A DNA stretch of 64,000 nt from a virus (taxonomy: Duplodnaviria > Caudoviricetes): IMG/VR virus record IMGVR_UViG_3300042483_000388, one strand, 5' to 3'. The notes beneath the pieces are model-generated. The model saw only the letters and a program-made list of their open reading frames with translations. It did no database searches and was not told where the DNA came from. Shown in pieces: positions 1 through 64,000 of the stretch (positions within the stretch are counted from its first letter, which is position 1; the number at the start of each line of letters is the position of its first letter). Made by a program: the position numbers and the translations under genes.

Positions 1-2
1 CC

Positions 3-1055
3 GCATTACAAAGGTTAGGTGTTACGTCAAGTGCATTATTGGACCCACTAAAGGCTATGGACTTAGCTCAAAACGATCCTGCAGCACTTCAAAATGAAAT
101 GGTAAATATTTCAAAAGAGTTTACTAAGTTTAATAAAGAAAGTGGTCAAATGGAGATAATGCCAGGTGCAAAACGTAGATTACGTGAGGTTGCCGACGCA
201 ATGGGAATGACATCTGAAGACCTTGCAAAAATGTCAATAAATGCCGCAGACTTTGATAGAAAAATGTCACAGATTGAATTTCCAGAATTAGCCAAAGATC
301 CGCAAACAAAAGAAATGATTGCGTCTATGGCCCAACTTAAAGATGGTAAGGCAACGATTAACGTTAAAAATGAACAAACAGGTATAGTAGAACTTAAACA
401 AGTTGATCAACTTACATCAAAAGATATTGATAGTTTAAAAAATGCTCAAGACGACTCAAGTAAAAGTATTGAAGAATTAGCAATTGATCAATTAAGTGAA
501 TTAGAACAAATTAAAAACTATAACGCAGCTCTAATAGATTCTGCTAAATTTGGTAGAGCGACGGTACCCGCATTAAGTAAATTATTTTATGGTCTTAAAG
601 GTATCGAAAAAAGTGTTGCAAGTAATACGTCTAATGCCGTTACAACAGAAGGGATTAGAGGTACTGTTGGGTCTATTGCCCAACCTGTTGAAGACGCCGC
701 AGTTGGGTTATTAAAAGGTGATGCGGCTGCGTTAACAAAGGCAGGAACAGACTTAGTTGTAAATATTAAAAATTTAACTGAAGACGCATTAGGTGGGTTA
801 GTAAAAGTTTCGGGTAACGTAATTGAGGATACAAAAAATATATTGATAGAAAATTATGGAAAAAACTCTGAGACTAAATCAACAAGTGATGTTAATATGA
901 AACTTGACGTTAATGTAAATGGTGGTACCAATATGACAAAAGAAGAAATACATAACATTGTTTTAGAGATGTTTAAAGATACAAAAGTTAAATCAGAATT
1001 AATGAACGGATCAAACTACGCGCCGGTAGCAACTGTGGGAGCAAAAAATCAATAA
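3..1055 (+). CDS. Tape measure protein, C-terminal part (5'-truncated by window edge)
   Basis: The frame is open from base 3 (ALQRLGVTSSALLDPLK...), so the TTG at 39 is not the true start. The protein is helical and rich in Ala, Leu, Gln and Lys, and lies directly upstream of baseplate genes. Confidence 0.65.
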   Translation, partial: ALQRLGVTSSALLDPLKAMDLAQNDPAALQNEMVNISKEFTKFNKESGQMEIMPGAKRRLREVADAMGMTSEDLAKMSINAADFDRKMSQIEFPELAKDPQTKEMIASMAQLKDGKATINVKNEQTGIVELKQVDQLTSKDIDSLKNAQDDSSKSIEELAIDQLSELEQIKNYNAALIDSAKFGRATVPALSKLFYGLKGIEKSVASNTSNAVTTEGIRGTVGSIAQPVEDAAVGLLKGDAAALTKAGTDLVVNIKNLTEDALGGLVKVSGNVIEDTKNILIENYGKNSETKSTSDVNMKLDVNVNGGTNMTKEEIHNIVLEMFKDTKVKSELMNGSNYAPVATVGAKNQ

Positions 1056-1079
1056 CCCGATTAAAAATCAATAATATTG

Positions 1080-1087
1080 TATTTATA
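1080..1087 (+). promoter_or_regulatory. TATTTAT(A) putative late promoter
   Basis: TATTTATA ends 10 nt before the ATG at 1098; the same motif recurs before at least 11 genes. Confidence 0.6.
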
Positions 1088-1097
1088 AAATAAACAT

Positions 1098-4000
1098 ATG
1101 TCAGATAGTTCATTATCATTTGGTAATTCATCGGTATTTAGAAAACAACTGTTAGTTAAGAATCTAGTCCCGTATAATGTTCCGGGGGCCTATACGTCAC
1201 CAGGAAATCCAATTGACTACGAAACCGTATTAACCGTATCAAATGTTGCCGATTCACCAAATAATTTAGTATCAACAAATTTATTTGCTAATGAACTATA
1301 TCCGTTAAACGAATTTGGACCAGAAGGAGGATTCTCCACCCCAATCGGGATCAATAGCGTGGCCTCAACAAACAATCCGGAAGGAACCAATCAAGGTCCT
1401 TATGCCCCACAAGACACACAATTAGATGTTATAAACGAATTCTTTATTGAATCTGCCTACGTTACTAATAAATTTGGACCTTCAGGTGGATATAAAGACC
1501 TTGTCATCATAACTGATATAATAGGTAACGGAAATATTTATCAACCATATTGGGATCCAGGATATTATAGTTATTCATCATACTCAACATATAGTATTGT
1601 CTTCCAAGATGATCCAACAGGATCTAATGGGTTATTATCTTCAGATACATATTTGGCAAAAATTGGGGCATCACAATTAAAATTTGCATTCAACGAAAGA
1701 ATTGCTCAAGAGATATCACAAGCAACTATAGGGTCAATAAATTTAGATACGATAACAGACCCATTTTCAGCAAGTTTATTGGCGACGGGACAACAACCAT
1801 TCTTTATTAGAAATTGGAAAATTACCGTACCTGAGAACCCAATATTGGCGGCAGTATCTTTAGCGAATAGACTTACAGGAACTTATTTTCCTGTATCGTT
1901 TATACCTGGAGATTATTTTGATAATGACCAACCCGTTAATGCGGCTCAGACTATTGCGGCCTTAGGGGTGCCAAACGCTTTAACAGGTGGGTTATTAGCT
2001 CCGATATTAACTAAATTTAGAAACCCTTCCGAAATATTCGTTGCTAACACAGGTAACGGACAAAGATCGGCATTATTTTCCGCTTTAGATTATAATATAT
2101 ATAGACCTTCATATAATAGAGGTATTATTGGTGGTTTAATAGCTGGTGTTGAGAACTTATTAGATCAGGATAAACCACAGAGTGGTGGTTATTATGTTGG
2201 TAGTAAAGACTCTGAACCATCACAAATTGATGGTCCGGCAAATCAAGTACCTGTTAATGCTTTTGGAGTACAACTAGAATCTATTGTTTATGGTCCACAA
2301 GAATTGGGGATATTATATGAGGGTAATGATGAACTAATTAAGTTTGGATTAAAAGGTAAATCATATAGTGATGGTGGTGGTACCGCAGGTCAATTAGTTT
2401 GGACATCACCAAAATATAAGGGAAATGCTGGGTTCCACGCAACAGCTGGTGGTGGTAACGGTAGTATGGATAGTGAATTTAACATGATTACTGGGGATTA
2501 CTTACAATACCAATCCACAGAAATTCCATTTAAACCTGGATCAATACTTGCCAATACTCAAGCTTTAATAAATTCTGCAGATCAGGTACAAGGTCAAGCA
2601 AGACTAAAACATGTTGGTACTGCAATCAACCAAGTTTCTAAAGTTTTTAATGATGGTTATAAAGAGATAACCAAAGGTTCTGGTGTTCTTTCATATGTAA
2701 ACCAAGCAGATGGAACCCAAGCGGGAATTGAATACTGTAGAATCTTCCAAAAGGATACTCCTTATTTAACATATGCCGACCTACAAAAAACTGACGGTAT
2801 AACAAAAGATGGTAGAAGAGCTGACTATTCAATTTTAGATAACACATATAACTTAAACATTGCCCCATTAAAAAATCCTGGATCAACAAATATCGTTGAT
2901 GGTAAAGTTAAAAAATATATGTTCTCCATTGAGAACTTAGCTTGGAGAACTTCAGATAGACCTGGATTCACATATGATGAGTTACCTGTTTGTGAGAAAG
3001 GACCTAATGGTGGGCGTATAATGTGGTTTCCACCATATAATATTAAATTTTCCGATTCGACAAAACCCGATTTCAATTCAACGACATTCTTGGGGAGACC
3101 CGAACCAATTTATACATATAAGAATACAAGTAGAAGCGGATCATTAAGTTGGACTATCATTGTAGATAACCCTTCAGTGATGAATACAATTATTGAAAAA
3201 CAAATGAAGGGGGCAACAAAAGAGAGAGTCCAAAGTATTGTCGATTCATTTTTTGCTGGATGCACAAAATATGACTTGTATGATTTGGCAATTAAATTTA
3301 ATACAATACCGGCCAAAGATTTATATACTTATCAACAAATATTAAATAACCCAAGATTAACGGTAGAAGAACAACAAATAGTTATTGAATCAATACCGCA
3401 AACCGCTGAAGGCACAGTAGGGACATCGACAGGAAATGCCGCAGGGGTTGACCCACCTTTAAATACGGGTAATGCTGGTACGGTAACAGTTGCTGACCCA
3501 ACACCACCAGATTTGAATAAATTTGAAGGTTTAGGGTTTTATTTTGATAATGACATTCCTGGTACAAATCCTAATACAACTGCGGCACAACCATTTAATG
3601 TTTATTATAATACATATCTTGGACAAAAAAGCGTTTACCAAACAAAAGCACCTGCAAAGGTTGATAACGCTGGAACTATATATTCCGCAAGTAGCATACC
3701 CAACTTCTTTACAGATGTTGTTGAGAGTAATTTTACTGTGATCCAATCAGAACTATTAAAAGAAATTGATGATGTTTTAGTTAAATCTAAAGGTTCAATA
3801 ACAATTGAATTGGTTGGTTCAGCATCTGCTCCGGCTACCGAATCTTACAATGTTGCATTATCTAAAAGAAGAAATGATTCAGTTCTTAAATGGTTTTTAG
3901 CTCAACCTTTAAGTGGGGGGACACAAACAATCAAAACATATGCCGATTTAGGTAAGTTTAAAATTACTTTTGATTCTAATGGAGAAGAGATTGTTATTCC

Positions 4001-6152
4001 AAAAAATCAAAAATTACCACTAACTACAGCATCAACCGGTAATGATATTAGTGTTAATTCCACAAACAACGGAACTGTATTAAATGCGGATCTTAACTGT
4101 CGTACAACAACTAAAAGGATAAATACCGCCGGACAGATTGTGGATTCATATAATGCTCAAGTTTATAGTATACCTGCGATGGGATGTAGGAGAGTTGCTA
4201 TTAAAAACATTGATGTTGTAATACCACCTGTTGATCCCATTATTCCTGTAGAAGTAGTCACAACGCCTGACCCAACTAAAGAAGTGAGTAATGTGTCAGT
4301 CCCATTAACCGCAACTACACAAAGCATTAAACCTGAAGCTAAGTTAACGGTAGAACAAAAAATTAAAGAAGGAATCTCTAAAAAAATATTAAGAAACCTT
4401 TTCAGTGAATGTGATTACTTTGAGGTTATTAAGGAATCTAACCCAATGGTTTATGACACAATTAAAGATAAAATTAGATTCTTTAATCCGGCATTTCACT
4501 CAATGACACCTGAAGGATTAAATGCGAGACTTACATTCTTAAATCAATGTACGAGACCGGGACAAACCATACCTGTTATAGGTCCTGATGGAAGACCAAA
4601 ATACAATGATGCGTTAAACACATCATTTGGAGCACCACCAATATTGGTATTAAGATTTGGTGACTTTTACCATTGTAAAATTGTTCCAATAGACATTAGT
4701 TTCAATTATGATGGGTCACCTTTAGATTTAAACCCAGAAGGCATTGGCGTACAACCTATGATATGTAATGTAACGATGTCATTTAATATAATTGGAGGTA
4801 TGGGACTTAAAGAACCAGTTCAACAATTACAAAACGCACTTTCATTTAACTACTACGCAAATACTGAAATATATGATGAGAGAGCGGTCGCAACTGAAGA
4901 TACAAGCAAGTTGGATAAATATGTTGTTGAAAAAATAAATGGAGCTCTACCAATTGTAAGCACCTCAAATGCTGCGGTTGTTAATAGTGTGCAACCTAAA
5001 AAGGGTCAAGGAACTATTGGATCAATAACCGATCCAACAACAATGGATTATACGACATTATTAACGTCGTTACAAGATAAGTTGGTTGAGTATTTTAACG
5101 CATATACCGACATGTTAGAAAAAATAACAACGGATTATAATTATGGTGTATTACAATTAGCGTCAAAAGATAGGTCATATACTAAGGGAGTTCTTTCTGA
5201 GTATGTTGACCCAACTGATGTTGAAATATATGGTAAGTCAAATAAATACCTACAATACACAGAAGATTTAATCGCTAAAGTTAAGAAAGATATCGATAGT
5301 GGTGATACGCCTATTTTAGTTGGTTTGAAGAACGACCAATTAACTAATAAACAAACCAGAGAGTTAAAAGAAAAATTAACAACAAACGCAACTAATCGAC
5401 AGACAGCGATATTAGACTTAATACAAAACAACACTCAAAATTTAATAACAATACAACAAGATTTAAATTACATATTTAGACAAATGGATATGGTTGTATA
5501 CCAAACTGATGGTGTGTTGTTAGATACAAATGAACCTACGGTTTATCAATTAAGTGGTGACACTTTATTTGGTCCGGTAACAACATCTGGAAGCATTAAA
5601 TATGTTTATTTGGGATCAGAACCTGGTTGTATTAAAAGAACAATTAATGACTTTAATGCTGATGTTAATTACTATATTGGGTTAGATTTGTATCAAAAAA
5701 ATAGTTCAACTATCGGTAATGATGGATGTTCTTTTAATGTAAACATTATTAATTGTGAGGAAAATAGATTTTATATTGCATTCTCTCCCTTATTTACAAA
5801 AGAAGAAAATTTAACAATTTTTATAAATGAACTAACTAGTGGGCCTGAAATTAAGTCAAACCCTGGATTGGTTGAAAGAATAAAGATAGTTTGTAACGAT
5901 TTAAAAGTTAAATATGATATCATTAATGCTTCATTAGTTAAGGAAATTGACAACTTAAAGACTGATACAACTTCTTTTGCTTATCAAAATGCGGTTAAAT
6001 ATAAATTACCCGAAACAACGGTAAAAACTTGTAATTATGTTACACCACCAACAGATGATGTTAACCAAAGAACGAAAAGAATAAAAGATTTATACTCAAG
6101 TAAAAACTTGAATAATAATGATAAGTTTAACGGAAAAGTAACCTTTAATTAA
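1098..6152 (+). CDS. Large baseplate/tail-tube-initiator-like virion protein with an internal OmpA-like peptidoglycan-binding domain
   Basis: Two tube-fold-like segments (WFPPYNIKFSD...FLGRPEPIYTYKNTSRSGSLSW; GAPPILVLRFGDFY...PMICNVTMSF) flank an OmpA-like motif (ELVGSAS...YNVALSKRRNDSV). It follows the tape measure gene. Confidence 0.6.
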   Translation: MSDSSLSFGNSSVFRKQLLVKNLVPYNVPGAYTSPGNPIDYETVLTVSNVADSPNNLVSTNLFANELYPLNEFGPEGGFSTPIGINSVASTNNPEGTNQGPYAPQDTQLDVINEFFIESAYVTNKFGPSGGYKDLVIITDIIGNGNIYQPYWDPGYYSYSSYSTYSIVFQDDPTGSNGLLSSDTYLAKIGASQLKFAFNERIAQEISQATIGSINLDTITDPFSASLLATGQQPFFIRNWKITVPENPILAAVSLANRLTGTYFPVSFIPGDYFDNDQPVNAAQTIAALGVPNALTGGLLAPILTKFRNPSEIFVANTGNGQRSALFSALDYNIYRPSYNRGIIGGLIAGVENLLDQDKPQSGGYYVGSKDSEPSQIDGPANQVPVNAFGVQLESIVYGPQELGILYEGNDELIKFGLKGKSYSDGGGTAGQLVWTSPKYKGNAGFHATAGGGNGSMDSEFNMITGDYLQYQSTEIPFKPGSILANTQALINSADQVQGQARLKHVGTAINQVSKVFNDGYKEITKGSGVLSYVNQADGTQAGIEYCRIFQKDTPYLTYADLQKTDGITKDGRRADYSILDNTYNLNIAPLKNPGSTNIVDGKVKKYMFSIENLAWRTSDRPGFTYDELPVCEKGPNGGRIMWFPPYNIKFSDSTKPDFNSTTFLGRPEPIYTYKNTSRSGSLSWTIIVDNPSVMNTIIEKQMKGATKERVQSIVDSFFAGCTKYDLYDLAIKFNTIPAKDLYTYQQILNNPRLTVEEQQIVIESIPQTAEGTVGTSTGNAAGVDPPLNTGNAGTVTVADPTPPDLNKFEGLGFYFDNDIPGTNPNTTAAQPFNVYYNTYLGQKSVYQTKAPAKVDNAGTIYSASSIPNFFTDVVESNFTVIQSELLKEIDDVLVKSKGSITIELVGSASAPATESYNVALSKRRNDSVLKWFLAQPLSGGTQTIKTYADLGKFKITFDSNGEEIVIPKNQKLPLTTASTGNDISVNSTNNGTVLNADLNCRTTTKRINTAGQIVDSYNAQVYSIPAMGCRRVAIKNIDVVIPPVDPIIPVEVVTTPDPTKEVSNVSVPLTATTQSIKPEAKLTVEQKIKEGISKKILRNLFSECDYFEVIKESNPMVYDTIKDKIRFFNPAFHSMTPEGLNARLTFLNQCTRPGQTIPVIGPDGRPKYNDALNTSFGAPPILVLRFGDFYHCKIVPIDISFNYDGSPLDLNPEGIGVQPMICNVTMSFNIIGGMGLKEPVQQLQNALSFNYYANTEIYDERAVATEDTSKLDKYVVEKINGALPIVSTSNAAVVNSVQPKKGQGTIGSITDPTTMDYTTLLTSLQDKLVEYFNAYTDMLEKITTDYNYGVLQLASKDRSYTKGVLSEYVDPTDVEIYGKSNKYLQYTEDLIAKVKKDIDSGDTPILVGLKNDQLTNKQTRELKEKLTTNATNRQTAILDLIQNNTQNLITIQQDLNYIFRQMDMVVYQTDGVLLDTNEPTVYQLSGDTLFGPVTTSGSIKYVYLGSEPGCIKRTINDFNADVNYYIGLDLYQKNSSTIGNDGCSFNVNIINCEENRFYIAFSPLFTKEENLTIFINELTSGPEIKSNPGLVERIKIVCNDLKVKYDIINASLVKEIDNLKTDTTSFAYQNAVKYKLPETTVKTCNYVTPPTDDVNQRTKRIKDLYSSKNLNNNDKFNGKVTFN

Positions 6153-6153
6153 A

Positions 6154-6477
6154 ATGGCAGAACAATATTGGAATAGATATACAGATTTTTTAATAAACGG
6201 ACAAGAGACGGTTGTTCCTTATGTGAACCTACCGGCAAAGAGTTCGGACAAAAATTACATATATATTGTTGGTCAATCTAGATTAGATAAAGCATCCCAA
6301 CAATTTTATGGAACACCATACTTCGGTTGGTTAATACTAATGGCAAACCCACAATTCACCGGATATGAATTTGCCATTCCGGATGGTGCGGTATTGACAA
6401 TTCCATTTCCTTTAGTAGCTTCTTTACAAGATTATAAAAATGTTATAAATAATCAGTTTTTCTATTATGGCAGATAA
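6154..6477 (+). CDS. Baseplate wedge protein, T4 gp53/tail-X/LysM-like
   Basis: Motif RLDKASQQFYGTPYFGWLILMANP...IPDGAVLTIP; canonical position before the hub gene. Confidence 0.75.
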   Translation: MAEQYWNRYTDFLINGQETVVPYVNLPAKSSDKNYIYIVGQSRLDKASQQFYGTPYFGWLILMANPQFTGYEFAIPDGAVLTIPFPLVASLQDYKNVINNQFFYYGR

Positions 6478-9400
6478 CGGTGAAAATATATTAGTTGAGT
6501 TTGATTACGATAACATTACACTTATAGACCCAAATAAGCTTGTTGACGATCAAGGTAATGTAAAAGATAGGTTAGTTAAACAAGAGGATTTAGTTTATTA
6601 TGTGAACCTTGAATGTAATGTCTTACCAAGAACAAAGTTAGCCGTTGGAACTGCGATGAATGATTCTCAAAGGACTATATCGGTAGGTAAAATCAATTTT
6701 TTAAATCCAGGATTTAAAACTTTTATGGATAACGCTTGGGCTGATGAGTTAACAGGAAAAAACACATTACAAGGTAAAGGTGTAAACCAACCAAGTCTAA
6801 CCTCGGTTAAGAACCCAAACAAATCTGATGACTATTATATAACCCAAAATCTATCATCAAACGGGACACCTGGTGCTGTTGATAATGGGCTTTTGGGAAT
6901 GAAATCGGTTAAAGTAAGTGTTGGACTTGATTTCTTACCCGTTGTTGATGTTGATTTGGAAGACGTTAAAGGTAGGGCTTTGTTTGAGGGTGGAAATAAT
7001 TCTCCATATGCTGCTTTTTTCCAACTACCATATCCACAATTTACTCTAACAATTAAAGGTTACTATGGTAAGGCGGTTAAGATGCCAATAATGTTACAAT
7101 CTTTTACGTCTACTTTTGATCCGGCTACACACAATTTTCAAGTTAAATTGAAATTTTATGGGTATAAATATACCCTACTATCCTATATTAATTTTGGAGC
7201 CTTAATGGCGGTACCCCACATGTATAACAATAAGGTGTCCCAAACAACAAGAACTGCAGAGCAAGGTAATGCAAATGACGCAACTACACTAGCAACACCA
7301 ACCATCGTTAGTAGAGGGTATCAAAAGATGAAGGAAATTTATTCAATTTATAAATCTAAAGGATTAATAGATGATAATTTTCCCGAAATAACACTTAATC
7401 AATTAAAATATCGATTATCAAATTTTATTAAAGATATTTTAGACAAGTTCGCAAAAGAAAATTTGGGATCATTAACTGAAATGACAAATTATACAAACGA
7501 ACTTTTAGGGTTCCAACAAAAAGTTTTTATATATACGACATCTTGGTATAACAAATATATGGACACTAAGAATCCTATCGTTTTAAAATCAACAGGTGAA
7601 AGCGTATATAATTTTAAAAAAGAACTTAACCCAGAAAAAAGAGAAGCCGCTATTGCCGAATTAGGTGGGTATCTAACAAATTATAACTTAAAATTAAGTG
7701 AGAATAAAATCTTTGGAATAAAAGGAAGTTATACCGTTGGAACAACTGTGATCCCATCAGAGATACCTAATAGTATTACCATAGATACTTTAACAAGAAA
7801 AATAGCTTCTCAATCCGATGTGGACTTTGAAAAAACTTATTTATCTCAACAAAATACCACACAAGGTACAATAGACCCAATTAAGTTTGAAACATTTAAA
7901 ACTAATTTATCGACCGATATACTACTTGCGATTCAAGCAAGATTATATTATTTTGATGGACCAAATTCATTTATGTCTATAACTAGTGATATGGCAAAAC
8001 AAGCCTCCACCATTAGGAATAATTGTGAAAAATTAATTACTGAAAATTTGGCAGCAAAATTTAATGACCCAAAGAACGGTCTTGGTTTTATGCCCTCAAT
8101 ACGAAACATACTTGCAATTTTTTATTGTCAAGGGGAGGCGTTTCTTGGTTTATTGGATGAAGTTCATAAAAAGGCTTGGGATCAAAGGGAAAACCCATAT
8201 AGAAGAGCCGCAATATTTGGAAATATAACAACAGCACCAAGCGTTGACGTAAAAACCTCAACACAAAATAATGAACCTATTTATCCGTGGCCGCAGGTAA
8301 TACAGGAAACTATTGGGTCAGATAAACAAGAAAAGTTTGAAGTAATATATCCTGGGGCTCAAAATGTTGCTAGTGCGTATAGGGCTTATAATCCTGAAAT
8401 TTGGCCTGAAGTTGAATTTGTTGAACAATTTATTAAAGGATATACCGAACGATTAAATAGTGACGATAAAGGGGGTGAGAGTAACGTTATTGACACCCAA
8501 CCTTCAAGAATTTCATTAAACGCGATTGATTTTCCAGTTACAAACGAAGTATTCCAAAACAAAGAAGAATCAAAATATTATTATGAAATATATGAGAGAA
8601 TTTTAGTAAACTCATTATATAGTAGAATGAATAGGATGAGTGGATATGATCTTAGCGTCTATGAGGCGGAAGGTGATGATGAAGCCACAAACGTATTAAA
8701 AAGTTTGGGAACCGATAACCCATTTTTATCTAAAAAATTAAAAGAATATTTAGTTGACGGGGCTAATTTTGTTCCATTCTTAAGACATATATCAAACGAA
8801 GGTCAGGGGGATAGTTGGCAATCATTTATTAGGGGGGAATTTGTAACCCCATATCTTAAAAATGAATCACAAAACCCAAATTTGTTATATAATTCGGATT
8901 TGATTCAATCACTTAAATCCCAACCTAACCTTTCATTATCAAATACTAAGAATTTAAATAACTTAGAACAGTATTTTGCAAATTCATCTTCATCAAATAA
9001 GTTTGATTTTACCGATACATACCCACTAAGTAATTTAAAATGGGATAAAGATAATCTAGCGTATGGTAAATATTTAAATAATGTTGAAGAATCTTTTGAT
9101 ACAAAAATGGTTTTATCTTATAACAACATACATAAGACATTAACCAACTTTTTAAATTCCGACACAAATAACGATAAGAGACCATTTACACATTTTAATT
9201 TTGAAAATACAATAGTTACTCCGACAACTGAAACTCTAAAGGATTTTTATGACACAAGAAAATATGAGGATCAAGTTGTTACTGAGGGTAATTTAGAGTA
9301 TGTAAATTATACTAATAATTGGTTTACACCAAATCAAACAACGTCAATGTTGAATACCCCATATTTTATAAATGCAATACAACAGGGGGTATTTAATTTT

Positions 9401-12400
9401 AGATATAAACAAGGGGACAAATATCCATATAAAACAGCTGCTTATTTATTTTTAAATAGTTTACCACTTGGTACTTTAAGAGAAAAATATAAAACGTTAA
9501 AAGACGGAGCGGTTTCCGATTTGGATTACATATTATCAACACTAAAGAAGTTTGGTGCGGTTCATAAATTACCATACTCTTGGATATTAAAATATGGGGC
9601 TATTTGGCACAGATACAAAGTTTATAAAGAAAGTGGTGAAGACATATTAGATCCTGTATGGAAAAACTTTAATTATTTAGAAAATTGGGATCCAGTTAAT
9701 TCTGCAGCAACAAAAAGTTTTAATTTACTTATTGATGGAACACAAAGAGACATTGTTTTAGAAAACACGACAGGTACTCAACCATTTACAGATATTAATA
9801 CGGGATTTTATCCACAATTAACGGACGACTTTAACGTATTTTTACAAGGGTTGAAATTGTTTAGTGGTCAAACACAAGTTACGGGTAAATGTGTAATAAC
9901 GCCAATAAGTGGTGATTGCACAACTTTTGACGTTTCGGGAACTTGTTCTATGAGCGGTACTGTTTTAACTGTTAACACAATAGATTATGATTTTATCAAA
10001 CCAAATGTTCTCATACAATTACCCTCCTTAAGTGCGACAACAAGTATATTGTCCCAAATATCTGGAGTATCAGGTGGAACGGGAACTTATATTATGCCGG
10101 TTTCTATAACTGCAACAAACATAAATTTTGTTATAAAAAGTTATGCTAAAATAACTAATCTTACAAGTAGTGGAATCACAAGTGGGACTATTATTGTTGG
10201 ACCATCAACTAATGGACCTTTAACTTTGGGGGTTCAGGTAACTGGAACAACAAACGATAATGGAACATATTTAATTACACCAACCACCGCAATTACGTCA
10301 AACTTTATTGTTGCCAACTCACCATTAAAGGTTACTGCGATTGATAGTAATATATTATCTGCTAACACAATATTAAATGGTGCGTCTTTAAATGGTAATG
10401 TAACCATATTAAGTCAGTTGTCAGGTGTAAATGGAGGAATTGGAACTTACTCAATATCTTCAGGTCAAACCGCAACGACATCAAACTTTGTTGTTGCAAA
10501 TGCTTTTCTACAAGGAATTGGATCATCACAGATACAACCACTTATTACTTCGGGTAAATTAAAACTAATTAATACGACTAACTCAACCATATTTGAAACT
10601 CCAGGTTTTGACCCCAATAATGGTCAAAGAAGTATGAGGGTCACACCATGGTCTGTTGTTGTTAGAACGACAGATGGGACTGGTTATTATACCTTACCTT
10701 CATTTGGGTCTAATATAAATCAAACAAAAGTTGAAGCATTTAAAAATGGGACAATGAAAGTTGAATTATTAAACAACAACGCAATGTTTAATGGTTCAGT
10801 TAGATTATTCTGGAATGCACCACAATATGGTTGGTTTGATAATGATAAGGTTGTTAAAAATAATCCCGAAACATATATGAAGGAAATTTTTAATACAGAA
10901 AAACTACAACAAAACTTTTTAATTACTGGTAACCAAACAAAATATACGAATATTGAGGAATTATTTACGACCTTTGATATTCAGACATTAGATAGTTTTG
11001 AATCTGAATTTTTAAATTTTAGTAGGTCAATTTATGATTATGTTGACACATTACCAACAACTACCGGTAGTCAAAGTCTACAACTTTTAAATCAGATGGC
11101 AAATCCAAATGCGACCACAGAACTAATATCTGATAAGGGAAATAAGAATTTTCAATACTTAATGAGAGAATTACTTAAAGTTAAAACACCAACTGGAACA
11201 TCGCCAGAAACAGTTTTATCTAGCGTTATAACAAGTCAAAATGATAACTTCCAACAGATATTATCAAATTTTGTTAATTATAATGTCGTATTTAAATATG
11301 GTAACCCATCTATGTTTGATAGACGATTGTTTTTAACGTTTTCAAATAAATTCCTTGAAGACCCAATTATTTATGGTCCTTATGAAAATGGAACATTACC
11401 AACACAAGGTGGATCACTTACATTGTCAAACTCTAAACAACAAAATCCGGAAACTTGGAAAGCGTTAGAGTATTATGTTGGTAACTCAACAATACCTAAA
11501 TTAATATATTCCAATAATGGTTCATATATAACTGATTTTTTTGTTGATCTAAACGTACAGTTTAATGAAAAAAATGTAGCTGACTTTGCACCTTTAATTA
11601 AGATATATGCAAGTCAAAAGTTAGTTGATAATAATCTAAATTTAACCAAATTCTATGGGTTGATGAATGCTTATTTTGATCAATCAGATGCTTACATATT
11701 TAATGTAATTAATGTTATGATGCCTCAGGTTAGGAAAGAATTACCAACCGTTTTTATTGAAGGTGATGGATCAACAAATAGAGCCGGTCTTGAAGCTGGA
11801 TTTACAGAACAAACAAGGACTGAATTGTGGGAAACGTTTAAAGCGTTAAATGATACTTGGATTTCTGGTTATGATTTTAAAAACAAAACATTATTTGAGG
11901 ATGTTATGTTAGTTGATAGGGCGAGTAGAAATGTTGGGGATAAAATACTTGTTGATATATTTGAAATACAAAATCTAATTGAGGGTGGGACATACAAAAA
12001 CAACTTGTTGGATATAGTTACAACAATTTTAGTTCAAAATAACTTCCAACACTTCATGCTACCGTCCTATGTTAATTTTTACAATGTTCAGGATGCATTA
12101 AAAAACCCAACCCCAAAACCTGATGGGTCTTTAGATTTTGCTAATACATTGTTTGGAACATTCTTAAATGTAGATTATAGAAATAGTTCGCCTAAATTTT
12201 TATGTTTCTATGCTAACAAACCAAGTGAACATTTGGATATGAAAGATAATATTGATTATAGGTATAGGGATGACGCTTTCGACCTCAGAAGGGCAAGTGA
12301 TAACCCCTTAATTGAAAATCAAATGGATAAAAAAGATTGGGCTAACTCAAATAAAGTCGTTGGTTTTAATATTGATATTACATCACAAAATCAACAAATA

Positions 12401-13477
12401 TTTAAACAATTTAGTATTAGTCAAACACCTGGTAAACCCACATCAGAATCTTTAGAGATGTTAAATCAAATGTCAAATATGAGTAGAAATACAAGATCAT
12501 CAACACAAAGTGTTTCTCTATATAATTTATATAAAAATAGAAGTTATGAATGTTCCGTTGATATGATGGGGTGTGCGTTAATACAACCTATGATGTATTT
12601 TAACGTTAGAAATATACCAATGTTTAGTGGGCCATATATGATTAGAAGTGTGACTCATAATATTACGGAAAGTGGGTTTGAAACAACCTTTGATGGGTCA
12701 AGACAACCATTCTATAGTTTACCAAGAATTGATAATTTCTTACAAACATTGAACGTAAAGTTATTATCAACAATTGAGGCTAAAATTAAAGAGAAAGAAC
12801 AGAAAAATTTAAATAGTTCGGATAATATTTTGAACCAACAAGAAAATGTGTTAGCAAATATTAAATCTGACGAACAATTAACTAAAAACCAAGATTGTGC
12901 ATTGTCAGCAAACCCAAGATATTACCAATATACGGTAATTGATGTGCCAGCTCAAACATCTAAAACAAGTAGAGAATTATATAATGGTATTAATGCGTAT
13001 TTATCATCTATTGGTCTTGTTGACGACAAATTAGTTCTACAGTCATTAATCATGTTTACCTTTATTTATGTTGATTCTGGAAATTCCACAGGTATATCGG
13101 CATATGAAAATAATTATAGTACAATTGATTTAACCCAAACATATGGGGATGCGTTTACAAGTTATATTGATAAAAAATACTATTGTGTTTCTAGAGGAAC
13201 TAATAGAAATCTTCCTATTGCAAAGTTTACATCATTCGATACTTTTATTCAGTTTGTTTTTGAAAGAACAAAAGGATTGGTGGATACGTTTACGTCAACT
13301 GTTGGAAATAGTGGAACCGCTCAAAGTTCAATAGATACATTAGCTGAAATTTATGTAACTTACTACCCAATAAAACAAAATCAAGATGTTTGGTCTAAGA
13401 TGTCCGAACAAAATGTGGCTTTGGTTAAACAGGAATTTAAAGAGGCTTTTAATTTATTTGATTCGTTGAAAGGTTAA
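6467..13477 (+). CDS. Giant baseplate hub protein (gp27/gpD/VgrG-like) with accessory domains
   Basis: Hub-type C-terminal motif YECSVDMMG...IQPMMYFNVRNIPMFSGPYMIRSVTHNITESGFETTF; 2336 aa; position after the LysM-like gene. Confidence 0.65.
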   Translation: MADNGENILVEFDYDNITLIDPNKLVDDQGNVKDRLVKQEDLVYYVNLECNVLPRTKLAVGTAMNDSQRTISVGKINFLNPGFKTFMDNAWADELTGKNTLQGKGVNQPSLTSVKNPNKSDDYYITQNLSSNGTPGAVDNGLLGMKSVKVSVGLDFLPVVDVDLEDVKGRALFEGGNNSPYAAFFQLPYPQFTLTIKGYYGKAVKMPIMLQSFTSTFDPATHNFQVKLKFYGYKYTLLSYINFGALMAVPHMYNNKVSQTTRTAEQGNANDATTLATPTIVSRGYQKMKEIYSIYKSKGLIDDNFPEITLNQLKYRLSNFIKDILDKFAKENLGSLTEMTNYTNELLGFQQKVFIYTTSWYNKYMDTKNPIVLKSTGESVYNFKKELNPEKREAAIAELGGYLTNYNLKLSENKIFGIKGSYTVGTTVIPSEIPNSITIDTLTRKIASQSDVDFEKTYLSQQNTTQGTIDPIKFETFKTNLSTDILLAIQARLYYFDGPNSFMSITSDMAKQASTIRNNCEKLITENLAAKFNDPKNGLGFMPSIRNILAIFYCQGEAFLGLLDEVHKKAWDQRENPYRRAAIFGNITTAPSVDVKTSTQNNEPIYPWPQVIQETIGSDKQEKFEVIYPGAQNVASAYRAYNPEIWPEVEFVEQFIKGYTERLNSDDKGGESNVIDTQPSRISLNAIDFPVTNEVFQNKEESKYYYEIYERILVNSLYSRMNRMSGYDLSVYEAEGDDEATNVLKSLGTDNPFLSKKLKEYLVDGANFVPFLRHISNEGQGDSWQSFIRGEFVTPYLKNESQNPNLLYNSDLIQSLKSQPNLSLSNTKNLNNLEQYFANSSSSNKFDFTDTYPLSNLKWDKDNLAYGKYLNNVEESFDTKMVLSYNNIHKTLTNFLNSDTNNDKRPFTHFNFENTIVTPTTETLKDFYDTRKYEDQVVTEGNLEYVNYTNNWFTPNQTTSMLNTPYFINAIQQGVFNFRYKQGDKYPYKTAAYLFLNSLPLGTLREKYKTLKDGAVSDLDYILSTLKKFGAVHKLPYSWILKYGAIWHRYKVYKESGEDILDPVWKNFNYLENWDPVNSAATKSFNLLIDGTQRDIVLENTTGTQPFTDINTGFYPQLTDDFNVFLQGLKLFSGQTQVTGKCVITPISGDCTTFDVSGTCSMSGTVLTVNTIDYDFIKPNVLIQLPSLSATTSILSQISGVSGGTGTYIMPVSITATNINFVIKSYAKITNLTSSGITSGTIIVGPSTNGPLTLGVQVTGTTNDNGTYLITPTTAITSNFIVANSPLKVTAIDSNILSANTILNGASLNGNVTILSQLSGVNGGIGTYSISSGQTATTSNFVVANAFLQGIGSSQIQPLITSGKLKLINTTNSTIFETPGFDPNNGQRSMRVTPWSVVVRTTDGTGYYTLPSFGSNINQTKVEAFKNGTMKVELLNNNAMFNGSVRLFWNAPQYGWFDNDKVVKNNPETYMKEIFNTEKLQQNFLITGNQTKYTNIEELFTTFDIQTLDSFESEFLNFSRSIYDYVDTLPTTTGSQSLQLLNQMANPNATTELISDKGNKNFQYLMRELLKVKTPTGTSPETVLSSVITSQNDNFQQILSNFVNYNVVFKYGNPSMFDRRLFLTFSNKFLEDPIIYGPYENGTLPTQGGSLTLSNSKQQNPETWKALEYYVGNSTIPKLIYSNNGSYITDFFVDLNVQFNEKNVADFAPLIKIYASQKLVDNNLNLTKFYGLMNAYFDQSDAYIFNVINVMMPQVRKELPTVFIEGDGSTNRAGLEAGFTEQTRTELWETFKALNDTWISGYDFKNKTLFEDVMLVDRASRNVGDKILVDIFEIQNLIEGGTYKNNLLDIVTTILVQNNFQHFMLPSYVNFYNVQDALKNPTPKPDGSLDFANTLFGTFLNVDYRNSSPKFLCFYANKPSEHLDMKDNIDYRYRDDAFDLRRASDNPLIENQMDKKDWANSNKVVGFNIDITSQNQQIFKQFSISQTPGKPTSESLEMLNQMSNMSRNTRSSTQSVSLYNLYKNRSYECSVDMMGCALIQPMMYFNVRNIPMFSGPYMIRSVTHNITESGFETTFDGSRQPFYSLPRIDNFLQTLNVKLLSTIEAKIKEKEQKNLNSSDNILNQQENVLANIKSDEQLTKNQDCALSANPRYYQYTVIDVPAQTSKTSRELYNGINAYLSSIGLVDDKLVLQSLIMFTFIYVDSGNSTGISAYENNYSTIDLTQTYGDAFTSYIDKKYYCVSRGTNRNLPIAKFTSFDTFIQFVFERTKGLVDTFTSTVGNSGTAQSSIDTLAEIYVTYYPIKQNQDVWSKMSEQNVALVKQEFKEAFNLFDSLKG

Positions 13478-13486
13478 ACTTTCAAC
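13465..13486 (+). other. Perfect 8-bp hairpin over the hub stop codon (no U-tract)
   Basis: gttgaaag-gttaaa-ctttcaac. Confidence 0.4.
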
Positions 13487-13495
13487 ATAACGAGA

Positions 13496-13503
13496 TATTT
13501 ATA
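13496..13503 (+). promoter_or_regulatory. TATTTATA putative late promoter
   Basis: Motif ends 12 nt before the ATG at 13516. Confidence 0.6.
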
Positions 13504-13515
13504 ATAAAAAATAAT

Positions 13516-13740
13516 ATGAACACTAAATTAATATTAGACAACTATCTTGGTAAAAACACAAGAGTGTCTGAAAAAGACATGGGAAATGGAACAAAAGAAG
13601 TTTGTGACCTAGATACTGGCGATTGCTATACCCTAAGAATGAAAGATGGTCTTATTGAAAGGGTTGACAATACAAAGAGAGCATTTAAAAAAATACAAGT
13701 AGAGACCACACATGGTATAAAAACATTATTAAACGGATAA
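13516..13740 (+). CDS. Hypothetical protein (74 aa)
   Basis: ORF with an A-rich leader and upstream motif; closely coupled to the next gene. Confidence 0.7.
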   Translation: MNTKLILDNYLGKNTRVSEKDMGNGTKEVCDLDTGDCYTLRMKDGLIERVDNTKRAFKKIQVETTHGIKTLLNG

Positions 13741-13741
13741 G

Positions 13742-14410
13742 ATGGGAATTGATGACAAAATAATAAGAGAGATAACGAGATATAACTCTATTAACAAATA
13801 TATAATGGAACAAGACGCTCCACCACCTATTGATCCAGCGGCGGGAGCACCACCTGTAGATCCAGCGGCGGGAGCACCACCTGTAGATCCTGCGGCACCG
13901 GCCCCACCACCACCACCTGCAGATGGAGCGGCACCGGCCCCTATAGATATTAGTAACGATCCAGATGTTGAGGAAATTGGAGGTGAAGGTGAGGGAGAAT
14001 CCGAAGAAATTGATATTACCGACCTAATTGATAGTCAAAAAACGATGGCTGACAAACAAGAAGAATATTTTACTAATCTTTTTGACCAGATTAAATCTAT
14101 GGAACAAAAACTTGGTGAGATGGATAGTCTTGTTACTAAGATTGATGGTTTGGATGCTAAACTTGAAAAATATAGACCTAAAACAGCTCAAGAAAAACTA
14201 GAATTAAGGAGTTTGGATTCAGGTCCTTACAAACAAAGTTTATCCGACTTCTTTGTTGATAAAAAAGATGAAATGGAGGCATCGGGTAAAAACGAATATG
14301 TTTTAACTCAAGATGATGTTGAGAATTTTAGTCCTAGTGACATTGAAAAATCCTTTAATCAACCAATGGAGGATGAAGATGATGAACTATTAAACAGATA
14401 TAATTCATAA
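13742..14410 (+). CDS. Acidic Pro-rich/coiled-coil protein, possible head or scaffold-associated protein
   Basis: YIMEQ followed by PPVDPAAGA repeats, an acidic linker and a coiled coil. Confidence 0.5.
   Translation: MGIDDKIIREITRYNSINKYIMEQDAPPPIDPAAGAPPVDPAAGAPPVDPAAPAPPPPPADGAAPAPIDISNDPDVEEIGGEGEGESEEIDITDLIDSQKTMADKQEEYFTNLFDQIKSMEQKLGEMDSLVTKIDGLDAKLEKYRPKTAQEKLELRSLDSGPYKQSLSDFFVDKKDEMEASGKNEYVLTQDDVENFSPSDIEKSFNQPMEDEDDELLNRYNS
13832..13890 (+). repeat. 27-bp tandem repeat (2 full copies plus a partial) encoding DPAAGAPPV
   Basis: gatccagcggcgggagcaccacctgta x2, then gatcc. Confidence 0.9.
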
Positions 14411-14417
14411 CATATAA

Positions 14418-14444
14418 GGTCGAAATTTTCGACCTTTTTTTTTT
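14418..14444 (+). terminator. Rho-independent terminator
   Basis: aaggtcga-aattt-tcgacctt followed by a T-tract. Confidence 0.85.
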
Positions 14445-14463
14445 ATTTAAACGGCGACAAACA

Positions 14464-14495
14464 TTTGACTAAACACTTTCTTACACTTATATTTT
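14464..14495 (+). promoter_or_regulatory. Host-type promoter TTTG-N20-TATATTTT upstream of SSB
   Basis: Matches Bacteroidota -33/-7 spacing; also reads as TTGACT-17-TATATT. Confidence 0.65.
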
Positions 14496-14523
14496 ACAAA
14501 TAAACTTTTAATTAAATTACAAC

Positions 14524-15405
14524 ATGGCGACAAACAATGTTTTAGATGCAGTTTTGGCTCAGTATGAGAGCTCAAAACAAGGTGGTTCTTCTGGCACCTC
14601 AAAATTCACACAAGAAGAAAGAATGAAAAAATATTTCGCAGCCCTTTTAAAGGACAACGAGAAACAAGGTCAAAAGACAATTCGTATTTTACCTACAACT
14701 GATGGATCATCACCCTTCAAAGAAGTTTGGTTCCACGAAATAAGTGTTGATGGTAAATGGCAAAAATTTTATGATCCAGGAAAAAATGATAACGAACGTT
14801 CACCTTTAAACGAGGTTTATGAGGAACTTATGTCAACAGGTCGTGAATCAGACAAACAATTGGCAACACAATATAAAGCTCGTAAGTTTTATATCGTTAA
14901 AGTAATTGATCGTGATAACGAATCCGACGGAGTTAAATTTTGGAGATTTAAACACAATTACAAACAAGAAGGAATTCTTGACAAAATTATTCCAATTTGG
15001 AAAGCAAAAGGAGACGTTACCGATCCAGATAATGGGAGAGACTTAATACTTGAATTAACTAAAGCAAAAACTCCAAAAGGGGCAACTTACACAGTAATTC
15101 AAACGGTTATGTATGACGATCCGGCACCAACACACGGAAATAAAGAAACTATGGATTCTTGGGTAAATGATTCATTAACTTGGGAGGATGTTTATTCTAA
15201 AAAACCGGTTGAGTATTTAGAGGCGATCGCAAGAGGAGAAACACCACGATGGAGTTCTGAAAAGGGAGGATTTGTTTATTCAAATGACTCTGAGGAAGAA
15301 ACATCAATGGGTGGATCAAAATCTATGGCATCTACAACAAAAACAGTTAACAAAACTGTAGACCCACAAGTTAGTTCTGATGTGGATGAAGATCTACCAT
15401 TCTAA
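14524..15405 (+). CDS. ssb: Single-stranded DNA-binding protein, T4 gp32-like
   Basis: TIRILPT...PFKEVWFH, ARKFYIVKVIDRD...GVKFWRF and GRDLIL motifs; acidic tail ending DEDLPF. Confidence 0.85.
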   Translation: MATNNVLDAVLAQYESSKQGGSSGTSKFTQEERMKKYFAALLKDNEKQGQKTIRILPTTDGSSPFKEVWFHEISVDGKWQKFYDPGKNDNERSPLNEVYEELMSTGRESDKQLATQYKARKFYIVKVIDRDNESDGVKFWRFKHNYKQEGILDKIIPIWKAKGDVTDPDNGRDLILELTKAKTPKGATYTVIQTVMYDDPAPTHGNKETMDSWVNDSLTWEDVYSKKPVEYLEAIARGETPRWSSEKGGFVYSNDSEEETSMGGSKSMASTTKTVNKTVDPQVSSDVDEDLPF

Positions 15406-15423
15406 TTTTAATTAAAAAAAGAT

Positions 15424-15454
15424 AACGGGAGCAGTTTATTGTTCCCGTTTTTTT
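15424..15454 (+). terminator. Rho-independent terminator
   Basis: aacgggagca-gtttat-tgttcccgtt plus a T-tract. Confidence 0.85.
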
Positions 15455-15486
15455 ATGTATATTTTATAAAACAATTATTAATTATT

Positions 15487-16470
15487 ATGGCATTGAAAAA
15501 GAAAGAATTTAGTTTAGATACAATAAAAAGTAAGTTTTCCACCAAAACAAAATATAAACCTGAAAGTTTTTATAATCTTGGTGAAGCCTTTTTAACGTCA
15601 TCTGGATTGCCTGGACCTATAATGGGGGGTATAAATATGTTTTTAGGGCATTCAAATACTTCAAAAACAACGGCAATGATATTGGCGGCGGCGGACGCAC
15701 AAAAGAAAGGTCATTTACCTGTTCTTATTATTACTGAGAAAAAATGGTCTTGGGAACATGCGATTGAATTAGGTTTACAGGCGGAGAAAAACGAACTTGG
15801 TGAGTATGATGGTATGTTTATTTTTAATGATTCATTTGATGTGATTGAACAAGCAACTGAGTTTATTAATGAAATACTTGATTCTCAAGAAAAAGGTGAT
15901 ATACCTTATAACTTATTGTTTTTATGGGATAGTATTGGTAGTGTTCCTTGTCAGATGACTTTTGATGGAAAAGGTGGTGGTATGCACAATGCTAAGGTAC
16001 TTGCTGATAAGATAGGGATGGGAATTCATTCAAGGATCTCAAAATCTAAAAAAGAAGAATATCCATATTATAATACTCTTGTAATTTTAAATCAACCTTG
16101 GGTATTACTTCCTGATAACCCATTTGGACAACCAGAAATAAAGGCTAAGGGTGGTGAAGCAATATGGTTAGCATCATCATTAGTATTTTTATTTGGTAAT
16201 CAGAAAAAAGCGGGTATTAGTCACATTGATGCCACTAAGAACGGTAGAAAAGTGTCGTTTGCAATTAGAACAAAGATTTCTATATTAAAGAATCATGTTA
16301 ATGGTCTTGGATATAAAGATGGAAAGATCATTGCGGTACCACAAGGTTATATTGCGGACACAAAAGAATCTTTGGATAACTACAAGAAAGAATATTCAGA
16401 TTATTGGGAAACAAAATTAGGGTATTCAGATTATTCTTTGGCCGAATCTGATGATGACATTGACGAATAA
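15487..16470 (+). CDS. uvsX: RecA/UvsX-like recombinase (start refined to MALKKKEF)
   Basis: P-loop-like GHSNTSKTT, Walker B WDSIGS, LVILNQPW, GGEAIW. The ORF-track start at 15439 lies inside the terminator. Confidence 0.85.
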   Translation: MALKKKEFSLDTIKSKFSTKTKYKPESFYNLGEAFLTSSGLPGPIMGGINMFLGHSNTSKTTAMILAAADAQKKGHLPVLIITEKKWSWEHAIELGLQAEKNELGEYDGMFIFNDSFDVIEQATEFINEILDSQEKGDIPYNLLFLWDSIGSVPCQMTFDGKGGGMHNAKVLADKIGMGIHSRISKSKKEEYPYYNTLVILNQPWVLLPDNPFGQPEIKAKGGEAIWLASSLVFLFGNQKKAGISHIDATKNGRKVSFAIRTKISILKNHVNGLGYKDGKIIAVPQGYIADTKESLDNYKKEYSDYWETKLGYSDYSLAESDDDIDE

Positions 16471-16484
16471 TATAAAAAATACAA

Positions 16485-17504
16485 ATGATTAAAACTCTTG
16501 TTATTGATGGTAACAATCTACTTAAGATTGGAATTTGTGGGGTCAAAGATTTTTATAATAACGGAGAACATGTTGGTGGAATTTGGCATTTCTTAAACAC
16601 AACCAGAAGATTTTTGGATGAAGTAAATTACAATAAAGTTGTGGTTTGTTGGGATAGTGAAAGTAACTCAACACAACGAAGATTATTTTACCCCAATTAT
16701 AAACTTAACCGAAGACAAGCAAATACCGAAGAACAAGTAAATTCATTCTCATATCAAAAGACAAGAGTAAAACAATATCTTGAAGAGATGTTTATAAGAC
16801 ATATTGAAATTGATGATTGTGAGGCCGACGACATTATTGCACACTATTGTAAAATATCTAAAGACGAACACAAAACTATATTCTCAAGTGATAGAGACCT
16901 TACACAACTTATCTCTGAAGATGTGAGTATCTATTCGCCAAGTACTAAAAAACATTATAAGAATGGAGATATGATTAAAATGTTTGATGTTGAGATACCC
17001 CATTATAACGTTAAAACTTGGAAAATATTATCTGGTGATAAGTCAGACAACATTAATGGGATTTATTATTTGGGAGAAAAAACATTAGTTAAATTATTTC
17101 CTGAGTTACTTGACAAAGAGGTAAATATAACTGATATTTTAACAAAAGGGGAACTACTTTTAAAAGAAGATAAAGACAATCCCGCTTTAAAAAACCTATT
17201 AAGTGGTAGAACAAAAGATGGTATTTTTGGTGATGAGTATTACGAGATAAATAAAAAACTTGTGGACTTATCGGAACCACTAATAAGTGAAGAAGGGAAA
17301 GAATTAGTTGAATCTTATTATTCCGAGTCGATGGATCCCGACGGAAGAGGACATAAGAATTTAATTAGAATGATGATGGAAGATGGACTCTTCAAATACC
17401 TACCTAAGAGAGATGACGCATGGGTTGGTTTTTTGACACCTTTTCTAAAATTAACAAGAAAAGAAAAAACAAATTTTAAAAACAAAAGTAAAACAAAAAA
17501 ATGA
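16485..17504 (+). CDS. 5'-3' exonuclease / flap endonuclease (T4 RNase H, PolI N-terminus-like)
   Basis: LVIDGNNL, YKLNR, CEADDIIA, SSDRDLTQL and GDKSDNING motifs. Confidence 0.92.
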   Translation: MIKTLVIDGNNLLKIGICGVKDFYNNGEHVGGIWHFLNTTRRFLDEVNYNKVVVCWDSESNSTQRRLFYPNYKLNRRQANTEEQVNSFSYQKTRVKQYLEEMFIRHIEIDDCEADDIIAHYCKISKDEHKTIFSSDRDLTQLISEDVSIYSPSTKKHYKNGDMIKMFDVEIPHYNVKTWKILSGDKSDNINGIYYLGEKTLVKLFPELLDKEVNITDILTKGELLLKEDKDNPALKNLLSGRTKDGIFGDEYYEINKKLVDLSEPLISEEGKELVESYYSESMDPDGRGHKNLIRMMMEDGLFKYLPKRDDAWVGFLTPFLKLTRKEKTNFKNKSKTKK

Positions 17505-17950
17505 AAGAACAAGAAATAACAAAATTAGAGTTTTTGTTAATGTGTAATGATAATATCGTTGTCCAACGATTCTTTAATGTTAGGAATTTCAACCGAAATG
17601 CCCACAAATCTGAGGAGTTTTACGACTATATAAGGGTGTTTTGCGCAGAACTTCAACATAATCTAAAGATGAGAACCGTTAGTTATATGTTAGATAATCA
17701 ATATGAAATTACGGAAAATCCTGAAGTATTAAACACGTCAATTACGGATGGTGATGAGGTTTTTAATTTACTAATTAAATTGGGAGACCTGACAATTTGT
17801 CATAGAGCGTTTAACGCTAAAGCATACCCTCCAAAGGTGAGATATACCGTTGACCTACGACCCAAGTTGAAAAACATACTCTCAACACTTACTGACATTT
17901 TTTCAGGTAAAGATTTTAATTTTTTATATCCAGAATTTATTAAAAACTAA
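17501..17950 (+). CDS. Hypothetical protein (149 aa) between exonuclease and helicase
   Basis: Coupled ORF with typical codon style; no recognised motif. Confidence 0.7.
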   Translation: MKEQEITKLEFLLMCNDNIVVQRFFNVRNFNRNAHKSEEFYDYIRVFCAELQHNLKMRTVSYMLDNQYEITENPEVLNTSITDGDEVFNLLIKLGDLTICHRAFNAKAYPPKVRYTVDLRPKLKNILSTLTDIFSGKDFNFLYPEFIKN

Positions 17951-17985
17951 TAGTATTTATCTTTACAAACGAAAGGAAAAAAAAC

Positions 17986-19380
17986 ATGGCGACGGGCAAA
18001 AATTTTGAATATTTAGGTAACACATTTCAGTTACAACTACTAAATCAAATTATATTAGATAAGGATTTTTCACACTCAATAATCGATGTAATAGAGAACA
18101 ACTATTTTGAAAACAAATACTTCAAAATAATAATACAGATGGTTAGAGAGTATTATGTTAAGTTTGATCACACACCATCTTTTGAGACACTTGAACAGGT
18201 TACAAAATCAGAACTACAACAAGAAATTGCGTCAAAAATTGTTCTTGACACTATTAAGAAGATTAAAGACGCACCTATCGATGGTGTAGGTTTTGTCCAA
18301 GAAAAGGCGTTAAAGTTTTGTAAACAACAGGAACTTCAAAAGGTGATGGGTAAGGCTCAAAAGATTATTGACGGAGGTGAGTTTGAAAATTATGACACTC
18401 TTGAAGAATTGGTTAGAGAGGCATTACAAGTGGGAGCAAAAGACACATCAATGATGAATGTATTTTCAAATCTTGAACAAGTTCTTGATGATGATTATAG
18501 ACACCCAATTCCAATGGGAATACCAGGTATTGATAGACTATTGAAAGGTGGTTTAGCAAGAGGTGAAATTGGAGTTATTTTAGCACCAACAGGTGTGGGT
18601 AAGTCTACGATTTTAACTAAGATTGCCAACCACGCATTTAACTTAGGTAATAACGTTCTCCAAGTGTTTTTTGAGGATAATCCAAAAATAATACAGAGAA
18701 AACACTACACTTTGTGGACAAAAATCCACCCTGATGATTTGTCAGAGAGAAAAGAAGAGGTAATGACTAAAGTTAGAGAGATTGAAGATAGTATGCCAAA
18801 CAAACTAATTATGAAAAAATTGCCATCGGACACAGTAACGATGTTACAATTAAAAAATCAAATTAGAAAGATGGTTGCTGATGGGATTAAGATTGATATG
18901 GTTGTGTTGGATTACATTGATTGTGTTGTTCCGGATAAGAATTTGGGTGACGAATGGAAAAGTGAAGGATCGGTTATGAGGGGATTTGAGGCGATGTGTC
19001 ACGAACTTAATTTGGTAGGATGGACAGCAACTCAAGGTAATAGAGCGTCTATTTCATCAGAGGTCGTAACTACAGATCAAATGGGGGGATCCATCAAAAA
19101 AGCACAAGTTGGACACGTAATTATTTCAGTGGCCAAGACCCTACAACAAAAGGAGCTGAAGTTGGCGACAATAGCTATAACAAAATCAAGAATCGGTGAC
19201 GATGGGGTTGTGTTTGAAAATTGTAAGTTTGATAACGCAATGATAGATATTGACACTGAAAGTTCAATGACGTTCTTAGGTATTGAAGAACAAAAGGAAG
19301 AAAGACAAAGACAGAGAGTTAAGGAAGTCTTTGAAAAAAGGAGACAGAGGGAAACCGAAAAGACCTCAACTAATAATTAA
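17986..19380 (+). CDS. dnaB: Replicative DnaB-family helicase (T4 gp41-like)
   Basis: Walker A APTGVGKST, FFED, Walker B VLDYID, WTATQGNR, ITKSR. Confidence 0.92.
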   Translation: MATGKNFEYLGNTFQLQLLNQIILDKDFSHSIIDVIENNYFENKYFKIIIQMVREYYVKFDHTPSFETLEQVTKSELQQEIASKIVLDTIKKIKDAPIDGVGFVQEKALKFCKQQELQKVMGKAQKIIDGGEFENYDTLEELVREALQVGAKDTSMMNVFSNLEQVLDDDYRHPIPMGIPGIDRLLKGGLARGEIGVILAPTGVGKSTILTKIANHAFNLGNNVLQVFFEDNPKIIQRKHYTLWTKIHPDDLSERKEEVMTKVREIEDSMPNKLIMKKLPSDTVTMLQLKNQIRKMVADGIKIDMVVLDYIDCVVPDKNLGDEWKSEGSVMRGFEAMCHELNLVGWTATQGNRASISSEVVTTDQMGGSIKKAQVGHVIISVAKTLQQKELKLATIAITKSRIGDDGVVFENCKFDNAMIDIDTESSMTFLGIEEQKEERQRQRVKEVFEKRRQRETEKTSTNN

Positions 19381-19401
19381 ATTTTAAAAATTAAACAAAA
19401 A

Positions 19402-21261
19402 ATGGACGTTTCACAAAGAATACTGAGTGACATTACAGTGTATATGAAATACGCTAAATTTGTTCCCGAACTTAATAGACGGGAAACATGGGAAGAATTA
19501 GTTACACGAAATAAGGATATGCATATTAAGAAATACCCACATATTAAAAACGATATTGAGGAAGTATACAAAATGGTGTATGATAAGAAAATTCTTCCAT
19601 CAATGAGATCCTTACAATTTGGGGGTAAGTCGATTGAGATTTCACCAAATAGAATTTATAATTGTGCTTACACGCCAATTGACCACGTAGATTCTTTTTC
19701 TGAAACAATGTTCCTATTATTAGGTGGAACAGGTGTTGGATTCTCAGTTCAAAAACATCACGTTGAAAAACTACCTGAAATTAAAAGGCCAAACCCAACA
19801 AGAACAAGACGTTACCTAATTGGGGACTCTATTGAAGGATGGGCAGACTCAATTAAAGTGTTAATGGAATCTTATTTGGGATATAAATCATCAACTCCCA
19901 TATTTGACTTTTCAGATATTAGACAAAAAGGTGCGATGCTTGTAACATCTGGTGGTAAGGCTCCAGGACCTCAACCACTAAAAGATTGTATTCACAACAT
20001 TACAAAAGTTTTGGATTCTAAAAAAGATGGTGAAAGGTTAACACCAATAGAAACTCACGATATTATATGTCATATTGCTGATGCGGTATTAGCGGGCGGA
20101 ATTCGTAGAGCGGCACTCATTAGCTTATTTAGTGCAGATGATGAAGAAATGATTTCTTGTAAATCAGGAAATTGGTGGGAACAAAATCCACAAAGAGGTA
20201 GAGCAAATAACTCAGTAGTACTTCTTCGTCACAAAATAACTAAAGAATTCTTTATGGGTCTTTGGAAACGTATTGAGTTGTCAGGAGCGGGAGAACCGGG
20301 AATTTATTTATCAAACGATAAAGATTATGGAACTAATCCGTGTTGTGAAATTGCGCTACGACCAAATCAATTTTGTAATTTATGTGAAGTAAATGCGTCA
20401 GATATTGAATCACAAGAAGATCTTAATGAGAGAGTTAAGGGGGCGGCATTTATCGGAACATTACAAGCGGGATATACCGACTTCCATTACTTAAGAGATG
20501 TATGGAAAAGAACAACCGAGAAAGATGCTCTTATTGGTATCGGAATGACAGGCATTGGGTCTGGAGTTGTTTTAGGGTATGATATGAAAGAGGCCGCTAA
20601 GGTAGTGAACGAAGAAAACGAGAGAGTTGCCGAATTAATTGGTATTAATAAATCCGCAAGATCAACCACCGTTAAACCATCAGGAACCTCATCTTTGGTG
20701 TTAGGAACATCTTCTGGTATTCACGCTTGGCATAATGATTACTACATCAGAAGAATCCGTGTTGGAAAAAACGAGTCTATATACCCTTACTTGTTAAATA
20801 ACCACCCCGAATTGGTTGAAGATGAATTTTTTAGACCTCACGATACTGCCGTTATTGGTATACCACAAAAAGCACCAAAAGGGGCTATAATAAGACATGA
20901 ATCCGTATTCCAAATGTTAGAACGTGTTAAGAAGGTAGCTCAAGAATGGGTTAGACCAGGACATAGAACGGGACAAAATACTCATAATGTATCGGCAACA
21001 GTTTCAATTAAAGAAGATGAATGGGATTTAGTTGGTGAATGGATGTGGGATAATCGAAAAGCATATAATGGATTGTCCGTATTACCTTATAATGGGGGAA
21101 CTTATACTCAAGCACCTTTTGAGGATTGTACGGAAGAGGATTTTGAAAGATTGGTTAAAACATTAAAAAATGTTGACCTTACAAAAATAACAGAACTTCA
21201 AGATAATACCGATTTGCGTGGAGAGATTGCTTGTGGGGCTAATGGGTGTGAAATTGCTTAA
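19402..21261 (+). CDS. nrdJ: Class II adenosylcobalamin-dependent ribonucleotide reductase (monomeric RTPR type)
   Basis: NCAY, GTGVGFS, GGIRRAA, TNPCCEI, TTVKPSGT and C-terminal CGANGC redox pair. Confidence 0.92.
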   Translation: MDVSQRILSDITVYMKYAKFVPELNRRETWEELVTRNKDMHIKKYPHIKNDIEEVYKMVYDKKILPSMRSLQFGGKSIEISPNRIYNCAYTPIDHVDSFSETMFLLLGGTGVGFSVQKHHVEKLPEIKRPNPTRTRRYLIGDSIEGWADSIKVLMESYLGYKSSTPIFDFSDIRQKGAMLVTSGGKAPGPQPLKDCIHNITKVLDSKKDGERLTPIETHDIICHIADAVLAGGIRRAALISLFSADDEEMISCKSGNWWEQNPQRGRANNSVVLLRHKITKEFFMGLWKRIELSGAGEPGIYLSNDKDYGTNPCCEIALRPNQFCNLCEVNASDIESQEDLNERVKGAAFIGTLQAGYTDFHYLRDVWKRTTEKDALIGIGMTGIGSGVVLGYDMKEAAKVVNEENERVAELIGINKSARSTTVKPSGTSSLVLGTSSGIHAWHNDYYIRRIRVGKNESIYPYLLNNHPELVEDEFFRPHDTAVIGIPQKAPKGAIIRHESVFQMLERVKKVAQEWVRPGHRTGQNTHNVSATVSIKEDEWDLVGEWMWDNRKAYNGLSVLPYNGGTYTQAPFEDCTEEDFERLVKTLKNVDLTKITELQDNTDLRGEIACGANGCEIA

Positions 21262-21263
21262 TA

Positions 21264-21494
21264 ATGAAAGTAAATTCATCAAACGATTGGATACAACAGT
21301 TATATGTTCAGGAGATAACAAAAAAGAAGTCTCCTGAACCTGACTTTTATAAAGATGATAATGGTAGATTTGTTATGACAGAATCATACCATATAAAAAG
21401 AGGAAGTTGTTGCGGATCAAAATGCAAACATTGCCCTTACGAACCTATTTATCAAAAAGGAAGTAAAAATATACAAGAATCACTAAGAAATTAG
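21264..21494 (+). CDS. Small Cys-rich protein, DUF5522-like
   Basis: KRGSCCGSKCKHCPY motif. Confidence 0.7.
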   Translation: MKVNSSNDWIQQLYVQEITKKKSPEPDFYKDDNGRFVMTESYHIKRGSCCGSKCKHCPYEPIYQKGSKNIQESLRN

Positions 21495-21508
21495 TGATTT
21501 TTTTTTTT
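21478..21508 (+). terminator. Rho-independent terminator ending the replication operon
   Basis: aatcactaa-gaaa-ttagtgatt plus a long T-tract. Confidence 0.85.
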
Positions 21509-21515
21509 AATGGTA

Positions 21516-21523
21516 TATTTATA
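21516..21523 (+). promoter_or_regulatory. TATTTATA putative late promoter
   Basis: Lies immediately after the terminator and before the ATG at 21540. Confidence 0.6.
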
Positions 21524-21539
21524 TGTAAATTAAAAAATT

Positions 21540-21884
21540 ATGAGAAGAACAATAAGATTAACAGAAAGAGATTTATCAAGATTAGTTAGACGAGCAATCC
21601 ATGAAATGGATGACCAATCTGAAATAGGAGGTAACTCCTCAACTAAAAGTGCAATGGACACTGTTAGTGAATTTTTAGAATCAAACGGTGGTGGTTTGGG
21701 ATCTAGAAATAACGACGATATTGAAAAAGATCTTCAGGCTTTAGAATATGCTATTCGAATAGAAAGAAATCAATTAGGTGTTAGCAATCAATCTGCAGGA
21801 TACAAAAATAGAAGTAATAATGAAGACGGTGGAATGGGAGATGAACAATTATCCGAAAGATATAATAAAAGAAGAAGAAATTAA
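21540..21884 (+). CDS. Small acidic protein with an N-terminal RLTERDLSRLVRR motif (candidate internal head protein)
   Basis: N-terminus is shared with the next gene; basic C-terminus. Confidence 0.6.
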   Translation: MRRTIRLTERDLSRLVRRAIHEMDDQSEIGGNSSTKSAMDTVSEFLESNGGGLGSRNNDDIEKDLQALEYAIRIERNQLGVSNQSAGYKNRSNNEDGGMGDEQLSERYNKRRRN

Positions 21885-21890
21885 AAAATT

Positions 21891-22439
21891 ATGGGAAAAA
21901 TTGTAAGATTAACAGAAAGAGATTTATCTAGACTTGTTAGACGGGTTATTAAAGAAGAAGAAGAACAAGATGAAATTGCTGGTAATGTTGAGTCAATTCT
22001 TAACAAACCTAAAGTTGAAATGAAAATTGAAGATATCTATTCTAATCTAAGTGATGACGAAAAAAGAAAACTTGAATCGTCTTTAAATGATTTGGGTATC
22101 AACGCATATACTTCACCAAAAGAAGCTCATGCCGCAGTTCAAAATGTAGCTGATAATATTGGTGGTGAAATGAGTGAAGGTGATGAGAATATGGATCCAA
22201 AAGAAAAAGTTGCCAATATTCTACACGGAATAGGAGAAGCAAATATTGCGGCTTGGGGTGGAGTTCCGGCAGCAATAGTAATTGGCGGTCTTTTAGCTGG
22301 AACTGTTGGAGCACCTATGATTGCGGGATTTGCAATTAGTTGGGGGGTTACCGCTTTATTAATGGGATTAGCAAAACTATTGGCTAAAGATAAATCTAAC
22401 ACTAATGAAAGTTATTATAGACGAAATAGAAGATACTAA
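21891..22439 (+). CDS. RLTERDLSRLVRR-motif protein with a Gly/Ala-rich hydrophobic hairpin
   Basis: Same N-terminus as the previous gene; two hydrophobic segments near the C-terminus. Confidence 0.6.
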   Translation: MGKIVRLTERDLSRLVRRVIKEEEEQDEIAGNVESILNKPKVEMKIEDIYSNLSDDEKRKLESSLNDLGINAYTSPKEAHAAVQNVADNIGGEMSEGDENMDPKEKVANILHGIGEANIAAWGGVPAAIVIGGLLAGTVGAPMIAGFAISWGVTALLMGLAKLLAKDKSNTNESYYRRNRRY

Positions 22440-22458
22440 AAAAAAGAAAAATATTATT

Positions 22459-22486
22459 AACCCTCCCCACAAAGGAGGGTTTTTTT
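22459..22486 (+). terminator. Rho-independent terminator
   Basis: aaccctcc-ccacaaa-ggagggtt plus a T-tract. Confidence 0.85.
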
Positions 22487-22522
22487 ATTTCTATAATTTT
22501 TACTTAAAAAAATACAACACTA

Positions 22523-22530
22523 TATTTATA
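22523..22530 (+). promoter_or_regulatory. TATTTATA putative late promoter
   Basis: Ends only 4 nt before the ATG at 22535. Confidence 0.55.
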
Positions 22531-22534
22531 GGAT

Positions 22535-22996
22535 ATGGCAAATAATGGTATTACATATGGTATAAATTTTCCTTTTGTTGATTCATTTGATGGTAGGTAT
22601 TTAGATGTTAATAACACAACTGAAGCTGAGATACGAAGTAACTTGGTTCATTTATTATTAACAAGAAAAGGATCAAGATATTTTTTACCTGATTTTGGTA
22701 GTAGATTATATGAATATATTTTTGAACCATTAGACGGGCCAACATTTTCTGATATAGAATCTGAAATTAGAGACTCTATTGGTAAATATATGCCAAATCT
22801 ACAAGTAACCACAATAACGGTAGAACCTGGATCTGCGGGTTTGGAAGATAAAGGTAATACTGTAAATAAATACGGAGAAAGGGAATTTAGGGTGACTAAC
22901 ATTAGTCAATTAGAGCACACCGCAAAAATAAAAATAGATTATAAAATTACAGATTCGGCATTTGAATCAAGTGATTTCATAATAATCAATATTTAA
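22535..22996 (+). CDS. Baseplate wedge subunit, gp25/GPW-like
   Basis: IRSNLVHLLLTRKGSRYFLPDFGSRLYEYIFEP...IRDSIGKYMPNL motif. Confidence 0.88.
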   Translation: MANNGITYGINFPFVDSFDGRYLDVNNTTEAEIRSNLVHLLLTRKGSRYFLPDFGSRLYEYIFEPLDGPTFSDIESEIRDSIGKYMPNLQVTTITVEPGSAGLEDKGNTVNKYGEREFRVTNISQLEHTAKIKIDYKITDSAFESSDFIIINI

Positions 22997-23002
22997 TATT
23001 AT

Positions 23003-24844
23003 ATGGCAGAAAAACAAATATCTTATACCGTAAGGGATTTTCAAGGTGTAAGGACGGAGTTAATTAATTTTACAAAAACTTATTACCCCGATTTAGTTCA
23101 AAACTTTAACGATGCGGGTATATTCTCGGTTATGTTGGATATGAACGCCGCTGTTACAGATAATCTAAACTTTCAAATAGATAGAAGTATACAAGAAACT
23201 GTATTACAATACGCTCAACAAAAATCTTCGGTTTATAATATAGCAAGAACGTATGGTTTAAAAGTTCCAGGACAAAGACCATCTGTTGCTTTAATTGATT
23301 TCTCAATTACGGTTCCGGCCTTTGGTGATAGAGAAGATTTAAGATATTGTGGGGTTTTAAGAAGGGGGTCACAAGTTAGTGGTGCTGGACAACCATTTGA
23401 AACGGTTTACGACATTGATTTTGCATCACCAATAAATGGTGATGGGGCACCAAATAGGGTTAAGGTTCCAAATTTTGATTCTAGTGGTAAATTAATTAAC
23501 TATACAATAACAAAAAGAGAAGTTGTTGTTAATGGTATCACAAAGGTATATAAGAGAGTAATTACACCTAATGATAATAGACCTTATATGGAATTGTTCT
23601 TACCTGAAAAAAATGTTTTAGGAATAACAAGTGTATTGTTAAAAAGTGGGACACAATACTCAACAATTCCACAACCGCAAGATTTTATTACGGTAGGTCC
23701 TGATAGATGGTTTGAGGTAGACGCCTTAGTTCAGGATAGGGTATTCATTGAAGACCCGACTAAAGTTTCGGATCAACCTGGTATTAAAGTTGGTAGATAT
23801 ATCTCAACATCGCAAAAATTTATTAGTGAGTATACCCCTGAAGGATTCTGTAAAATGACTTATGGTGGTGGTAATATTTCTGCTGAAGCTCAACTTAGAG
23901 AGTTTGCTCGTGACGGAAAAGGATTTGATTTAAGTAGATATACAAATAACTTAGCTTTAGGGGCTGCTTTACCCGTAAATACAACATTATTTGTTCAATA
24001 TAGAATTGGTGGTGGTTTGGGAAGTAATTTAGGTATAAATACAATAAACCAAATTGGTACCGTGTCATTTGCAATAAATGGACCATCTGATTCTGTAAAT
24101 AGAAGTGTTATTAATAGTTTAAGTTGTAATAATGTGACTGCGGCAATTGGGGGAGCTAACCCACCAACAACAGAAGATGTTAGAAACTTGGTTTCATTTA
24201 ACTTTGCCGCACAACACAGAGCTGTTACGGTAAATGATTATAATTCAATTATTAGAACAATGCCATCTCAGTTCGGAGCACCAGCAAAGGTTGCCATCAC
24301 TGAAGAAAATAATAAGATAACGATTAAAATGTTGTCTTACGATTTAAATGGTAGTTTATCAAATGTTGTTTCTAACACACTAAAACAAAATGTTGCGAAC
24401 TATCTGTCAAACTATAGAATGATAAACGATTATATATCGATACAAGCGGCCGAAACAATCGACTTAGTGGTTGATGTTGATGTTGTTTTGGATAATAGTC
24501 AAAATCAAGGATCTATTGTTGCAAAAGTTATTGATATTGTAACAACCTTTTTTAATCCTTTTGTTAGGCAATTGGGTGAAAATGTTAATATATCAGAACT
24601 AAAAAGGTTAGTCCAATCGGAAAATGGTATTGTAAGTGTATCTGATGTTAGATTCTTTAACCAAGTTGGAGGACAATATTCGTCAAGTCAAACATCAATG
24701 CCTTACTCTGATCCTGTAACAAAACAGATTCAACCAACTGCTGATACAATCTTTGCAACACCAACACAAATATACCAAATTAGATATCCAAATAAGGACA
24801 TTAACATAAGAGTTCTTAACCTAAAAACGGTAAACTTCTCTTAG
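23003..24844 (+). CDS. Baseplate wedge protein, T4 gp6/baseplate J-like
   Basis: RDFQGVRTELINF, VQYRIGGG..SN, GGANPPTTEDVR and RAVTVNDY motifs. Confidence 0.88.
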   Translation: MAEKQISYTVRDFQGVRTELINFTKTYYPDLVQNFNDAGIFSVMLDMNAAVTDNLNFQIDRSIQETVLQYAQQKSSVYNIARTYGLKVPGQRPSVALIDFSITVPAFGDREDLRYCGVLRRGSQVSGAGQPFETVYDIDFASPINGDGAPNRVKVPNFDSSGKLINYTITKREVVVNGITKVYKRVITPNDNRPYMELFLPEKNVLGITSVLLKSGTQYSTIPQPQDFITVGPDRWFEVDALVQDRVFIEDPTKVSDQPGIKVGRYISTSQKFISEYTPEGFCKMTYGGGNISAEAQLREFARDGKGFDLSRYTNNLALGAALPVNTTLFVQYRIGGGLGSNLGINTINQIGTVSFAINGPSDSVNRSVINSLSCNNVTAAIGGANPPTTEDVRNLVSFNFAAQHRAVTVNDYNSIIRTMPSQFGAPAKVAITEENNKITIKMLSYDLNGSLSNVVSNTLKQNVANYLSNYRMINDYISIQAAETIDLVVDVDVVLDNSQNQGSIVAKVIDIVTTFFNPFVRQLGENVNISELKRLVQSENGIVSVSDVRFFNQVGGQYSSSQTSMPYSDPVTKQIQPTADTIFATPTQIYQIRYPNKDINIRVLNLKTVNFS

Positions 24845-24894
24845 CGATTTATTTTTCTGAAAAGAAGATTATTTTTCTAAAATAGGAAATAAAC

Positions 24895-24902
24895 TATTTA
24901 TG
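24895..24902 (+). promoter_or_regulatory. TATTTATG putative late promoter
   Basis: Motif before the ATG at 24919. Confidence 0.5.
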
Positions 24903-24918
24903 AAAAAACGAGCATTTA

Positions 24919-27900
24919 ATGTCTAAATCATATAGAATAAGAACCCAAGTGGGGGTTGACAAATATATTAACCTTAACTTAGAACAAGATTGGGAACAAT
25001 TAGAGATACTTTCTTTAAAGATTCTTGGTAATGACGTATATACTCGTTTTTGTGCTGATTATGGGGTTGTTGTTGGTAGGGTTTTTGTTAATGGTGGTTA
25101 CGGATTACCAAATGCTAAGGTATCTGTGTTTATTCCATTGGATGATGCCGATTCGTTAAACCCATTTATTGCCGAACTTTATCCGTTTAAAACAATCGGA
25201 GATACAACTGAGGAGGGGTATAGATATAATCTATTGCCAAAATTACCATCATATAGGGGACATCAATCAACTGGATCATTTCCAAATAAGGGGGATGTAT
25301 TAATGGATTCTTCATATATTGAAGTTTTTGATAAATATTATCGTTTTACTGTTAAGACAAATGAAAGTGGTGACTTTATGATAATGGGTGTTCCAGTTGG
25401 AAACCAAACAATCGTAATGGACATTGACCTATCGGACATGGGGTGTTTTTCACTTTCACCACAAGATTTAATACAACAAGGTTTAGCGACAGAATCGCAA
25501 GTTGATGGTGCAACATTTAAAACCTCAACAAATCTTAGGGAATTACCACAAATTAAAAACTTGGTATTTGATGTGGATGTTCGTCCATTCTGGGGTGAAG
25601 CCGATCTTTGTCAGGTGGGTATTACCCGTGTTGATTTTGATTTAACAAAACAGGCAAATATTAACATACAACCCACATCTATATTTATGGGGTCAATCAT
25701 CTCAACAACCGATGATGATGCTCTTAAAGTAAGTTGTAAACCAAAAAACAATACAGGTAACTTATGTGAATTAGTTGCTGGTCCTGGTGAGGTGTTGGCA
25801 ATTAGACAAACCATAAATTCTGACTCATTGGGATTACCAATACTTGAACAATACTCATTTGAGGGAGGATCAAAAATTATTGATGCCGATGGAACATTTG
25901 TTGCGAATGTCCCAATGAATCTGGATTATATCTATACTAACGAATTTGGGGAACAAGCATTCTCAACTGACCCTAAAAAAGGAATACCAACAAAAGGAAA
26001 ATATAGGTTTAAATTCAAATGGCAAAATGAACAGGGACTACAAGGTAGTTTTTTAAGGGCTAACTTTTTAGTTCCTAACATTAAGGAACACGGTTGGGTT
26101 TCTTCAAATACTGACCCATTAAATCAATCAACAACAACATATAGTTATCCAACATTACCTGTTGGGACAACAAGTGGTAATACAATAGTGTTTGGATCAA
26201 CTATAGGGTTAGTACCACTAACAACTAATAACGTTGCCAGTTATCAGATATATATAAATGGTCAAATTTATTTGGGGACCATAGAGTCAATTACGGTACC
26301 GGCTGGACAAACATTCCAAATAGTTGCAACACCTATTGACCCATTACAACCTCAAACTTTAACATTTACACAATATCCACAAGCCTTATTCAGTCTTTTA
26401 AGGTCTTACGCTTTTAGTTTAGATTGGGATGACTATTATGACCCACAAGAAGCTATAAATTGTGAAGACACGTTTTATGAATTTAAATATAATAAAGTTT
26501 ATACAACCGCAATGTTCCTTGACCGATATAAAAATGGTATTGGTAGGGCAAGACACTTAGGAATTAAGGAAATTGATAATAGAACGTGTAAATCAAATGT
26601 TAACACGTTCCCTGTTAATGACATAATTAGAAATTTTGATTTTATATTCTTCGTATTCAACATATTAATTAATATACTAACTTTTCCAATATTAACGCTT
26701 TTATTTGTCGCGCATTTAATTGCATTTATGTGGCCTATATTAAAATACCTTCTTATTGTGTTAGGTATTTTTTTAACTTATGATGCTGTTGTGTCGGGAC
26801 TTGAGGCAATCCAAACAGGACTTGCGGCGATAAATGATGCGTTAGGGGTACTTAGTGTTGGACTTGGGGTTGTCGTTAATGCGGGTTTGTTAGCCGAAAC
26901 AATAAGGAATTTATTATGGGGAATTGCTCAGATTGCCATTGCGGCGTTTAAAATAGCATTAGCCGCGGCATTTACCGCATTTGCAGTACTTGCTGCGATT
27001 AAAGTTAAAGGATTCCCAAGAATTGGTCTACCGATGATTTCATATCCTGATTGTACAAGTTGTGATTGTGATTGTGGAAATGCCGAATTAGATGATGATT
27101 TTGATACAAATAGTGTGCAACAATCTATAGATGCCGCCGCACAATCAACCTCTAGTGGGGCGTATAATTTAACTTTGGTACCAGCAAATAGTGTGATCGC
27201 ACCTGTCAACTCTGCTGGTTCGTATAATATAGATCACCCAAATTTAATTTGGACTACAGTTAATGGTGATCCTGACGATGATCCATTTGATTGTGGTCCT
27301 GGTTTTAATGGAAATTTTAAATCATTTGCAACAATAATTGGAGATCAGGACTTAGCTGTTGAAATTGCCGTAAGAGCTACTTTAGATTTTAAACGAGTAA
27401 TATCGGGATATGATGTTTTAAGTTCTACAGACCCTAATAGATACACAAATGATGAGTCGTTATTATTACATGCACCTCAACCATTCTTATGGGCGGCTGA
27501 TAAAGAATTAGGTGATAATACCCCTGATAGACGATTTTTTGCGTATCCACTTACAGATACATTCCCTCAGAAATTAAATGAGTTTAATTTAAGAAATAAA
27601 TATTTTACAGGTGTTAATAGAATACAGACAACTGTTAACCCACAGATTCCTGGATCTCAACCATTTTTAGATCAAGTTGTTGTTATCTTAATGAAACAAG
27701 GAACCACATCACAATTAGGTATTGGAGGACTATGTAGTTTCCAAGACCCTAATTATACTGACGTTGGGTCATCTAATAGGTTAATTAACTTAACTGGTGC
27801 AACACTTAATCAATTTGGAACCAACTCAATCACAGGGACAACAGTAACAGGTAGTTCAATACCGATTGTTATACAATATGCGAACCCAGCAGATCCAAAC

Positions 27901-30561
27901 GGAAATAGTAATTTTCCTGGAGGTGCAACTGTTATGATTAACCAACCACCATCAAGTCAGTTACCAGTACCTGGTAACCCTAATGTTGAACAATCTTATT
28001 TGAAATACGCAACAGACGTAGAATATTTTCAACTCATAACTGGTATGACTGTAAGTCAATTTTCGGGATCATCAGTGACAACTCCAGGATATTATGAAAG
28101 TTCATATCTATTCCATGACGTACAAGTTGCGGTACCCGATTGTGATGTTTTGTTACCCATACCCATTAATAATTCTTACATATATACGGTTCCTGATGTT
28201 ATAAAAACAATGTCTAATCATGATACATATGAGGTTTGTATATTTGTTAGAGGTGTTGACCCAAATACGGTACCACAAACAATAAAATATGATTTAGCAA
28301 GAATTTTTGGACAAACATCGGCATTTGGTTCTGCATTGAACATATCAGTTACAGGTCAGTATTATATGAACCAACCTATTAAAGGGACATCCGCAGGTAA
28401 AGCAACGCTAAGTCATAATACAGGTACAAATACAAGTGCTAACTTATATTTCCCATCATTTACATTTACTCCTGACGGTAATGCATATTCGGGATTTACA
28501 TCAAACTTACCATATTTTTATTTAGCGACAGACGATAATACCCCAGGTTCAAATACAGCACCATATACACCAATATTAGGGTGGGAGACAATATCTCAAA
28601 TAACACAAGGGGGCAATCTTTACCAATTACTTGGTGGATCTAATTTTACATTACCTAGACAACAAACTGATTACATTGGTGGTGGTACTTTTGCTGCTTG
28701 GGACTTAAACATACCATTTAATATGACCTTACATACTAATGATAATGGTAGTTCACCTAGTTGTGATCAAGATTGTCAGATAGGTCAATATTACAATTAT
28801 CTTAGTGGATGGTTTAATGGAGGAAATGTTCATGGTAATTTAAGTGCTGCGTATTCACCGGCTTACTATAGATATGGTTTACCCGCAATAAACTTCAATA
28901 ACCCAGTTAATATGGTTATGAGAAGTGATAGGTTACCAACATCAACAGCTGTTGAAGATGGAACCCAAACCCAAACAGGTTATGCTCTTCACCAAAATAA
29001 TAACTTTGCGGTTTATGCTGCTAGTGGTGCGTTAGACTCACCAACAATAAGTGCAGGTGGTGATTTACCAAGTGGTGAAAGTTCGGATCAAGACCCAATC
29101 ACATCAGGACTTACAAGTACTTTATCTTGTGAAGGAATGGTTCCATTAGAGTGTTATACCGGATCAGGTTCAAATGTTGGTGTTGTTCCTAGTGGTCAAT
29201 GCTCTATACCTGCAAATAGAATGATAAATGGTTGTTATTGTTTGTTAAATAAAACATACTTAGCCCAATTTGATGACGACGCAAGATTGTTCTTAGAATG
29301 GAAAGTTAGATTCACTATGAACTTTGCTGCTTGTAGAGGGGTATTCGCCCAAGTTTTTCAAAATAACTGGGTAAATGGTGTATTATATATGTTTAATTTT
29401 AACAAACAAACAAGTTACGGTTTGACTGCCAATAACCCAACCTATAACTATTGTGACGATGTAATCGTATATAATGATATAAGTAATAATTTCTACTATA
29501 GGTCTTCTCCTTGGAACGACGTAACAGATAAATTTATTGGTAAGAATTCTCCAACAATAACGTCATTACTACCAAGTTTATCGGTATTCCCTGGGTATGG
29601 GTATAATGTAAAACAAATACAATTCCCAACTACGGTTGTTGATTTAGGTCCAAGAGATAGTTTTATAAATGAAATATGTTGTGGAGGTAATTTTGGATCA
29701 TATTATGCTGACCAATTAAAATCAACATCATATCAAGATAATTCGGATATTGTTCAGTTAGGGTTTTTGTCAAGAATATTAAATGATGGTGTTAGACAAA
29801 GAATGATACCAATAAGTGTAGGTGGGAATAATAGTGAAGGAAAAGGGATTGAACAATTCTTTAATAGTACGAGAGGAGCCTATAGAATTGATGGTGATTG
29901 GGCTCAAATGTTATCAATAAATTCTGAGTGGGAAGTATTGCCATTTATTACCGAAAACTTACCCCAACCTAACCCAAATGATTATATATATTTTGGAGAT
30001 AATGGGGCCGCTAACGCTAGTGACATAAAACCTGTTATGGGATTATTCTTCCAAACACCCGATAACGATTTAAGATATAGAAAGATTGCATCTCCTGGTA
30101 TTGAAACGTTTAGTTTTACCCCTCTAATTGAAGAAAACTTTGGATATCCTAAATCACAAGTTGTCCCTAGTTATAAGTGGTCAATCAAACCAAGTGCCCC
30201 AACTAATGGTAGTGCTCAAAACATATTTGGAACTGAAGATAATAATTGGTATACCGATACCGCTGGTGCGGATTATAATGGGGGATTTTTCAAAAAACAA
30301 TATCAGTCTTTGAATTTTACGAGTTCTAATGAAAAATATAAAACCCAAACAACCGAATTAGGTTTTATCGCAAATTACGATATTAATGGTATACCACAAC
30401 CTCAACCAGGGGGAGGAATTGTTTTAGATGGTAAAGATAGTGGATTACCTGATGACGCTGTGGTTGTTGGTGGACCATACCACTTCTACTTTGGTTTAAA
30501 TAATGGAAAAACTGCGATAAACAGATTCTATAAACTTTATGTTCAAACACCACAAGAATAA
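24919..30561 (+). CDS. Large virion structural protein (1880 aa) with an N-terminal carboxypeptidase-regulatory-like beta domain and an internal hydrophobic block
   Basis: GVVVGRVFVNGGYGLPNAKVSVF...TNESGDFMIMGVPVGNQTI; hydrophobic stretch at about 26630-27010. Confidence 0.6.
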   Translation: MSKSYRIRTQVGVDKYINLNLEQDWEQLEILSLKILGNDVYTRFCADYGVVVGRVFVNGGYGLPNAKVSVFIPLDDADSLNPFIAELYPFKTIGDTTEEGYRYNLLPKLPSYRGHQSTGSFPNKGDVLMDSSYIEVFDKYYRFTVKTNESGDFMIMGVPVGNQTIVMDIDLSDMGCFSLSPQDLIQQGLATESQVDGATFKTSTNLRELPQIKNLVFDVDVRPFWGEADLCQVGITRVDFDLTKQANINIQPTSIFMGSIISTTDDDALKVSCKPKNNTGNLCELVAGPGEVLAIRQTINSDSLGLPILEQYSFEGGSKIIDADGTFVANVPMNLDYIYTNEFGEQAFSTDPKKGIPTKGKYRFKFKWQNEQGLQGSFLRANFLVPNIKEHGWVSSNTDPLNQSTTTYSYPTLPVGTTSGNTIVFGSTIGLVPLTTNNVASYQIYINGQIYLGTIESITVPAGQTFQIVATPIDPLQPQTLTFTQYPQALFSLLRSYAFSLDWDDYYDPQEAINCEDTFYEFKYNKVYTTAMFLDRYKNGIGRARHLGIKEIDNRTCKSNVNTFPVNDIIRNFDFIFFVFNILINILTFPILTLLFVAHLIAFMWPILKYLLIVLGIFLTYDAVVSGLEAIQTGLAAINDALGVLSVGLGVVVNAGLLAETIRNLLWGIAQIAIAAFKIALAAAFTAFAVLAAIKVKGFPRIGLPMISYPDCTSCDCDCGNAELDDDFDTNSVQQSIDAAAQSTSSGAYNLTLVPANSVIAPVNSAGSYNIDHPNLIWTTVNGDPDDDPFDCGPGFNGNFKSFATIIGDQDLAVEIAVRATLDFKRVISGYDVLSSTDPNRYTNDESLLLHAPQPFLWAADKELGDNTPDRRFFAYPLTDTFPQKLNEFNLRNKYFTGVNRIQTTVNPQIPGSQPFLDQVVVILMKQGTTSQLGIGGLCSFQDPNYTDVGSSNRLINLTGATLNQFGTNSITGTTVTGSSIPIVIQYANPADPNGNSNFPGGATVMINQPPSSQLPVPGNPNVEQSYLKYATDVEYFQLITGMTVSQFSGSSVTTPGYYESSYLFHDVQVAVPDCDVLLPIPINNSYIYTVPDVIKTMSNHDTYEVCIFVRGVDPNTVPQTIKYDLARIFGQTSAFGSALNISVTGQYYMNQPIKGTSAGKATLSHNTGTNTSANLYFPSFTFTPDGNAYSGFTSNLPYFYLATDDNTPGSNTAPYTPILGWETISQITQGGNLYQLLGGSNFTLPRQQTDYIGGGTFAAWDLNIPFNMTLHTNDNGSSPSCDQDCQIGQYYNYLSGWFNGGNVHGNLSAAYSPAYYRYGLPAINFNNPVNMVMRSDRLPTSTAVEDGTQTQTGYALHQNNNFAVYAASGALDSPTISAGGDLPSGESSDQDPITSGLTSTLSCEGMVPLECYTGSGSNVGVVPSGQCSIPANRMINGCYCLLNKTYLAQFDDDARLFLEWKVRFTMNFAACRGVFAQVFQNNWVNGVLYMFNFNKQTSYGLTANNPTYNYCDDVIVYNDISNNFYYRSSPWNDVTDKFIGKNSPTITSLLPSLSVFPGYGYNVKQIQFPTTVVDLGPRDSFINEICCGGNFGSYYADQLKSTSYQDNSDIVQLGFLSRILNDGVRQRMIPISVGGNNSEGKGIEQFFNSTRGAYRIDGDWAQMLSINSEWEVLPFITENLPQPNPNDYIYFGDNGAANASDIKPVMGLFFQTPDNDLRYRKIASPGIETFSFTPLIEENFGYPKSQVVPSYKWSIKPSAPTNGSAQNIFGTEDNNWYTDTAGADYNGGFFKKQYQSLNFTSSNEKYKTQTTELGFIANYDINGIPQPQPGGGIVLDGKDSGLPDDAVVVGGPYHFYFGLNNGKTAINRFYKLYVQTPQE

Positions 30562-32393
30562 TGGTTGACCCAACTAGTCGTATAATATTATCTACCCAAA
30601 GATATCAACAGGCACCAAGAACCGATCAGTTTATAAATGTGCCTTTGGAACAAACAAGTAAAAATCTTGTTGAGTTTGATAGATCTGTTGATTTAAATCT
30701 TGCCGAAGTATTTGACCAAGAAAGACAAGAATCGACAACATTTAGGCCGGTTACGAAATTTACGGTTTTATTTGAAAATGCCTTAACTGGAACATCAATA
30801 TATTCACCATTTAGGGATAACTTATATTATACAAATGCTTTAGGTAATTCTATTTTGGCTTACCCAGGAGGTATTAGTACTACTGGTAATACCTCTAATG
30901 TGCCACCAAACCCGTTTGTGACTACAATTCCATGGGAAGGGTTTCCGCAATACCCTGAGTTTGATTTTATTAGAACCGATAATAATGTTCCGGGATATAC
31001 AATACCACCACAAAACCACATTCTTTTTAAAAATGTTAGTGCGACAACATATAATTGGTCTCATTATATGAGCTATCCATTTGAAAATGATTACAATAAA
31101 ACACTATATGCTGTTGAACCCAACACATTATTTAATTGGACTTGGGTTGCCAGTGATGGATTACCATTCATAGTTTTAAATGGGTCAAACGCCCAATTAA
31201 GAGAAATATCATTTAAGTGTCCTATGATGCATGGATTAAGTGTTGGGGAATTTGTCCAACTATCAATTAGTTATGGAACGCAAGACTCATTCCAAGTCTC
31301 AAGTTTGGGGGATAGTGGATCGGGATCTGAAGACTACATATTTAATATTGCAAATGTTGGATACATAGGAACAACTTTCCAACAATTTACACAAGGAACC
31401 TTCAAAAGGATTATAAATCTTGCAAATTCTTCAGATACGGTAAGTTCTTATTACATAAGAAGACATAAAATATTAACTACTCCTGAGTGTTCTGTTTTGG
31501 TAAATGCTGGATTTGAACAAAACATTTATGGTGATAAAACAAAATGTGAGATTAAACCATTAACACCAAATCAAAAGGCAAGAACATCTGTAAAGGAAGG
31601 CGCTAGATCATACACCCTTTCATTTAATTGCGATATCGATATTAACGGATTGCAGGACAACCAAAGAAGACCATTAACAAGTTTATTTTTCACAACAATT
31701 TGGAGAGGATATTTGGGGTGGACAAGTAATATGAAACAAGGTTGGCATTTTAACACTTATTTGGAGGGTGGAAAACCACAAATATGGTGGGATCAAAATA
31801 ATGTTAATTCAAATACTAACATACCACAATCATTTTACTACACGGCGATTGGTGATGCAACATTTAATAATGTTCCTACCGAATTCTTTTATAATGAGTT
31901 ATTAACAACTGGAGACACCTTAGATGGTGATTATTGTGAATGGAATGATTTTGAACAATTAGAGAGAGTTATTTCAACACACCAACATAAAATAAAATAC
32001 AACCAAAATTGGTTTATATTGGACAATGATTTGCCACCCGAAAATCAACCTGGTTATTTCTATCAACCACACAACCCAATAGAAATATCATCCTTCTCCG
32101 ATTATATAGAGGAAGGAAGTGGTGTTAATGTTGTTGGTATTCCGGATTACGCATATTACTCAACATTATCAGCACTTTTTAGATGGAGAGATAAGTATCC
32201 ATATGGATATGTAGATACTGATGGGATTGGGGTTGATTACCCATTCTTAAACGGAAAACATTATCCATATGAGAATACAATATTTAGAGTTACCCCTGAG
32301 GCATATAATATACCAAGTGATTATGCAACAATAGGATTGGTTCCACCGAACATAACAACAATAGCAGACCCGGCAGTAGATGAATGCGAATAA
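30561..32393 (+). CDS. Virion structural protein (610 aa)
   Basis: TAATG coupling within the baseplate/tail operon; beta-rich composition. Confidence 0.6.
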   Translation: MVDPTSRIILSTQRYQQAPRTDQFINVPLEQTSKNLVEFDRSVDLNLAEVFDQERQESTTFRPVTKFTVLFENALTGTSIYSPFRDNLYYTNALGNSILAYPGGISTTGNTSNVPPNPFVTTIPWEGFPQYPEFDFIRTDNNVPGYTIPPQNHILFKNVSATTYNWSHYMSYPFENDYNKTLYAVEPNTLFNWTWVASDGLPFIVLNGSNAQLREISFKCPMMHGLSVGEFVQLSISYGTQDSFQVSSLGDSGSGSEDYIFNIANVGYIGTTFQQFTQGTFKRIINLANSSDTVSSYYIRRHKILTTPECSVLVNAGFEQNIYGDKTKCEIKPLTPNQKARTSVKEGARSYTLSFNCDIDINGLQDNQRRPLTSLFFTTIWRGYLGWTSNMKQGWHFNTYLEGGKPQIWWDQNNVNSNTNIPQSFYYTAIGDATFNNVPTEFFYNELLTTGDTLDGDYCEWNDFEQLERVISTHQHKIKYNQNWFILDNDLPPENQPGYFYQPHNPIEISSFSDYIEEGSGVNVVGIPDYAYYSTLSALFRWRDKYPYGYVDTDGIGVDYPFLNGKHYPYENTIFRVTPEAYNIPSDYATIGLVPPNITTIADPAVDECE

Positions 32394-33189
32394 AATAAAA
32401 ATAGTAAAAGCTGATTTAGATCAATATGTGAATATTCCGATCAACATGACTTGGGACTTCTTAGGTCGTGAAGATAGTATTGAGGAATATGAGGTTGAAA
32501 TGATTAAAGAAGTTATTGGATCGGCAAATGATTTTGAAATTGCAAGATTTGCAAATAACATTGATTTAAATCAGGATAGCTCAATTAACTACGAATTTTA
32601 TTTTTATGATAATATAAGTCCTATTAGTGCGGTTACGGTTACAAGTGCCAATTGGGGTATGTCATATTTAAATGAAGGGTTTTCGGTTCAGGATGTATAT
32701 TACTATTCAAAACCTTTTACCAAATCATTTTTTAAATTAGATTTTTATGATACTGACAACGAAAAGACTCAACAAATATTTTTATCAATAATATTACCCG
32801 TACAACAAGGTTTAACTGAAACGGTAACTTTATCACCAACATTACCACCTGTGGAAATTAAAAAACCTCAAATGGTATTGGATTATATTGGAGATAAAGA
32901 AGGGTTCTTTATTTATTGGTTAAGAAATAGGGAGTTTGTTGATATTAATGAATTTTTTATGACAGGTAAGTTCTTTGACGGAAGACTCGGAGTATTTGTT
33001 CAAATGACAAACACACCACAAACTCAAATAACACCAAACAAATTTAACTTTAACAATGCAGATTATTATTACTACAAAGTTAAATTAGATTACAACACTA
33101 AAACTTACGAAGTGTTCTCAACGGCAACCAATCTTAGGGTTGGTGGTGCGACAACACCGATAAAATGGTATGAATACGTTAACCCATAA
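32380..33189 (+). CDS. Virion structural protein (269 aa)
   Basis: Overlapping start in the tail operon; rich in aromatic and beta-forming residues. Confidence 0.6.
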   Translation: MNANKIKIVKADLDQYVNIPINMTWDFLGREDSIEEYEVEMIKEVIGSANDFEIARFANNIDLNQDSSINYEFYFYDNISPISAVTVTSANWGMSYLNEGFSVQDVYYYSKPFTKSFFKLDFYDTDNEKTQQIFLSIILPVQQGLTETVTLSPTLPPVEIKKPQMVLDYIGDKEGFFIYWLRNREFVDINEFFMTGKFFDGRLGVFVQMTNTPQTQITPNKFNFNNADYYYYKVKLDYNTKTYEVFSTATNLRVGGATTPIKWYEYVNP

Positions 33190-34364
33190 TGGAATTACAA
33201 CAATATAAGTTCATAGTCTCTCCTGAGAATATTAAATCAGATATCGTTTTTGTTAACTATACTGGCGATACAGACATAACGACCATTATTGATCCTTGTT
33301 GTTTAACATCAGCAACAACAATTACCGTTACCACAGGAACTACAGGTGTTTATCTACCTATGAGTTATGTGTTATCGGGAAATACTGGAGGGACTTCATT
33401 TCTAACGGGACTTACTGTTAATCTTTTGTTAACTGAAAGCACTGTTGATATAGGGTATTATTCTCCCTTTGATGGTGCTATTTTACAAAAGGAAGTGTTG
33501 AATAATTTTATTACAACGGCAGACACAATTAACCCATATACGTATATATTTTATAACACCTCAGACCTTGAACTCATAAAGTTCTTATCGTTGGTAACAT
33601 ATACTTTAAATTGGGGGGATGGATCACCAGAACAATTGGTTTTGGGTATTTCACCACTCAGTCACACTTACCCTGCAGCAAACAACACATATACAATTAC
33701 TTTAACCTCTAATTCTCCTTGGGGAAAATCAATAGTTCAAAAAACGGTAACCACCCCGTTCACAAATGTAACTATCCCAAACCCCGAAGGAAATATGGTA
33801 TTCTATCCTGTGGGTGGCAGTTGGAGTGGAACTCCTATCAGTTATGATTATATCTTTTCGGGAGACTCAAATACGAATATTAACGACTTTTATTCATACA
33901 ACTATACATCAGTGCCGTTTCCGGTTAGTGGGTATACGACATCCACTTTAAATGATATTGCTCAGTTTGGGCCAAAAATATATTTGTCAGGAGGAAAATA
34001 TAAATTAGGAATACAAGTAACGGGTACCACTGGAGCCGTTGGAACTTATTGGGGTGTTGATCCATCGGGTCTTTACAGTGCATATACAATCAATGGGGTA
34101 AATTATCTTGATTATGATGATTACACGGTTTACGTCACTGACTCTTATGGTTATGTTCCTGGTGAGATAATAATGACCGGGTTAACAAAAAACGAGGCCT
34201 TATTAAATGTTATTGACCAACCTGAGGTTATTACCAATCTTTATATTGAGAGGGGTAAAAACACTCCATTAGAAAATGTGATGAGAATAGGGGAAGTTGA
34301 TAATATGGGTGATTTAGAAAAGTATGGATACAAATATTTTACGATTAAAAAAGTGTCCACATAA
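33189..34364 (+). CDS. Virion structural protein with a PKD-like domain
   Basis: YTLNWGDGSP...SHTYPAANNTYTITLT PKD signature. Confidence 0.65.
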   Translation: MELQQYKFIVSPENIKSDIVFVNYTGDTDITTIIDPCCLTSATTITVTTGTTGVYLPMSYVLSGNTGGTSFLTGLTVNLLLTESTVDIGYYSPFDGAILQKEVLNNFITTADTINPYTYIFYNTSDLELIKFLSLVTYTLNWGDGSPEQLVLGISPLSHTYPAANNTYTITLTSNSPWGKSIVQKTVTTPFTNVTIPNPEGNMVFYPVGGSWSGTPISYDYIFSGDSNTNINDFYSYNYTSVPFPVSGYTTSTLNDIAQFGPKIYLSGGKYKLGIQVTGTTGAVGTYWGVDPSGLYSAYTINGVNYLDYDDYTVYVTDSYGYVPGEIIMTGLTKNEALLNVIDQPEVITNLYIERGKNTPLENVMRIGEVDNMGDLEKYGYKYFTIKKVST

Positions 34365-34365
34365 C

Positions 34366-34373
34366 TATTTATA
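34366..34373 (+). promoter_or_regulatory. TATTTATA putative late promoter
   Basis: Motif before the ATG at 34396. Confidence 0.55.
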
Positions 34374-34395
34374 AAAAAGAAAAAACAAATTTAAG

Positions 34396-35301
34396 ATGGC
34401 AACGGGAAACTATGGTGTAATAAGAGGCAGTGATGTTAGTCCTGAGGACGTAGAAATCATAATGACTTATACAGAGTCAAGAGATGATACTCAAAATTTC
34501 ATCCTAACAACTTTGAACGCACAAGACGTTCTAAGACCCTATTTTAATAATACGGCAACAGGTGGTAGTTCAGTGGAAATACTTGGTGGTTTATATAACC
34601 TTAAACTACCTGCAGACCAATTCAATAAACTTGGTATATATACCCTTTTAATTAGACCAGCTCAAATTAGAACTTCCATTACGGATTGTGGTGTATTATC
34701 CTCACTTCCAAATGTTAAGGGTATTGTGATAGATATTACAAATGTTCCAACACAATTTAAAAATAAATTTGTTAACCAAGGATTGGTTGGGTTTAGAGTT
34801 GAGTATTTAAACTCCGATGGGACTAAAATACCTAATTTCTTTAGAATTATAACATCATCGTTCTATTGTGAACCAGTTGTTCAAAATCTTACAAACACAA
34901 TACAAAAATCAATTAGATATAGATATGTTGAGGGTAATACTAACTTAATATTCTGCACTCTTTCACCATCTTCATCACCGACAAACAAACCAAGTGCGAC
35001 ACCATTTATTGGTCAACCGGCTCAAAACATTATTATAACAAACACATATTTTAATCCAATATCAACTGAAATTGAAATCGTAGATCAAGATATTTCGACA
35101 TTAGCAATTGCCCTTTATGGTAATCAAACCAAATCTATTGAAGATGGTATCTATACGATTTACGACTCTAGTAATAATATATATAAACAATACAACTTAT
35201 ACGAAATTAAAGACCAATTCAACGCATTGTTGTATGAGGTTAGACAAGATCGTGGTAATAACATTGATTTTTCAAAAGCATTTAACAATATAACCGTATA
35301 A
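34396..35301 (+). CDS. Virion structural protein (301 aa)
   Basis: Operon context; coupled to the next gene. Confidence 0.6.
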   Translation: MATGNYGVIRGSDVSPEDVEIIMTYTESRDDTQNFILTTLNAQDVLRPYFNNTATGGSSVEILGGLYNLKLPADQFNKLGIYTLLIRPAQIRTSITDCGVLSSLPNVKGIVIDITNVPTQFKNKFVNQGLVGFRVEYLNSDGTKIPNFFRIITSSFYCEPVVQNLTNTIQKSIRYRYVEGNTNLIFCTLSPSSSPTNKPSATPFIGQPAQNIIITNTYFNPISTEIEIVDQDISTLAIALYGNQTKSIEDGIYTIYDSSNNIYKQYNLYEIKDQFNALLYEVRQDRGNNIDFSKAFNNITV

Positions 35302-38288
35302 TGGCAATAAATAAATTTACTTGTCCACCACAGAGTAGTGCAGCAAATCAGTTCTCTAACAACTTAGTTGGGGTACAACTTGTTGCTGGTGGTGGTTTAA
35401 CTCAGGCAAATTTTAATTTTACCACCGGAATAAGTGAAAAACAGAATAGAACTTTTACTATTGGGGCGTTTTCTGAACCAATTAATTTGGAATCAATTAA
35501 TATTGATACAATTGCCGAATCAAGAGAAATAATTGCCAAAAACTATAGGATTTACCCTAATTATGACTTATCTCAGGTAACGAACTTTACTCAATATGGT
35601 TCTTTAGTTAAAAGATTTTCAGTATCAATAGCGAAGATTATTAATTTTTTTCCGGCTGGTTTAGAAGTTTCGCCACAAACAGCGACTTTTTCAACACAAG
35701 AAACAGCACATAATATTTCATATAACCAAACAGAAAATGAGACCTACTTAGAGGTTAGTATTTCATCAATTAGAAACCCATTTGATATTGATTACACTGA
35801 AAGTGCGACAAGAAACTTTTTATTAAGAGAAAATGAGGTTTCCGTATTGAGAAATATGACGGAAAACTATAAGAAGTATGTCATATATTTAAATGGAATA
35901 GAGTATCCTATAAATTACTTATACCCAACAACAAGTACCTCAACAGAATTAAGGTTGATTGTTGATGGTAATCCTTTCGAGGGTAATCAAATAACTTACG
36001 ATTATTTAGTTATTAGACCTAACAATTATGAAGTAAATAAGGTGTTTAACATGGATTTTACACCTGTTGAGAACTTCTTACTTAACAGACAAATTACGCC
36101 GGCTTACACATCAACCTTTAAAGTGCCAATTCAAAATGAAGATGGGACATATACCATCACTAGTACGTTTGCCACTTTCCCTAAGAGTGGTATTTGGAAT
36201 TTGGACATTACGTCAGTTAGTTTTGATAACTATTTGATAAAGATCAATAACTTCGCAATAAATTTAGATACCTACAATACAAATATAATCTCAAGATTTT
36301 TAACAACAGGAGCCTTAAAAGAGTTTGACACTCCAGATCAAAAATATGAGAAATTGTTGCAAATATATGGTAGAAGTTTTGATGAGACAAGACAATTTAT
36401 TACCGCATTAGGAAACATGAATAGTGTTCATTATACAATTAAAAATGATATACCATCACAATTACTTAAAAATTTAGCTCAAACATTAGGGTGGACTACA
36501 AACTTTTCACCAATTTCAAACGAAGAATTATTACAAGCGGTCTTTACACACCAACCAAACACATTTGCCGGATTACAAATAGGTCAAACACCAGAAGAAT
36601 TAAATTATCAATTCTATAGAAACCTAATATTAAATTCCGCTTGGTTATTTAAGTCTAAAGGAACAAGAAAATCTATTGAGTGTTTATTAAGGATGGTTGG
36701 TGCGCCTGAGGCGTTAATTGATTTTAACGAGTATATTTATGTTGCCGACCAAAGAATTAATATGGGTGAGTTCCAACAACAATTTTTCCAAATAACGGGA
36801 GGAACTTACCAACAACAATTTTCGGTTTATGAAACTAGTAACGTATTTTCAATACATGGAGTACAATATACTGGATTTACAACAACTACATCAAACGAAA
36901 ATGTAACAACAATACGAAATGATTATCCTGTTGATGATTTTGGTTGTCCACAAATGCCAATCCCATCAGAAACGTATTTTTATCAAATTGGTGGTGGTTG
37001 GTTTGAATCAACACCAGAACATAGAATGCCGGCAGCATTCATACCAACCAATTTAACATTTACCGGAAACAACCCAAATTTTCAAACAACACTTTTACCA
37101 TTTAATTATGGTCTGGAGTATCTACAACGATATGAACAATTTCCGTTTATGGATTTAGGTTTCAAATTAAGAAGTGTTATTGATAATAAAAAAAGTTGGG
37201 TTAATAATGAACCAACATTAAGAAAAAGTTTTGATGGTGGATTTAATGCGTATTATTCTGTTGGAGAAGAATGTTTAACAATTAATGTAAAAAATGTTGA
37301 TGTGTTTATGAACCCATCACAAGGTCTTGTTTATGATGTTTGGACAATGTCAAGACAATATAATTACCCAATTCCGGAACAAGGACTATTCTACTCACCA
37401 CCATCACCTTGTAATATACCAAACCCATACCCAAAAATTGGTGGAATAGATTGGACAGTTATTATACCAAAACCAAAACAAAAAACATTCTTTGAGTTTG
37501 CTCAAACTTTTTGGCATAATATGATAAATGTTAGAAATCGTCAATACATTACGGATGGTAAAACTGGAGGGTATCCAACACTACAATCTATTTATTGGAA
37601 GTATTTGGAGTCAGGACAAACTATAGGAATTCCTAACGATAATTTTACATATCAAACGATGATTGATTATGTAAATGGTATGGGGGATTATTGGGTTAGA
37701 TTAGTGGAACAAATGATACCGGCAACCACAATTTGGAATACTGGTGTCAGACTTGAAAACTCAATATTCCATAGACAAAAATTCGTATGGAGAAGACAAG
37801 TTGGGTGTCAAATTATACCGGTTCCTTGCAAACCTTGTTCTCTTACCACACAACTATATGTTTATGATTGTCCAATACAACAGGTAACTTGTCCACTATA
37901 TCCTTGGAATAGTGATCCACAATCAACCTCATTTGGTGTTGTATTGAATAGTACTCTAGATAACTTCTATAGTGTTAATGGTTTAAATGCTTCTGTTTGT
38001 CAACCATCATCAGTTGTTACCACATGGTATGTGGATATAAGATTGAATGGTGTTCCATTGACACAATACCCTTTCTTTAATGGTATTGGTAATTTATCCG
38101 CACCAACAGATACTCAGTGGGTGGTAGCGTTAGAAGATGTGTTAGATAGTTTACTCACATTAGGATATAGTTATAATATAGATACGGACAATGATTTGGT
38201 TCAGGTATATAGTAATAATTGTCAACCAAACTCTGACGACTTTCAAATAAACGTAGGAATTTCCTTTGAATTATATTGTAATAACTAA
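35301..38288 (+). CDS. Baseplate wedge protein with a P2 gpI/T4 gp7-like segment
   Basis: LLKNLAQTLGW...RNLILNSAWLFKSKGTRKSIECLLRMVG resembles the Tail_P2_I motif. Confidence 0.65.
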   Translation: MAINKFTCPPQSSAANQFSNNLVGVQLVAGGGLTQANFNFTTGISEKQNRTFTIGAFSEPINLESINIDTIAESREIIAKNYRIYPNYDLSQVTNFTQYGSLVKRFSVSIAKIINFFPAGLEVSPQTATFSTQETAHNISYNQTENETYLEVSISSIRNPFDIDYTESATRNFLLRENEVSVLRNMTENYKKYVIYLNGIEYPINYLYPTTSTSTELRLIVDGNPFEGNQITYDYLVIRPNNYEVNKVFNMDFTPVENFLLNRQITPAYTSTFKVPIQNEDGTYTITSTFATFPKSGIWNLDITSVSFDNYLIKINNFAINLDTYNTNIISRFLTTGALKEFDTPDQKYEKLLQIYGRSFDETRQFITALGNMNSVHYTIKNDIPSQLLKNLAQTLGWTTNFSPISNEELLQAVFTHQPNTFAGLQIGQTPEELNYQFYRNLILNSAWLFKSKGTRKSIECLLRMVGAPEALIDFNEYIYVADQRINMGEFQQQFFQITGGTYQQQFSVYETSNVFSIHGVQYTGFTTTTSNENVTTIRNDYPVDDFGCPQMPIPSETYFYQIGGGWFESTPEHRMPAAFIPTNLTFTGNNPNFQTTLLPFNYGLEYLQRYEQFPFMDLGFKLRSVIDNKKSWVNNEPTLRKSFDGGFNAYYSVGEECLTINVKNVDVFMNPSQGLVYDVWTMSRQYNYPIPEQGLFYSPPSPCNIPNPYPKIGGIDWTVIIPKPKQKTFFEFAQTFWHNMINVRNRQYITDGKTGGYPTLQSIYWKYLESGQTIGIPNDNFTYQTMIDYVNGMGDYWVRLVEQMIPATTIWNTGVRLENSIFHRQKFVWRRQVGCQIIPVPCKPCSLTTQLYVYDCPIQQVTCPLYPWNSDPQSTSFGVVLNSTLDNFYSVNGLNASVCQPSSVVTTWYVDIRLNGVPLTQYPFFNGIGNLSAPTDTQWVVALEDVLDSLLTLGYSYNIDTDNDLVQVYSNNCQPNSDDFQINVGISFELYCNN

Positions 38289-40468
38289 TGGGATATATTA
38301 ATGTATATGGTTATAATGTAACCGGTGATTGTGAAAACATAGGTGTTGGTTCAGTAAGTTTTTTAATAAATGGAGATACACCACCTTTTGGGGTTACATG
38401 TGTTGGATCTGGTTGTACGTTACCAACATCGGCATCAACAACATCTTATAGTGCGGAGAACTTAACGGGAGGAACATATTTTTTACAAATAATAGATGGG
38501 TCATCCACATCAAGATTACAAACGGTTTATATTTCAACAGGGACTACCGCAACAATTGACTCATCAAATACTACCTGTGGATTTAATAATGGTACCGTAA
38601 CTGGATTCACTTCTGGAGTTTATGGTAATGCAACATTTGATCTCTACGATATTTTAAATAATGTAGTGTCTAGTGGTTCAACACCAAACTCTTATTTTGA
38701 ATTTACAAATTTATCTGCCGGAACATACTATATAGTCGCTAATGATGGTGGTGGGTGTACGGGAATTACGGCATCTGTTATTATCAACCCATCAACACCG
38801 TTTAATTTCGGTTATTATGTTGTTGATGATGCGGGATGTGCGTCATCAAGTGGTAAAATATTTATTACTGGTTTAACGCCTAGTTCGGCATATACATATA
38901 GTTGGTCATCTAATGTTGGGTCACAAACAGGGGATACAATGACAGGTTTAACCGCTGGTACCTATACGGTAACAATCACAAACCCTATTGATTGTGAGTC
39001 GTCAAGTGCGATAACAGTAACACAAGTACAGGCCGTTGGTAGTGCTGGATTTATTGTAACACCACCAAGTTGTTTCCAAAATGATGGTGTAGTTATTGCA
39101 ATTCTAACTGGAGGTACCGGACCATACTATTATAGTGGGTCAACAGGTGAAGTGGGAATATCTTTTGATACATCATTTACCTTTAGTGGTGTACCTACAG
39201 GCGTGTTTAATGTTTATGTTATGGATGCTGGTCTTTGTACTTATAGTGCTTCTGTTACTTTAAACACTCCAGGATCATTTAATTCTGTAAATGCTATAAC
39301 AACAAATTCCACCTGTTCTACAAACGACGGGACACTCCAAATTATTGTTGATAACGGAGCAACATCAGCCGTTAATTTACAAATACAAATATCTGGATCA
39401 ACAGGAATTATTCAAACGGGAACTGTTGGTAATGCAAATCAAACATTCTACGGATTACCAAATGGGACTTATATTTATGCCGTATCTTCAGTTGGGTGTA
39501 TATATACAGGAACTACAAGTATAATTTCGGTTAATAAATATACTGTTACAGCAACAACCGTTGGTACCACATGTGGATTTAATAATGGATCTTTAGAGGT
39601 TACAGTATCAACTGGTGGCACTTTACCATATAACTTTACGTTAACAGGGCCAACATACAATCCATCAACAACTAGTGGACCTATAGGTATATTTAATAAC
39701 CTGTTATATGGTAATTATACTTTAACCGTACAAGATTCTGGAATTCCGGCGTGTATACAAACTTACCCAATTTATATCAATTATAGTCAAAATATGTATT
39801 TTGATTTGAACCCTATTAATCCTGTGAATGGTAATGATGGTCAAATATCGACCACAATATATTCGGGAGTCCCTCCATTCACATTAAGTTGGAGTGGAAA
39901 TGTTATTGGTCAGACAGGATCAACAATAACTGGACTAACAAGTGGTACTTACGATTTAACAATAACTGATAGTAGTGGTTGTACACTAACAAAATCGGTT
40001 ACATTATTAGGAACCAAATTATATAGTGATTATATGTTCCATACAATATGTGAGGACATGTTTAAACCAAACGGATCTATTGGTGTAAGGAACATTAGGT
40101 CTATGTATTTGGAAGGTTTTGGAGACCTTACTAGTGGTGATACAAATTGTATTATAAATTCCGCAACATTCTCAATTTATACGGACGTTGATGGTGACAT
40201 TAAAATACAACCATTTTATGTGTCAACAGGAGCCACTGACTATCCAAATGATATTGTTTGGTCAGATAGTATTGTTGCAGCATTAGAAGAATATGTTGGT
40301 ATTACAGATGTTACGGTAGATTTAATATCAAATAGAATTACCTTAACATCTGGATGTGAAAAAATAACTAAGGATTGTATTTTACAACCATTCAATCCAC
40401 TACAAGATACCGAAATAACGGTTAAATTGGTTATTGATTATGAAATATCTTGTGTAACTTGTATATAA
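38288..40468 (+). CDS. SprB-repeat tail fibre/adhesin-like protein
   Basis: Repeated units of the form T.CG.NNG...GGT.PY.Y.WS..GQTG.T.TGL..GTY..TITD..GC. Confidence 0.75.
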   Translation: MGYINVYGYNVTGDCENIGVGSVSFLINGDTPPFGVTCVGSGCTLPTSASTTSYSAENLTGGTYFLQIIDGSSTSRLQTVYISTGTTATIDSSNTTCGFNNGTVTGFTSGVYGNATFDLYDILNNVVSSGSTPNSYFEFTNLSAGTYYIVANDGGGCTGITASVIINPSTPFNFGYYVVDDAGCASSSGKIFITGLTPSSAYTYSWSSNVGSQTGDTMTGLTAGTYTVTITNPIDCESSSAITVTQVQAVGSAGFIVTPPSCFQNDGVVIAILTGGTGPYYYSGSTGEVGISFDTSFTFSGVPTGVFNVYVMDAGLCTYSASVTLNTPGSFNSVNAITTNSTCSTNDGTLQIIVDNGATSAVNLQIQISGSTGIIQTGTVGNANQTFYGLPNGTYIYAVSSVGCIYTGTTSIISVNKYTVTATTVGTTCGFNNGSLEVTVSTGGTLPYNFTLTGPTYNPSTTSGPIGIFNNLLYGNYTLTVQDSGIPACIQTYPIYINYSQNMYFDLNPINPVNGNDGQISTTIYSGVPPFTLSWSGNVIGQTGSTITGLTSGTYDLTITDSSGCTLTKSVTLLGTKLYSDYMFHTICEDMFKPNGSIGVRNIRSMYLEGFGDLTSGDTNCIINSATFSIYTDVDGDIKIQPFYVSTGATDYPNDIVWSDSIVAALEEYVGITDVTVDLISNRITLTSGCEKITKDCILQPFNPLQDTEITVKLVIDYEISCVTCI

Positions 40469-40471
40469 GAC

Positions 40472-40963
40472 ATGAACGAAATAACAATATCTTCAATTTC
40501 AGGGTTAACCCCACCATTTAGTGCGTATTGTTGTAATGTTTATGGTAATCAATGTGTCTATGTTGGGTCGGGAGTAATGCCTCCTATTACTATAACATTA
40601 CCACCACAATTTAATACCGCACCTGCTGTTGGTTTATTAATAATAGACTCAATTGGGTGTGAAAGATTTGAAGAAATATATTGTATACCGACAACGCCAA
40701 CGCCCACACCTACCCCTACAGAAACGCCAACACCTACACCAACTCCCACACCAACTCCCACACCAACAATACCTTGTAATACTTATTGGTTATTTGAGGG
40801 TGGTCCAGCAGGGGCTACGTTTGATTATACAGATTGTGATGGGTTGTTACAAATACTTCTGGTTGGTATTGCTAGTTCCGAATATCGTTGTGGATACCTT
40901 TTACCCACCCCAACAATAATATCAGGTAGTGGGTCATTTTCAGATTCAGGACCTTGTCCTTAA
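40472..40963 (+). CDS. Two-domain Cys-rich structural protein with a (TP)n linker
   Basis: Small beta domain, PTTPTPTPTPTETPTPTPTPTPTPT, then a Cys-rich module. Confidence 0.65.
   Translation: MNEITISSISGLTPPFSAYCCNVYGNQCVYVGSGVMPPITITLPPQFNTAPAVGLLIIDSIGCERFEEIYCIPTTPTPTPTPTETPTPTPTPTPTPTPTIPCNTYWLFEGGPAGATFDYTDCDGLLQILLVGIASSEYRCGYLLPTPTIISGSGSFSDSGPCP
40690..40768 (+). repeat. Degenerate 6-bp (Thr-Pro) coding repeat
   Basis: acgcca/acacct/actccc/acacca units. Confidence 0.85.
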
Positions 40964-41004
40964 TTTAGATTCACTTATTAAAAATAACGATTATTATTTC
41001 ACTA

Positions 41005-41985
41005 ATGAAAGAGATTTTATTTGTATCTGCCCAACCTGATGTTCCCTATTTTATTTGGCAAATTAAACTTTATGTTAACAACTTTATTGATAATGGTATT
41101 GACCCAAATCAAATACACGTTGTTTTAGGTTTAGTTCTTGGTAAAACAGAACCGTCTAAAGGGGCAAAAGAATTGGTTAATTTGGGGATAAATACACACT
41201 TTTTTATTGATAATAGAGTTAAAAAACATTATATCCCAAGTATTAAACCATATTTAATATCAAAATGGATACAATCAAACCCTGATTATGGGAAGATATT
41301 TTTCCTACACGATGCGGACATTATATTTAGGGAACTACCGAAATTTAATCGGTTGTTAAACGATGAGGTAAGTTATTTATCTGATACCATTGGATATATT
41401 GGTTATGATTACATTATGGATTGTTGTAAAAGATATGAATCAAAACACCCAAACTCAGAAAAGGGACAATTAATGTCTGAGATGGTTGAAGTAATTGGGG
41501 TTGATGTTGAAACAATAAAAGAAAACCAAGAAAATTCAGGTGGAGGACAATACCTGATCAAAAATACAACTTGTGAACTTTGGGATAAAATCTATAAAGA
41601 TTCAACCACATTATATGATAAGATGTTAGACTACCAAAAAAGATTCCCAATAAATCCAGGCCAAATACAATTTTGGACAGCAGAAATGTGGTCTCTTTTA
41701 TGGAACCTATGGATGTATGGGTTTAAAACAAAAATAACAAATGAGTTTGAATTTTGTTGGGCAACAGATGATATTAATAAGTACAATACCACACCAATAC
41801 TACATATGGCTGGAGTAACACAAGATATAAAAACTACAAAGTTTTTTAAAGGTGATTATATTAATATAGACCCAATTGAGGAATTAAGAAAAAACCCAAA
41901 CGTTTTTGATTATATAGATTCAAATAGTTCAACAATAAAATATATTGAGAATATGAAATCATATCTCCAAAAATCAAATATTTGA
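41005..41985 (+). CDS. GT-A glycosyltransferase, HPAT/SGT1 (GT95/GT96)-like peptide O-glycosyltransferase
   Basis: PYFIWQIKLYVNNF, YIPSIKPYLISKWI, LHDADIIFR (DxD), WTAEMWS and ILHMAG parallel, in order, the remembered plant SGT1/HPAT motifs YFDWQ, AINKP...WL, ILDADMIIR, W.SEMY and IIHY. Confidence 0.7.
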   Translation: MKEILFVSAQPDVPYFIWQIKLYVNNFIDNGIDPNQIHVVLGLVLGKTEPSKGAKELVNLGINTHFFIDNRVKKHYIPSIKPYLISKWIQSNPDYGKIFFLHDADIIFRELPKFNRLLNDEVSYLSDTIGYIGYDYIMDCCKRYESKHPNSEKGQLMSEMVEVIGVDVETIKENQENSGGGQYLIKNTTCELWDKIYKDSTTLYDKMLDYQKRFPINPGQIQFWTAEMWSLLWNLWMYGFKTKITNEFEFCWATDDINKYNTTPILHMAGVTQDIKTTKFFKGDYINIDPIEELRKNPNVFDYIDSNSSTIKYIENMKSYLQKSNI

Positions 41986-41986
41986 T

Positions 41987-41994
41987 TATTTATC
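41987..41994 (+). promoter_or_regulatory. TATTTATC putative late promoter
   Basis: Motif before the ATG at 42002. Confidence 0.5.
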
Positions 41995-42001
41995 TAATAA
42001 G

Positions 42002-44059
42002 ATGGTAGAAAATTGTTACATACTTTATCCTGTTAATGGTAATTCAGAACCAATAGTTTCAAACTATAGTGGTTTAACTGCATATACTTCAGGTTTTGCT
42101 TATATTGAAACTACTGGAATAACAAGTCCAAGTGGTTGTTTTTATGTTTTAAATATTGGTGAGATAGAATGTGTTCCAACAGAAGAAATAACAATTGATA
42201 GTGGGACAACTTGTTCTGGGTTATGTTATTGTTATTTTATAAAAACCCAATCTGAAAATACCGATGTTACATATGTTGATTGCGATAACAATATCGTTGT
42301 TCAAAGTCTAATATCCGGATTAACATATAATCTTTGTAGTAGAATATATCCCCAATTTGATTCGGAATCTAATATACCGTTAAAGGTAACCGACATATGT
42401 GAAAACAATCAATGTCCACCAACATTACCAACGGTAAAACCAACAAACGAATGTGATGTAATAACGTTGTTCCCAATGAAAATACAATGTTTAACACAAC
42501 AACCAACCAGCATATTTTCTTATGATGGAGCCACAACTCTTTTAATAACTGGTGGAACACCACCATATACAGTATTTTGGGAAGTAGGTAGTTATGCTCC
42601 GGCATTAACAAACTTAAGTGTTGGTAGTTATACCGCAACGGTAACGGATTATTATGGGGACTTCACCGAAGTTACGACCTGTGTGTTAACAGCAGAAACA
42701 ATAGTTTATTCTGCAATGTGTTTTGTGGTTTCAGGTATAGTTGAAGAGAATGTTGTTTATATAACATCACAACCACAAGGAGTGAGAAATGGTAAACCTT
42801 ATTACATTTTAACATATGGGGTAACTACTTTAGGGTATGTTATATGGCAACCACAATACGAATATTGGTCATTCTGTCAATCAATGGAATGTCAAAACGG
42901 AACCTTCTATTCTTATTTGTTAGATAATGGCGATTTATACCCATCAGGATCTACTTGGCAAGTTTCGGCCTCAACACTATATCAAATAACGGAATCTTAT
43001 GTCGGGCCTTGTGAGATACCTGTGGTTCCTACCGATTATGGACCATTATGTGTTTCATTAGTTATTAGGAGTAATGAACTTGGATACCTATCACAAGAAC
43101 TACAAATAGAGGTATTACCAACGAATGACCTTAATGGTCAACCAACTTGGACATCTCTTGATAGTCAATATTTCATGTATTGGAATACAGGATCAACACC
43201 AAACCAATGGACATTCACAGGATATCCCGGTACAAATATTAGTTTGGTTAATAATGATCCTTCAGCACCACCATTAAGTAATTGGGTAATTTATGGTACT
43301 GGTGAAGTATTACAAATGACAGTTTTGTCGGGAGAATGTTCAGTAAATCAATTAGTGACTGTTAGTGTGACAAAAAATAACGCTCTTTGTGAAAACGATG
43401 GGAGTATTTCTGTTAGTGCTATTGGAGGAACGGCCCCGTATCAATATTCAATAGATGGGGGAATAACCTATCAAACATCTCCAATATTTTTAAATTTAGC
43501 ACCAGGATATTATGACGTATTTGTTAAGGATTCTAATAATGTTGTAGGTAGTACAACGACAATACAAATTACCTCAACACCATCAACGACATATTTCCTA
43601 ACATTATCGGTAAATACGATAAATGATACATTTGTGGTTACGGCACCGACATTACCGGCAGGTGTTACGATATCATTCAATTTGAATATGACATCAAACT
43701 TTAGTTATTATCCAACAACATTAAGTCCAGCCCCAACATATAATAACATAACAACAATAGATGGTTATGGAGTAATGACACTTTATAATACAACAAGTAG
43801 TGTGATACCATTATCGGGACCTTGTACCGCGGATGGACCAATTAACATAGCACAACAAAACCTACAATACCTTAATAATTTAACAATAGGAAGTAATCAA
43901 ACAATAACAGGATTTACAACAAATCAAATAATAAACGACCCAACAGGATATTGTGAAGATGCGATTCCTAATTACCAATTATATATCAGTAATGCCGTAA
44001 TAAATAATTGTAAGTGTTGTAAAATAAAATTTATAAACCCTGTTCCAACAAAAAATTAA
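42002..44059 (+). CDS. Cys-rich tail fibre/adhesin-like protein with SprB repeats
   Basis: GGTPPYTVFW...LTNLSVGSYTATVTD; CENDGSISVSAIGGTAPYQYSIDGG...F.NL..G.Y.V.VKDSN. Confidence 0.72.
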   Translation: MVENCYILYPVNGNSEPIVSNYSGLTAYTSGFAYIETTGITSPSGCFYVLNIGEIECVPTEEITIDSGTTCSGLCYCYFIKTQSENTDVTYVDCDNNIVVQSLISGLTYNLCSRIYPQFDSESNIPLKVTDICENNQCPPTLPTVKPTNECDVITLFPMKIQCLTQQPTSIFSYDGATTLLITGGTPPYTVFWEVGSYAPALTNLSVGSYTATVTDYYGDFTEVTTCVLTAETIVYSAMCFVVSGIVEENVVYITSQPQGVRNGKPYYILTYGVTTLGYVIWQPQYEYWSFCQSMECQNGTFYSYLLDNGDLYPSGSTWQVSASTLYQITESYVGPCEIPVVPTDYGPLCVSLVIRSNELGYLSQELQIEVLPTNDLNGQPTWTSLDSQYFMYWNTGSTPNQWTFTGYPGTNISLVNNDPSAPPLSNWVIYGTGEVLQMTVLSGECSVNQLVTVSVTKNNALCENDGSISVSAIGGTAPYQYSIDGGITYQTSPIFLNLAPGYYDVFVKDSNNVVGSTTTIQITSTPSTTYFLTLSVNTINDTFVVTAPTLPAGVTISFNLNMTSNFSYYPTTLSPAPTYNNITTIDGYGVMTLYNTTSSVIPLSGPCTADGPINIAQQNLQYLNNLTIGSNQTITGFTTNQIINDPTGYCEDAIPNYQLYISNAVINNCKCCKIKFINPVPTKN

Positions 44060-44068
44060 ATAAAACAA

Positions 44069-44076
44069 TATTTATC
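44069..44076 (+). promoter_or_regulatory. TATTTATC putative late promoter
   Basis: Motif before the ATG at 44083. Confidence 0.5.
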
Positions 44077-44082
44077 ATTTAA

Positions 44083-46581
44083 ATGGCATACATACTTAAA
44101 AATACGTCGGGGTTAGTAAATACTAGAGTTACTGATACAGGTAGACAAAGATTATCTGAGGGTAAATTTAATATCGTATATTTTACCATTGGTGATAGTG
44201 AAGTTTCATATAATGAATTACCTACCACTTATAATCAAACAAATAGCTTGATTTTAGAACCACAATTTAACGCTCAAAATTCATCTGGAGTTCCTGAATC
44301 AAATAGACAATATGTTAAGTATCCATATTTGGTTGATGAAGGGCAGACTAACATATTTGGAATACCATTTATGGATTCCACCGTAGATCCCGTTTATAAC
44401 AGAGCCGCAATGAGAGGATTTTTCTCTGGCATTACTTCAGCGTCGACAATAGAATGGAAAGCGTTAGTTAATAACCAATATGTTACAACACCAAATTATG
44501 TTGTTAGAATGTCGTCATTAATTGGTATAAATGAAATAAATGTAGAAAGACTTGATTGTAATTCACAAAATAACAATACACCACAAGTTGGTGATTTTAT
44601 AACGATATACTATGATGGTAGAGCAACAACAAACTGTAGTTGTGTTAATTTGCCAACACCAACACCAACACCATCTGTAAGTAATTCACCAACCGTTACG
44701 TTAACACCGACACCGTCATCAACAGACCCTTGTTCTTCGGCAACACCAACACCAACACCAACTCAAACACCTTGTTTTACTCCAACACCAAGTGCTCAGT
44801 GTCCATTACCGCCACCACCTGACTGTAATATGGAGGTTTATAGTTGTTTTTCTATTTTAACTTATAAAATTATTGCAGTTTGTGAGAATAAACTTACGTT
44901 AGATAGAAATACACCAGATTTTAGTGACTTATCTTCCGATTGTTTAGCAAGAACTTTAATATATCCGGCCCAAATGGTTCCATTTTATGATAGTTTCACA
45001 CCTGAACCACATTGGGATAGAAATGTAATTGATTTTGAATCTATTTGTGATACGGATCAGTTTGATGTTAAAGTTTGGAATATGAACATTCCTTGGACTG
45101 AAAATCCAGCAGGACTTTTCCCAACTCAATTTAATGGGTATGATAAATTTGGGTCAATAAATTATATTGGAACAAAAGAGTATCTTGGATATAATTCATC
45201 TAATGGTCAAACATCGACAGATGATGTTTATTATTATAATTCTTTTGGTGAAAAAATGGTTGTAACCGCTGAAGAACAAAAGGCAATATCAATCATACAT
45301 TATACAAATCAGACTATTGATTTTTTCTATGGTGAGAAATTTGCTTTAGAACCTTATGATAGTGCAAATCCTGAAAATACTCAAGGACAAGCAAGAAACT
45401 TTAAACTACACATACCAACTTTAATGTGGCATAAAAATCCACAATGTTGTTTTGGTCAAACATTTTGGGTAGACCCTCCAGGGTTTGAAGGTAAAGATCT
45501 ATTCAAAGTTCAATATACAAAATCAAAAATAGATCAGGATATGAATCAGCCTGGTTTAAGATACTATAATTTATGGGATACATTTTCACAACCAAACGGA
45601 CTCCCAAGTAGAATAGGAAAGGTATATCCTGACTCAAAAATGGTGGTTATTGATGATGAGGAAATTGTTGCAGCACTTTCATATAAGGCAAATAGAAATT
45701 GGACATTACCGGCGCCACAAGTTTCATTAATAACTCCAAACACATTTGGGACATCAAATTCGACCGGAATTTTAACTGGTGTTGGAGAAACTCTTTGGGT
45801 AACATATCGACTATCAAATAACACAACATTTACAAACTCACTTCATAGTAATTATTATTCTTATGTTGTGGGGAACGATCGTGTTTGTGGTCCCGATAGC
45901 CCTAAAAATGTAGCGGTTAGATTTGGAGGTGATTTCCCTTGTTTAGTTCAACCAGGATATTCGCCAACAACAACAACGACAACTTATAACCCTACAACAA
46001 CAACGACAACAACCATACCTTATACAACGACAACCACAACAGTATGTCAAGTGTGTACAGTACCAGCAGGATTTTATGCTACTGAGTTCCAAGTGTTAGC
46101 TCAAAAAGTGATAACAGGATTAAGACCAGACCCAACACAATGGAGATCTATTGATTTTACGAGTCAGGCAAGTCAATACTCAATAAATGGGTATTTAACC
46201 CAAGAATCTTTAACAGCAACAACATTTGTTATAACCGCCGAAAATTATGCGGCAGCACCCTACTACAACTTAAATGATTACATCGATTTAGTACCAATTA
46301 ACCAAACAGGTCAAGTTTTAAATTTTGGTGATGAATATTATTTTTATGGAAATTTAGAGACAGATATTCAAGCCACAATTTATGAAATGAAATATAAGAT
46401 CAATTTAAGTGAATCTGAGTTCTTAATTTCACAAAACCCAAGTTGGACTAAAGGGACTAAATCATATGTTAGTGAGATATCGTTAATGGATGAGAATAAG
46501 GATATTCTTGTCATTTCTAAACTACAATCACCAGTGTTGAGACAGGGAATACAACAGTATATAGTAAAGTTAGATTTCTAA
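44083..46581 (+). CDS. Tail fibre attachment/collar-like protein with (TP)n and poly-Thr linkers
   Basis: N-terminal VTDTGRQRL...YFTIGDSE and C-terminal EISLMDENKDILVISKL resemble the two halves of the DUF3751-like fibre base domain. Confidence 0.55.
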   Translation: MAYILKNTSGLVNTRVTDTGRQRLSEGKFNIVYFTIGDSEVSYNELPTTYNQTNSLILEPQFNAQNSSGVPESNRQYVKYPYLVDEGQTNIFGIPFMDSTVDPVYNRAAMRGFFSGITSASTIEWKALVNNQYVTTPNYVVRMSSLIGINEINVERLDCNSQNNNTPQVGDFITIYYDGRATTNCSCVNLPTPTPTPSVSNSPTVTLTPTPSSTDPCSSATPTPTPTQTPCFTPTPSAQCPLPPPPDCNMEVYSCFSILTYKIIAVCENKLTLDRNTPDFSDLSSDCLARTLIYPAQMVPFYDSFTPEPHWDRNVIDFESICDTDQFDVKVWNMNIPWTENPAGLFPTQFNGYDKFGSINYIGTKEYLGYNSSNGQTSTDDVYYYNSFGEKMVVTAEEQKAISIIHYTNQTIDFFYGEKFALEPYDSANPENTQGQARNFKLHIPTLMWHKNPQCCFGQTFWVDPPGFEGKDLFKVQYTKSKIDQDMNQPGLRYYNLWDTFSQPNGLPSRIGKVYPDSKMVVIDDEEIVAALSYKANRNWTLPAPQVSLITPNTFGTSNSTGILTGVGETLWVTYRLSNNTTFTNSLHSNYYSYVVGNDRVCGPDSPKNVAVRFGGDFPCLVQPGYSPTTTTTTYNPTTTTTTTIPYTTTTTTVCQVCTVPAGFYATEFQVLAQKVITGLRPDPTQWRSIDFTSQASQYSINGYLTQESLTATTFVITAENYAAAPYYNLNDYIDLVPINQTGQVLNFGDEYYFYGNLETDIQATIYEMKYKINLSESEFLISQNPSWTKGTKSYVSEISLMDENKDILVISKLQSPVLRQGIQQYIVKLDF

Positions 46582-46633
46582 AAACTACAATTTTTATATT
46601 TTATTCTTATAATATTTAAAAGACATTTTTTAT

Positions 46634-47239
46634 ATGACAAAAAATTTGAAGAATTCACCCAAAGTATTGGGGTTAGATGTATCAACCCGAACCATTGGAT
46701 GGGCTTTATTTGATATTATGAGTCAAGAACTTTTAGAGTTAACACATATTTCCCCACGACCTAAAATAGATAAAGATGAGGACAAATTAAAAGAATTACT
46801 TTTAAAGTCCGAAATATTTGCCGATAAATTAAAAGAATATAAGGATTTAGGTATTGTTAGAGTTATTATAGAAGAACCACTAATAAATTCTAACAATGTT
46901 TATACAGTTCAAACACTATTAAGATTTAATAGTTTTGTATTTAAAGAAATATATAATATATTAGGAATAATACCCGAATTCATTTCTACATATAACTCAA
47001 GAAAATTTGCGTTTCCAGAATTAGTTCAAGAGAACGATAAAAAGAAATTTGTGTTGTTTGGTGGATTACCTAAAGATGTTGATAAAAAAACAATTATTTG
47101 GGATAAGGTAGCTAAAAGAGAACCACAAATAAAATGGTTATACACAAAAAATAATACTTTAAAGAAAGAAAATTTTGACCAAACAGATGCTTATGCTTGT
47201 GTTTTAGGATTTATGAGGTTAAAAGAAGTGTGGAAGTAA
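46634..47239 (+). CDS. ruvC: RuvC-like Holliday junction resolvase
   Basis: VLGLDVSTRTIGWA, IIEEP and DQTDAYAC RNase H-fold acidic residues. Confidence 0.8.
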   Translation: MTKNLKNSPKVLGLDVSTRTIGWALFDIMSQELLELTHISPRPKIDKDEDKLKELLLKSEIFADKLKEYKDLGIVRVIIEEPLINSNNVYTVQTLLRFNSFVFKEIYNILGIIPEFISTYNSRKFAFPELVQENDKKKFVLFGGLPKDVDKKTIIWDKVAKREPQIKWLYTKNNTLKKENFDQTDAYACVLGFMRLKEVWK

Positions 47240-47265
47240 TATAATTTAAAATACTCATAGTTATT

Positions 47266-47296
47266 AATATCGACCTTACAGTCGATATTTTTTTTT
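47266..47296 (+). terminator. Terminator between convergent genes
   Basis: aatatcgac-cttaca-gtcgatatt plus a T-tract. Confidence 0.8.
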
Positions 47297-48566
47297 AACA
47301 TACATTTTGTAAGTTAATTGCCGTGAAACTTAATGAAGGTGATGTTGGTATTGTTGTTGAACAAACAATAAAGTTTGTGTCCGCAGCTAAATTTGCCGAT
47401 ATTGAATTACCTAAACAATTTGTATAGCTGTACTTAATACTTGAAGGGCCAATATTTGTTACCCTATATTCTAATGATACGCAAGGGGATGGTGATGGGG
47501 TTGGTGTCGGTGTTGGTGTTGGTGTTGGAGAAGGGGTTGGACTAATTCCTGGATCACAATTAAGGCAAGATCCATCCGTTACAGGACCAATTTCAGTTAT
47601 TAACTCAATAACGTCAACACCACTAATATTCTCAAACAATCCTTGATAAATTGCACAATGACTTTGACCATTAATATTCATTTTATATACATAACCTTCT
47701 TTTGGTGTATTACCAAGTGGATCTAAAACAATATCCGAAGTATAATAATCAATACCTGTAAAACAATCTTTAAATAGTTTACTATTAGCACATTGTAATA
47801 CCTCACTAAATGAGTTGAAAATCACCTCACCCGAAAAAGAACATGGTCTTGTCACTTCTGGTGATGGTGAAGGTGTTGGTGTTTGAGTGGGTGAAGGTGT
47901 TGGGGTAATGCCTGTTACTGAAACACTCATTGATACTCCACCACAAATATTAGACACTGTTGGGGTTGGAGTCGGTGTAGGTGTTTGAGATGGTGATGGT
48001 GTTAGACTTGGTGTTGGCGTAACCAAACAATCAAAAATAGCCTCAAAATCAAAATTTTCACAAGCTGAGGTTGTTGTGGTTGTTGTTATACATATACCGG
48101 AATACATAACAGTGTCGTCAAAATCGGGACATTCGGAAGTGCTACCATAAGGACCAAATTGATCGCAAGGATTGCTAAGAGTTTGTGATAAGCACCACCT
48201 TGTTTCTCCTGATGAATAGTAAATAACGAATCCTGTTGTTTGTCCTGTGAAATAAGAATTGACATCATAAATTCCAGCATATTGGTAAGTATCATTATAG
48301 GTATCATCATTTTGAATACAATAAAATTGGGTGCACTCGCATGCTTCTATAAATTCGATCTTACCAGTTAAATCAGTCCCATATTTGGTTAAACCATCTG
48401 AAAAAGTTGAGGATGTCAACTCAGTTCCTGTGGTACAAGCAACGCTAGAATAAACTACTGTTCCTGATAACAAATCATTACCGTACAAGGTAGTTGTTAG
48501 TGCCGAAAAACACAGATTAACAAAATCAGTCCCAATCGAATAAATACCCAAATTATTACAAGCCAT
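47295..48566 (-). CDS. Cys-rich structural/adhesin-like protein with three (S/T)P-repeat linkers
   Basis: TPTPSLTPSPSQTPTPTPTPT, TPTPSPTQTPTPSPSP and SPTPSPTPTPTPTPTPSPSP, plus TTTTTTS. Confidence 0.7.
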   Translation of the reverse strand: MACNNLGIYSIGTDFVNLCFSALTTTLYGNDLLSGTVVYSSVACTTGTELTSSTFSDGLTKYGTDLTGKIEFIEACECTQFYCIQNDDTYNDTYQYAGIYDVNSYFTGQTTGFVIYYSSGETRWCLSQTLSNPCDQFGPYGSTSECPDFDDTVMYSGICITTTTTTSACENFDFEAIFDCLVTPTPSLTPSPSQTPTPTPTPTVSNICGGVSMSVSVTGITPTPSPTQTPTPSPSPEVTRPCSFSGEVIFNSFSEVLQCANSKLFKDCFTGIDYYTSDIVLDPLGNTPKEGYVYKMNINGQSHCAIYQGLFENISGVDVIELITEIGPVTDGSCLNCDPGISPTPSPTPTPTPTPTPSPSPCVSLEYRVTNIGPSSIKYSYTNCLGNSISANLAADTNFIVCSTTIPTSPSLSFTAINLQNVC

Positions 48567-48567
48567 A

Positions 48568-48786
48568 TTAACTAAAAGTTTCTGTTACCACACAATCATT
48601 ATCGTCCACAACTTTCACCTCAAAAAACAACATTCCATTAAAAATTTGAGGTAAATCAAAAACATATGGAATATCGCCACTATCAATAGTTGCGATATAA
48701 ATACAAGTGGTAAAACCTGTATCGCAAGTGTATACGTCAAATGGAGTTGCCCCTGAGAGTCCGTTTATTGTTATTTGTGTTGGCAT
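48568..48786 (-). CDS. Small beta-domain protein, paralogue of the N-terminal domain of 40472..40963 (start refined to MPTQITI)
   Basis: QITINGLSGATPFDVYTCD...CIYIA...LPQIFN...VVDDNDC aligns by eye with EITISSISGLTPPFSAYCC...CVYVG...LPPQFN...IIDSIGC. Confidence 0.65.
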   Translation of the reverse strand: MPTQITINGLSGATPFDVYTCDTGFTTCIYIATIDSGDIPYVFDLPQIFNGMLFFEVKVVDDNDCVVTETFS

Positions 48787-48792
48787 ATCAGT

Positions 48793-48800
48793 AATAAATA
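48793..48800 (-). promoter_or_regulatory. TATTTATT putative late promoter on the minus strand
   Basis: Ends 6 nt upstream of the ATG at 48786. Confidence 0.55.
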
Positions 48801-48825
48801 TAAAAGAAACCAAAAGTTTGTGTAG

Positions 48826-48856
48826 TTGATGTATTGAAACTTTATGATTATATTAT
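48826..48856 (+). promoter_or_regulatory. TTG-N20-TATATT promoter upstream of primase
   Basis: ttgatg-17 nt-tatatt; same architecture as the SSB promoter. Confidence 0.55.
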
Positions 48857-48861
48857 AGGAG

Positions 48862-49761
48862 ATGGACGAGTTTGATACTATTGTTGAAATTATTAGTGAA
48901 TTTTTGGGTGAACCAAAAAAAGTTTATGAGAACACTTCACAGGTGTCTTGGGATTGTCCCGTGTGTGATGAAGGCGCAAATAAAGGTAATTTAGAGGTTA
49001 ATATAGAAAAGTCAGTCTTTCACTGCTGGAGTTGTGGTGACTATGAGGGAACTCACGGGTCTTTGGGTAAGTTATTTGACAAATTTGGTAATAAGAAACA
49101 AAAAAAATTATATCAGGTATTAAAACCTGAAACCATAGTAAAAAGAGAGAGAAAGAAAAAAACATTAAAACTCCCAGACGGGTTTACCCTATTCAAAGAC
49201 TCAAGTAAGGTTTATCCGATTAGAAGACAGGCAATGAATTACCTTAAAGATAGGGGAGTTACTGATGAGATGATAGAAAGACGTGGTATTGGTTTTTGTG
49301 ATAAGGGAGACCATTCAGGAAGAATCATCATACCATCCTTTAATAATGATGGAGTTTTAAATTATTATATTTCAAGGAGTTGGAACCCAATGAGTAAGGC
49401 TAAATACAAAAACCCCCAAGATGAAAAAGATAAGATTATATTTTGGGAAAACTTAATTGATTGGAATAAAGACATTTATTTGGTAGAAGGTGCTTTTGAT
49501 GGATTGTTTTTAGATAACTCAATACCAATGTTAGGTAAGCATATGTCAGAACTATTGTTTGAAACCATATATACAAAGGCTAAGGGTGATATTATACTAT
49601 GTCTTGACGCCGATGCATGGGAAAACTCCGTTAAACTATATCACGAATTAAATGGTGGTGAATTATGGGGACGGATTAAATTAATAAAACTACCTGACGA
49701 TTCCGACATTGCCGATTTAAGGGGTGAGATAAAAGATGAATATTACCATATTATACGATGA
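48862..49761 (+). CDS. dnaG: DNA primase (zinc finger plus TOPRIM)
   Basis: CPVC...HCWSC, RIIIP, KYKNP, YLVEGAFD, LCLDAD. Confidence 0.9.
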   Translation: MDEFDTIVEIISEFLGEPKKVYENTSQVSWDCPVCDEGANKGNLEVNIEKSVFHCWSCGDYEGTHGSLGKLFDKFGNKKQKKLYQVLKPETIVKRERKKKTLKLPDGFTLFKDSSKVYPIRRQAMNYLKDRGVTDEMIERRGIGFCDKGDHSGRIIIPSFNNDGVLNYYISRSWNPMSKAKYKNPQDEKDKIIFWENLIDWNKDIYLVEGAFDGLFLDNSIPMLGKHMSELLFETIYTKAKGDIILCLDADAWENSVKLYHELNGGELWGRIKLIKLPDDSDIADLRGEIKDEYYHIIR

Positions 49762-50618
49762 TTAAATTAAAAAATGCTGCAACTGAAATATTAGATATTT
49801 TAGAAAAAACAAGACAACAACTTGAACTTACATTTGTTGAGGATACACACACTTATACAATGAGAGATTCTCAAGGAGAATTAAGAAGTGATTGGCCATC
49901 AGTAAGTAAGATAATGAAGTTATTTTACACAGAATTTGATTCGGAAGGTATATCTCTTAAAAAGGCTAAAGGTGATCCCGACATTCAACAACAATTATTA
50001 GAGGAATGGAAGGCAGCCGCAGATTATTCAATAAATGTTGGAAGTAGAACCCACTTTTTTTTAGAAAAGAAATCATTGGAGATGTTTGGGTTAGATAAAG
50101 AAGTTAGACAACCTGAGTTCCATTGTGATTTTGATCAGATATTACGTAGTGATTCTATGGTGTCTGCCGGAATCAACTTTTTAGAAATAATGAAAGAACG
50201 TGGTGCCTTATTATTAGATACTGAATTAATTCTTGGTGATAATGAATTTGGTTATACAGGAGCTCCCGATAAAGTGTGGTTAATTGAGAATAAAGATAAA
50301 ACAGAAATAGGGTTAATAGTGACAGACTGGAAATCAAATAAACCGAAGAACTTTGAAGCAGGTTATTTTACCAAAAAAATGAAATATCCCTTCCATAAGT
50401 TGGACGACACAGCCTTAGGGCATTACTCAACACAACTCCCTTTCTATGGTAAGTTATTACTTAAAATGTTACAAGGCACCAAATATGAAAATATTAAAGT
50501 ATATGGTTGTATTATTGTTTTGATTAAAGATGATGGGACATTTGAGGAGTTTAGAATATCCAAGGAAGTTCAAAACACAATTTTTGAAATGGATATGAAA
50601 AAATACTTGAAAAAATAA
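49758..50618 (+). CDS. PD-(D/E)XK family exonuclease
   Basis: PSVS, GSRTHFFLE, GAPDKV, DWKS and QL.FY motifs. Confidence 0.8.
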   Translation: MIKLKNAATEILDILEKTRQQLELTFVEDTHTYTMRDSQGELRSDWPSVSKIMKLFYTEFDSEGISLKKAKGDPDIQQQLLEEWKAAADYSINVGSRTHFFLEKKSLEMFGLDKEVRQPEFHCDFDQILRSDSMVSAGINFLEIMKERGALLLDTELILGDNEFGYTGAPDKVWLIENKDKTEIGLIVTDWKSNKPKNFEAGYFTKKMKYPFHKLDDTALGHYSTQLPFYGKLLLKMLQGTKYENIKVYGCIIVLIKDDGTFEEFRISKEVQNTIFEMDMKKYLKK

Positions 50619-50637
50619 AAAATATTAGTTATATTTT
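50607..50637 (+). promoter_or_regulatory. TTG-N20-TATATTTT promoter
   Basis: ttgaaa-17 nt-tatatttt before the small-ORF cluster. Confidence 0.55.
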
Positions 50638-50640
50638 ATT

Positions 50641-50733
50641 ATGGAAAATAATATAACACTAACGTGGGTATACACCACAACTTGGGACAGTAATTTCCCA
50701 AAAGGATTAACAATAAATTATATAATAAAATAA
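50641..50733 (+). CDS. Small ORF (30 aa, MENNNTLTWVYTTTWDSNFPKGLTINYIIK), not in ORF track
   Basis: ATG right after the promoter; stop 1 nt before the next ATG. Confidence 0.45.
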   Translation: MENNITLTWVYTTTWDSNFPKGLTINYIIK

Positions 50734-50734
50734 A

Positions 50735-50953
50735 ATGAACGACGAAATCATAAGACCAAAAATTAACTTGAAAGAACAAAAAACGATCAAGTGTGAAAAA
50801 TGCGAATCAAAATACTTTAAAGAAGTAACAATGTTAAAAAAAGTTCCTAAATTATTAACGGGAAGTCAAGAAGATACGATTGTCCCATTCCCAACTTATA
50901 TGTGTAATGAGTGTGGACATGTGAATATGGACTTTGAATTATTTATTGACTAA
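50735..50953 (+). CDS. Small zinc-ribbon protein
   Basis: CEKC...CNEC. Confidence 0.75.
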   Translation: MNDEIIRPKINLKEQKTIKCEKCESKYFKEVTMLKKVPKLLTGSQEDTIVPFPTYMCNECGHVNMDFELFID

Positions 50954-51099
50954 TGGAACTAAGTAAAATGACAATTAGCCAGGCGTATCCACATCTTAAA
51001 AATGTGGCGTTGGCGTATGGTTTAAATTTAAACAGGGTTAAGGATTTTAAGTTTGCTAGACTTATTTTGGTCAATCTTTATAATAGAGAATTATGTTAA
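50953..51099 (+). CDS. Small ORF (48 aa, MELSKMTISQAYPHLKNVALAYGLNL...), not in ORF track
   Basis: TAATG coupling to the previous gene and overlap with the next start. Confidence 0.6.
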   Translation: MELSKMTISQAYPHLKNVALAYGLNLNRVKDFKFARLILVNLYNRELC

Positions 51100-51338
51100 C
51101 ATACAAAGAATTTTATATTTGGTTAGATGGTTATTTAACTAATAAATTGGAAAATAAAGTTATAGATATTGCACCTATAGTTGAAAAAATGAATCAGGTT
51201 GATGAAAAAGAATGGGAATCGGTTAAAATTACGCCATTTGAAAGAATACCAATACCAATTAACCCTTTTCCAAATAAAGACCCATATTTACCTCCATTTG
51301 AAGTGTATTGTGGGGATAAAACACAATTAAATGACTAA
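51093..51338 (+). CDS. Hypothetical protein (81 aa)
   Basis: Coupled ORF in the operon. Confidence 0.65.
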   Translation: MLTYKEFYIWLDGYLTNKLENKVIDIAPIVEKMNQVDEKEWESVKITPFERIPIPINPFPNKDPYLPPFEVYCGDKTQLND

Positions 51339-51612
51339 GATTATGAAAAAAAGAACACTTAATGAGTTAAGACAAGAAAAAGAATTTGGTTACAAACCAC
51401 CGTTAAAGGATAAATACGTAAGCTCAGAAATTAATGAGATGTTAATAGCCCAACAAATTAAAATCTCATTAGAAAATTCTAACTTAAATGTTGTTGTGAC
51501 TCCAATGATGTATAGTCCTGATGATTTTACACCTGTATTAGGTGTGTTAGTAAAAAACGAGGATTATAGTTATACTAGAAAATACACAATAACGGTTAAA
51601 CCGAACAATTAA
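51331..51612 (+). CDS. Hypothetical protein (about 90 aa; alternative start 51343)
   Basis: Coupled ORF in the operon. Confidence 0.65.
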   Translation: MTKIMKKRTLNELRQEKEFGYKPPLKDKYVSSEINEMLIAQQIKISLENSNLNVVVTPMMYSPDDFTPVLGVLVKNEDYSYTRKYTITVKPNN

Positions 51613-52392
51613 ATGATTAAAACTTTAGTTCACTTTTCTGATTTACATATCAGATTATATAAAGATCACGATTTATACCGCTCAATATTAGAGACGGCAA
51701 TTGGTCAATGGAAAGAATTAGAACCTGATCGTATTATTTTTACGGGAGATTTAGTTCATTCTAAAAACCAAATGACACCTGAACTTATTGAGTTCGTTGC
51801 TTGGATTTTAACTGAATGTTCTAAAATTGCTAAAACAATTATTATACCTGGTAATCACGACTTTTTGGTAAACAATACTGAAAGATTGGACGCACTTACT
51901 CCTATTATTAATTCTTTGAATAATAAGGATATTGTATACTACCGAGATAGAGGTGTGTATGAAGATGAGAACATTAGTTGGTGTGTATACTCACAATACC
52001 AAGGAAATATTCCACCAGATATTATTGATGGTAAGGGAAGAAAGATTGGTTTATTTCATGGACCTATTTCAGGTTTAAAAACAGATCTTGGATTTGAGTT
52101 TGGTGAGGAGGCGTATGAGATTGAAAAGTTTGATGGGTTAGAAACCGTTTTATGTGGTGACATTCACAAACGAGCTGAGTTCCAAATTAAGGACGGTAAA
52201 GGTTATATGATTGGATCAACCATTCAAAACAACATTGGTGAAAGTATAGGTAGACACGGTTATGGTATATATGAAGTTGAAACAAAGGAGTATGGGTATG
52301 TTGATCTACCAAACCCAAAACCGTTTTTAAAGTTTACCATAAAATCTTTTGAAGACATTGAAAATGGAACTGAATTACTCAAAAATCTTTAA
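51613..52392 (+). CDS. sbcD: Mre11/SbcD-like metallophosphoesterase (gp47-like), nuclease domain only
   Basis: HFSDLH, TGDLVH, PGNHD, LFHG, LCGDIH. Confidence 0.88.
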   Translation: MIKTLVHFSDLHIRLYKDHDLYRSILETAIGQWKELEPDRIIFTGDLVHSKNQMTPELIEFVAWILTECSKIAKTIIIPGNHDFLVNNTERLDALTPIINSLNNKDIVYYRDRGVYEDENISWCVYSQYQGNIPPDIIDGKGRKIGLFHGPISGLKTDLGFEFGEEAYEIEKFDGLETVLCGDIHKRAEFQIKDGKGYMIGSTIQNNIGESIGRHGYGIYEVETKEYGYVDLPNPKPFLKFTIKSFEDIENGTELLKNL

Positions 52393-53083
52393 TAAAGAAA
52401 CTCTCAGCAGTGTTGAGAGTTTTTGTAAACTCAATAATATTGATGATGTTGATAGTTTTATTAAAAACGTTTTTCAAGAAGGGTTTAACATAAAGAAGTA
52501 TGGTCTTTTGGGAAAAACACTTAATGAAGGTGAAAAAGGATTAAAAACGGGTATTGTTGGTGAAAAACAGGTAGAAATTGAGGTAATCCGTGAAATACGG
52601 GTGGAAGTACCAGTTGAAGTTATCAAAGAGGTTGAAAAAATAGTTGAAGTAGTTAAGGAGGTTCCTGTAGATAGAGTGGTTGAGAAAATAATCTATACCA
52701 CTGATGATATTCAAATAAACGAACTTGGCGGAAAAATTGCCAAGTTGGAACAAGAAAGACAAATATTTTCCACTAAAATTGCCAATTTGGAAGAAGAAAG
52801 ACAAATATTTTCCACTAAAACTGAAGAAATGGAAAATAATTTCCAAAATGAAATATCTAAAAAGGATAAAGAGTTAGATGATCTTAGACAAAAATTAGAT
52901 GACCCTGTAACAAATAATAACATAAATATGTTACAGAACACACTCCAAAAACTAAGGGGTGAGTTGTTAGATAAGAATCAAAAAATAAATGAGTTAGAAC
53001 AAATAAACAAAGGTCTCTCGGATAATCAACAAACATCAGGAGCCTACCTCTTACGAGGATCAAATTTAAATAAAAGAATATGA
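52349..53083 (+). CDS. Coiled-coil protein with VEV/IKE repeats (start may be 52364)
   Basis: VEVIKEVEKIVEVVKEVPVDRVVE segment followed by heptads. Confidence 0.65.
   Translation: MKTLKMELNYSKIFNKETLSSVESFCKLNNIDDVDSFIKNVFQEGFNIKKYGLLGKTLNEGEKGLKTGIVGEKQVEIEVIREIRVEVPVEVIKEVEKIVEVVKEVPVDRVVEKIIYTTDDIQINELGGKIAKLEQERQIFSTKIANLEEERQIFSTKTEEMENNFQNEISKKDKELDDLRQKLDDPVTNNNINMLQNTLQKLRGELLDKNQKINELEQINKGLSDNQQTSGAYLLRGSNLNKRI
52733..52820 (+). repeat. 42-bp tandem duplication (two heptads per copy)
   Basis: aaaattgccaa(g/t)ttggaa(c/g)aagaaagacaaatattttccact x2. Confidence 0.9.
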
Positions 53084-53439
53084 TAACACAAATTTTAGTA
53101 TGGTTCATAATGAGTTATGGATTAATGAACATTATGGTCTACGGATCAATATTCCAAGGATTAAGAGATTTTTTCAAAAGATGGGGAGATAATAAACAAT
53201 TACCCTTTAACTTTTTAGGTAAGTTCCTATCAGGTTTAATCAATTGTCCATTATGTTTTTCAACATGGTCTGGATTTGTGTTATCCTTATTGATATTCTC
53301 ACCAACAAATCATATATTTAACACACCTTTAGGTTATTCATGGTTCTTTGATGGTATTACATCTGCAGGTGCTGTATGGGCAATCAATAGTATAATAGAA
53401 TGGTTTGAAGAAAATAGACCAAATAATAATAATAATTAA
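53080..53439 (+). CDS. Membrane protein, DUF1360-like
   Basis: Hydrophobic segments with CPLCFSTW. Confidence 0.65.
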   Translation: MITQILVWFIMSYGLMNIMVYGSIFQGLRDFFKRWGDNKQLPFNFLGKFLSGLINCPLCFSTWSGFVLSLLIFSPTNHIFNTPLGYSWFFDGITSAGAVWAINSIIEWFEENRPNNNNN

Positions 53440-53449
53440 TAAAAGTAAA

Positions 53450-53818
53450 ATGGGAAAGGAAGCAAAAAAACACAGAGCAAAAGTTGCAAAAAGAAATGCA
53501 AAAGTAAAAGAACAAAAATCTGGAATGCAAAAAGCGTTCGATTTATTGGTTCAAGAACAATTGAAAAAATTGGAGTCAGATAAAGAAATTTCCATCCAAC
53601 ACGAAGGTCAGGATTTAAACTTTGAGGTGGTTGAGGATAAAGTCGTTAATACAATATCAATTAAACCAAATGAGGTGGAATCGGCAAAAATCAACAAAGA
53701 GTTTGAAACGCAAACTTTACCTGAAGAAAACATTATGACAAATGTTGAATACAAGGAAAGAAATAGTGAAATGGTTTATGATTCAAAACACAACTCACCA
53801 ACAAAAGAAGAAAACTAA
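53450..53818 (+). CDS. Hypothetical protein (start refined to MGKEAKKHRAK)
   Basis: A-rich leader before 53450; the 53405 start overlaps the previous gene. Confidence 0.65.
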   Translation: MGKEAKKHRAKVAKRNAKVKEQKSGMQKAFDLLVQEQLKKLESDKEISIQHEGQDLNFEVVEDKVVNTISIKPNEVESAKINKEFETQTLPEENIMTNVEYKERNSEMVYDSKHNSPTKEEN

Positions 53819-53824
53819 AATAAA

Positions 53825-56197
53825 ATGGATTTGTTTAATCCGCCAAGATTATTAAATTACAATATAATGATAAAAGATTTAGATTTTTCCAAGTTTGAAA
53901 ACCCAACGATACAAGTTGTATGGGAAGACCTACCTGAAAATTTCACTCAAGACAAGATCAAAAGTGTAAAACATTATTTCCAAAAGAAATATAATACCAC
54001 TAATGTAAATGTTTTAACTAAGGCAAAGAATGTTGAAACGCATGAAATGCAAAGTATTGATGTGTCAGTGAACATATCTGATTCAAATTATCAACTTGAC
54101 TTACTGAAGAAGTTTGTTGATGCCAAAGGGTATTCTAATTATCAAGATGATGTTTTATCAATCAATAAAATGGTTGAGAATAAAATGTCGGAAGAAGAAG
54201 GTAACCAGTCTCAGTTTAAGAAGTGGTACATTAGAAATATAGAATTCTCAAATTTCTTATCGTATGGTGAAAATCAAAAATTAGATTTTGATAAGCTGAA
54301 TGGTATTGTGGTGGTTGAATCAGATCCACCAAATTTTGGTGGTAAAACAATTTTAAGTGTAGACCTTCTAATGTTCTTATTCTTTAATGAAACCACAAAA
54401 ACAACAAAGGCGGAAGAAATATTTAATCGATTTACAGATAAAGATAAAGTAACGGTTAAAGGTGAAATCACAATTGACGGTGAGGATTATATCATTATTA
54501 GAAACATTGAAAGAAAGTTATCTAAGAAGAATGAATGGAACGTTAAAACCGAATTGGACTTCTTTAGGAAGTTATCTGATGGTAGTTTACAGAACTTTAC
54601 TGGTGAACAAAGAAGGGAGACAGAAGCGTTCATTAAAACGTCCATAGGAACCAAAGAAGACTTTCTAATGACAATCCTAACGACGGGATCAAATCTTGAA
54701 GAGTTGTTGGAGTCAAAACCAACAGCAAGAGGTCAGGTATTGTCTCGTTTTATGGGTCTTGAATTCTTAAAAAGAAAAGAGGAAGTTGCCAAAGAAATTT
54801 ACTCTGAGTTCTCAAAACAAAAGATATCAAACATCTATTCGTCAGAGTCATTAAAATCCGATAATGAAGGTTATGAAACCAAAATTACAGAGTTAAGTGG
54901 GGAAATTGTGAAATTTAACGCAGATTTGGTAGTTATTGATGCATCAATTTTAAAAGGGAAAGAATATCGTGATGACATAATAAAGAAAAAACACGGTAAT
55001 ATTGATAAGGAAATTAGCCTATTGGACCCAGAAAAAACTAAACAAACAATAGATGGGATTGGTGTTGAAAAATCTGAATACATTACCAAAATGAATGAAA
55101 TTAAGGTGGTTAAACCATCTGAGTTTTATGATGAGGATAAACACGATGAAGTAAAAGAACAATACAAAGAGGTTTATCAGGAGAAAGTTCAGATAGACAC
55201 AAATATTAAATCAATAGAAGAACTTAAAAGTTCAGTTGAGGGTGGTATCAAATGTGAGCATTGTGGTATTGAATTAATGAATGCTGCAATCACAAACGCA
55301 AAGATTGCCGAACTTGATGGTTATATCATACATAAAGACCAAAAAGAGGGGTTAATGCAGGTTTTAACTAGCAAAGAACAGTCATTTGTGCAACTTAAGA
55401 AAGACTTTGACGAATATGAGAAAAACAAACTCATTAAAGAGAAATATGAGTTGAGTGTTGAGAGTTGTGATCTTAAAATTGGTGGGTTAAAAGACAAACT
55501 TAAAAGGTGGGAGGAAGTTCAGGATAAAATTAAAGAGAATACCTCAATAGAATCAATGTTGATTAAAGCGGATCTTAGGCTGGAAGAATTGGAAATAAAA
55601 AAGAAAGGGATAAACACAAGTATTTCCGGAAATGAGTTTAACATTAAAAACTTGGTTGAGAAGATTAATAACAACAAAAAGATGATTGTTAAAATCAAAG
55701 AAGAAGACGAAAAAGAAAAGATATATAAAATATATTTGGAGGCATATGGTAAGAATGGCGTTACCAAAATTATTATGAAAACTATGATGCCGATTATTAA
55801 CTCGGAACTTCAAAGGTTAATGGAAGATAGTTGTTACTTCAAATTGGAGATCAGAATCAACGATAAGAATGAGGTTGAGTTTATAATGGTTGACAATGGT
55901 ACCGGTGTTGAAAAACTAATGACTTCAGGTTCTGGATATGAGAAGACAATTGCGTCTTTAGGTTTAAGGGCGGTCATGACTAAAATTTGCACATTACCAA
56001 AACCAAATTTGGTCGTGATGGATGAGGTATTTGGTAAAATATCTAACGACAATTTAGAAATGGTTTCTGAATTCTTTATTAAGATTAAAGAATATTTTGA
56101 GAAAGTTTTCGTGATTACTCACAACCCAATGGTTAGTCAGTGGGCGGATACTATTATTAATATCAAAAAAGAAAATAATATTTCAAAAATTTGTTAG
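53825..56197 (+). CDS. sbcC: Rad50/SbcC-like SMC ATPase (gp46-like) with an N-terminal extension of about 133 aa
   Basis: IEFSNFLSYG, NFGGKT, CEHC zinc hook, SGYEK signature, VMDEVFG and VITHN. Confidence 0.9.
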   Translation: MDLFNPPRLLNYNIMIKDLDFSKFENPTIQVVWEDLPENFTQDKIKSVKHYFQKKYNTTNVNVLTKAKNVETHEMQSIDVSVNISDSNYQLDLLKKFVDAKGYSNYQDDVLSINKMVENKMSEEEGNQSQFKKWYIRNIEFSNFLSYGENQKLDFDKLNGIVVVESDPPNFGGKTILSVDLLMFLFFNETTKTTKAEEIFNRFTDKDKVTVKGEITIDGEDYIIIRNIERKLSKKNEWNVKTELDFFRKLSDGSLQNFTGEQRRETEAFIKTSIGTKEDFLMTILTTGSNLEELLESKPTARGQVLSRFMGLEFLKRKEEVAKEIYSEFSKQKISNIYSSESLKSDNEGYETKITELSGEIVKFNADLVVIDASILKGKEYRDDIIKKKHGNIDKEISLLDPEKTKQTIDGIGVEKSEYITKMNEIKVVKPSEFYDEDKHDEVKEQYKEVYQEKVQIDTNIKSIEELKSSVEGGIKCEHCGIELMNAAITNAKIAELDGYIIHKDQKEGLMQVLTSKEQSFVQLKKDFDEYEKNKLIKEKYELSVESCDLKIGGLKDKLKRWEEVQDKIKENTSIESMLIKADLRLEELEIKKKGINTSISGNEFNIKNLVEKINNNKKMIVKIKEEDEKEKIYKIYLEAYGKNGVTKIIMKTMMPIINSELQRLMEDSCYFKLEIRINDKNEVEFIMVDNGTGVEKLMTSGSGYEKTIASLGLRAVMTKICTLPKPNLVVMDEVFGKISNDNLEMVSEFFIKIKEYFEKVFVITHNPMVSQWADTIINIKKENNISKIC

Positions 56198-56223
56198 TAA
56201 TTAAACAAATAATAATATCTTTG
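56190..56223 (+). promoter_or_regulatory. Bacteroidota-type promoter TTTG-N22-TATCTTTG
   Basis: Perfect -7 element; the spacer is slightly long. Confidence 0.55.
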
Positions 56224-56228
56224 TTATT

Positions 56229-56762
56229 ATGAGAACTAAACAAGAATGGGAGAAAAAATATCAATGTGTTAAAAGACTAATGTCCGTTATGGATACATTG
56301 TCTGAAGATTTTGAAAATGATACTGAAATATTGGAAACTTGTGCTACGATGTTAAGAAATCCAATTATATTTGACAATAATGTTAAGGAAGTTAAAATAC
56401 AACTTCCTTACCATATTGAAAGTATGGAGAATGAAACTGAGGATCACTTAATTGGTATTTCAAACATTGTTTTGTATATATACAAAAAAAAACTACACAA
56501 AAAATGGAATTCCGTTGAAGACTTTAAAAAAACATTAAAGGCATTAAATGTCTTACTACCAATTGAAAAAGTTTTGAATAATAGCAAAGTATTCAAAAAC
56601 GAATGGAAGTTTAATTATGATACCATTGAATCGTGTCTTCATTGGGATTATAAATTAGTATCTGTTGGTGTAACAGAATTGGTATGCAACAAAACAAATG
56701 AGAAAGTTTCTGTAACAAAAATTAGAGAAATGTGGTATGAAGAAAACAAAGAATATTTATAA
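56229..56762 (+). CDS. Hypothetical protein (177 aa)
   Basis: ORF with its own promoter-like element; no recognised motif. Confidence 0.7.
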   Translation: MRTKQEWEKKYQCVKRLMSVMDTLSEDFENDTEILETCATMLRNPIIFDNNVKEVKIQLPYHIESMENETEDHLIGISNIVLYIYKKKLHKKWNSVEDFKKTLKALNVLLPIEKVLNNSKVFKNEWKFNYDTIESCLHWDYKLVSVGVTELVCNKTNEKVSVTKIREMWYEENKEYL

Positions 56763-56804
56763 ATTATGGAGTATAAGAATATATTAAATTTTTTATTAAA
56801 ATAA

Positions 56805-56837
56805 TTTATATATAACCCAATTTTAATACTATATTTG
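56805..56837 (+). promoter_or_regulatory. Bacteroidota-type promoter TTTA-N21-TATATTTG
   Basis: Perfect TAnnTTTG upstream of the two-gene unit ending in the sigma factor. Confidence 0.6.
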
Positions 56838-56859
56838 TAAAACAATTAAAAACACACAT

Positions 56860-57390
56860 ATGAATTATTTACTTTTTACATACTACGACAACACGGTAGT
56901 AAACCCCGAAGAAAAAACAGATGAAATTGGTGGACAAATATCCAAAGCGATGACATCAAAAGAGGTTAAATTTATGTTTGGTGATAGACATTCGATCTTT
57001 CATTTTGCATCAGACCTATCCTTATCTGAAATGGGAGAATTTATGAATATCGTTTCGGATGAAATTACGGGATTTGAGTTTTTCCTAACACAAAAAACAA
57101 AAAATAACTTTTCAAACTTCCCAGAAGACAACTTAAATCACCTTTTGTCGTTAAGGAAGACCACAAAGAAAAAAAATGCACCAGTTCCACCAAAAAAACT
57201 CAAGTTTGATTTTAATCCTACTAACACAGAATTTTTTGACATTGCGGAGATGATCAAATTTATTTTACCGAATAATGTTTGTAACATGACATTGGATGAG
57301 TTATTAGATAAAATTGGTGAAGATGGGATTGAGTCACTATCAGAACAAGAAAGAAATAAATTAGATGAATATTCAAAATCACTTAACTAA
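56860..57390 (+). CDS. Protein with a C-terminal DUF6576-like domain
   Basis: LDELLDKIGEDGIESLSEQERNKL matches the remembered ..ILDKIS..GY.SLT.EEK motif. Confidence 0.65.
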   Translation: MNYLLFTYYDNTVVNPEEKTDEIGGQISKAMTSKEVKFMFGDRHSIFHFASDLSLSEMGEFMNIVSDEITGFEFFLTQKTKNNFSNFPEDNLNHLLSLRKTTKKKNAPVPPKKLKFDFNPTNTEFFDIAEMIKFILPNNVCNMTLDELLDKIGEDGIESLSEQERNKLDEYSKSLN

Positions 57391-57394
57391 ATAT

Positions 57395-58195
57395 ATGAAA
57401 GACAGAAATACAGGGGCACCAATCAATCAGGAAGAAATTTACCACTACCTTAAGGATATTAGAAAAATTAAGGTAATGACCGCAGAGCGTGAGCGAGATT
57501 TAGCGAAACGTATGAAATCTGACGATCTTACAGTCATTGAAAAACACGACATTGAACAAGAACTACTTGTTGGTAATCTTCGTTTTGTTATTACTGTGGC
57601 AAAACAATATCAAAATCAAGGATTAGACTTGTCGGATCTTATTGCTGAAGGTAATTTAGGGTTACTTAAAGCGATTAAAAACTTTGATTGGCACAAAGAC
57701 CTAAGATTTATATCTTACGCTGTCTGGTGGATTAAACAATCAGTTATTCAATCGCTTAATGATAACTCAAGGACTATTCGACTACCAGTTAATGTGGTTC
57801 AGGATTTACACAGGGCAAAAAAAGAAGTTGAGAAAACAGGTGTTAAATTATCCGATAAATTCTCAAATCTACCATCTATCATTGATTTGGATATGAATAT
57901 CAATGAAGAAGGAGACACTCTTATTGATATGATTGAAAATAAAGATGCTGAGGCTCCTGATGCAGGTTTTCACACAAAGGATATTCTTAAGGATAAGTTG
58001 TTTTCATTACTGAATGTGCTTGACGAAAGAGAGAAAGTTATCGTTGGTGATTACTTCGGACTTACAGGGACACCTCGTACTCTAGAAGATATTGGGTCGG
58101 ATTTTGGTCTAACAAAAGAGAGAGTTCGCCAAATTAAAGAGAAAGCACTTCGTAGATTACGAAATGATTGTTCCGAATTATTTGACTATTTATAA
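57395..58195 (+). CDS. rpoD: Sigma70-family RNA polymerase sigma factor, Bacteroidota primary-sigma-like (start refined)
   Basis: NLRFVITVAKQYQNQG, DLIAEGNLGL, FISYAVWWIKQS, RTIRLPVN and TLEDIG..FGLTKERVRQIKEKALRRLR; no region 1.1. Confidence 0.92.
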   Translation: MKDRNTGAPINQEEIYHYLKDIRKIKVMTAERERDLAKRMKSDDLTVIEKHDIEQELLVGNLRFVITVAKQYQNQGLDLSDLIAEGNLGLLKAIKNFDWHKDLRFISYAVWWIKQSVIQSLNDNSRTIRLPVNVVQDLHRAKKEVEKTGVKLSDKFSNLPSIIDLDMNINEEGDTLIDMIENKDAEAPDAGFHTKDILKDKLFSLLNVLDEREKVIVGDYFGLTGTPRTLEDIGSDFGLTKERVRQIKEKALRRLRNDCSELFDYL

Positions 58196-58200
58196 AAAAG

Positions 58201-58232
58201 TTTGGTAGATATAAATAAAGTGTTTATCTTTG
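58201..58232 (+). promoter_or_regulatory. Consensus Bacteroidota promoter TTTG-N20-TATCTTTG with no downstream + strand ORF
   Basis: tttg at 58201-58204; tatctttg at 58225-58232. Confidence 0.7.
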
Positions 58233-58237
58233 TATAA

Positions 58238-58385
58238 CAAACGACGAGGGTTAAAAATCACTGATAATATTTAAGGTGATGGTTTGAGTTAGAAGTGATC
58301 TGAGGCGAAACAATCTCAGGTTGATAGAAAAATGGAAGACGATTAAGATACTAAAGTTCTGTCCTACTCAATCCACCCAAATCAC
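58238..58385 (+). ncRNA. Candidate structured small RNA
   Basis: Consensus promoter, no ORF, a hairpin at 58297-58322 and a long-range pairing 58281-58292 with 58364-58374. Confidence 0.3.
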
Positions 58386-58790
58386 AAACTGGTCTTTACC
58401 AACCCTCATTGGGTTATTTTTACTTTCCCTCCATAATGTACCCAACCTCATAGACCAATAAGTACCCGATTCATGCGTTGGGTATATAGGAAAGGACAGT
58501 TCCCACTTTAACGATTTAACAACAAATGGGATTTCATTTTGTATATTACCGTAAATAATATTTTCCGCAATTTCTTTTTTAAGAAAATTTTCAATAAAGT
58601 ATTTTAATTCGGTGTTATCTATCTTTCTTTGGTTATATTCTTCACCTTGATCAGGCCTGGTTGATCTTGAATCCGCATGGGCATCTTTATGAAATTCAAA
58701 ATTAAAAATAACCTCCATTTTTGTTATAAGTTGAGCGATTCTCTTTTCTAATATTAAATGTTTTCGTACTATTTCTGTTATTAGATTCAT
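58368..58790 (-). CDS. Hypothetical protein (140 aa), candidate head-packaged protein
   Basis: Isolated minus-strand ORF with an N-terminal LITEIVRKHLILE motif and a TATTTAAT variant just upstream. Confidence 0.6.
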   Translation of the reverse strand: MNLITEIVRKHLILEKRIAQLITKMEVIFNFEFHKDAHADSRSTRPDQGEEYNQRKIDNTELKYFIENFLKKEIAENIIYGNIQNEIPFVVKSLKWELSFPIYPTHESGTYWSMRLGTLWRESKNNPMRVGKDQFVIWVD

Positions 58791-58793
58791 ATC

Positions 58794-58819
58794 ATTAAAT
58801 ACTTCTAATACTATTTATA
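58794..58819. promoter_or_regulatory. Back-to-back putative late promoters (TATTTAAT minus, TATTTATA plus)
   Basis: The 44-bp divergent gap holds one motif per strand. Confidence 0.5.
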
Positions 58820-58834
58820 TATAAAACAATTTAA

Positions 58835-60070
58835 ATGAATAAAAAATTTTTACCTTGGTTTTTATTGTTTTGTGCAATAGGACTATCAGGAACAGCAGCA
58901 TATTATAGTGTTGTTGGATTATCCATCATTTTCTCGACAGTTGCTATCCCCGTTATTATAATGGGATCATTTTTGGAGATATCAAAAATTGCCATAGCAA
59001 CATATCTTCACGATAAGTGGAAGGAAACATATAGATTATTGAAAATCTATTTAACAATTGCGTTGGTAATATTATCCGTCATAACATCAATCGGTATTTA
59101 CGGACTATTATCCAGCGGGTTCCAAAAGAACATTGCAGGACTTGAGATTAACAACAAGTTGGTTGATAACATTGGGGTTAAGAAAACAAGATTTGAGGAA
59201 ATCAAAGGTGACTACCAAAAAGAGAAAGAAGCGTTGGATAAAGATATAACTAACCTTAGAAATGCCCTTTCAAATAACACAACAACTCAAAGTATTGATA
59301 GAAGAACAGGTAAGGTTATCACTAGTGCAAATGGTGGTAATAGAAAGGCGTTTGAGTCTCAGTTGAATGTTGCCCAAAAAAATAGAGACATTATGTCCAA
59401 TAAAATAGAAGGGCTTAATGATAGTGTCACACGATTGGATATAGAAGTGTTGGACATTACATCCGAAGAAATTGAGTCTAGTGAGTTGGGAGCAATAAAA
59501 TATTTGAGTGAGGTTACGGGATGGGACATTAAAAAGACTGCAAACTTCTTTATACTAACTTTAGTGTTTGTTTTTGACCCATTAGCAATTGCCTTGGTAA
59601 TTTCCACAAACCAAGCATTTAAAAATATTAAAAGAAAAGAAGAAGAAGATGAGGTTAAACCTGAATATGAGGAATACCCATTCCAGGATGATATTGAGAT
59701 TCCCGAATGTTATTTAACACATGATACCGTACATGATACCGTACATGATACCGTACATGATACCATACAAGTAGAACCTGAAATTATTGAAAGAATTGTT
59801 GAGGTTCCTGTTGAAGTAATAAGAGAGGTTGAAAGAATTGTTGAAAAAATTGTTAATGTGCCATTTGATAGGGTTGTTGAAATTGAAAGGAGAATTGAAG
59901 TCCCGATAGATAGAATTGTTGAGGTGGATAAAATTATTGAAATACCATTTAAATATTATGTAAATGACAACGGGAATGTTTTTGACGATAAAGGAAATCA
60001 AGTTGATGATGAGACATTCAAAAATAAAATTGAGGAGATTGAAAAAAAAATATTAATGTATAAAAAATAA
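58835..60070 (+). CDS. Multi-pass membrane protein with a coiled coil and repetitive C-terminus
   Basis: Three N-terminal hydrophobic helices, a coiled coil, a fourth helix (FILTLVFVFDPLAIALVI), then HDTV and IVEV repeats. Confidence 0.7.
   Translation: MNKKFLPWFLLFCAIGLSGTAAYYSVVGLSIIFSTVAIPVIIMGSFLEISKIAIATYLHDKWKETYRLLKIYLTIALVILSVITSIGIYGLLSSGFQKNIAGLEINNKLVDNIGVKKTRFEEIKGDYQKEKEALDKDITNLRNALSNNTTTQSIDRRTGKVITSANGGNRKAFESQLNVAQKNRDIMSNKIEGLNDSVTRLDIEVLDITSEEIESSELGAIKYLSEVTGWDIKKTANFFILTLVFVFDPLAIALVISTNQAFKNIKRKEEEDEVKPEYEEYPFQDDIEIPECYLTHDTVHDTVHDTVHDTIQVEPEIIERIVEVPVEVIREVERIVEKIVNVPFDRVVEIERRIEVPIDRIVEVDKIIEIPFKYYVNDNGNVFDDKGNQVDDETFKNKIEEIEKKILMYKK
59720..59767 (+). repeat. 12-bp tandem repeat x4 encoding HDTV-HDTV-HDTV-HDTI
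   Basis: catgataccgta x3 plus catgataccata. Confidence 0.95.
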
Positions 60071-60073
60071 TAT

Positions 60074-60667
60074 ATGGAGGTTATTGAGAAAGTAATTGAA
60101 AATAATTTTAAAAATGGAAATAAAAAAACTCAGATAGTTCTTACCCATACTTCAAGAAATTTATTTGATTTTATGACGGCAATAAAACTTAGGTTTGGCG
60201 GTAAGCCAATCAAATTACCCCATTATTTAATAGGTAAAGATGGTAAAATATTACAAATATTAGATGACGATAAAAATGGTAAATACCTCAATACGGACAA
60301 GGTAAACAATAAAAGTATAGTCATTTGTTTAGAAAATCTAGGTTGGCTTGAAAAACAACCCCTAAAAAATTATCACATAAACTGGATTGGAACTATTTAT
60401 AGAGAAAAAGTTTTTGATCGTAAGTGGAGAAATTATTTTTTTTGGGATCCATACACTGAAATTCAGTTAGAAAAAACTGCTGAACTATGTAAGGAACTCT
60501 CAAAAAAACATGGGATTTTAACACAATTTATAGGGCACAACACAAAAATAAAAGGGGTTGAGTCTTATATGGGAATAATTACAAGATCAAACTTTGATGA
60601 GTTTGCTACGGATATAAGCCCGGCATTTGATTTTGAAAAATTTATAAAACTATTGGAAAATGAATAA
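60074..60667 (+). CDS. N-acetylmuramoyl-L-alanine amidase-like protein (Amidase_2)
   Basis: IVLTHTS, HYLIGKDGKILQ, NNKSIVICLEN, YTEIQLE...LCKELSKKHGI, DISPAFDF. Confidence 0.75.
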   Translation: MEVIEKVIENNFKNGNKKTQIVLTHTSRNLFDFMTAIKLRFGGKPIKLPHYLIGKDGKILQILDDDKNGKYLNTDKVNNKSIVICLENLGWLEKQPLKNYHINWIGTIYREKVFDRKWRNYFFWDPYTEIQLEKTAELCKELSKKHGILTQFIGHNTKIKGVESYMGIITRSNFDEFATDISPAFDFEKFIKLLENE

Positions 60668-61250
60668 ATATGATGAAATAAAATCTTTAGTTGAGGCCTC
60701 AAGAAGAGCTTTAAATAAAGGAATGTTGAATGAGATGGTAGAAATTAGAAAAACTTATGGGTTTTTAAATGAACAAGCTATTGATATTGACAAAGAAAGT
60801 GATTTAACTAATGATGATGAGTTTGAAACTGCGCCAAAAGATTCTGATGAAATTGGTAAAAAAAGTGATAAACAAAGAACTTATAAGGTTATGGGTGATA
60901 TCATTGTTTTACATGGAAAAGACAAACCCAGCTTACAACTCACAACAGACGAGAAAAATGCCTTTACGGAAAGTATGGATGAATTTAGAGAGGAGGTTGC
61001 AGAAATTGTTGATTTTGGTAAATTAAGTGTGTTTGATGACAATGTTGAGTGGACAGGTAAAATTAAAGAGCTTGATTTAGAGTTCTTCTTTTCAATTAAC
61101 GAGTCCGATGGATTATATATAAATGGTCAGATGATACATATAGATCAAGACTATATGAATATGATTATGAAATTACAATCATATTATCAAAAATTTAAAA
61201 CCAAATGGAGTAAAGTAATTGCGTCGAGACAAAAAACAGATACTGAATGA
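60660..61250 (+). CDS. Acidic hypothetical protein, candidate head protein
   Basis: MLNE...GFLNEQ followed by an acidic linker, similar to the YIMEQ start of 13742. Confidence 0.55.
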   Translation: MNKYDEIKSLVEASRRALNKGMLNEMVEIRKTYGFLNEQAIDIDKESDLTNDDEFETAPKDSDEIGKKSDKQRTYKVMGDIIVLHGKDKPSLQLTTDEKNAFTESMDEFREEVAEIVDFGKLSVFDDNVEWTGKIKELDLEFFFSINESDGLYINGQMIHIDQDYMNMIMKLQSYYQKFKTKWSKVIASRQKTDTE

Positions 61251-61600
61251 AAGAGTTTTTAAGTAAAAATTGGAAAACTATTGTCCTTGTATTTCTTGGG
61301 ATAATACTTATTTACCTACTTATTAGGGTTTTTACTCCGGCAAAAGACATTTCAGAGTTAAACAAATACAAATTAGAACAAATAGATAAAAATATAAATG
61401 AAATAAAAGAACTACAAAAAAATTTAAATGATTCTATACGATCATATGAACATAAGATTGGGTTGATTGATAAGAAACTTTCTAATATAAAAATTGAAAA
61501 AAAAGAAGTTAATAATTTTTATTTTGAGAAAAAAGAAGAAATAAAAAAAGCCAACAATAAACAGATTGATAGTTTATTACGAAAAAGATATGGATTTTAA
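61247..61600 (+). CDS. N-terminal TM plus coiled-coil protein (i-spanin-like)
   Basis: TIVLVFLGIILIYLLI then heptads; near the amidase. Confidence 0.5.
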   Translation: MKEFLSKNWKTIVLVFLGIILIYLLIRVFTPAKDISELNKYKLEQIDKNINEIKELQKNLNDSIRSYEHKIGLIDKKLSNIKIEKKEVNNFYFEKKEEIKKANNKQIDSLLRKRYGF

Positions 61601-61601
61601 T

Positions 61602-62015
61602 ATGAAAAAATTGGTTATATTATTTTTCTTTTTGATGGTATCGTCATTAACGATGTCACAAAAAAACGTTGTTGATACATCAGAGATCTGTATACCGTAT
61701 TCGGTAGCACAAAAAATCCTTCTTGATTTGAGTGATTATGATAGAATTAAAGAGATTAAAATATTAAACGAAAAAGAAATTAAGGAGTTGAATAATAAGA
61801 TTCAATACCAAGAAAAAATAATTATTATGTGGGAAGAAAAAGATTCTACAAATAATATTATTATTAATAATACAGAAGAAAAGTTTGAAATATATAAAGA
61901 GGAGAATAAAAGTTTATCTAAAGAAAATAAAAGACTAAAAACCAAAAATACTTTATTTTCCATAATTTCGGGAGTAATCATTGCCCCATTAACTTATTTA
62001 GTATTGTTTAAATAA
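61602..62015 (+). CDS. Signal peptide, coiled coil and C-terminal TM protein (possible spanin partner; start refined)
   Basis: MKKLVILFFFLMVSSLTMSQ...LFSIISGVIIAPLTYLVLFK. Confidence 0.5.
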   Translation: MKKLVILFFFLMVSSLTMSQKNVVDTSEICIPYSVAQKILLDLSDYDRIKEIKILNEKEIKELNNKIQYQEKIIIMWEEKDSTNNIIINNTEEKFEIYKEENKSLSKENKRLKTKNTLFSIISGVIIAPLTYLVLFK

Positions 62016-62260
62016 TGGCACTATCAACAACAGAAAAAAAAGAAATTGAAATCTTAATTAGAAAAGAAATTAAAGATTTTTTAGGATCAAATACGGCTAA
62101 ACAATTTGAGGACAAACTAATGGACAGAATATCTAAAGACATACAAAGAGGTAAAATGGAAAAAGATGTTAAAGAAGTCATAATCAAATCTTTCCGAGAA
62201 TTTTATACGTTGATGTATCAACAAAGAAGTTTTTGGGAATCTAAATTCAGAAATGCGTAA
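62015..62260 (+). CDS. Hypothetical protein (81 aa)
   Basis: TAATG coupling at both ends. Confidence 0.7.
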   Translation: MALSTTEKKEIEILIRKEIKDFLGSNTAKQFEDKLMDRISKDIQRGKMEKDVKEVIIKSFREFYTLMYQQRSFWESKFRNA

Positions 62261-63036
62261 TGGAAGATGTGATACAAAAAATGAAAGATGGTATCTCAAG
62301 TAAACTTGCTGGATCACCTGCAAGAACAGATACGTTAAAAGCATTTGAAAATTTGAAAGAGAGCGGTTATGATGATAACTTTGAACTAACTATTGATTTT
62401 TTAGATTTTTTAAAAAATAAAGAAGATATTGGTGAAATATATTTATTAATTAAAAACAAAAAATTATCTAATAACGAAATTAGAAAAAGATTAAAGACAT
62501 ATCTAAAAGATCCTGAAAATTTAAGAGATTTTTTAAACTCTATTTTAGACACCAACAAAGGTAAAAAAAGTGAAGAAAAAGAATCAACAGGATCTGGTAG
62601 TTCTGGAGGATATTCACAACCACTTTTCACAACCAAGCGTGATATTGTTAGAGGTGTGAAAACAGTTAGAGAACAATTGGAAATGGGTGAAACAACTGAA
62701 GAAGGTAATGATGATATGGTTAAAAAAGAAACTAAAGAAGCTACAAGTTCATCATCTTCAGGGCAATACAGCCAACCATCAATGTGGGCTAAATCCATGA
62801 GTAAAAAGAATTTTAGAGGATATTCTAAAACACAACTTCCTGGTGGTAAATTTGTTCAAGTTAAGAAGAAGTGTAAAAAGTTCCCATACTGTAATCAAGG
62901 AGATATAAAAGCCCTTAAAATATTTGAAAATGAGTCAGTGCAAAACGCGATAGATAGTGTCTCGAGTAGTTATGGGTTGGATAAAGAATATATTTCTGAA
63001 ATTGTATATCAAAAAATCAGAAAAAGACAAAAATAA
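62260..63036 (+). CDS. Hypothetical protein with a duplicated E.T.S.SSG.YSQP motif
   Basis: KESTGSGSSGGYSQPLF and KEATSSSSSGQYSQPSMW. Confidence 0.65.
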   Translation: MEDVIQKMKDGISSKLAGSPARTDTLKAFENLKESGYDDNFELTIDFLDFLKNKEDIGEIYLLIKNKKLSNNEIRKRLKTYLKDPENLRDFLNSILDTNKGKKSEEKESTGSGSSGGYSQPLFTTKRDIVRGVKTVREQLEMGETTEEGNDDMVKKETKEATSSSSSGQYSQPSMWAKSMSKKNFRGYSKTQLPGGKFVQVKKKCKKFPYCNQGDIKALKIFENESVQNAIDSVSSSYGLDKEYISEIVYQKIRKRQK

Positions 63037-63039
63037 AGA

Positions 63040-63047
63040 TATTTATT
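63040..63047 (+). promoter_or_regulatory. TATTTATT putative late promoter
   Basis: Motif before the ATG at 63061. Confidence 0.55.
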
Positions 63048-63060
63048 AAAAAAAGAAAAG

Positions 63061-64000
63061 ATGAACAAACGTGAATACATACAATCAAGACTTGAAAAAA
63101 TCTTGAGAGAAAACATAAATGAGAAAGCTGACAATATCTTAAACAGATTAAACTATAATAAAGAGGCTCCTTTTAACCCAGAAGGTAGTTCATTTGATTA
63201 TGTTCAAGAAACAGAACATATGGAAGGTTCCAAAATGTGTGAATCATGTGGTGGAGAAATGAACGAAGGTGAGAATTGTGAAGAATGTGGTGCAGGGTAT
63301 GGAAAAGGAAATTTAAATGAGTTAGGTGATGATACGGAATTAGATGAAAGACTATATGGTAAACAACGTAGGATTGATAGAAATAAAAATGGAAGATTGG
63401 ATTCTGAAGACTTTAAAATGTTAAGGAATAAAAAAACAAGAAAAAATATTGAAGAATTTAATAATTACGAAAGTGAACAAGAGGAAGGAACTTTGTATGA
63501 AATACAAATTGAAAGACCAAATAAATTCAATCAAAATAAAATGGTTAAAGAATCTGCATTATTTACAGAGTCCGAAGTTATTGAGATGGTTGAAAGAATT
63601 ATTAATGAAGAAAATAAGAAATTTAACGCTGGACGACAACCTAAAGGGTATACTGAATATGAAAGAGTTCATAAAAAAGACAAAAAAGAAGAAGAGGATT
63701 ATTTTAAACTTTTAGCTAAAAAAATGAAAGATTATTTGAAAGACTCAACTAAAGGAGAATACAAAGAAAACCCGACTAATTTTCCTGAAAGTAATTATAC
63801 TCTAGATAAGAACGCTAAAGCTAAAAAATACACACCATCCGAAGCGGTTGACGATTATTTAGATGCGTTTTCTTATCCTGGCATGACCAACTTAGTTTAT
63901 GATGAAATTAAACCTAATGATGAGTGGATTGAGAACAATCTTAAAGGTTCATCTAAAACGGGAAATGCTCAAGTTGATAAAGATGGTAAGGCGTTAGGTA
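63061..64000 (+). CDS. Acidic multi-motif protein, 3'-truncated (not in ORF track)
   Basis: MNKREYIQSRLEKILRENINE...; CESC-x8-CEEC; EF-hand-like DRNKNGRLDSED; internal FTESEVIEMVERIINE; no stop seen before the window end. Confidence 0.75.
   Translation, partial: MNKREYIQSRLEKILRENINEKADNILNRLNYNKEAPFNPEGSSFDYVQETEHMEGSKMCESCGGEMNEGENCEECGAGYGKGNLNELGDDTELDERLYGKQRRIDRNKNGRLDSEDFKMLRNKKTRKNIEEFNNYESEQEEGTLYEIQIERPNKFNQNKMVKESALFTESEVIEMVERIINEENKKFNAGRQPKGYTEYERVHKKDKKEEEDYFKLLAKKMKDYLKDSTKGEYKENPTNFPESNYTLDKNAKAKKYTPSEAVDDYLDAFSYPGMTNLVYDEIKPNDEWIENNLKGSSKTGNAQVDKDGKALG

Follow-up and report, generated by a model that had tools for sequence, protein, structure and literature searches.

An enzyme gene among tract-bearing genes

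The window, which is the whole 64-kb stretch of phage DNA that we analysed, contains a structural block whose start is marked by two baseplate wedge genes on the + strand, one gp25-like (22535-22996; PF04965 GPW_gp25, E = 2.3e-13) and one gp6-like (23003-24844; phrog_219, E = 2.4e-20). This block of baseplate and tail-fibre genes holds an enzyme gene at 41005..41985 (+), which encodes a 326-residue GT-A glycosyltransferase of the phrog_4417 family, as assigned from its PHROG match, AF2 model and fold search. A preliminary description of this DNA had called it the only enzyme-like gene in the tail-fibre cluster, and indeed none of the other ORFs scanned in the baseplate and tail-fibre block matched an enzyme family. 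Directly downstream lies a gene for a SprB-repeat tail or adhesin-like protein (42002..44059, +; PF13573 SprB, E = 2.3e-9), which has no tract here and whose positional counterpart carries tracts in many relatives. A second SprB-repeat protein of this kind, also without a tract, is encoded at 38288..40468 (+; PF13573 SprB, E = 4.5e-7) and is given for context only. A candidate private late promoter motif, TATTTATA, was rejected: the 41 bases that separate the enzyme gene from the gene before it do not contain the motif, and it is no more frequent in the window than expected by chance. Megablast of 14 kb against cultured phages returned no match. The source is a jumbo myovirus of an aquatic host that probably belongs to the Bacteroidota.

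Strong (S/T)P or poly-Thr tracts were found in 3 of the 53 non-overlapping ORFs of the 64 kb, none of these ORFs farther than 6.6 kb from the enzyme gene, and the tracts exceed what chance or composition would give; the scan found none in the window ORFs of 1684, 2336 and 1880 residues. The first candidate acceptor, directly upstream of the enzyme gene (40472..40963, +), is a 163-residue protein in which two small Cys-containing domains are joined by a (TP)n linker (PTTPTPTPTPT followed by TPTPTPTPTPTPTP; residues 73-98, nt 40688-40765, +). The second (44083..46581, +) is an 832-residue virus-only protein with a TP block (PTPTPTPS, TPTPTP; residues 191-226, nt 44653-44760, +) and three poly-Thr runs (residues 627-653, nt 45961-46041, +). 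The third is a 423-residue Cys-rich modular protein encoded outside the structural block and on the opposite strand (47295..48566, −). It has a TTTTTT run at residue 161 (nt 48069-48086, −) and three (S/T)P blocks, with linkers at nt 47859-47984 and 47484-47543 (−). Translation and the tract scan thus recovered all four genes of the preliminary description, the enzyme and three tract genes, together with the DxD, (TP)n and poly-Thr features it had reported. The tracts are encoded by mixed synonymous codons (ACA, ACG, ACC and ACT; CCA, CCT, CCC and CCG), which indicates that they are not DNA microsatellites and which we count as suggestive of selection on the tracts themselves.

Whether these candidate acceptors are virion components has not been shown and is inferred. 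For the 832-residue protein, an AF2 model built with 30 orthologues was too poor for a fold search (pLDDT 43.5, with the tracts in low-confidence linkers), so its virion role is inferred from context; a feature-based Atlas search returned only viral look-alikes, all of them unknowns. Co-folding of the enzyme with residues 605-685 of this protein scored 0.01, which is evidence neither way.

The enzyme is predicted to be an intact, soluble GT-A glycosyltransferase

The product of 41005..41985 matches phrog_4417, a family annotated as unknown, with E = 1.4e-66 (residues 6-319 to profile positions 3-290 of 293). Sequence searches gave no Pfam, NCBIfam or PDB match, and there was no match to Pfam GT8 either. 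The family is large: public data contain at least 825 clusters of it at the 50% identity level. We found no publication that deals with it, with capsid or tail proteins tagged by poly-Thr, or with phage relatives of GT95/96. The AF2 model, made at high confidence (pLDDT 97.3), has alternating strands and helices in a single Rossmann-like α/β/α domain which, with the DxD motif, meets both criteria for a GT-A fold. That motif, D103-A104-D105 within HDAD (41311..41319, +), presumably binds Mn2+ and the UDP-sugar: both an alignment of 49 homologues (A1) and one of 140 diverse homologues (A2) show D105 as invariant and D103 with at least 90% conservation. H267 and K282 (41803..41850, +) do not vary in A1; in A2 the same holds for K282, and the conservation of H267 is at least 90%. 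From GT8-type enzymes, and with no test of either role, we presume that the His supplies the third ligand to the metal and that the Lys contacts the diphosphate, as in retaining GT-A enzymes. The N terminus has no hydrophobic segment, and the first β-strand of the fold begins at residue 5 (translation and AF2 model), which indicates a soluble, cytoplasmic protein rather than a Golgi one.

We considered whether the protein might be a catalytically dead structural or assembly factor, with the Thr tracts as unmodified spacers. The gene is always located in structural modules, and one homologue, phiFL2B gp49, is annotated as a ‘major tail protein’ in one record, but the DxD, His and Lys residues are kept across hundreds of homologues at 30-40% identity and the GT-A core is predicted to be intact with high confidence. 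This makes a dead factor extremely improbable, and we regard the fold and its conserved catalytic-type residues as established.

The closest folds are plant peptide glycosyltransferases

The preliminary description had likened the enzyme to SGT1 and HPAT on the basis of a DxD and five co-linear motifs, and at the level of the fold the searches bear out the resemblance. Foldseek against the Swiss-Prot AFDB ranked Arabidopsis SGT1 first (GT96; Q8VYF9; E = 5.9e-11, TM 0.63), and ranks 1-8 were SGT1 and seven HPATs (GT95) with TM 0.62-0.65; these are the best matches outside the enzyme's own family. Lipid, LPS and GT8 enzymes fell well below them, with GT8 at TM of about 0.45 (0.41-0.47). In the AFDB clusters and ESM Atlas, HPAT-family proteins came next after the enzyme's own family (TM 0.55-0.72); HPAT-family Atlas clusters reached 0.70-0.72, and one bacterial HPAT-fold cluster (TM 0.71) is fused to PqqD, a peptide-recognition domain. 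Against the PDB there were at least 356 matches at E ≤ 0.001, and the 50 best were almost all GT-A glycosyltransferases. Those listed include the retaining types GT8, GT6 and GT24, among them glycogenin and PBCV-1 A64R, as well as the LPS and polysaccharide enzymes WbbM and LgtC.

The closest fold relatives are thus established, and they uphold one half of the earlier assignment to a GT95/96 type. The other half did not hold, because the Pfam HPAT model (PF23452) matched neither this protein nor anything in five phage genomes. It stayed below significance in homologues (E = 0.09 in 2 of 49) and is carried by 10% of the members of two related Atlas clusters. The enzyme is accordingly a structural cousin of GT95/GT96 and not a sequence member, and its kinship with peptide glycosyltransferases rests on predicted structures at only about 14% sequence identity to SGT1/HPAT.

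Enzyme and Thr tracts occur together across phages

Among 80 relatives of this phage lineage that carry the enzyme, 77 have flanking tract ORFs; the other three have little or no downstream flank. The tract-bearing orthologue of ORF 44083 is conserved across relatives, and that of ORF 47295 keeps its relative strand and bears tracts in most of them. Unrelated phages from three phyla (Bacillota, Actinomycetota and Bacteroidota) show the pairing too, whereas matched enzyme-free phages lack tracts. The co-occurrence with S/T-rich tracts that the preliminary description anticipated therefore extends well outside the lineage, and the putative system appears to be far more widespread than the jumbo phage of the window.

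At all 11 cultured phage loci with the enzyme, the capsid, tail-tube or nearby structural proteins bear poly-Thr tags, with two to three such ORFs per locus. In total, 24 of 159 ORFs at these loci were tagged, against 0 of 246 in six enzyme-free phages (Fisher, 6e-11), and no poly-Thr tag was present in eight phages that lack the enzyme but whose capsid or tail proteins are 57-74% identical. Shared phylogeny means that these counts are not independent of one another, although at least three of the contrasts are. Lacticaseibacillus phage R3.3 is tagged and the enzyme-free Lactobacillus phage phiJL-1, Lactobacillus phage Bassarid and Pediococcus phage cIP1 are not, at 67% identity in the capsid and 74% in the tail tube. 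Two further contrasts agree: Enterococcus phage phiFL1A (with the enzyme) against Streptococcus prophages, and Lactococcus phage CHPC836 (with the enzyme) against Lactobacillus phage Sha1 and Streptococcus phage CHPC873. In small Gram-positive phages the enzyme gene adjoins capsid and tail-tube genes, and the tags are short C-terminal poly-Thr runs. The (S/T)P linkers proposed earlier as the acceptor feature are present in the window, but judging from sequence alone the feature common to phages with the enzyme is poly-Thr and not (S/T)P.

In prokaryote genomes, a poly-Thr ORF lay within 4.5 kb of 28 of 31 single-domain copies (copies L107, L114 and L152 had no detectable tract neighbour) but of only 2 of 32 multidomain copies. 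Tract frequency fell with distance, from 11.9% within 2 kb to 0 of 206 beyond 6 kb. We scanned 82 multidomain homologues and found that the identifiable extra domains were mostly other glycosyltransferases (GT7C, GlcNAc-T, GT2, GT25, GT29, O-FucT, GT6 and GT1), plus a sulfotransferase. The co-occurrence with Thr tracts and the glycosyltransferase fusions are both established observations, and the lack of poly-Thr neighbours around multidomain copies indicates that the fold as such is not confined to acceptors of this type.

That last point leaves room for an acceptor that is not a protein (polysaccharide of the host envelope, teichoic acid, LPS or phage DNA, for example), with the Thr tracts as unrelated flexible linkers. 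Many phage glycosyltransferases do modify DNA or host surface glycans (PMC12619734), and WbbM and LgtC are among the PDB fold matches listed. We nevertheless think such an acceptor unlikely: peptide glycosyltransferases are the closest folds, well above LPS enzymes; the enzyme gene lies within structural modules, often 3-70 bases after a tagged gene; and core capsid and tail-tube genes are tagged only in phages with the enzyme, a restriction that is hard to explain without functional coupling. DNA glycosylation in particular was rejected, as the place of the gene, its nearest fold relatives and its association with the tags all speak against it.

The tracts might instead be glycosylated by other enzymes, either host enzymes or the jumbo phage's own GT2 proteins, with the phrog_4417 enzyme extending the glycan or modifying a different protein site. 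We searched four near-complete related IMG/VR genomes (estimated 68-100% complete) for GT2, prolyl hydroxylase and epimerase genes, the last two answering to a point of the preliminary description, which had singled out prolyl 4-hydroxylase and NDP-sugar genes. Each genome has five to seven GT2-family genes and two of the four have an NDP-sugar epimerase; fusion of homologues to extending-type glycosyltransferases, which is frequent, would also fit. Yet in small Gram-positive phages the tags are present with no other glycosyltransferase annotated within 5-6 kb of the enzyme. Moreover, the correlation with tags belongs to the single-domain copies, and the nearest fold relatives are initiating peptide glycosyltransferases. 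On this evidence a merely accessory role seems improbable. The prolyl 4-hydroxylase domain PF13640 was not found in the four relatives, which favours Ser/Thr over Hyp as the acceptor.

A proposed virion O-glycosylation system

We consider it likely that the product of 41005..41985 acts in the cytoplasm as a protein O-glycosyltransferase and adds sugars to Thr-rich tracts in virion proteins; the evidence is comparative, and no glycan or mass shift has been observed. Computation thus largely supports the earlier interpretation without showing a glycan. The enzyme would be soluble and metal-dependent, probably retaining and probably with a UDP-sugar donor, both donor and chemistry being inferred. 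Late in infection it may O-glycosylate Thr, and probably also Ser, in disordered poly-Thr and (S/T)P tracts. The acceptors, likewise inferred, would be the interdomain linkers of the fibre- or adhesin-like proteins encoded at 40472, 44083 and 47295 in the jumbo phage, and the short C-terminal poly-Thr tags of capsid and tail-tube proteins in small Gram-positive phages. Protease resistance, stiffening or shielding of exposed surfaces are possible benefits to the phage, again by inference.

A broader proposal, towards which we lean without strong conviction, is that phrog_4417 is the founding enzyme of an unrecognized, widespread poly-Thr tag system. One phage SGT1/HPAT-like transferase would read Thr runs as a portable glycosylation signal, and on repeated and independent occasions phages from three or more bacterial phyla would have gained these runs in their capsid, tail-tube, decoration and fibre proteins, sugar-coating their particles. 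GT95/GT96 and the phage enzymes would then descend from an ancient peptide O-glycosyltransferase ancestor, linking plant extensin glycosyltransferases to a large family in prokaryotic viruses.

As far as we could find, phage-encoded virion glycosylation has so far been shown only for some mycobacteriophages. If our reading is true, a family now labelled ‘unknown’ would gain a function, and the enzyme plus a poly-Thr tag would give a sequence rule that predicts sugar-coated phages, including easily grown Lactococcus, Lacticaseibacillus, Enterococcus and Staphylococcus phages. These would include dairy, Staphylococcus and Enterococcus phages of industry and therapy, with a bearing on phage-therapy immunogenicity and clearance, on the stability of dairy and gut phages, and on how cryo-EM and mass-spectrometry data from virions are interpreted. 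The tag and its small soluble enzyme could also serve as a simple tool for cytoplasmic protein glycosylation in bacteria.

Comparison with known systems

The chlorovirus PBCV-1 encodes a retaining GT-A enzyme, A64R, which works in the cytoplasm and glycosylates a protein of the virion. A64R modifies an Asn-linked site on the capsid of a eukaryotic virus instead of poly-Thr, and its structure (2p6w; TM by target 0.52) is a much weaker match to the phage enzyme than SGT1/HPAT. The GT8 enzymes (glycogenin, LgtC, RfaJ and galactinol synthase) share the GT-A fold and DxD and form the next-best structural class, although they are clearly more distant than GT95/GT96.

In mycobacteriophages, phage-encoded glycosyltransferases are reported to place glycans at the C termini of capsid and tail-tube subunits (Freeman et al. 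2023, Cell Host Microbe, via PMC12619734). The same C-terminal capsid and tail-tube arrangement is implied for Gram-positive phages with the phrog_4417 enzyme. Both cases combine a phage glycosyltransferase with S/T-rich tails on virion proteins, the match on the phrog_4417 side being at the sequence level only. The enzyme families are different, since the 77 phage records that tblastn matched (E ≤ 1e-5) include none under a Mycobacterium phage name. The phrog_4417 system also differs in having a single enzyme gene inside the structural module, and in the jumbo phage the tracts lie inside fibre-like proteins as linkers, not at their C termini.

The plant and algal enzymes SGT1/SERGT1 (GT96) and HPAT/RDN/PLENTY (GT95) share a GT-A core with DxD with the phage enzyme. 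The residues that the plant and algal enzymes modify are Ser or Hyp within extended, mucin-like repeats rich in Pro (PMC4908140, PMC8012813). SGT1 transfers galactose to Ser next to Pro/Hyp repeats, and the phage gene adjoins Ser-Pro/Thr-Pro repeats, with no biochemistry on its donor or acceptor. The acceptor that correlates with the phage enzyme is poly-Thr, not Ser-Hyp4, and the Hyp acceptor of HPAT needs a prolyl 4-hydroxylase, the domain of which (PF13640) was not found in the four relatives. GT95/GT96 proteins have a type II membrane anchor and work in the secretory pathway, and in the plant proteins the fold alignment begins only at residues 41-66 or 393. By contrast, the phage enzyme has no anchor and is encoded by phages and prophages.

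The enzyme gene and its tract-bearing neighbours

The preliminary description had proposed, from the sequence alone, an SGT1/HPAT-like system for O-glycosylation of virion proteins, and the ORF listing of the window contains the four genes on which that proposal was built. The enzyme is encoded at 41005-41985 on the + strand (326 aa) and carries an HDAD motif that provides D103-x-D105. The gene just 5' of it (40472-40963, 163 aa) encodes a candidate acceptor in which a linker, PTTPTPTPTPT...TPTPTPTPTPTPTP, connects two small Cys-containing domains. Two further candidate acceptors are encoded at 44083-46581 (832 aa; residues 191-226 form a TP block and residues 627-653 contain three poly-Thr runs) and, on the - strand, at 47295-48566 (423 aa, with TTTTTT and three (S/T)P blocks). 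When the 53 non-overlapping ORFs of the window were scanned, strong tracts were found in these three only, each at most 6.6 kb from the enzyme gene; the ORFs of 1684, 2336 and 1880 aa have none. The tracts use mixed synonymous codons, indicating that it is the amino acid sequence that is maintained and that the tracts are not microsatellites of the DNA. It is not proven that the three acceptor candidates are virion components.

The enzyme gene lies inside a myovirus baseplate/fibre module (~22.5-46.6 kb) that encodes a gp25-like wedge, a gp6-like wedge and, on either side of the enzyme gene, two large tail proteins with SprB repeats (PF13573; 38288-40468 and 42002-44059). These gliding-adhesin repeats suggest a putative Bacteroidota host. 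Genes for a single-strand DNA-binding protein, a UvsX-like recombinase, an exonuclease, a DnaB-like helicase and ribonucleotide reductase lie upstream of the baseplate genes (14524-21261), and a RuvC-like resolvase (46634-47239) directly follows the fibre block, as does, further on, a possible zinc-finger primase (48862-49761; named from sequence alone, without a family-library check); structural and replication genes are thus interleaved in the window. Metagenomic contigs of 274-318 kb, with completeness ratings of 93-100%, carry near-identical and related copies, which places the window in an aquatic jumbo phage. This phage resembles the 'moraphage' lineage, which has four core putative glycosyltransferase groups of unassigned role (PMC12619734); membership has not been shown. 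We also observed TATTTATA 5-23 bases 5' of six + strand gene starts (1080, 13496, 21516, 22523, 34366 and 58812). This motif, possibly a promoter element of the phage, occurs 15 times in the window, which is at chance level (chance mean 14), and is absent 5' of the enzyme gene.

Predicted fold of the enzyme

Searches of Pfam, NCBIfam and PDB sequences returned no match to the enzyme, which aligned over its full length with PHROG phrog_4417, annotated 'unknown function' (E 1.4e-66). Exhaustive searching placed at least 825 clusters at 50% identity in this family. An AlphaFold2 model made from an alignment with 49 diverse homologues had a pLDDT of 97.3 and a pTM of 0.94. Foldseek comparison of this model with Swiss-Prot models supported the proposed kinship: the plant peptidyl-serine alpha-galactosyltransferase SGT1 (GT96) of Arabidopsis ranked first (E 5.9e-11, TM 0.63) and was followed by seven hydroxyproline O-arabinosyltransferases (HPATs, GT95; TM 0.62-0.65), with GT8 far lower at ~0.45. 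Clusters of the HPAT family likewise scored 0.70-0.72 in the ESM Atlas, versus 0.59 for GT8. Among AFDB fold clusters, the first matches were three proteins of the query's own family and an unnamed nucleotide-diphospho-sugar transferase, after which the named matches were mostly algal 'HPAT-like domain' proteins. The PDB apparently holds no GT95 or GT96 structure; its top matches were all retaining GT-A enzymes with TM values, by query, of no more than 0.47 (WbbM, the UGGT catalytic domain, LARGE1, blood-group GTA/GTB, XXYLT1, glycogenin, LgtC and the PBCV-1 capsid-glycosylating A64R).

The relationship of the enzyme to SGT1 and HPAT is inferred from predicted structures. The Pfam HPAT model gave no significant match to the enzyme family, so that the enzyme is, as modelled, a structural relative of GT95/GT96 whose membership by sequence cannot be demonstrated. 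Homologue alignments show D105, H267 and K282 to be invariant, with D103 nearly so, a pattern that would be expected for a metal-dependent GT-A enzyme. In the AlphaFold2 model the fold starts at residue 5 and there is no membrane anchor, and the enzyme should therefore act in the cytoplasm, a presumed location that differs from that of the plant enzymes.

Poly-Thr tags accompany the enzyme in related and cultured phages

The preliminary description's pairing of the enzyme with tract-bearing proteins held well beyond the window. In IMG/VR, large ORFs containing TP or poly-Thr tracts flank the enzyme gene in 77 of 80 lineage relatives (enzyme 57-79% identical), and the three that lack them have little or no downstream flank. 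Using tblastn, we found the enzyme in 77 cultured-phage records, mostly from phages of Lactobacillus, Enterococcus, Staphylococcus, Lactococcus and Clostridium, with one each from Arcanobacterium and Chryseobacterium. At all 11 cultured-phage loci examined, the enzyme gene was within the structural module and two to three structural proteins had poly-Thr runs, usually as the final 8-30 residues of the capsid and tail-tube proteins (for example, ...TTTTTTSHA, ...TTTTTTTSK and ...TTTTTTTTTTHHD). The gene immediately 5' of the enzyme gene encodes the tail tube in Enterococcus phiFL1A, Lactococcus 1706 and Clostridium phiCTP1; a capsid gene is 5' of it in Lactococcus CHPC836, Lacticaseibacillus R3.3 and Enterococcus nattely. 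One short poly-Thr ORF intervenes between tail-tube and enzyme genes in Staphylococcus SA2 and Arcanobacterium TPWB06, and in Lactobacillus phages iLp84 and Bacchae the enzyme gene follows that of a small, almost pure poly-Thr protein. Such ORFs, made of TTTTTTxKP units, are at L004:5652-5924, L088:4714-4920, L090:4620-4997 and L091:4643-4990 (L numbers denote loci with enzyme homologues).

Several side observations were made at these loci. In SA2 and TPWB06, the poly-Thr ORF and the 3' end of the tail-tube gene overlap in different frames. This would be consistent with frameshifting that gives the tail tube a mucin-like C-terminal extension, comparable to the Ig-domain extensions known in other siphophages; the equivalent ORF in iLp84 and Bacchae bears the annotation 'major tail protein'. 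Among cultured phages, the nearest homologue (39% identity) is that of Chryseobacterium phage MA9V-3, where two ORFs within 2.5 kb upstream (L001:5615-8004) have long internal S/T runs of 20-35 residues, with a short tract-free ORF between; as a cultured Bacteroidota phage, it could serve as a model of the window's system. A 5.3-kb contig that had been assigned to a 'Candidatus Woesearchaeota archaeon' bin (L098, CAYGYN010000024.1) has an enzyme gene of 65% identity with a poly-Thr neighbour, and is most likely a mis-binned fragment from a phage of the window's lineage.

In Staphylococcus, Arcanobacterium and Enterococcus phages of 86-94 kb, poly-Thr is also found near the C terminus of the head maturation protease (L004:868-1977, L088:2-1033 and L087:2367-3545). 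The tags are thus not confined to proteins known to stay in the mature particle.

Tags are absent from the enzyme-free phages examined

As controls we used six enzyme-free phages with 50-60% identity to phiFL1A in the tail-tube protein: three Streptococcus prophages, Lactobacillus Bassarid, Lactobacillus phiJL-1 and Pediococcus cIP1. Enzyme absence was established over whole records for five, and for Javan311 by local tblastn over 34.5 of 40.4 kb. None of the 246 control ORFs had poly-Thr, versus 24 of 159 in enzyme-bearing phages (Fisher 6e-11). The cleanest contrast lies within one genus, Coetzeevirus, where enzyme-bearing R3.3 and enzyme-free phiJL-1 share capsids (67% identical) and tail tubes (74%) whose alignments end where poly-Thr begins, in R3.3 only. 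A third independent contrast sets CHPC836 against Lactobacillus phage Sha1 and Streptococcus thermophilus phage CHPC873 (capsids 58-62% identical), for which enzyme absence was checked only in structural regions of 15-17 kb.

The association extended to 80 loci in prokaryote genomes. Single-domain copies (<420 aa), mainly in Bacillota prophages and some Bacteroidota, had a poly-Thr ORF within 4.5 kb in 28 of 31 cases, versus 2 of 32 for multidomain copies (Chitinophaga, Pedobacter, Acidimicrobiia and others; p = 3e-12). The share of tract-bearing ORFs fell with distance from the enzyme, from 11.9% (≤2 kb) to 7.1%, 0.9% and then 0 of 206. The co-occurrence counts in all these comparisons are partly non-independent. 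That tags sit on core genes outside any mobile cassette and appear only with the enzyme argues for a direct functional link, and we regard this co-occurrence, though a comparison of sequences, as the decisive comparative evidence.

The wider enzyme family

Multidomain forms are common among the homologues. In 82 scanned for extra domains, those identifiable were mostly glycosyltransferases (GT7C, GlcNAc-T, GT2, GT25, GT29, O-FucT, GT6 and GT1), with sulfotransferase as one further type; fusion mostly to other glycosyltransferases places the family in glycan building. The chromosomal versions (530-1377 aa; L099-L113 and L120-L176, for example L112:8001-8954) come from Chitinophaga, Pedobacter, Mucilaginibacter, Sphingobacterium, Acidimicrobiia and Myxococcales and generally lack poly-Thr neighbours, and presumably act on other acceptors. 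ESM Atlas clusters include Pseudomonadota proteins in which PqqD, which recognizes peptide substrates, is fused to the HPAT fold. This fits a fold family specialized for peptide acceptors, and these proteins are candidate peptide (RiPP) glycosyltransferases.

Proposed mechanism and benefit

On this comparative evidence, and with no glycan observed, we consider it likely that the enzyme O-glycosylates Thr-rich tracts of virion proteins. It would be made late, along with the structural genes; only 41 and 16 bases separate its gene from its neighbours, and no separate promoter motif was seen for it. The enzyme would hold a UDP-sugar through the DxD, His and a metal ion and attach the first sugar to the hydroxyl group of Thr (or Ser) within disordered, Thr-rich parts of virion proteins, before or during assembly. 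Retaining chemistry is suggested, by inference, because all structural neighbours are retaining enzymes. Genomes of the jumbo-phage lineage encode five to seven GT2 enzymes each, which, with an NDP-sugar epimerase found in two of four genomes, could extend or supply the glycan. No prolyl hydroxylase domain was found in the four relatives searched, which favours Ser/Thr over hydroxyproline as the acceptor.

The benefit can only be inferred, by analogy with mucin-type domains, glycosylated cellulase linkers and mycobacteriophages; Pro/Thr linkers of secreted bacterial cellulases are glycosylated. Exposed linkers could become stiffer and resist proteases, or the particle surface could be shielded.

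Relation to known systems

Full-text literature searches found nothing on the phrog_4417 family, poly-Thr tags or phage relatives of GT95/96. Phage-encoded glycosylation of capsid and tail-tube C termini has been described in mycobacteriophages (Freeman et al. 2023, as reported in PMC12619734). That system uses a different enzyme family, and none of the 77 tblastn records of the present enzyme is from a Mycobacterium phage.
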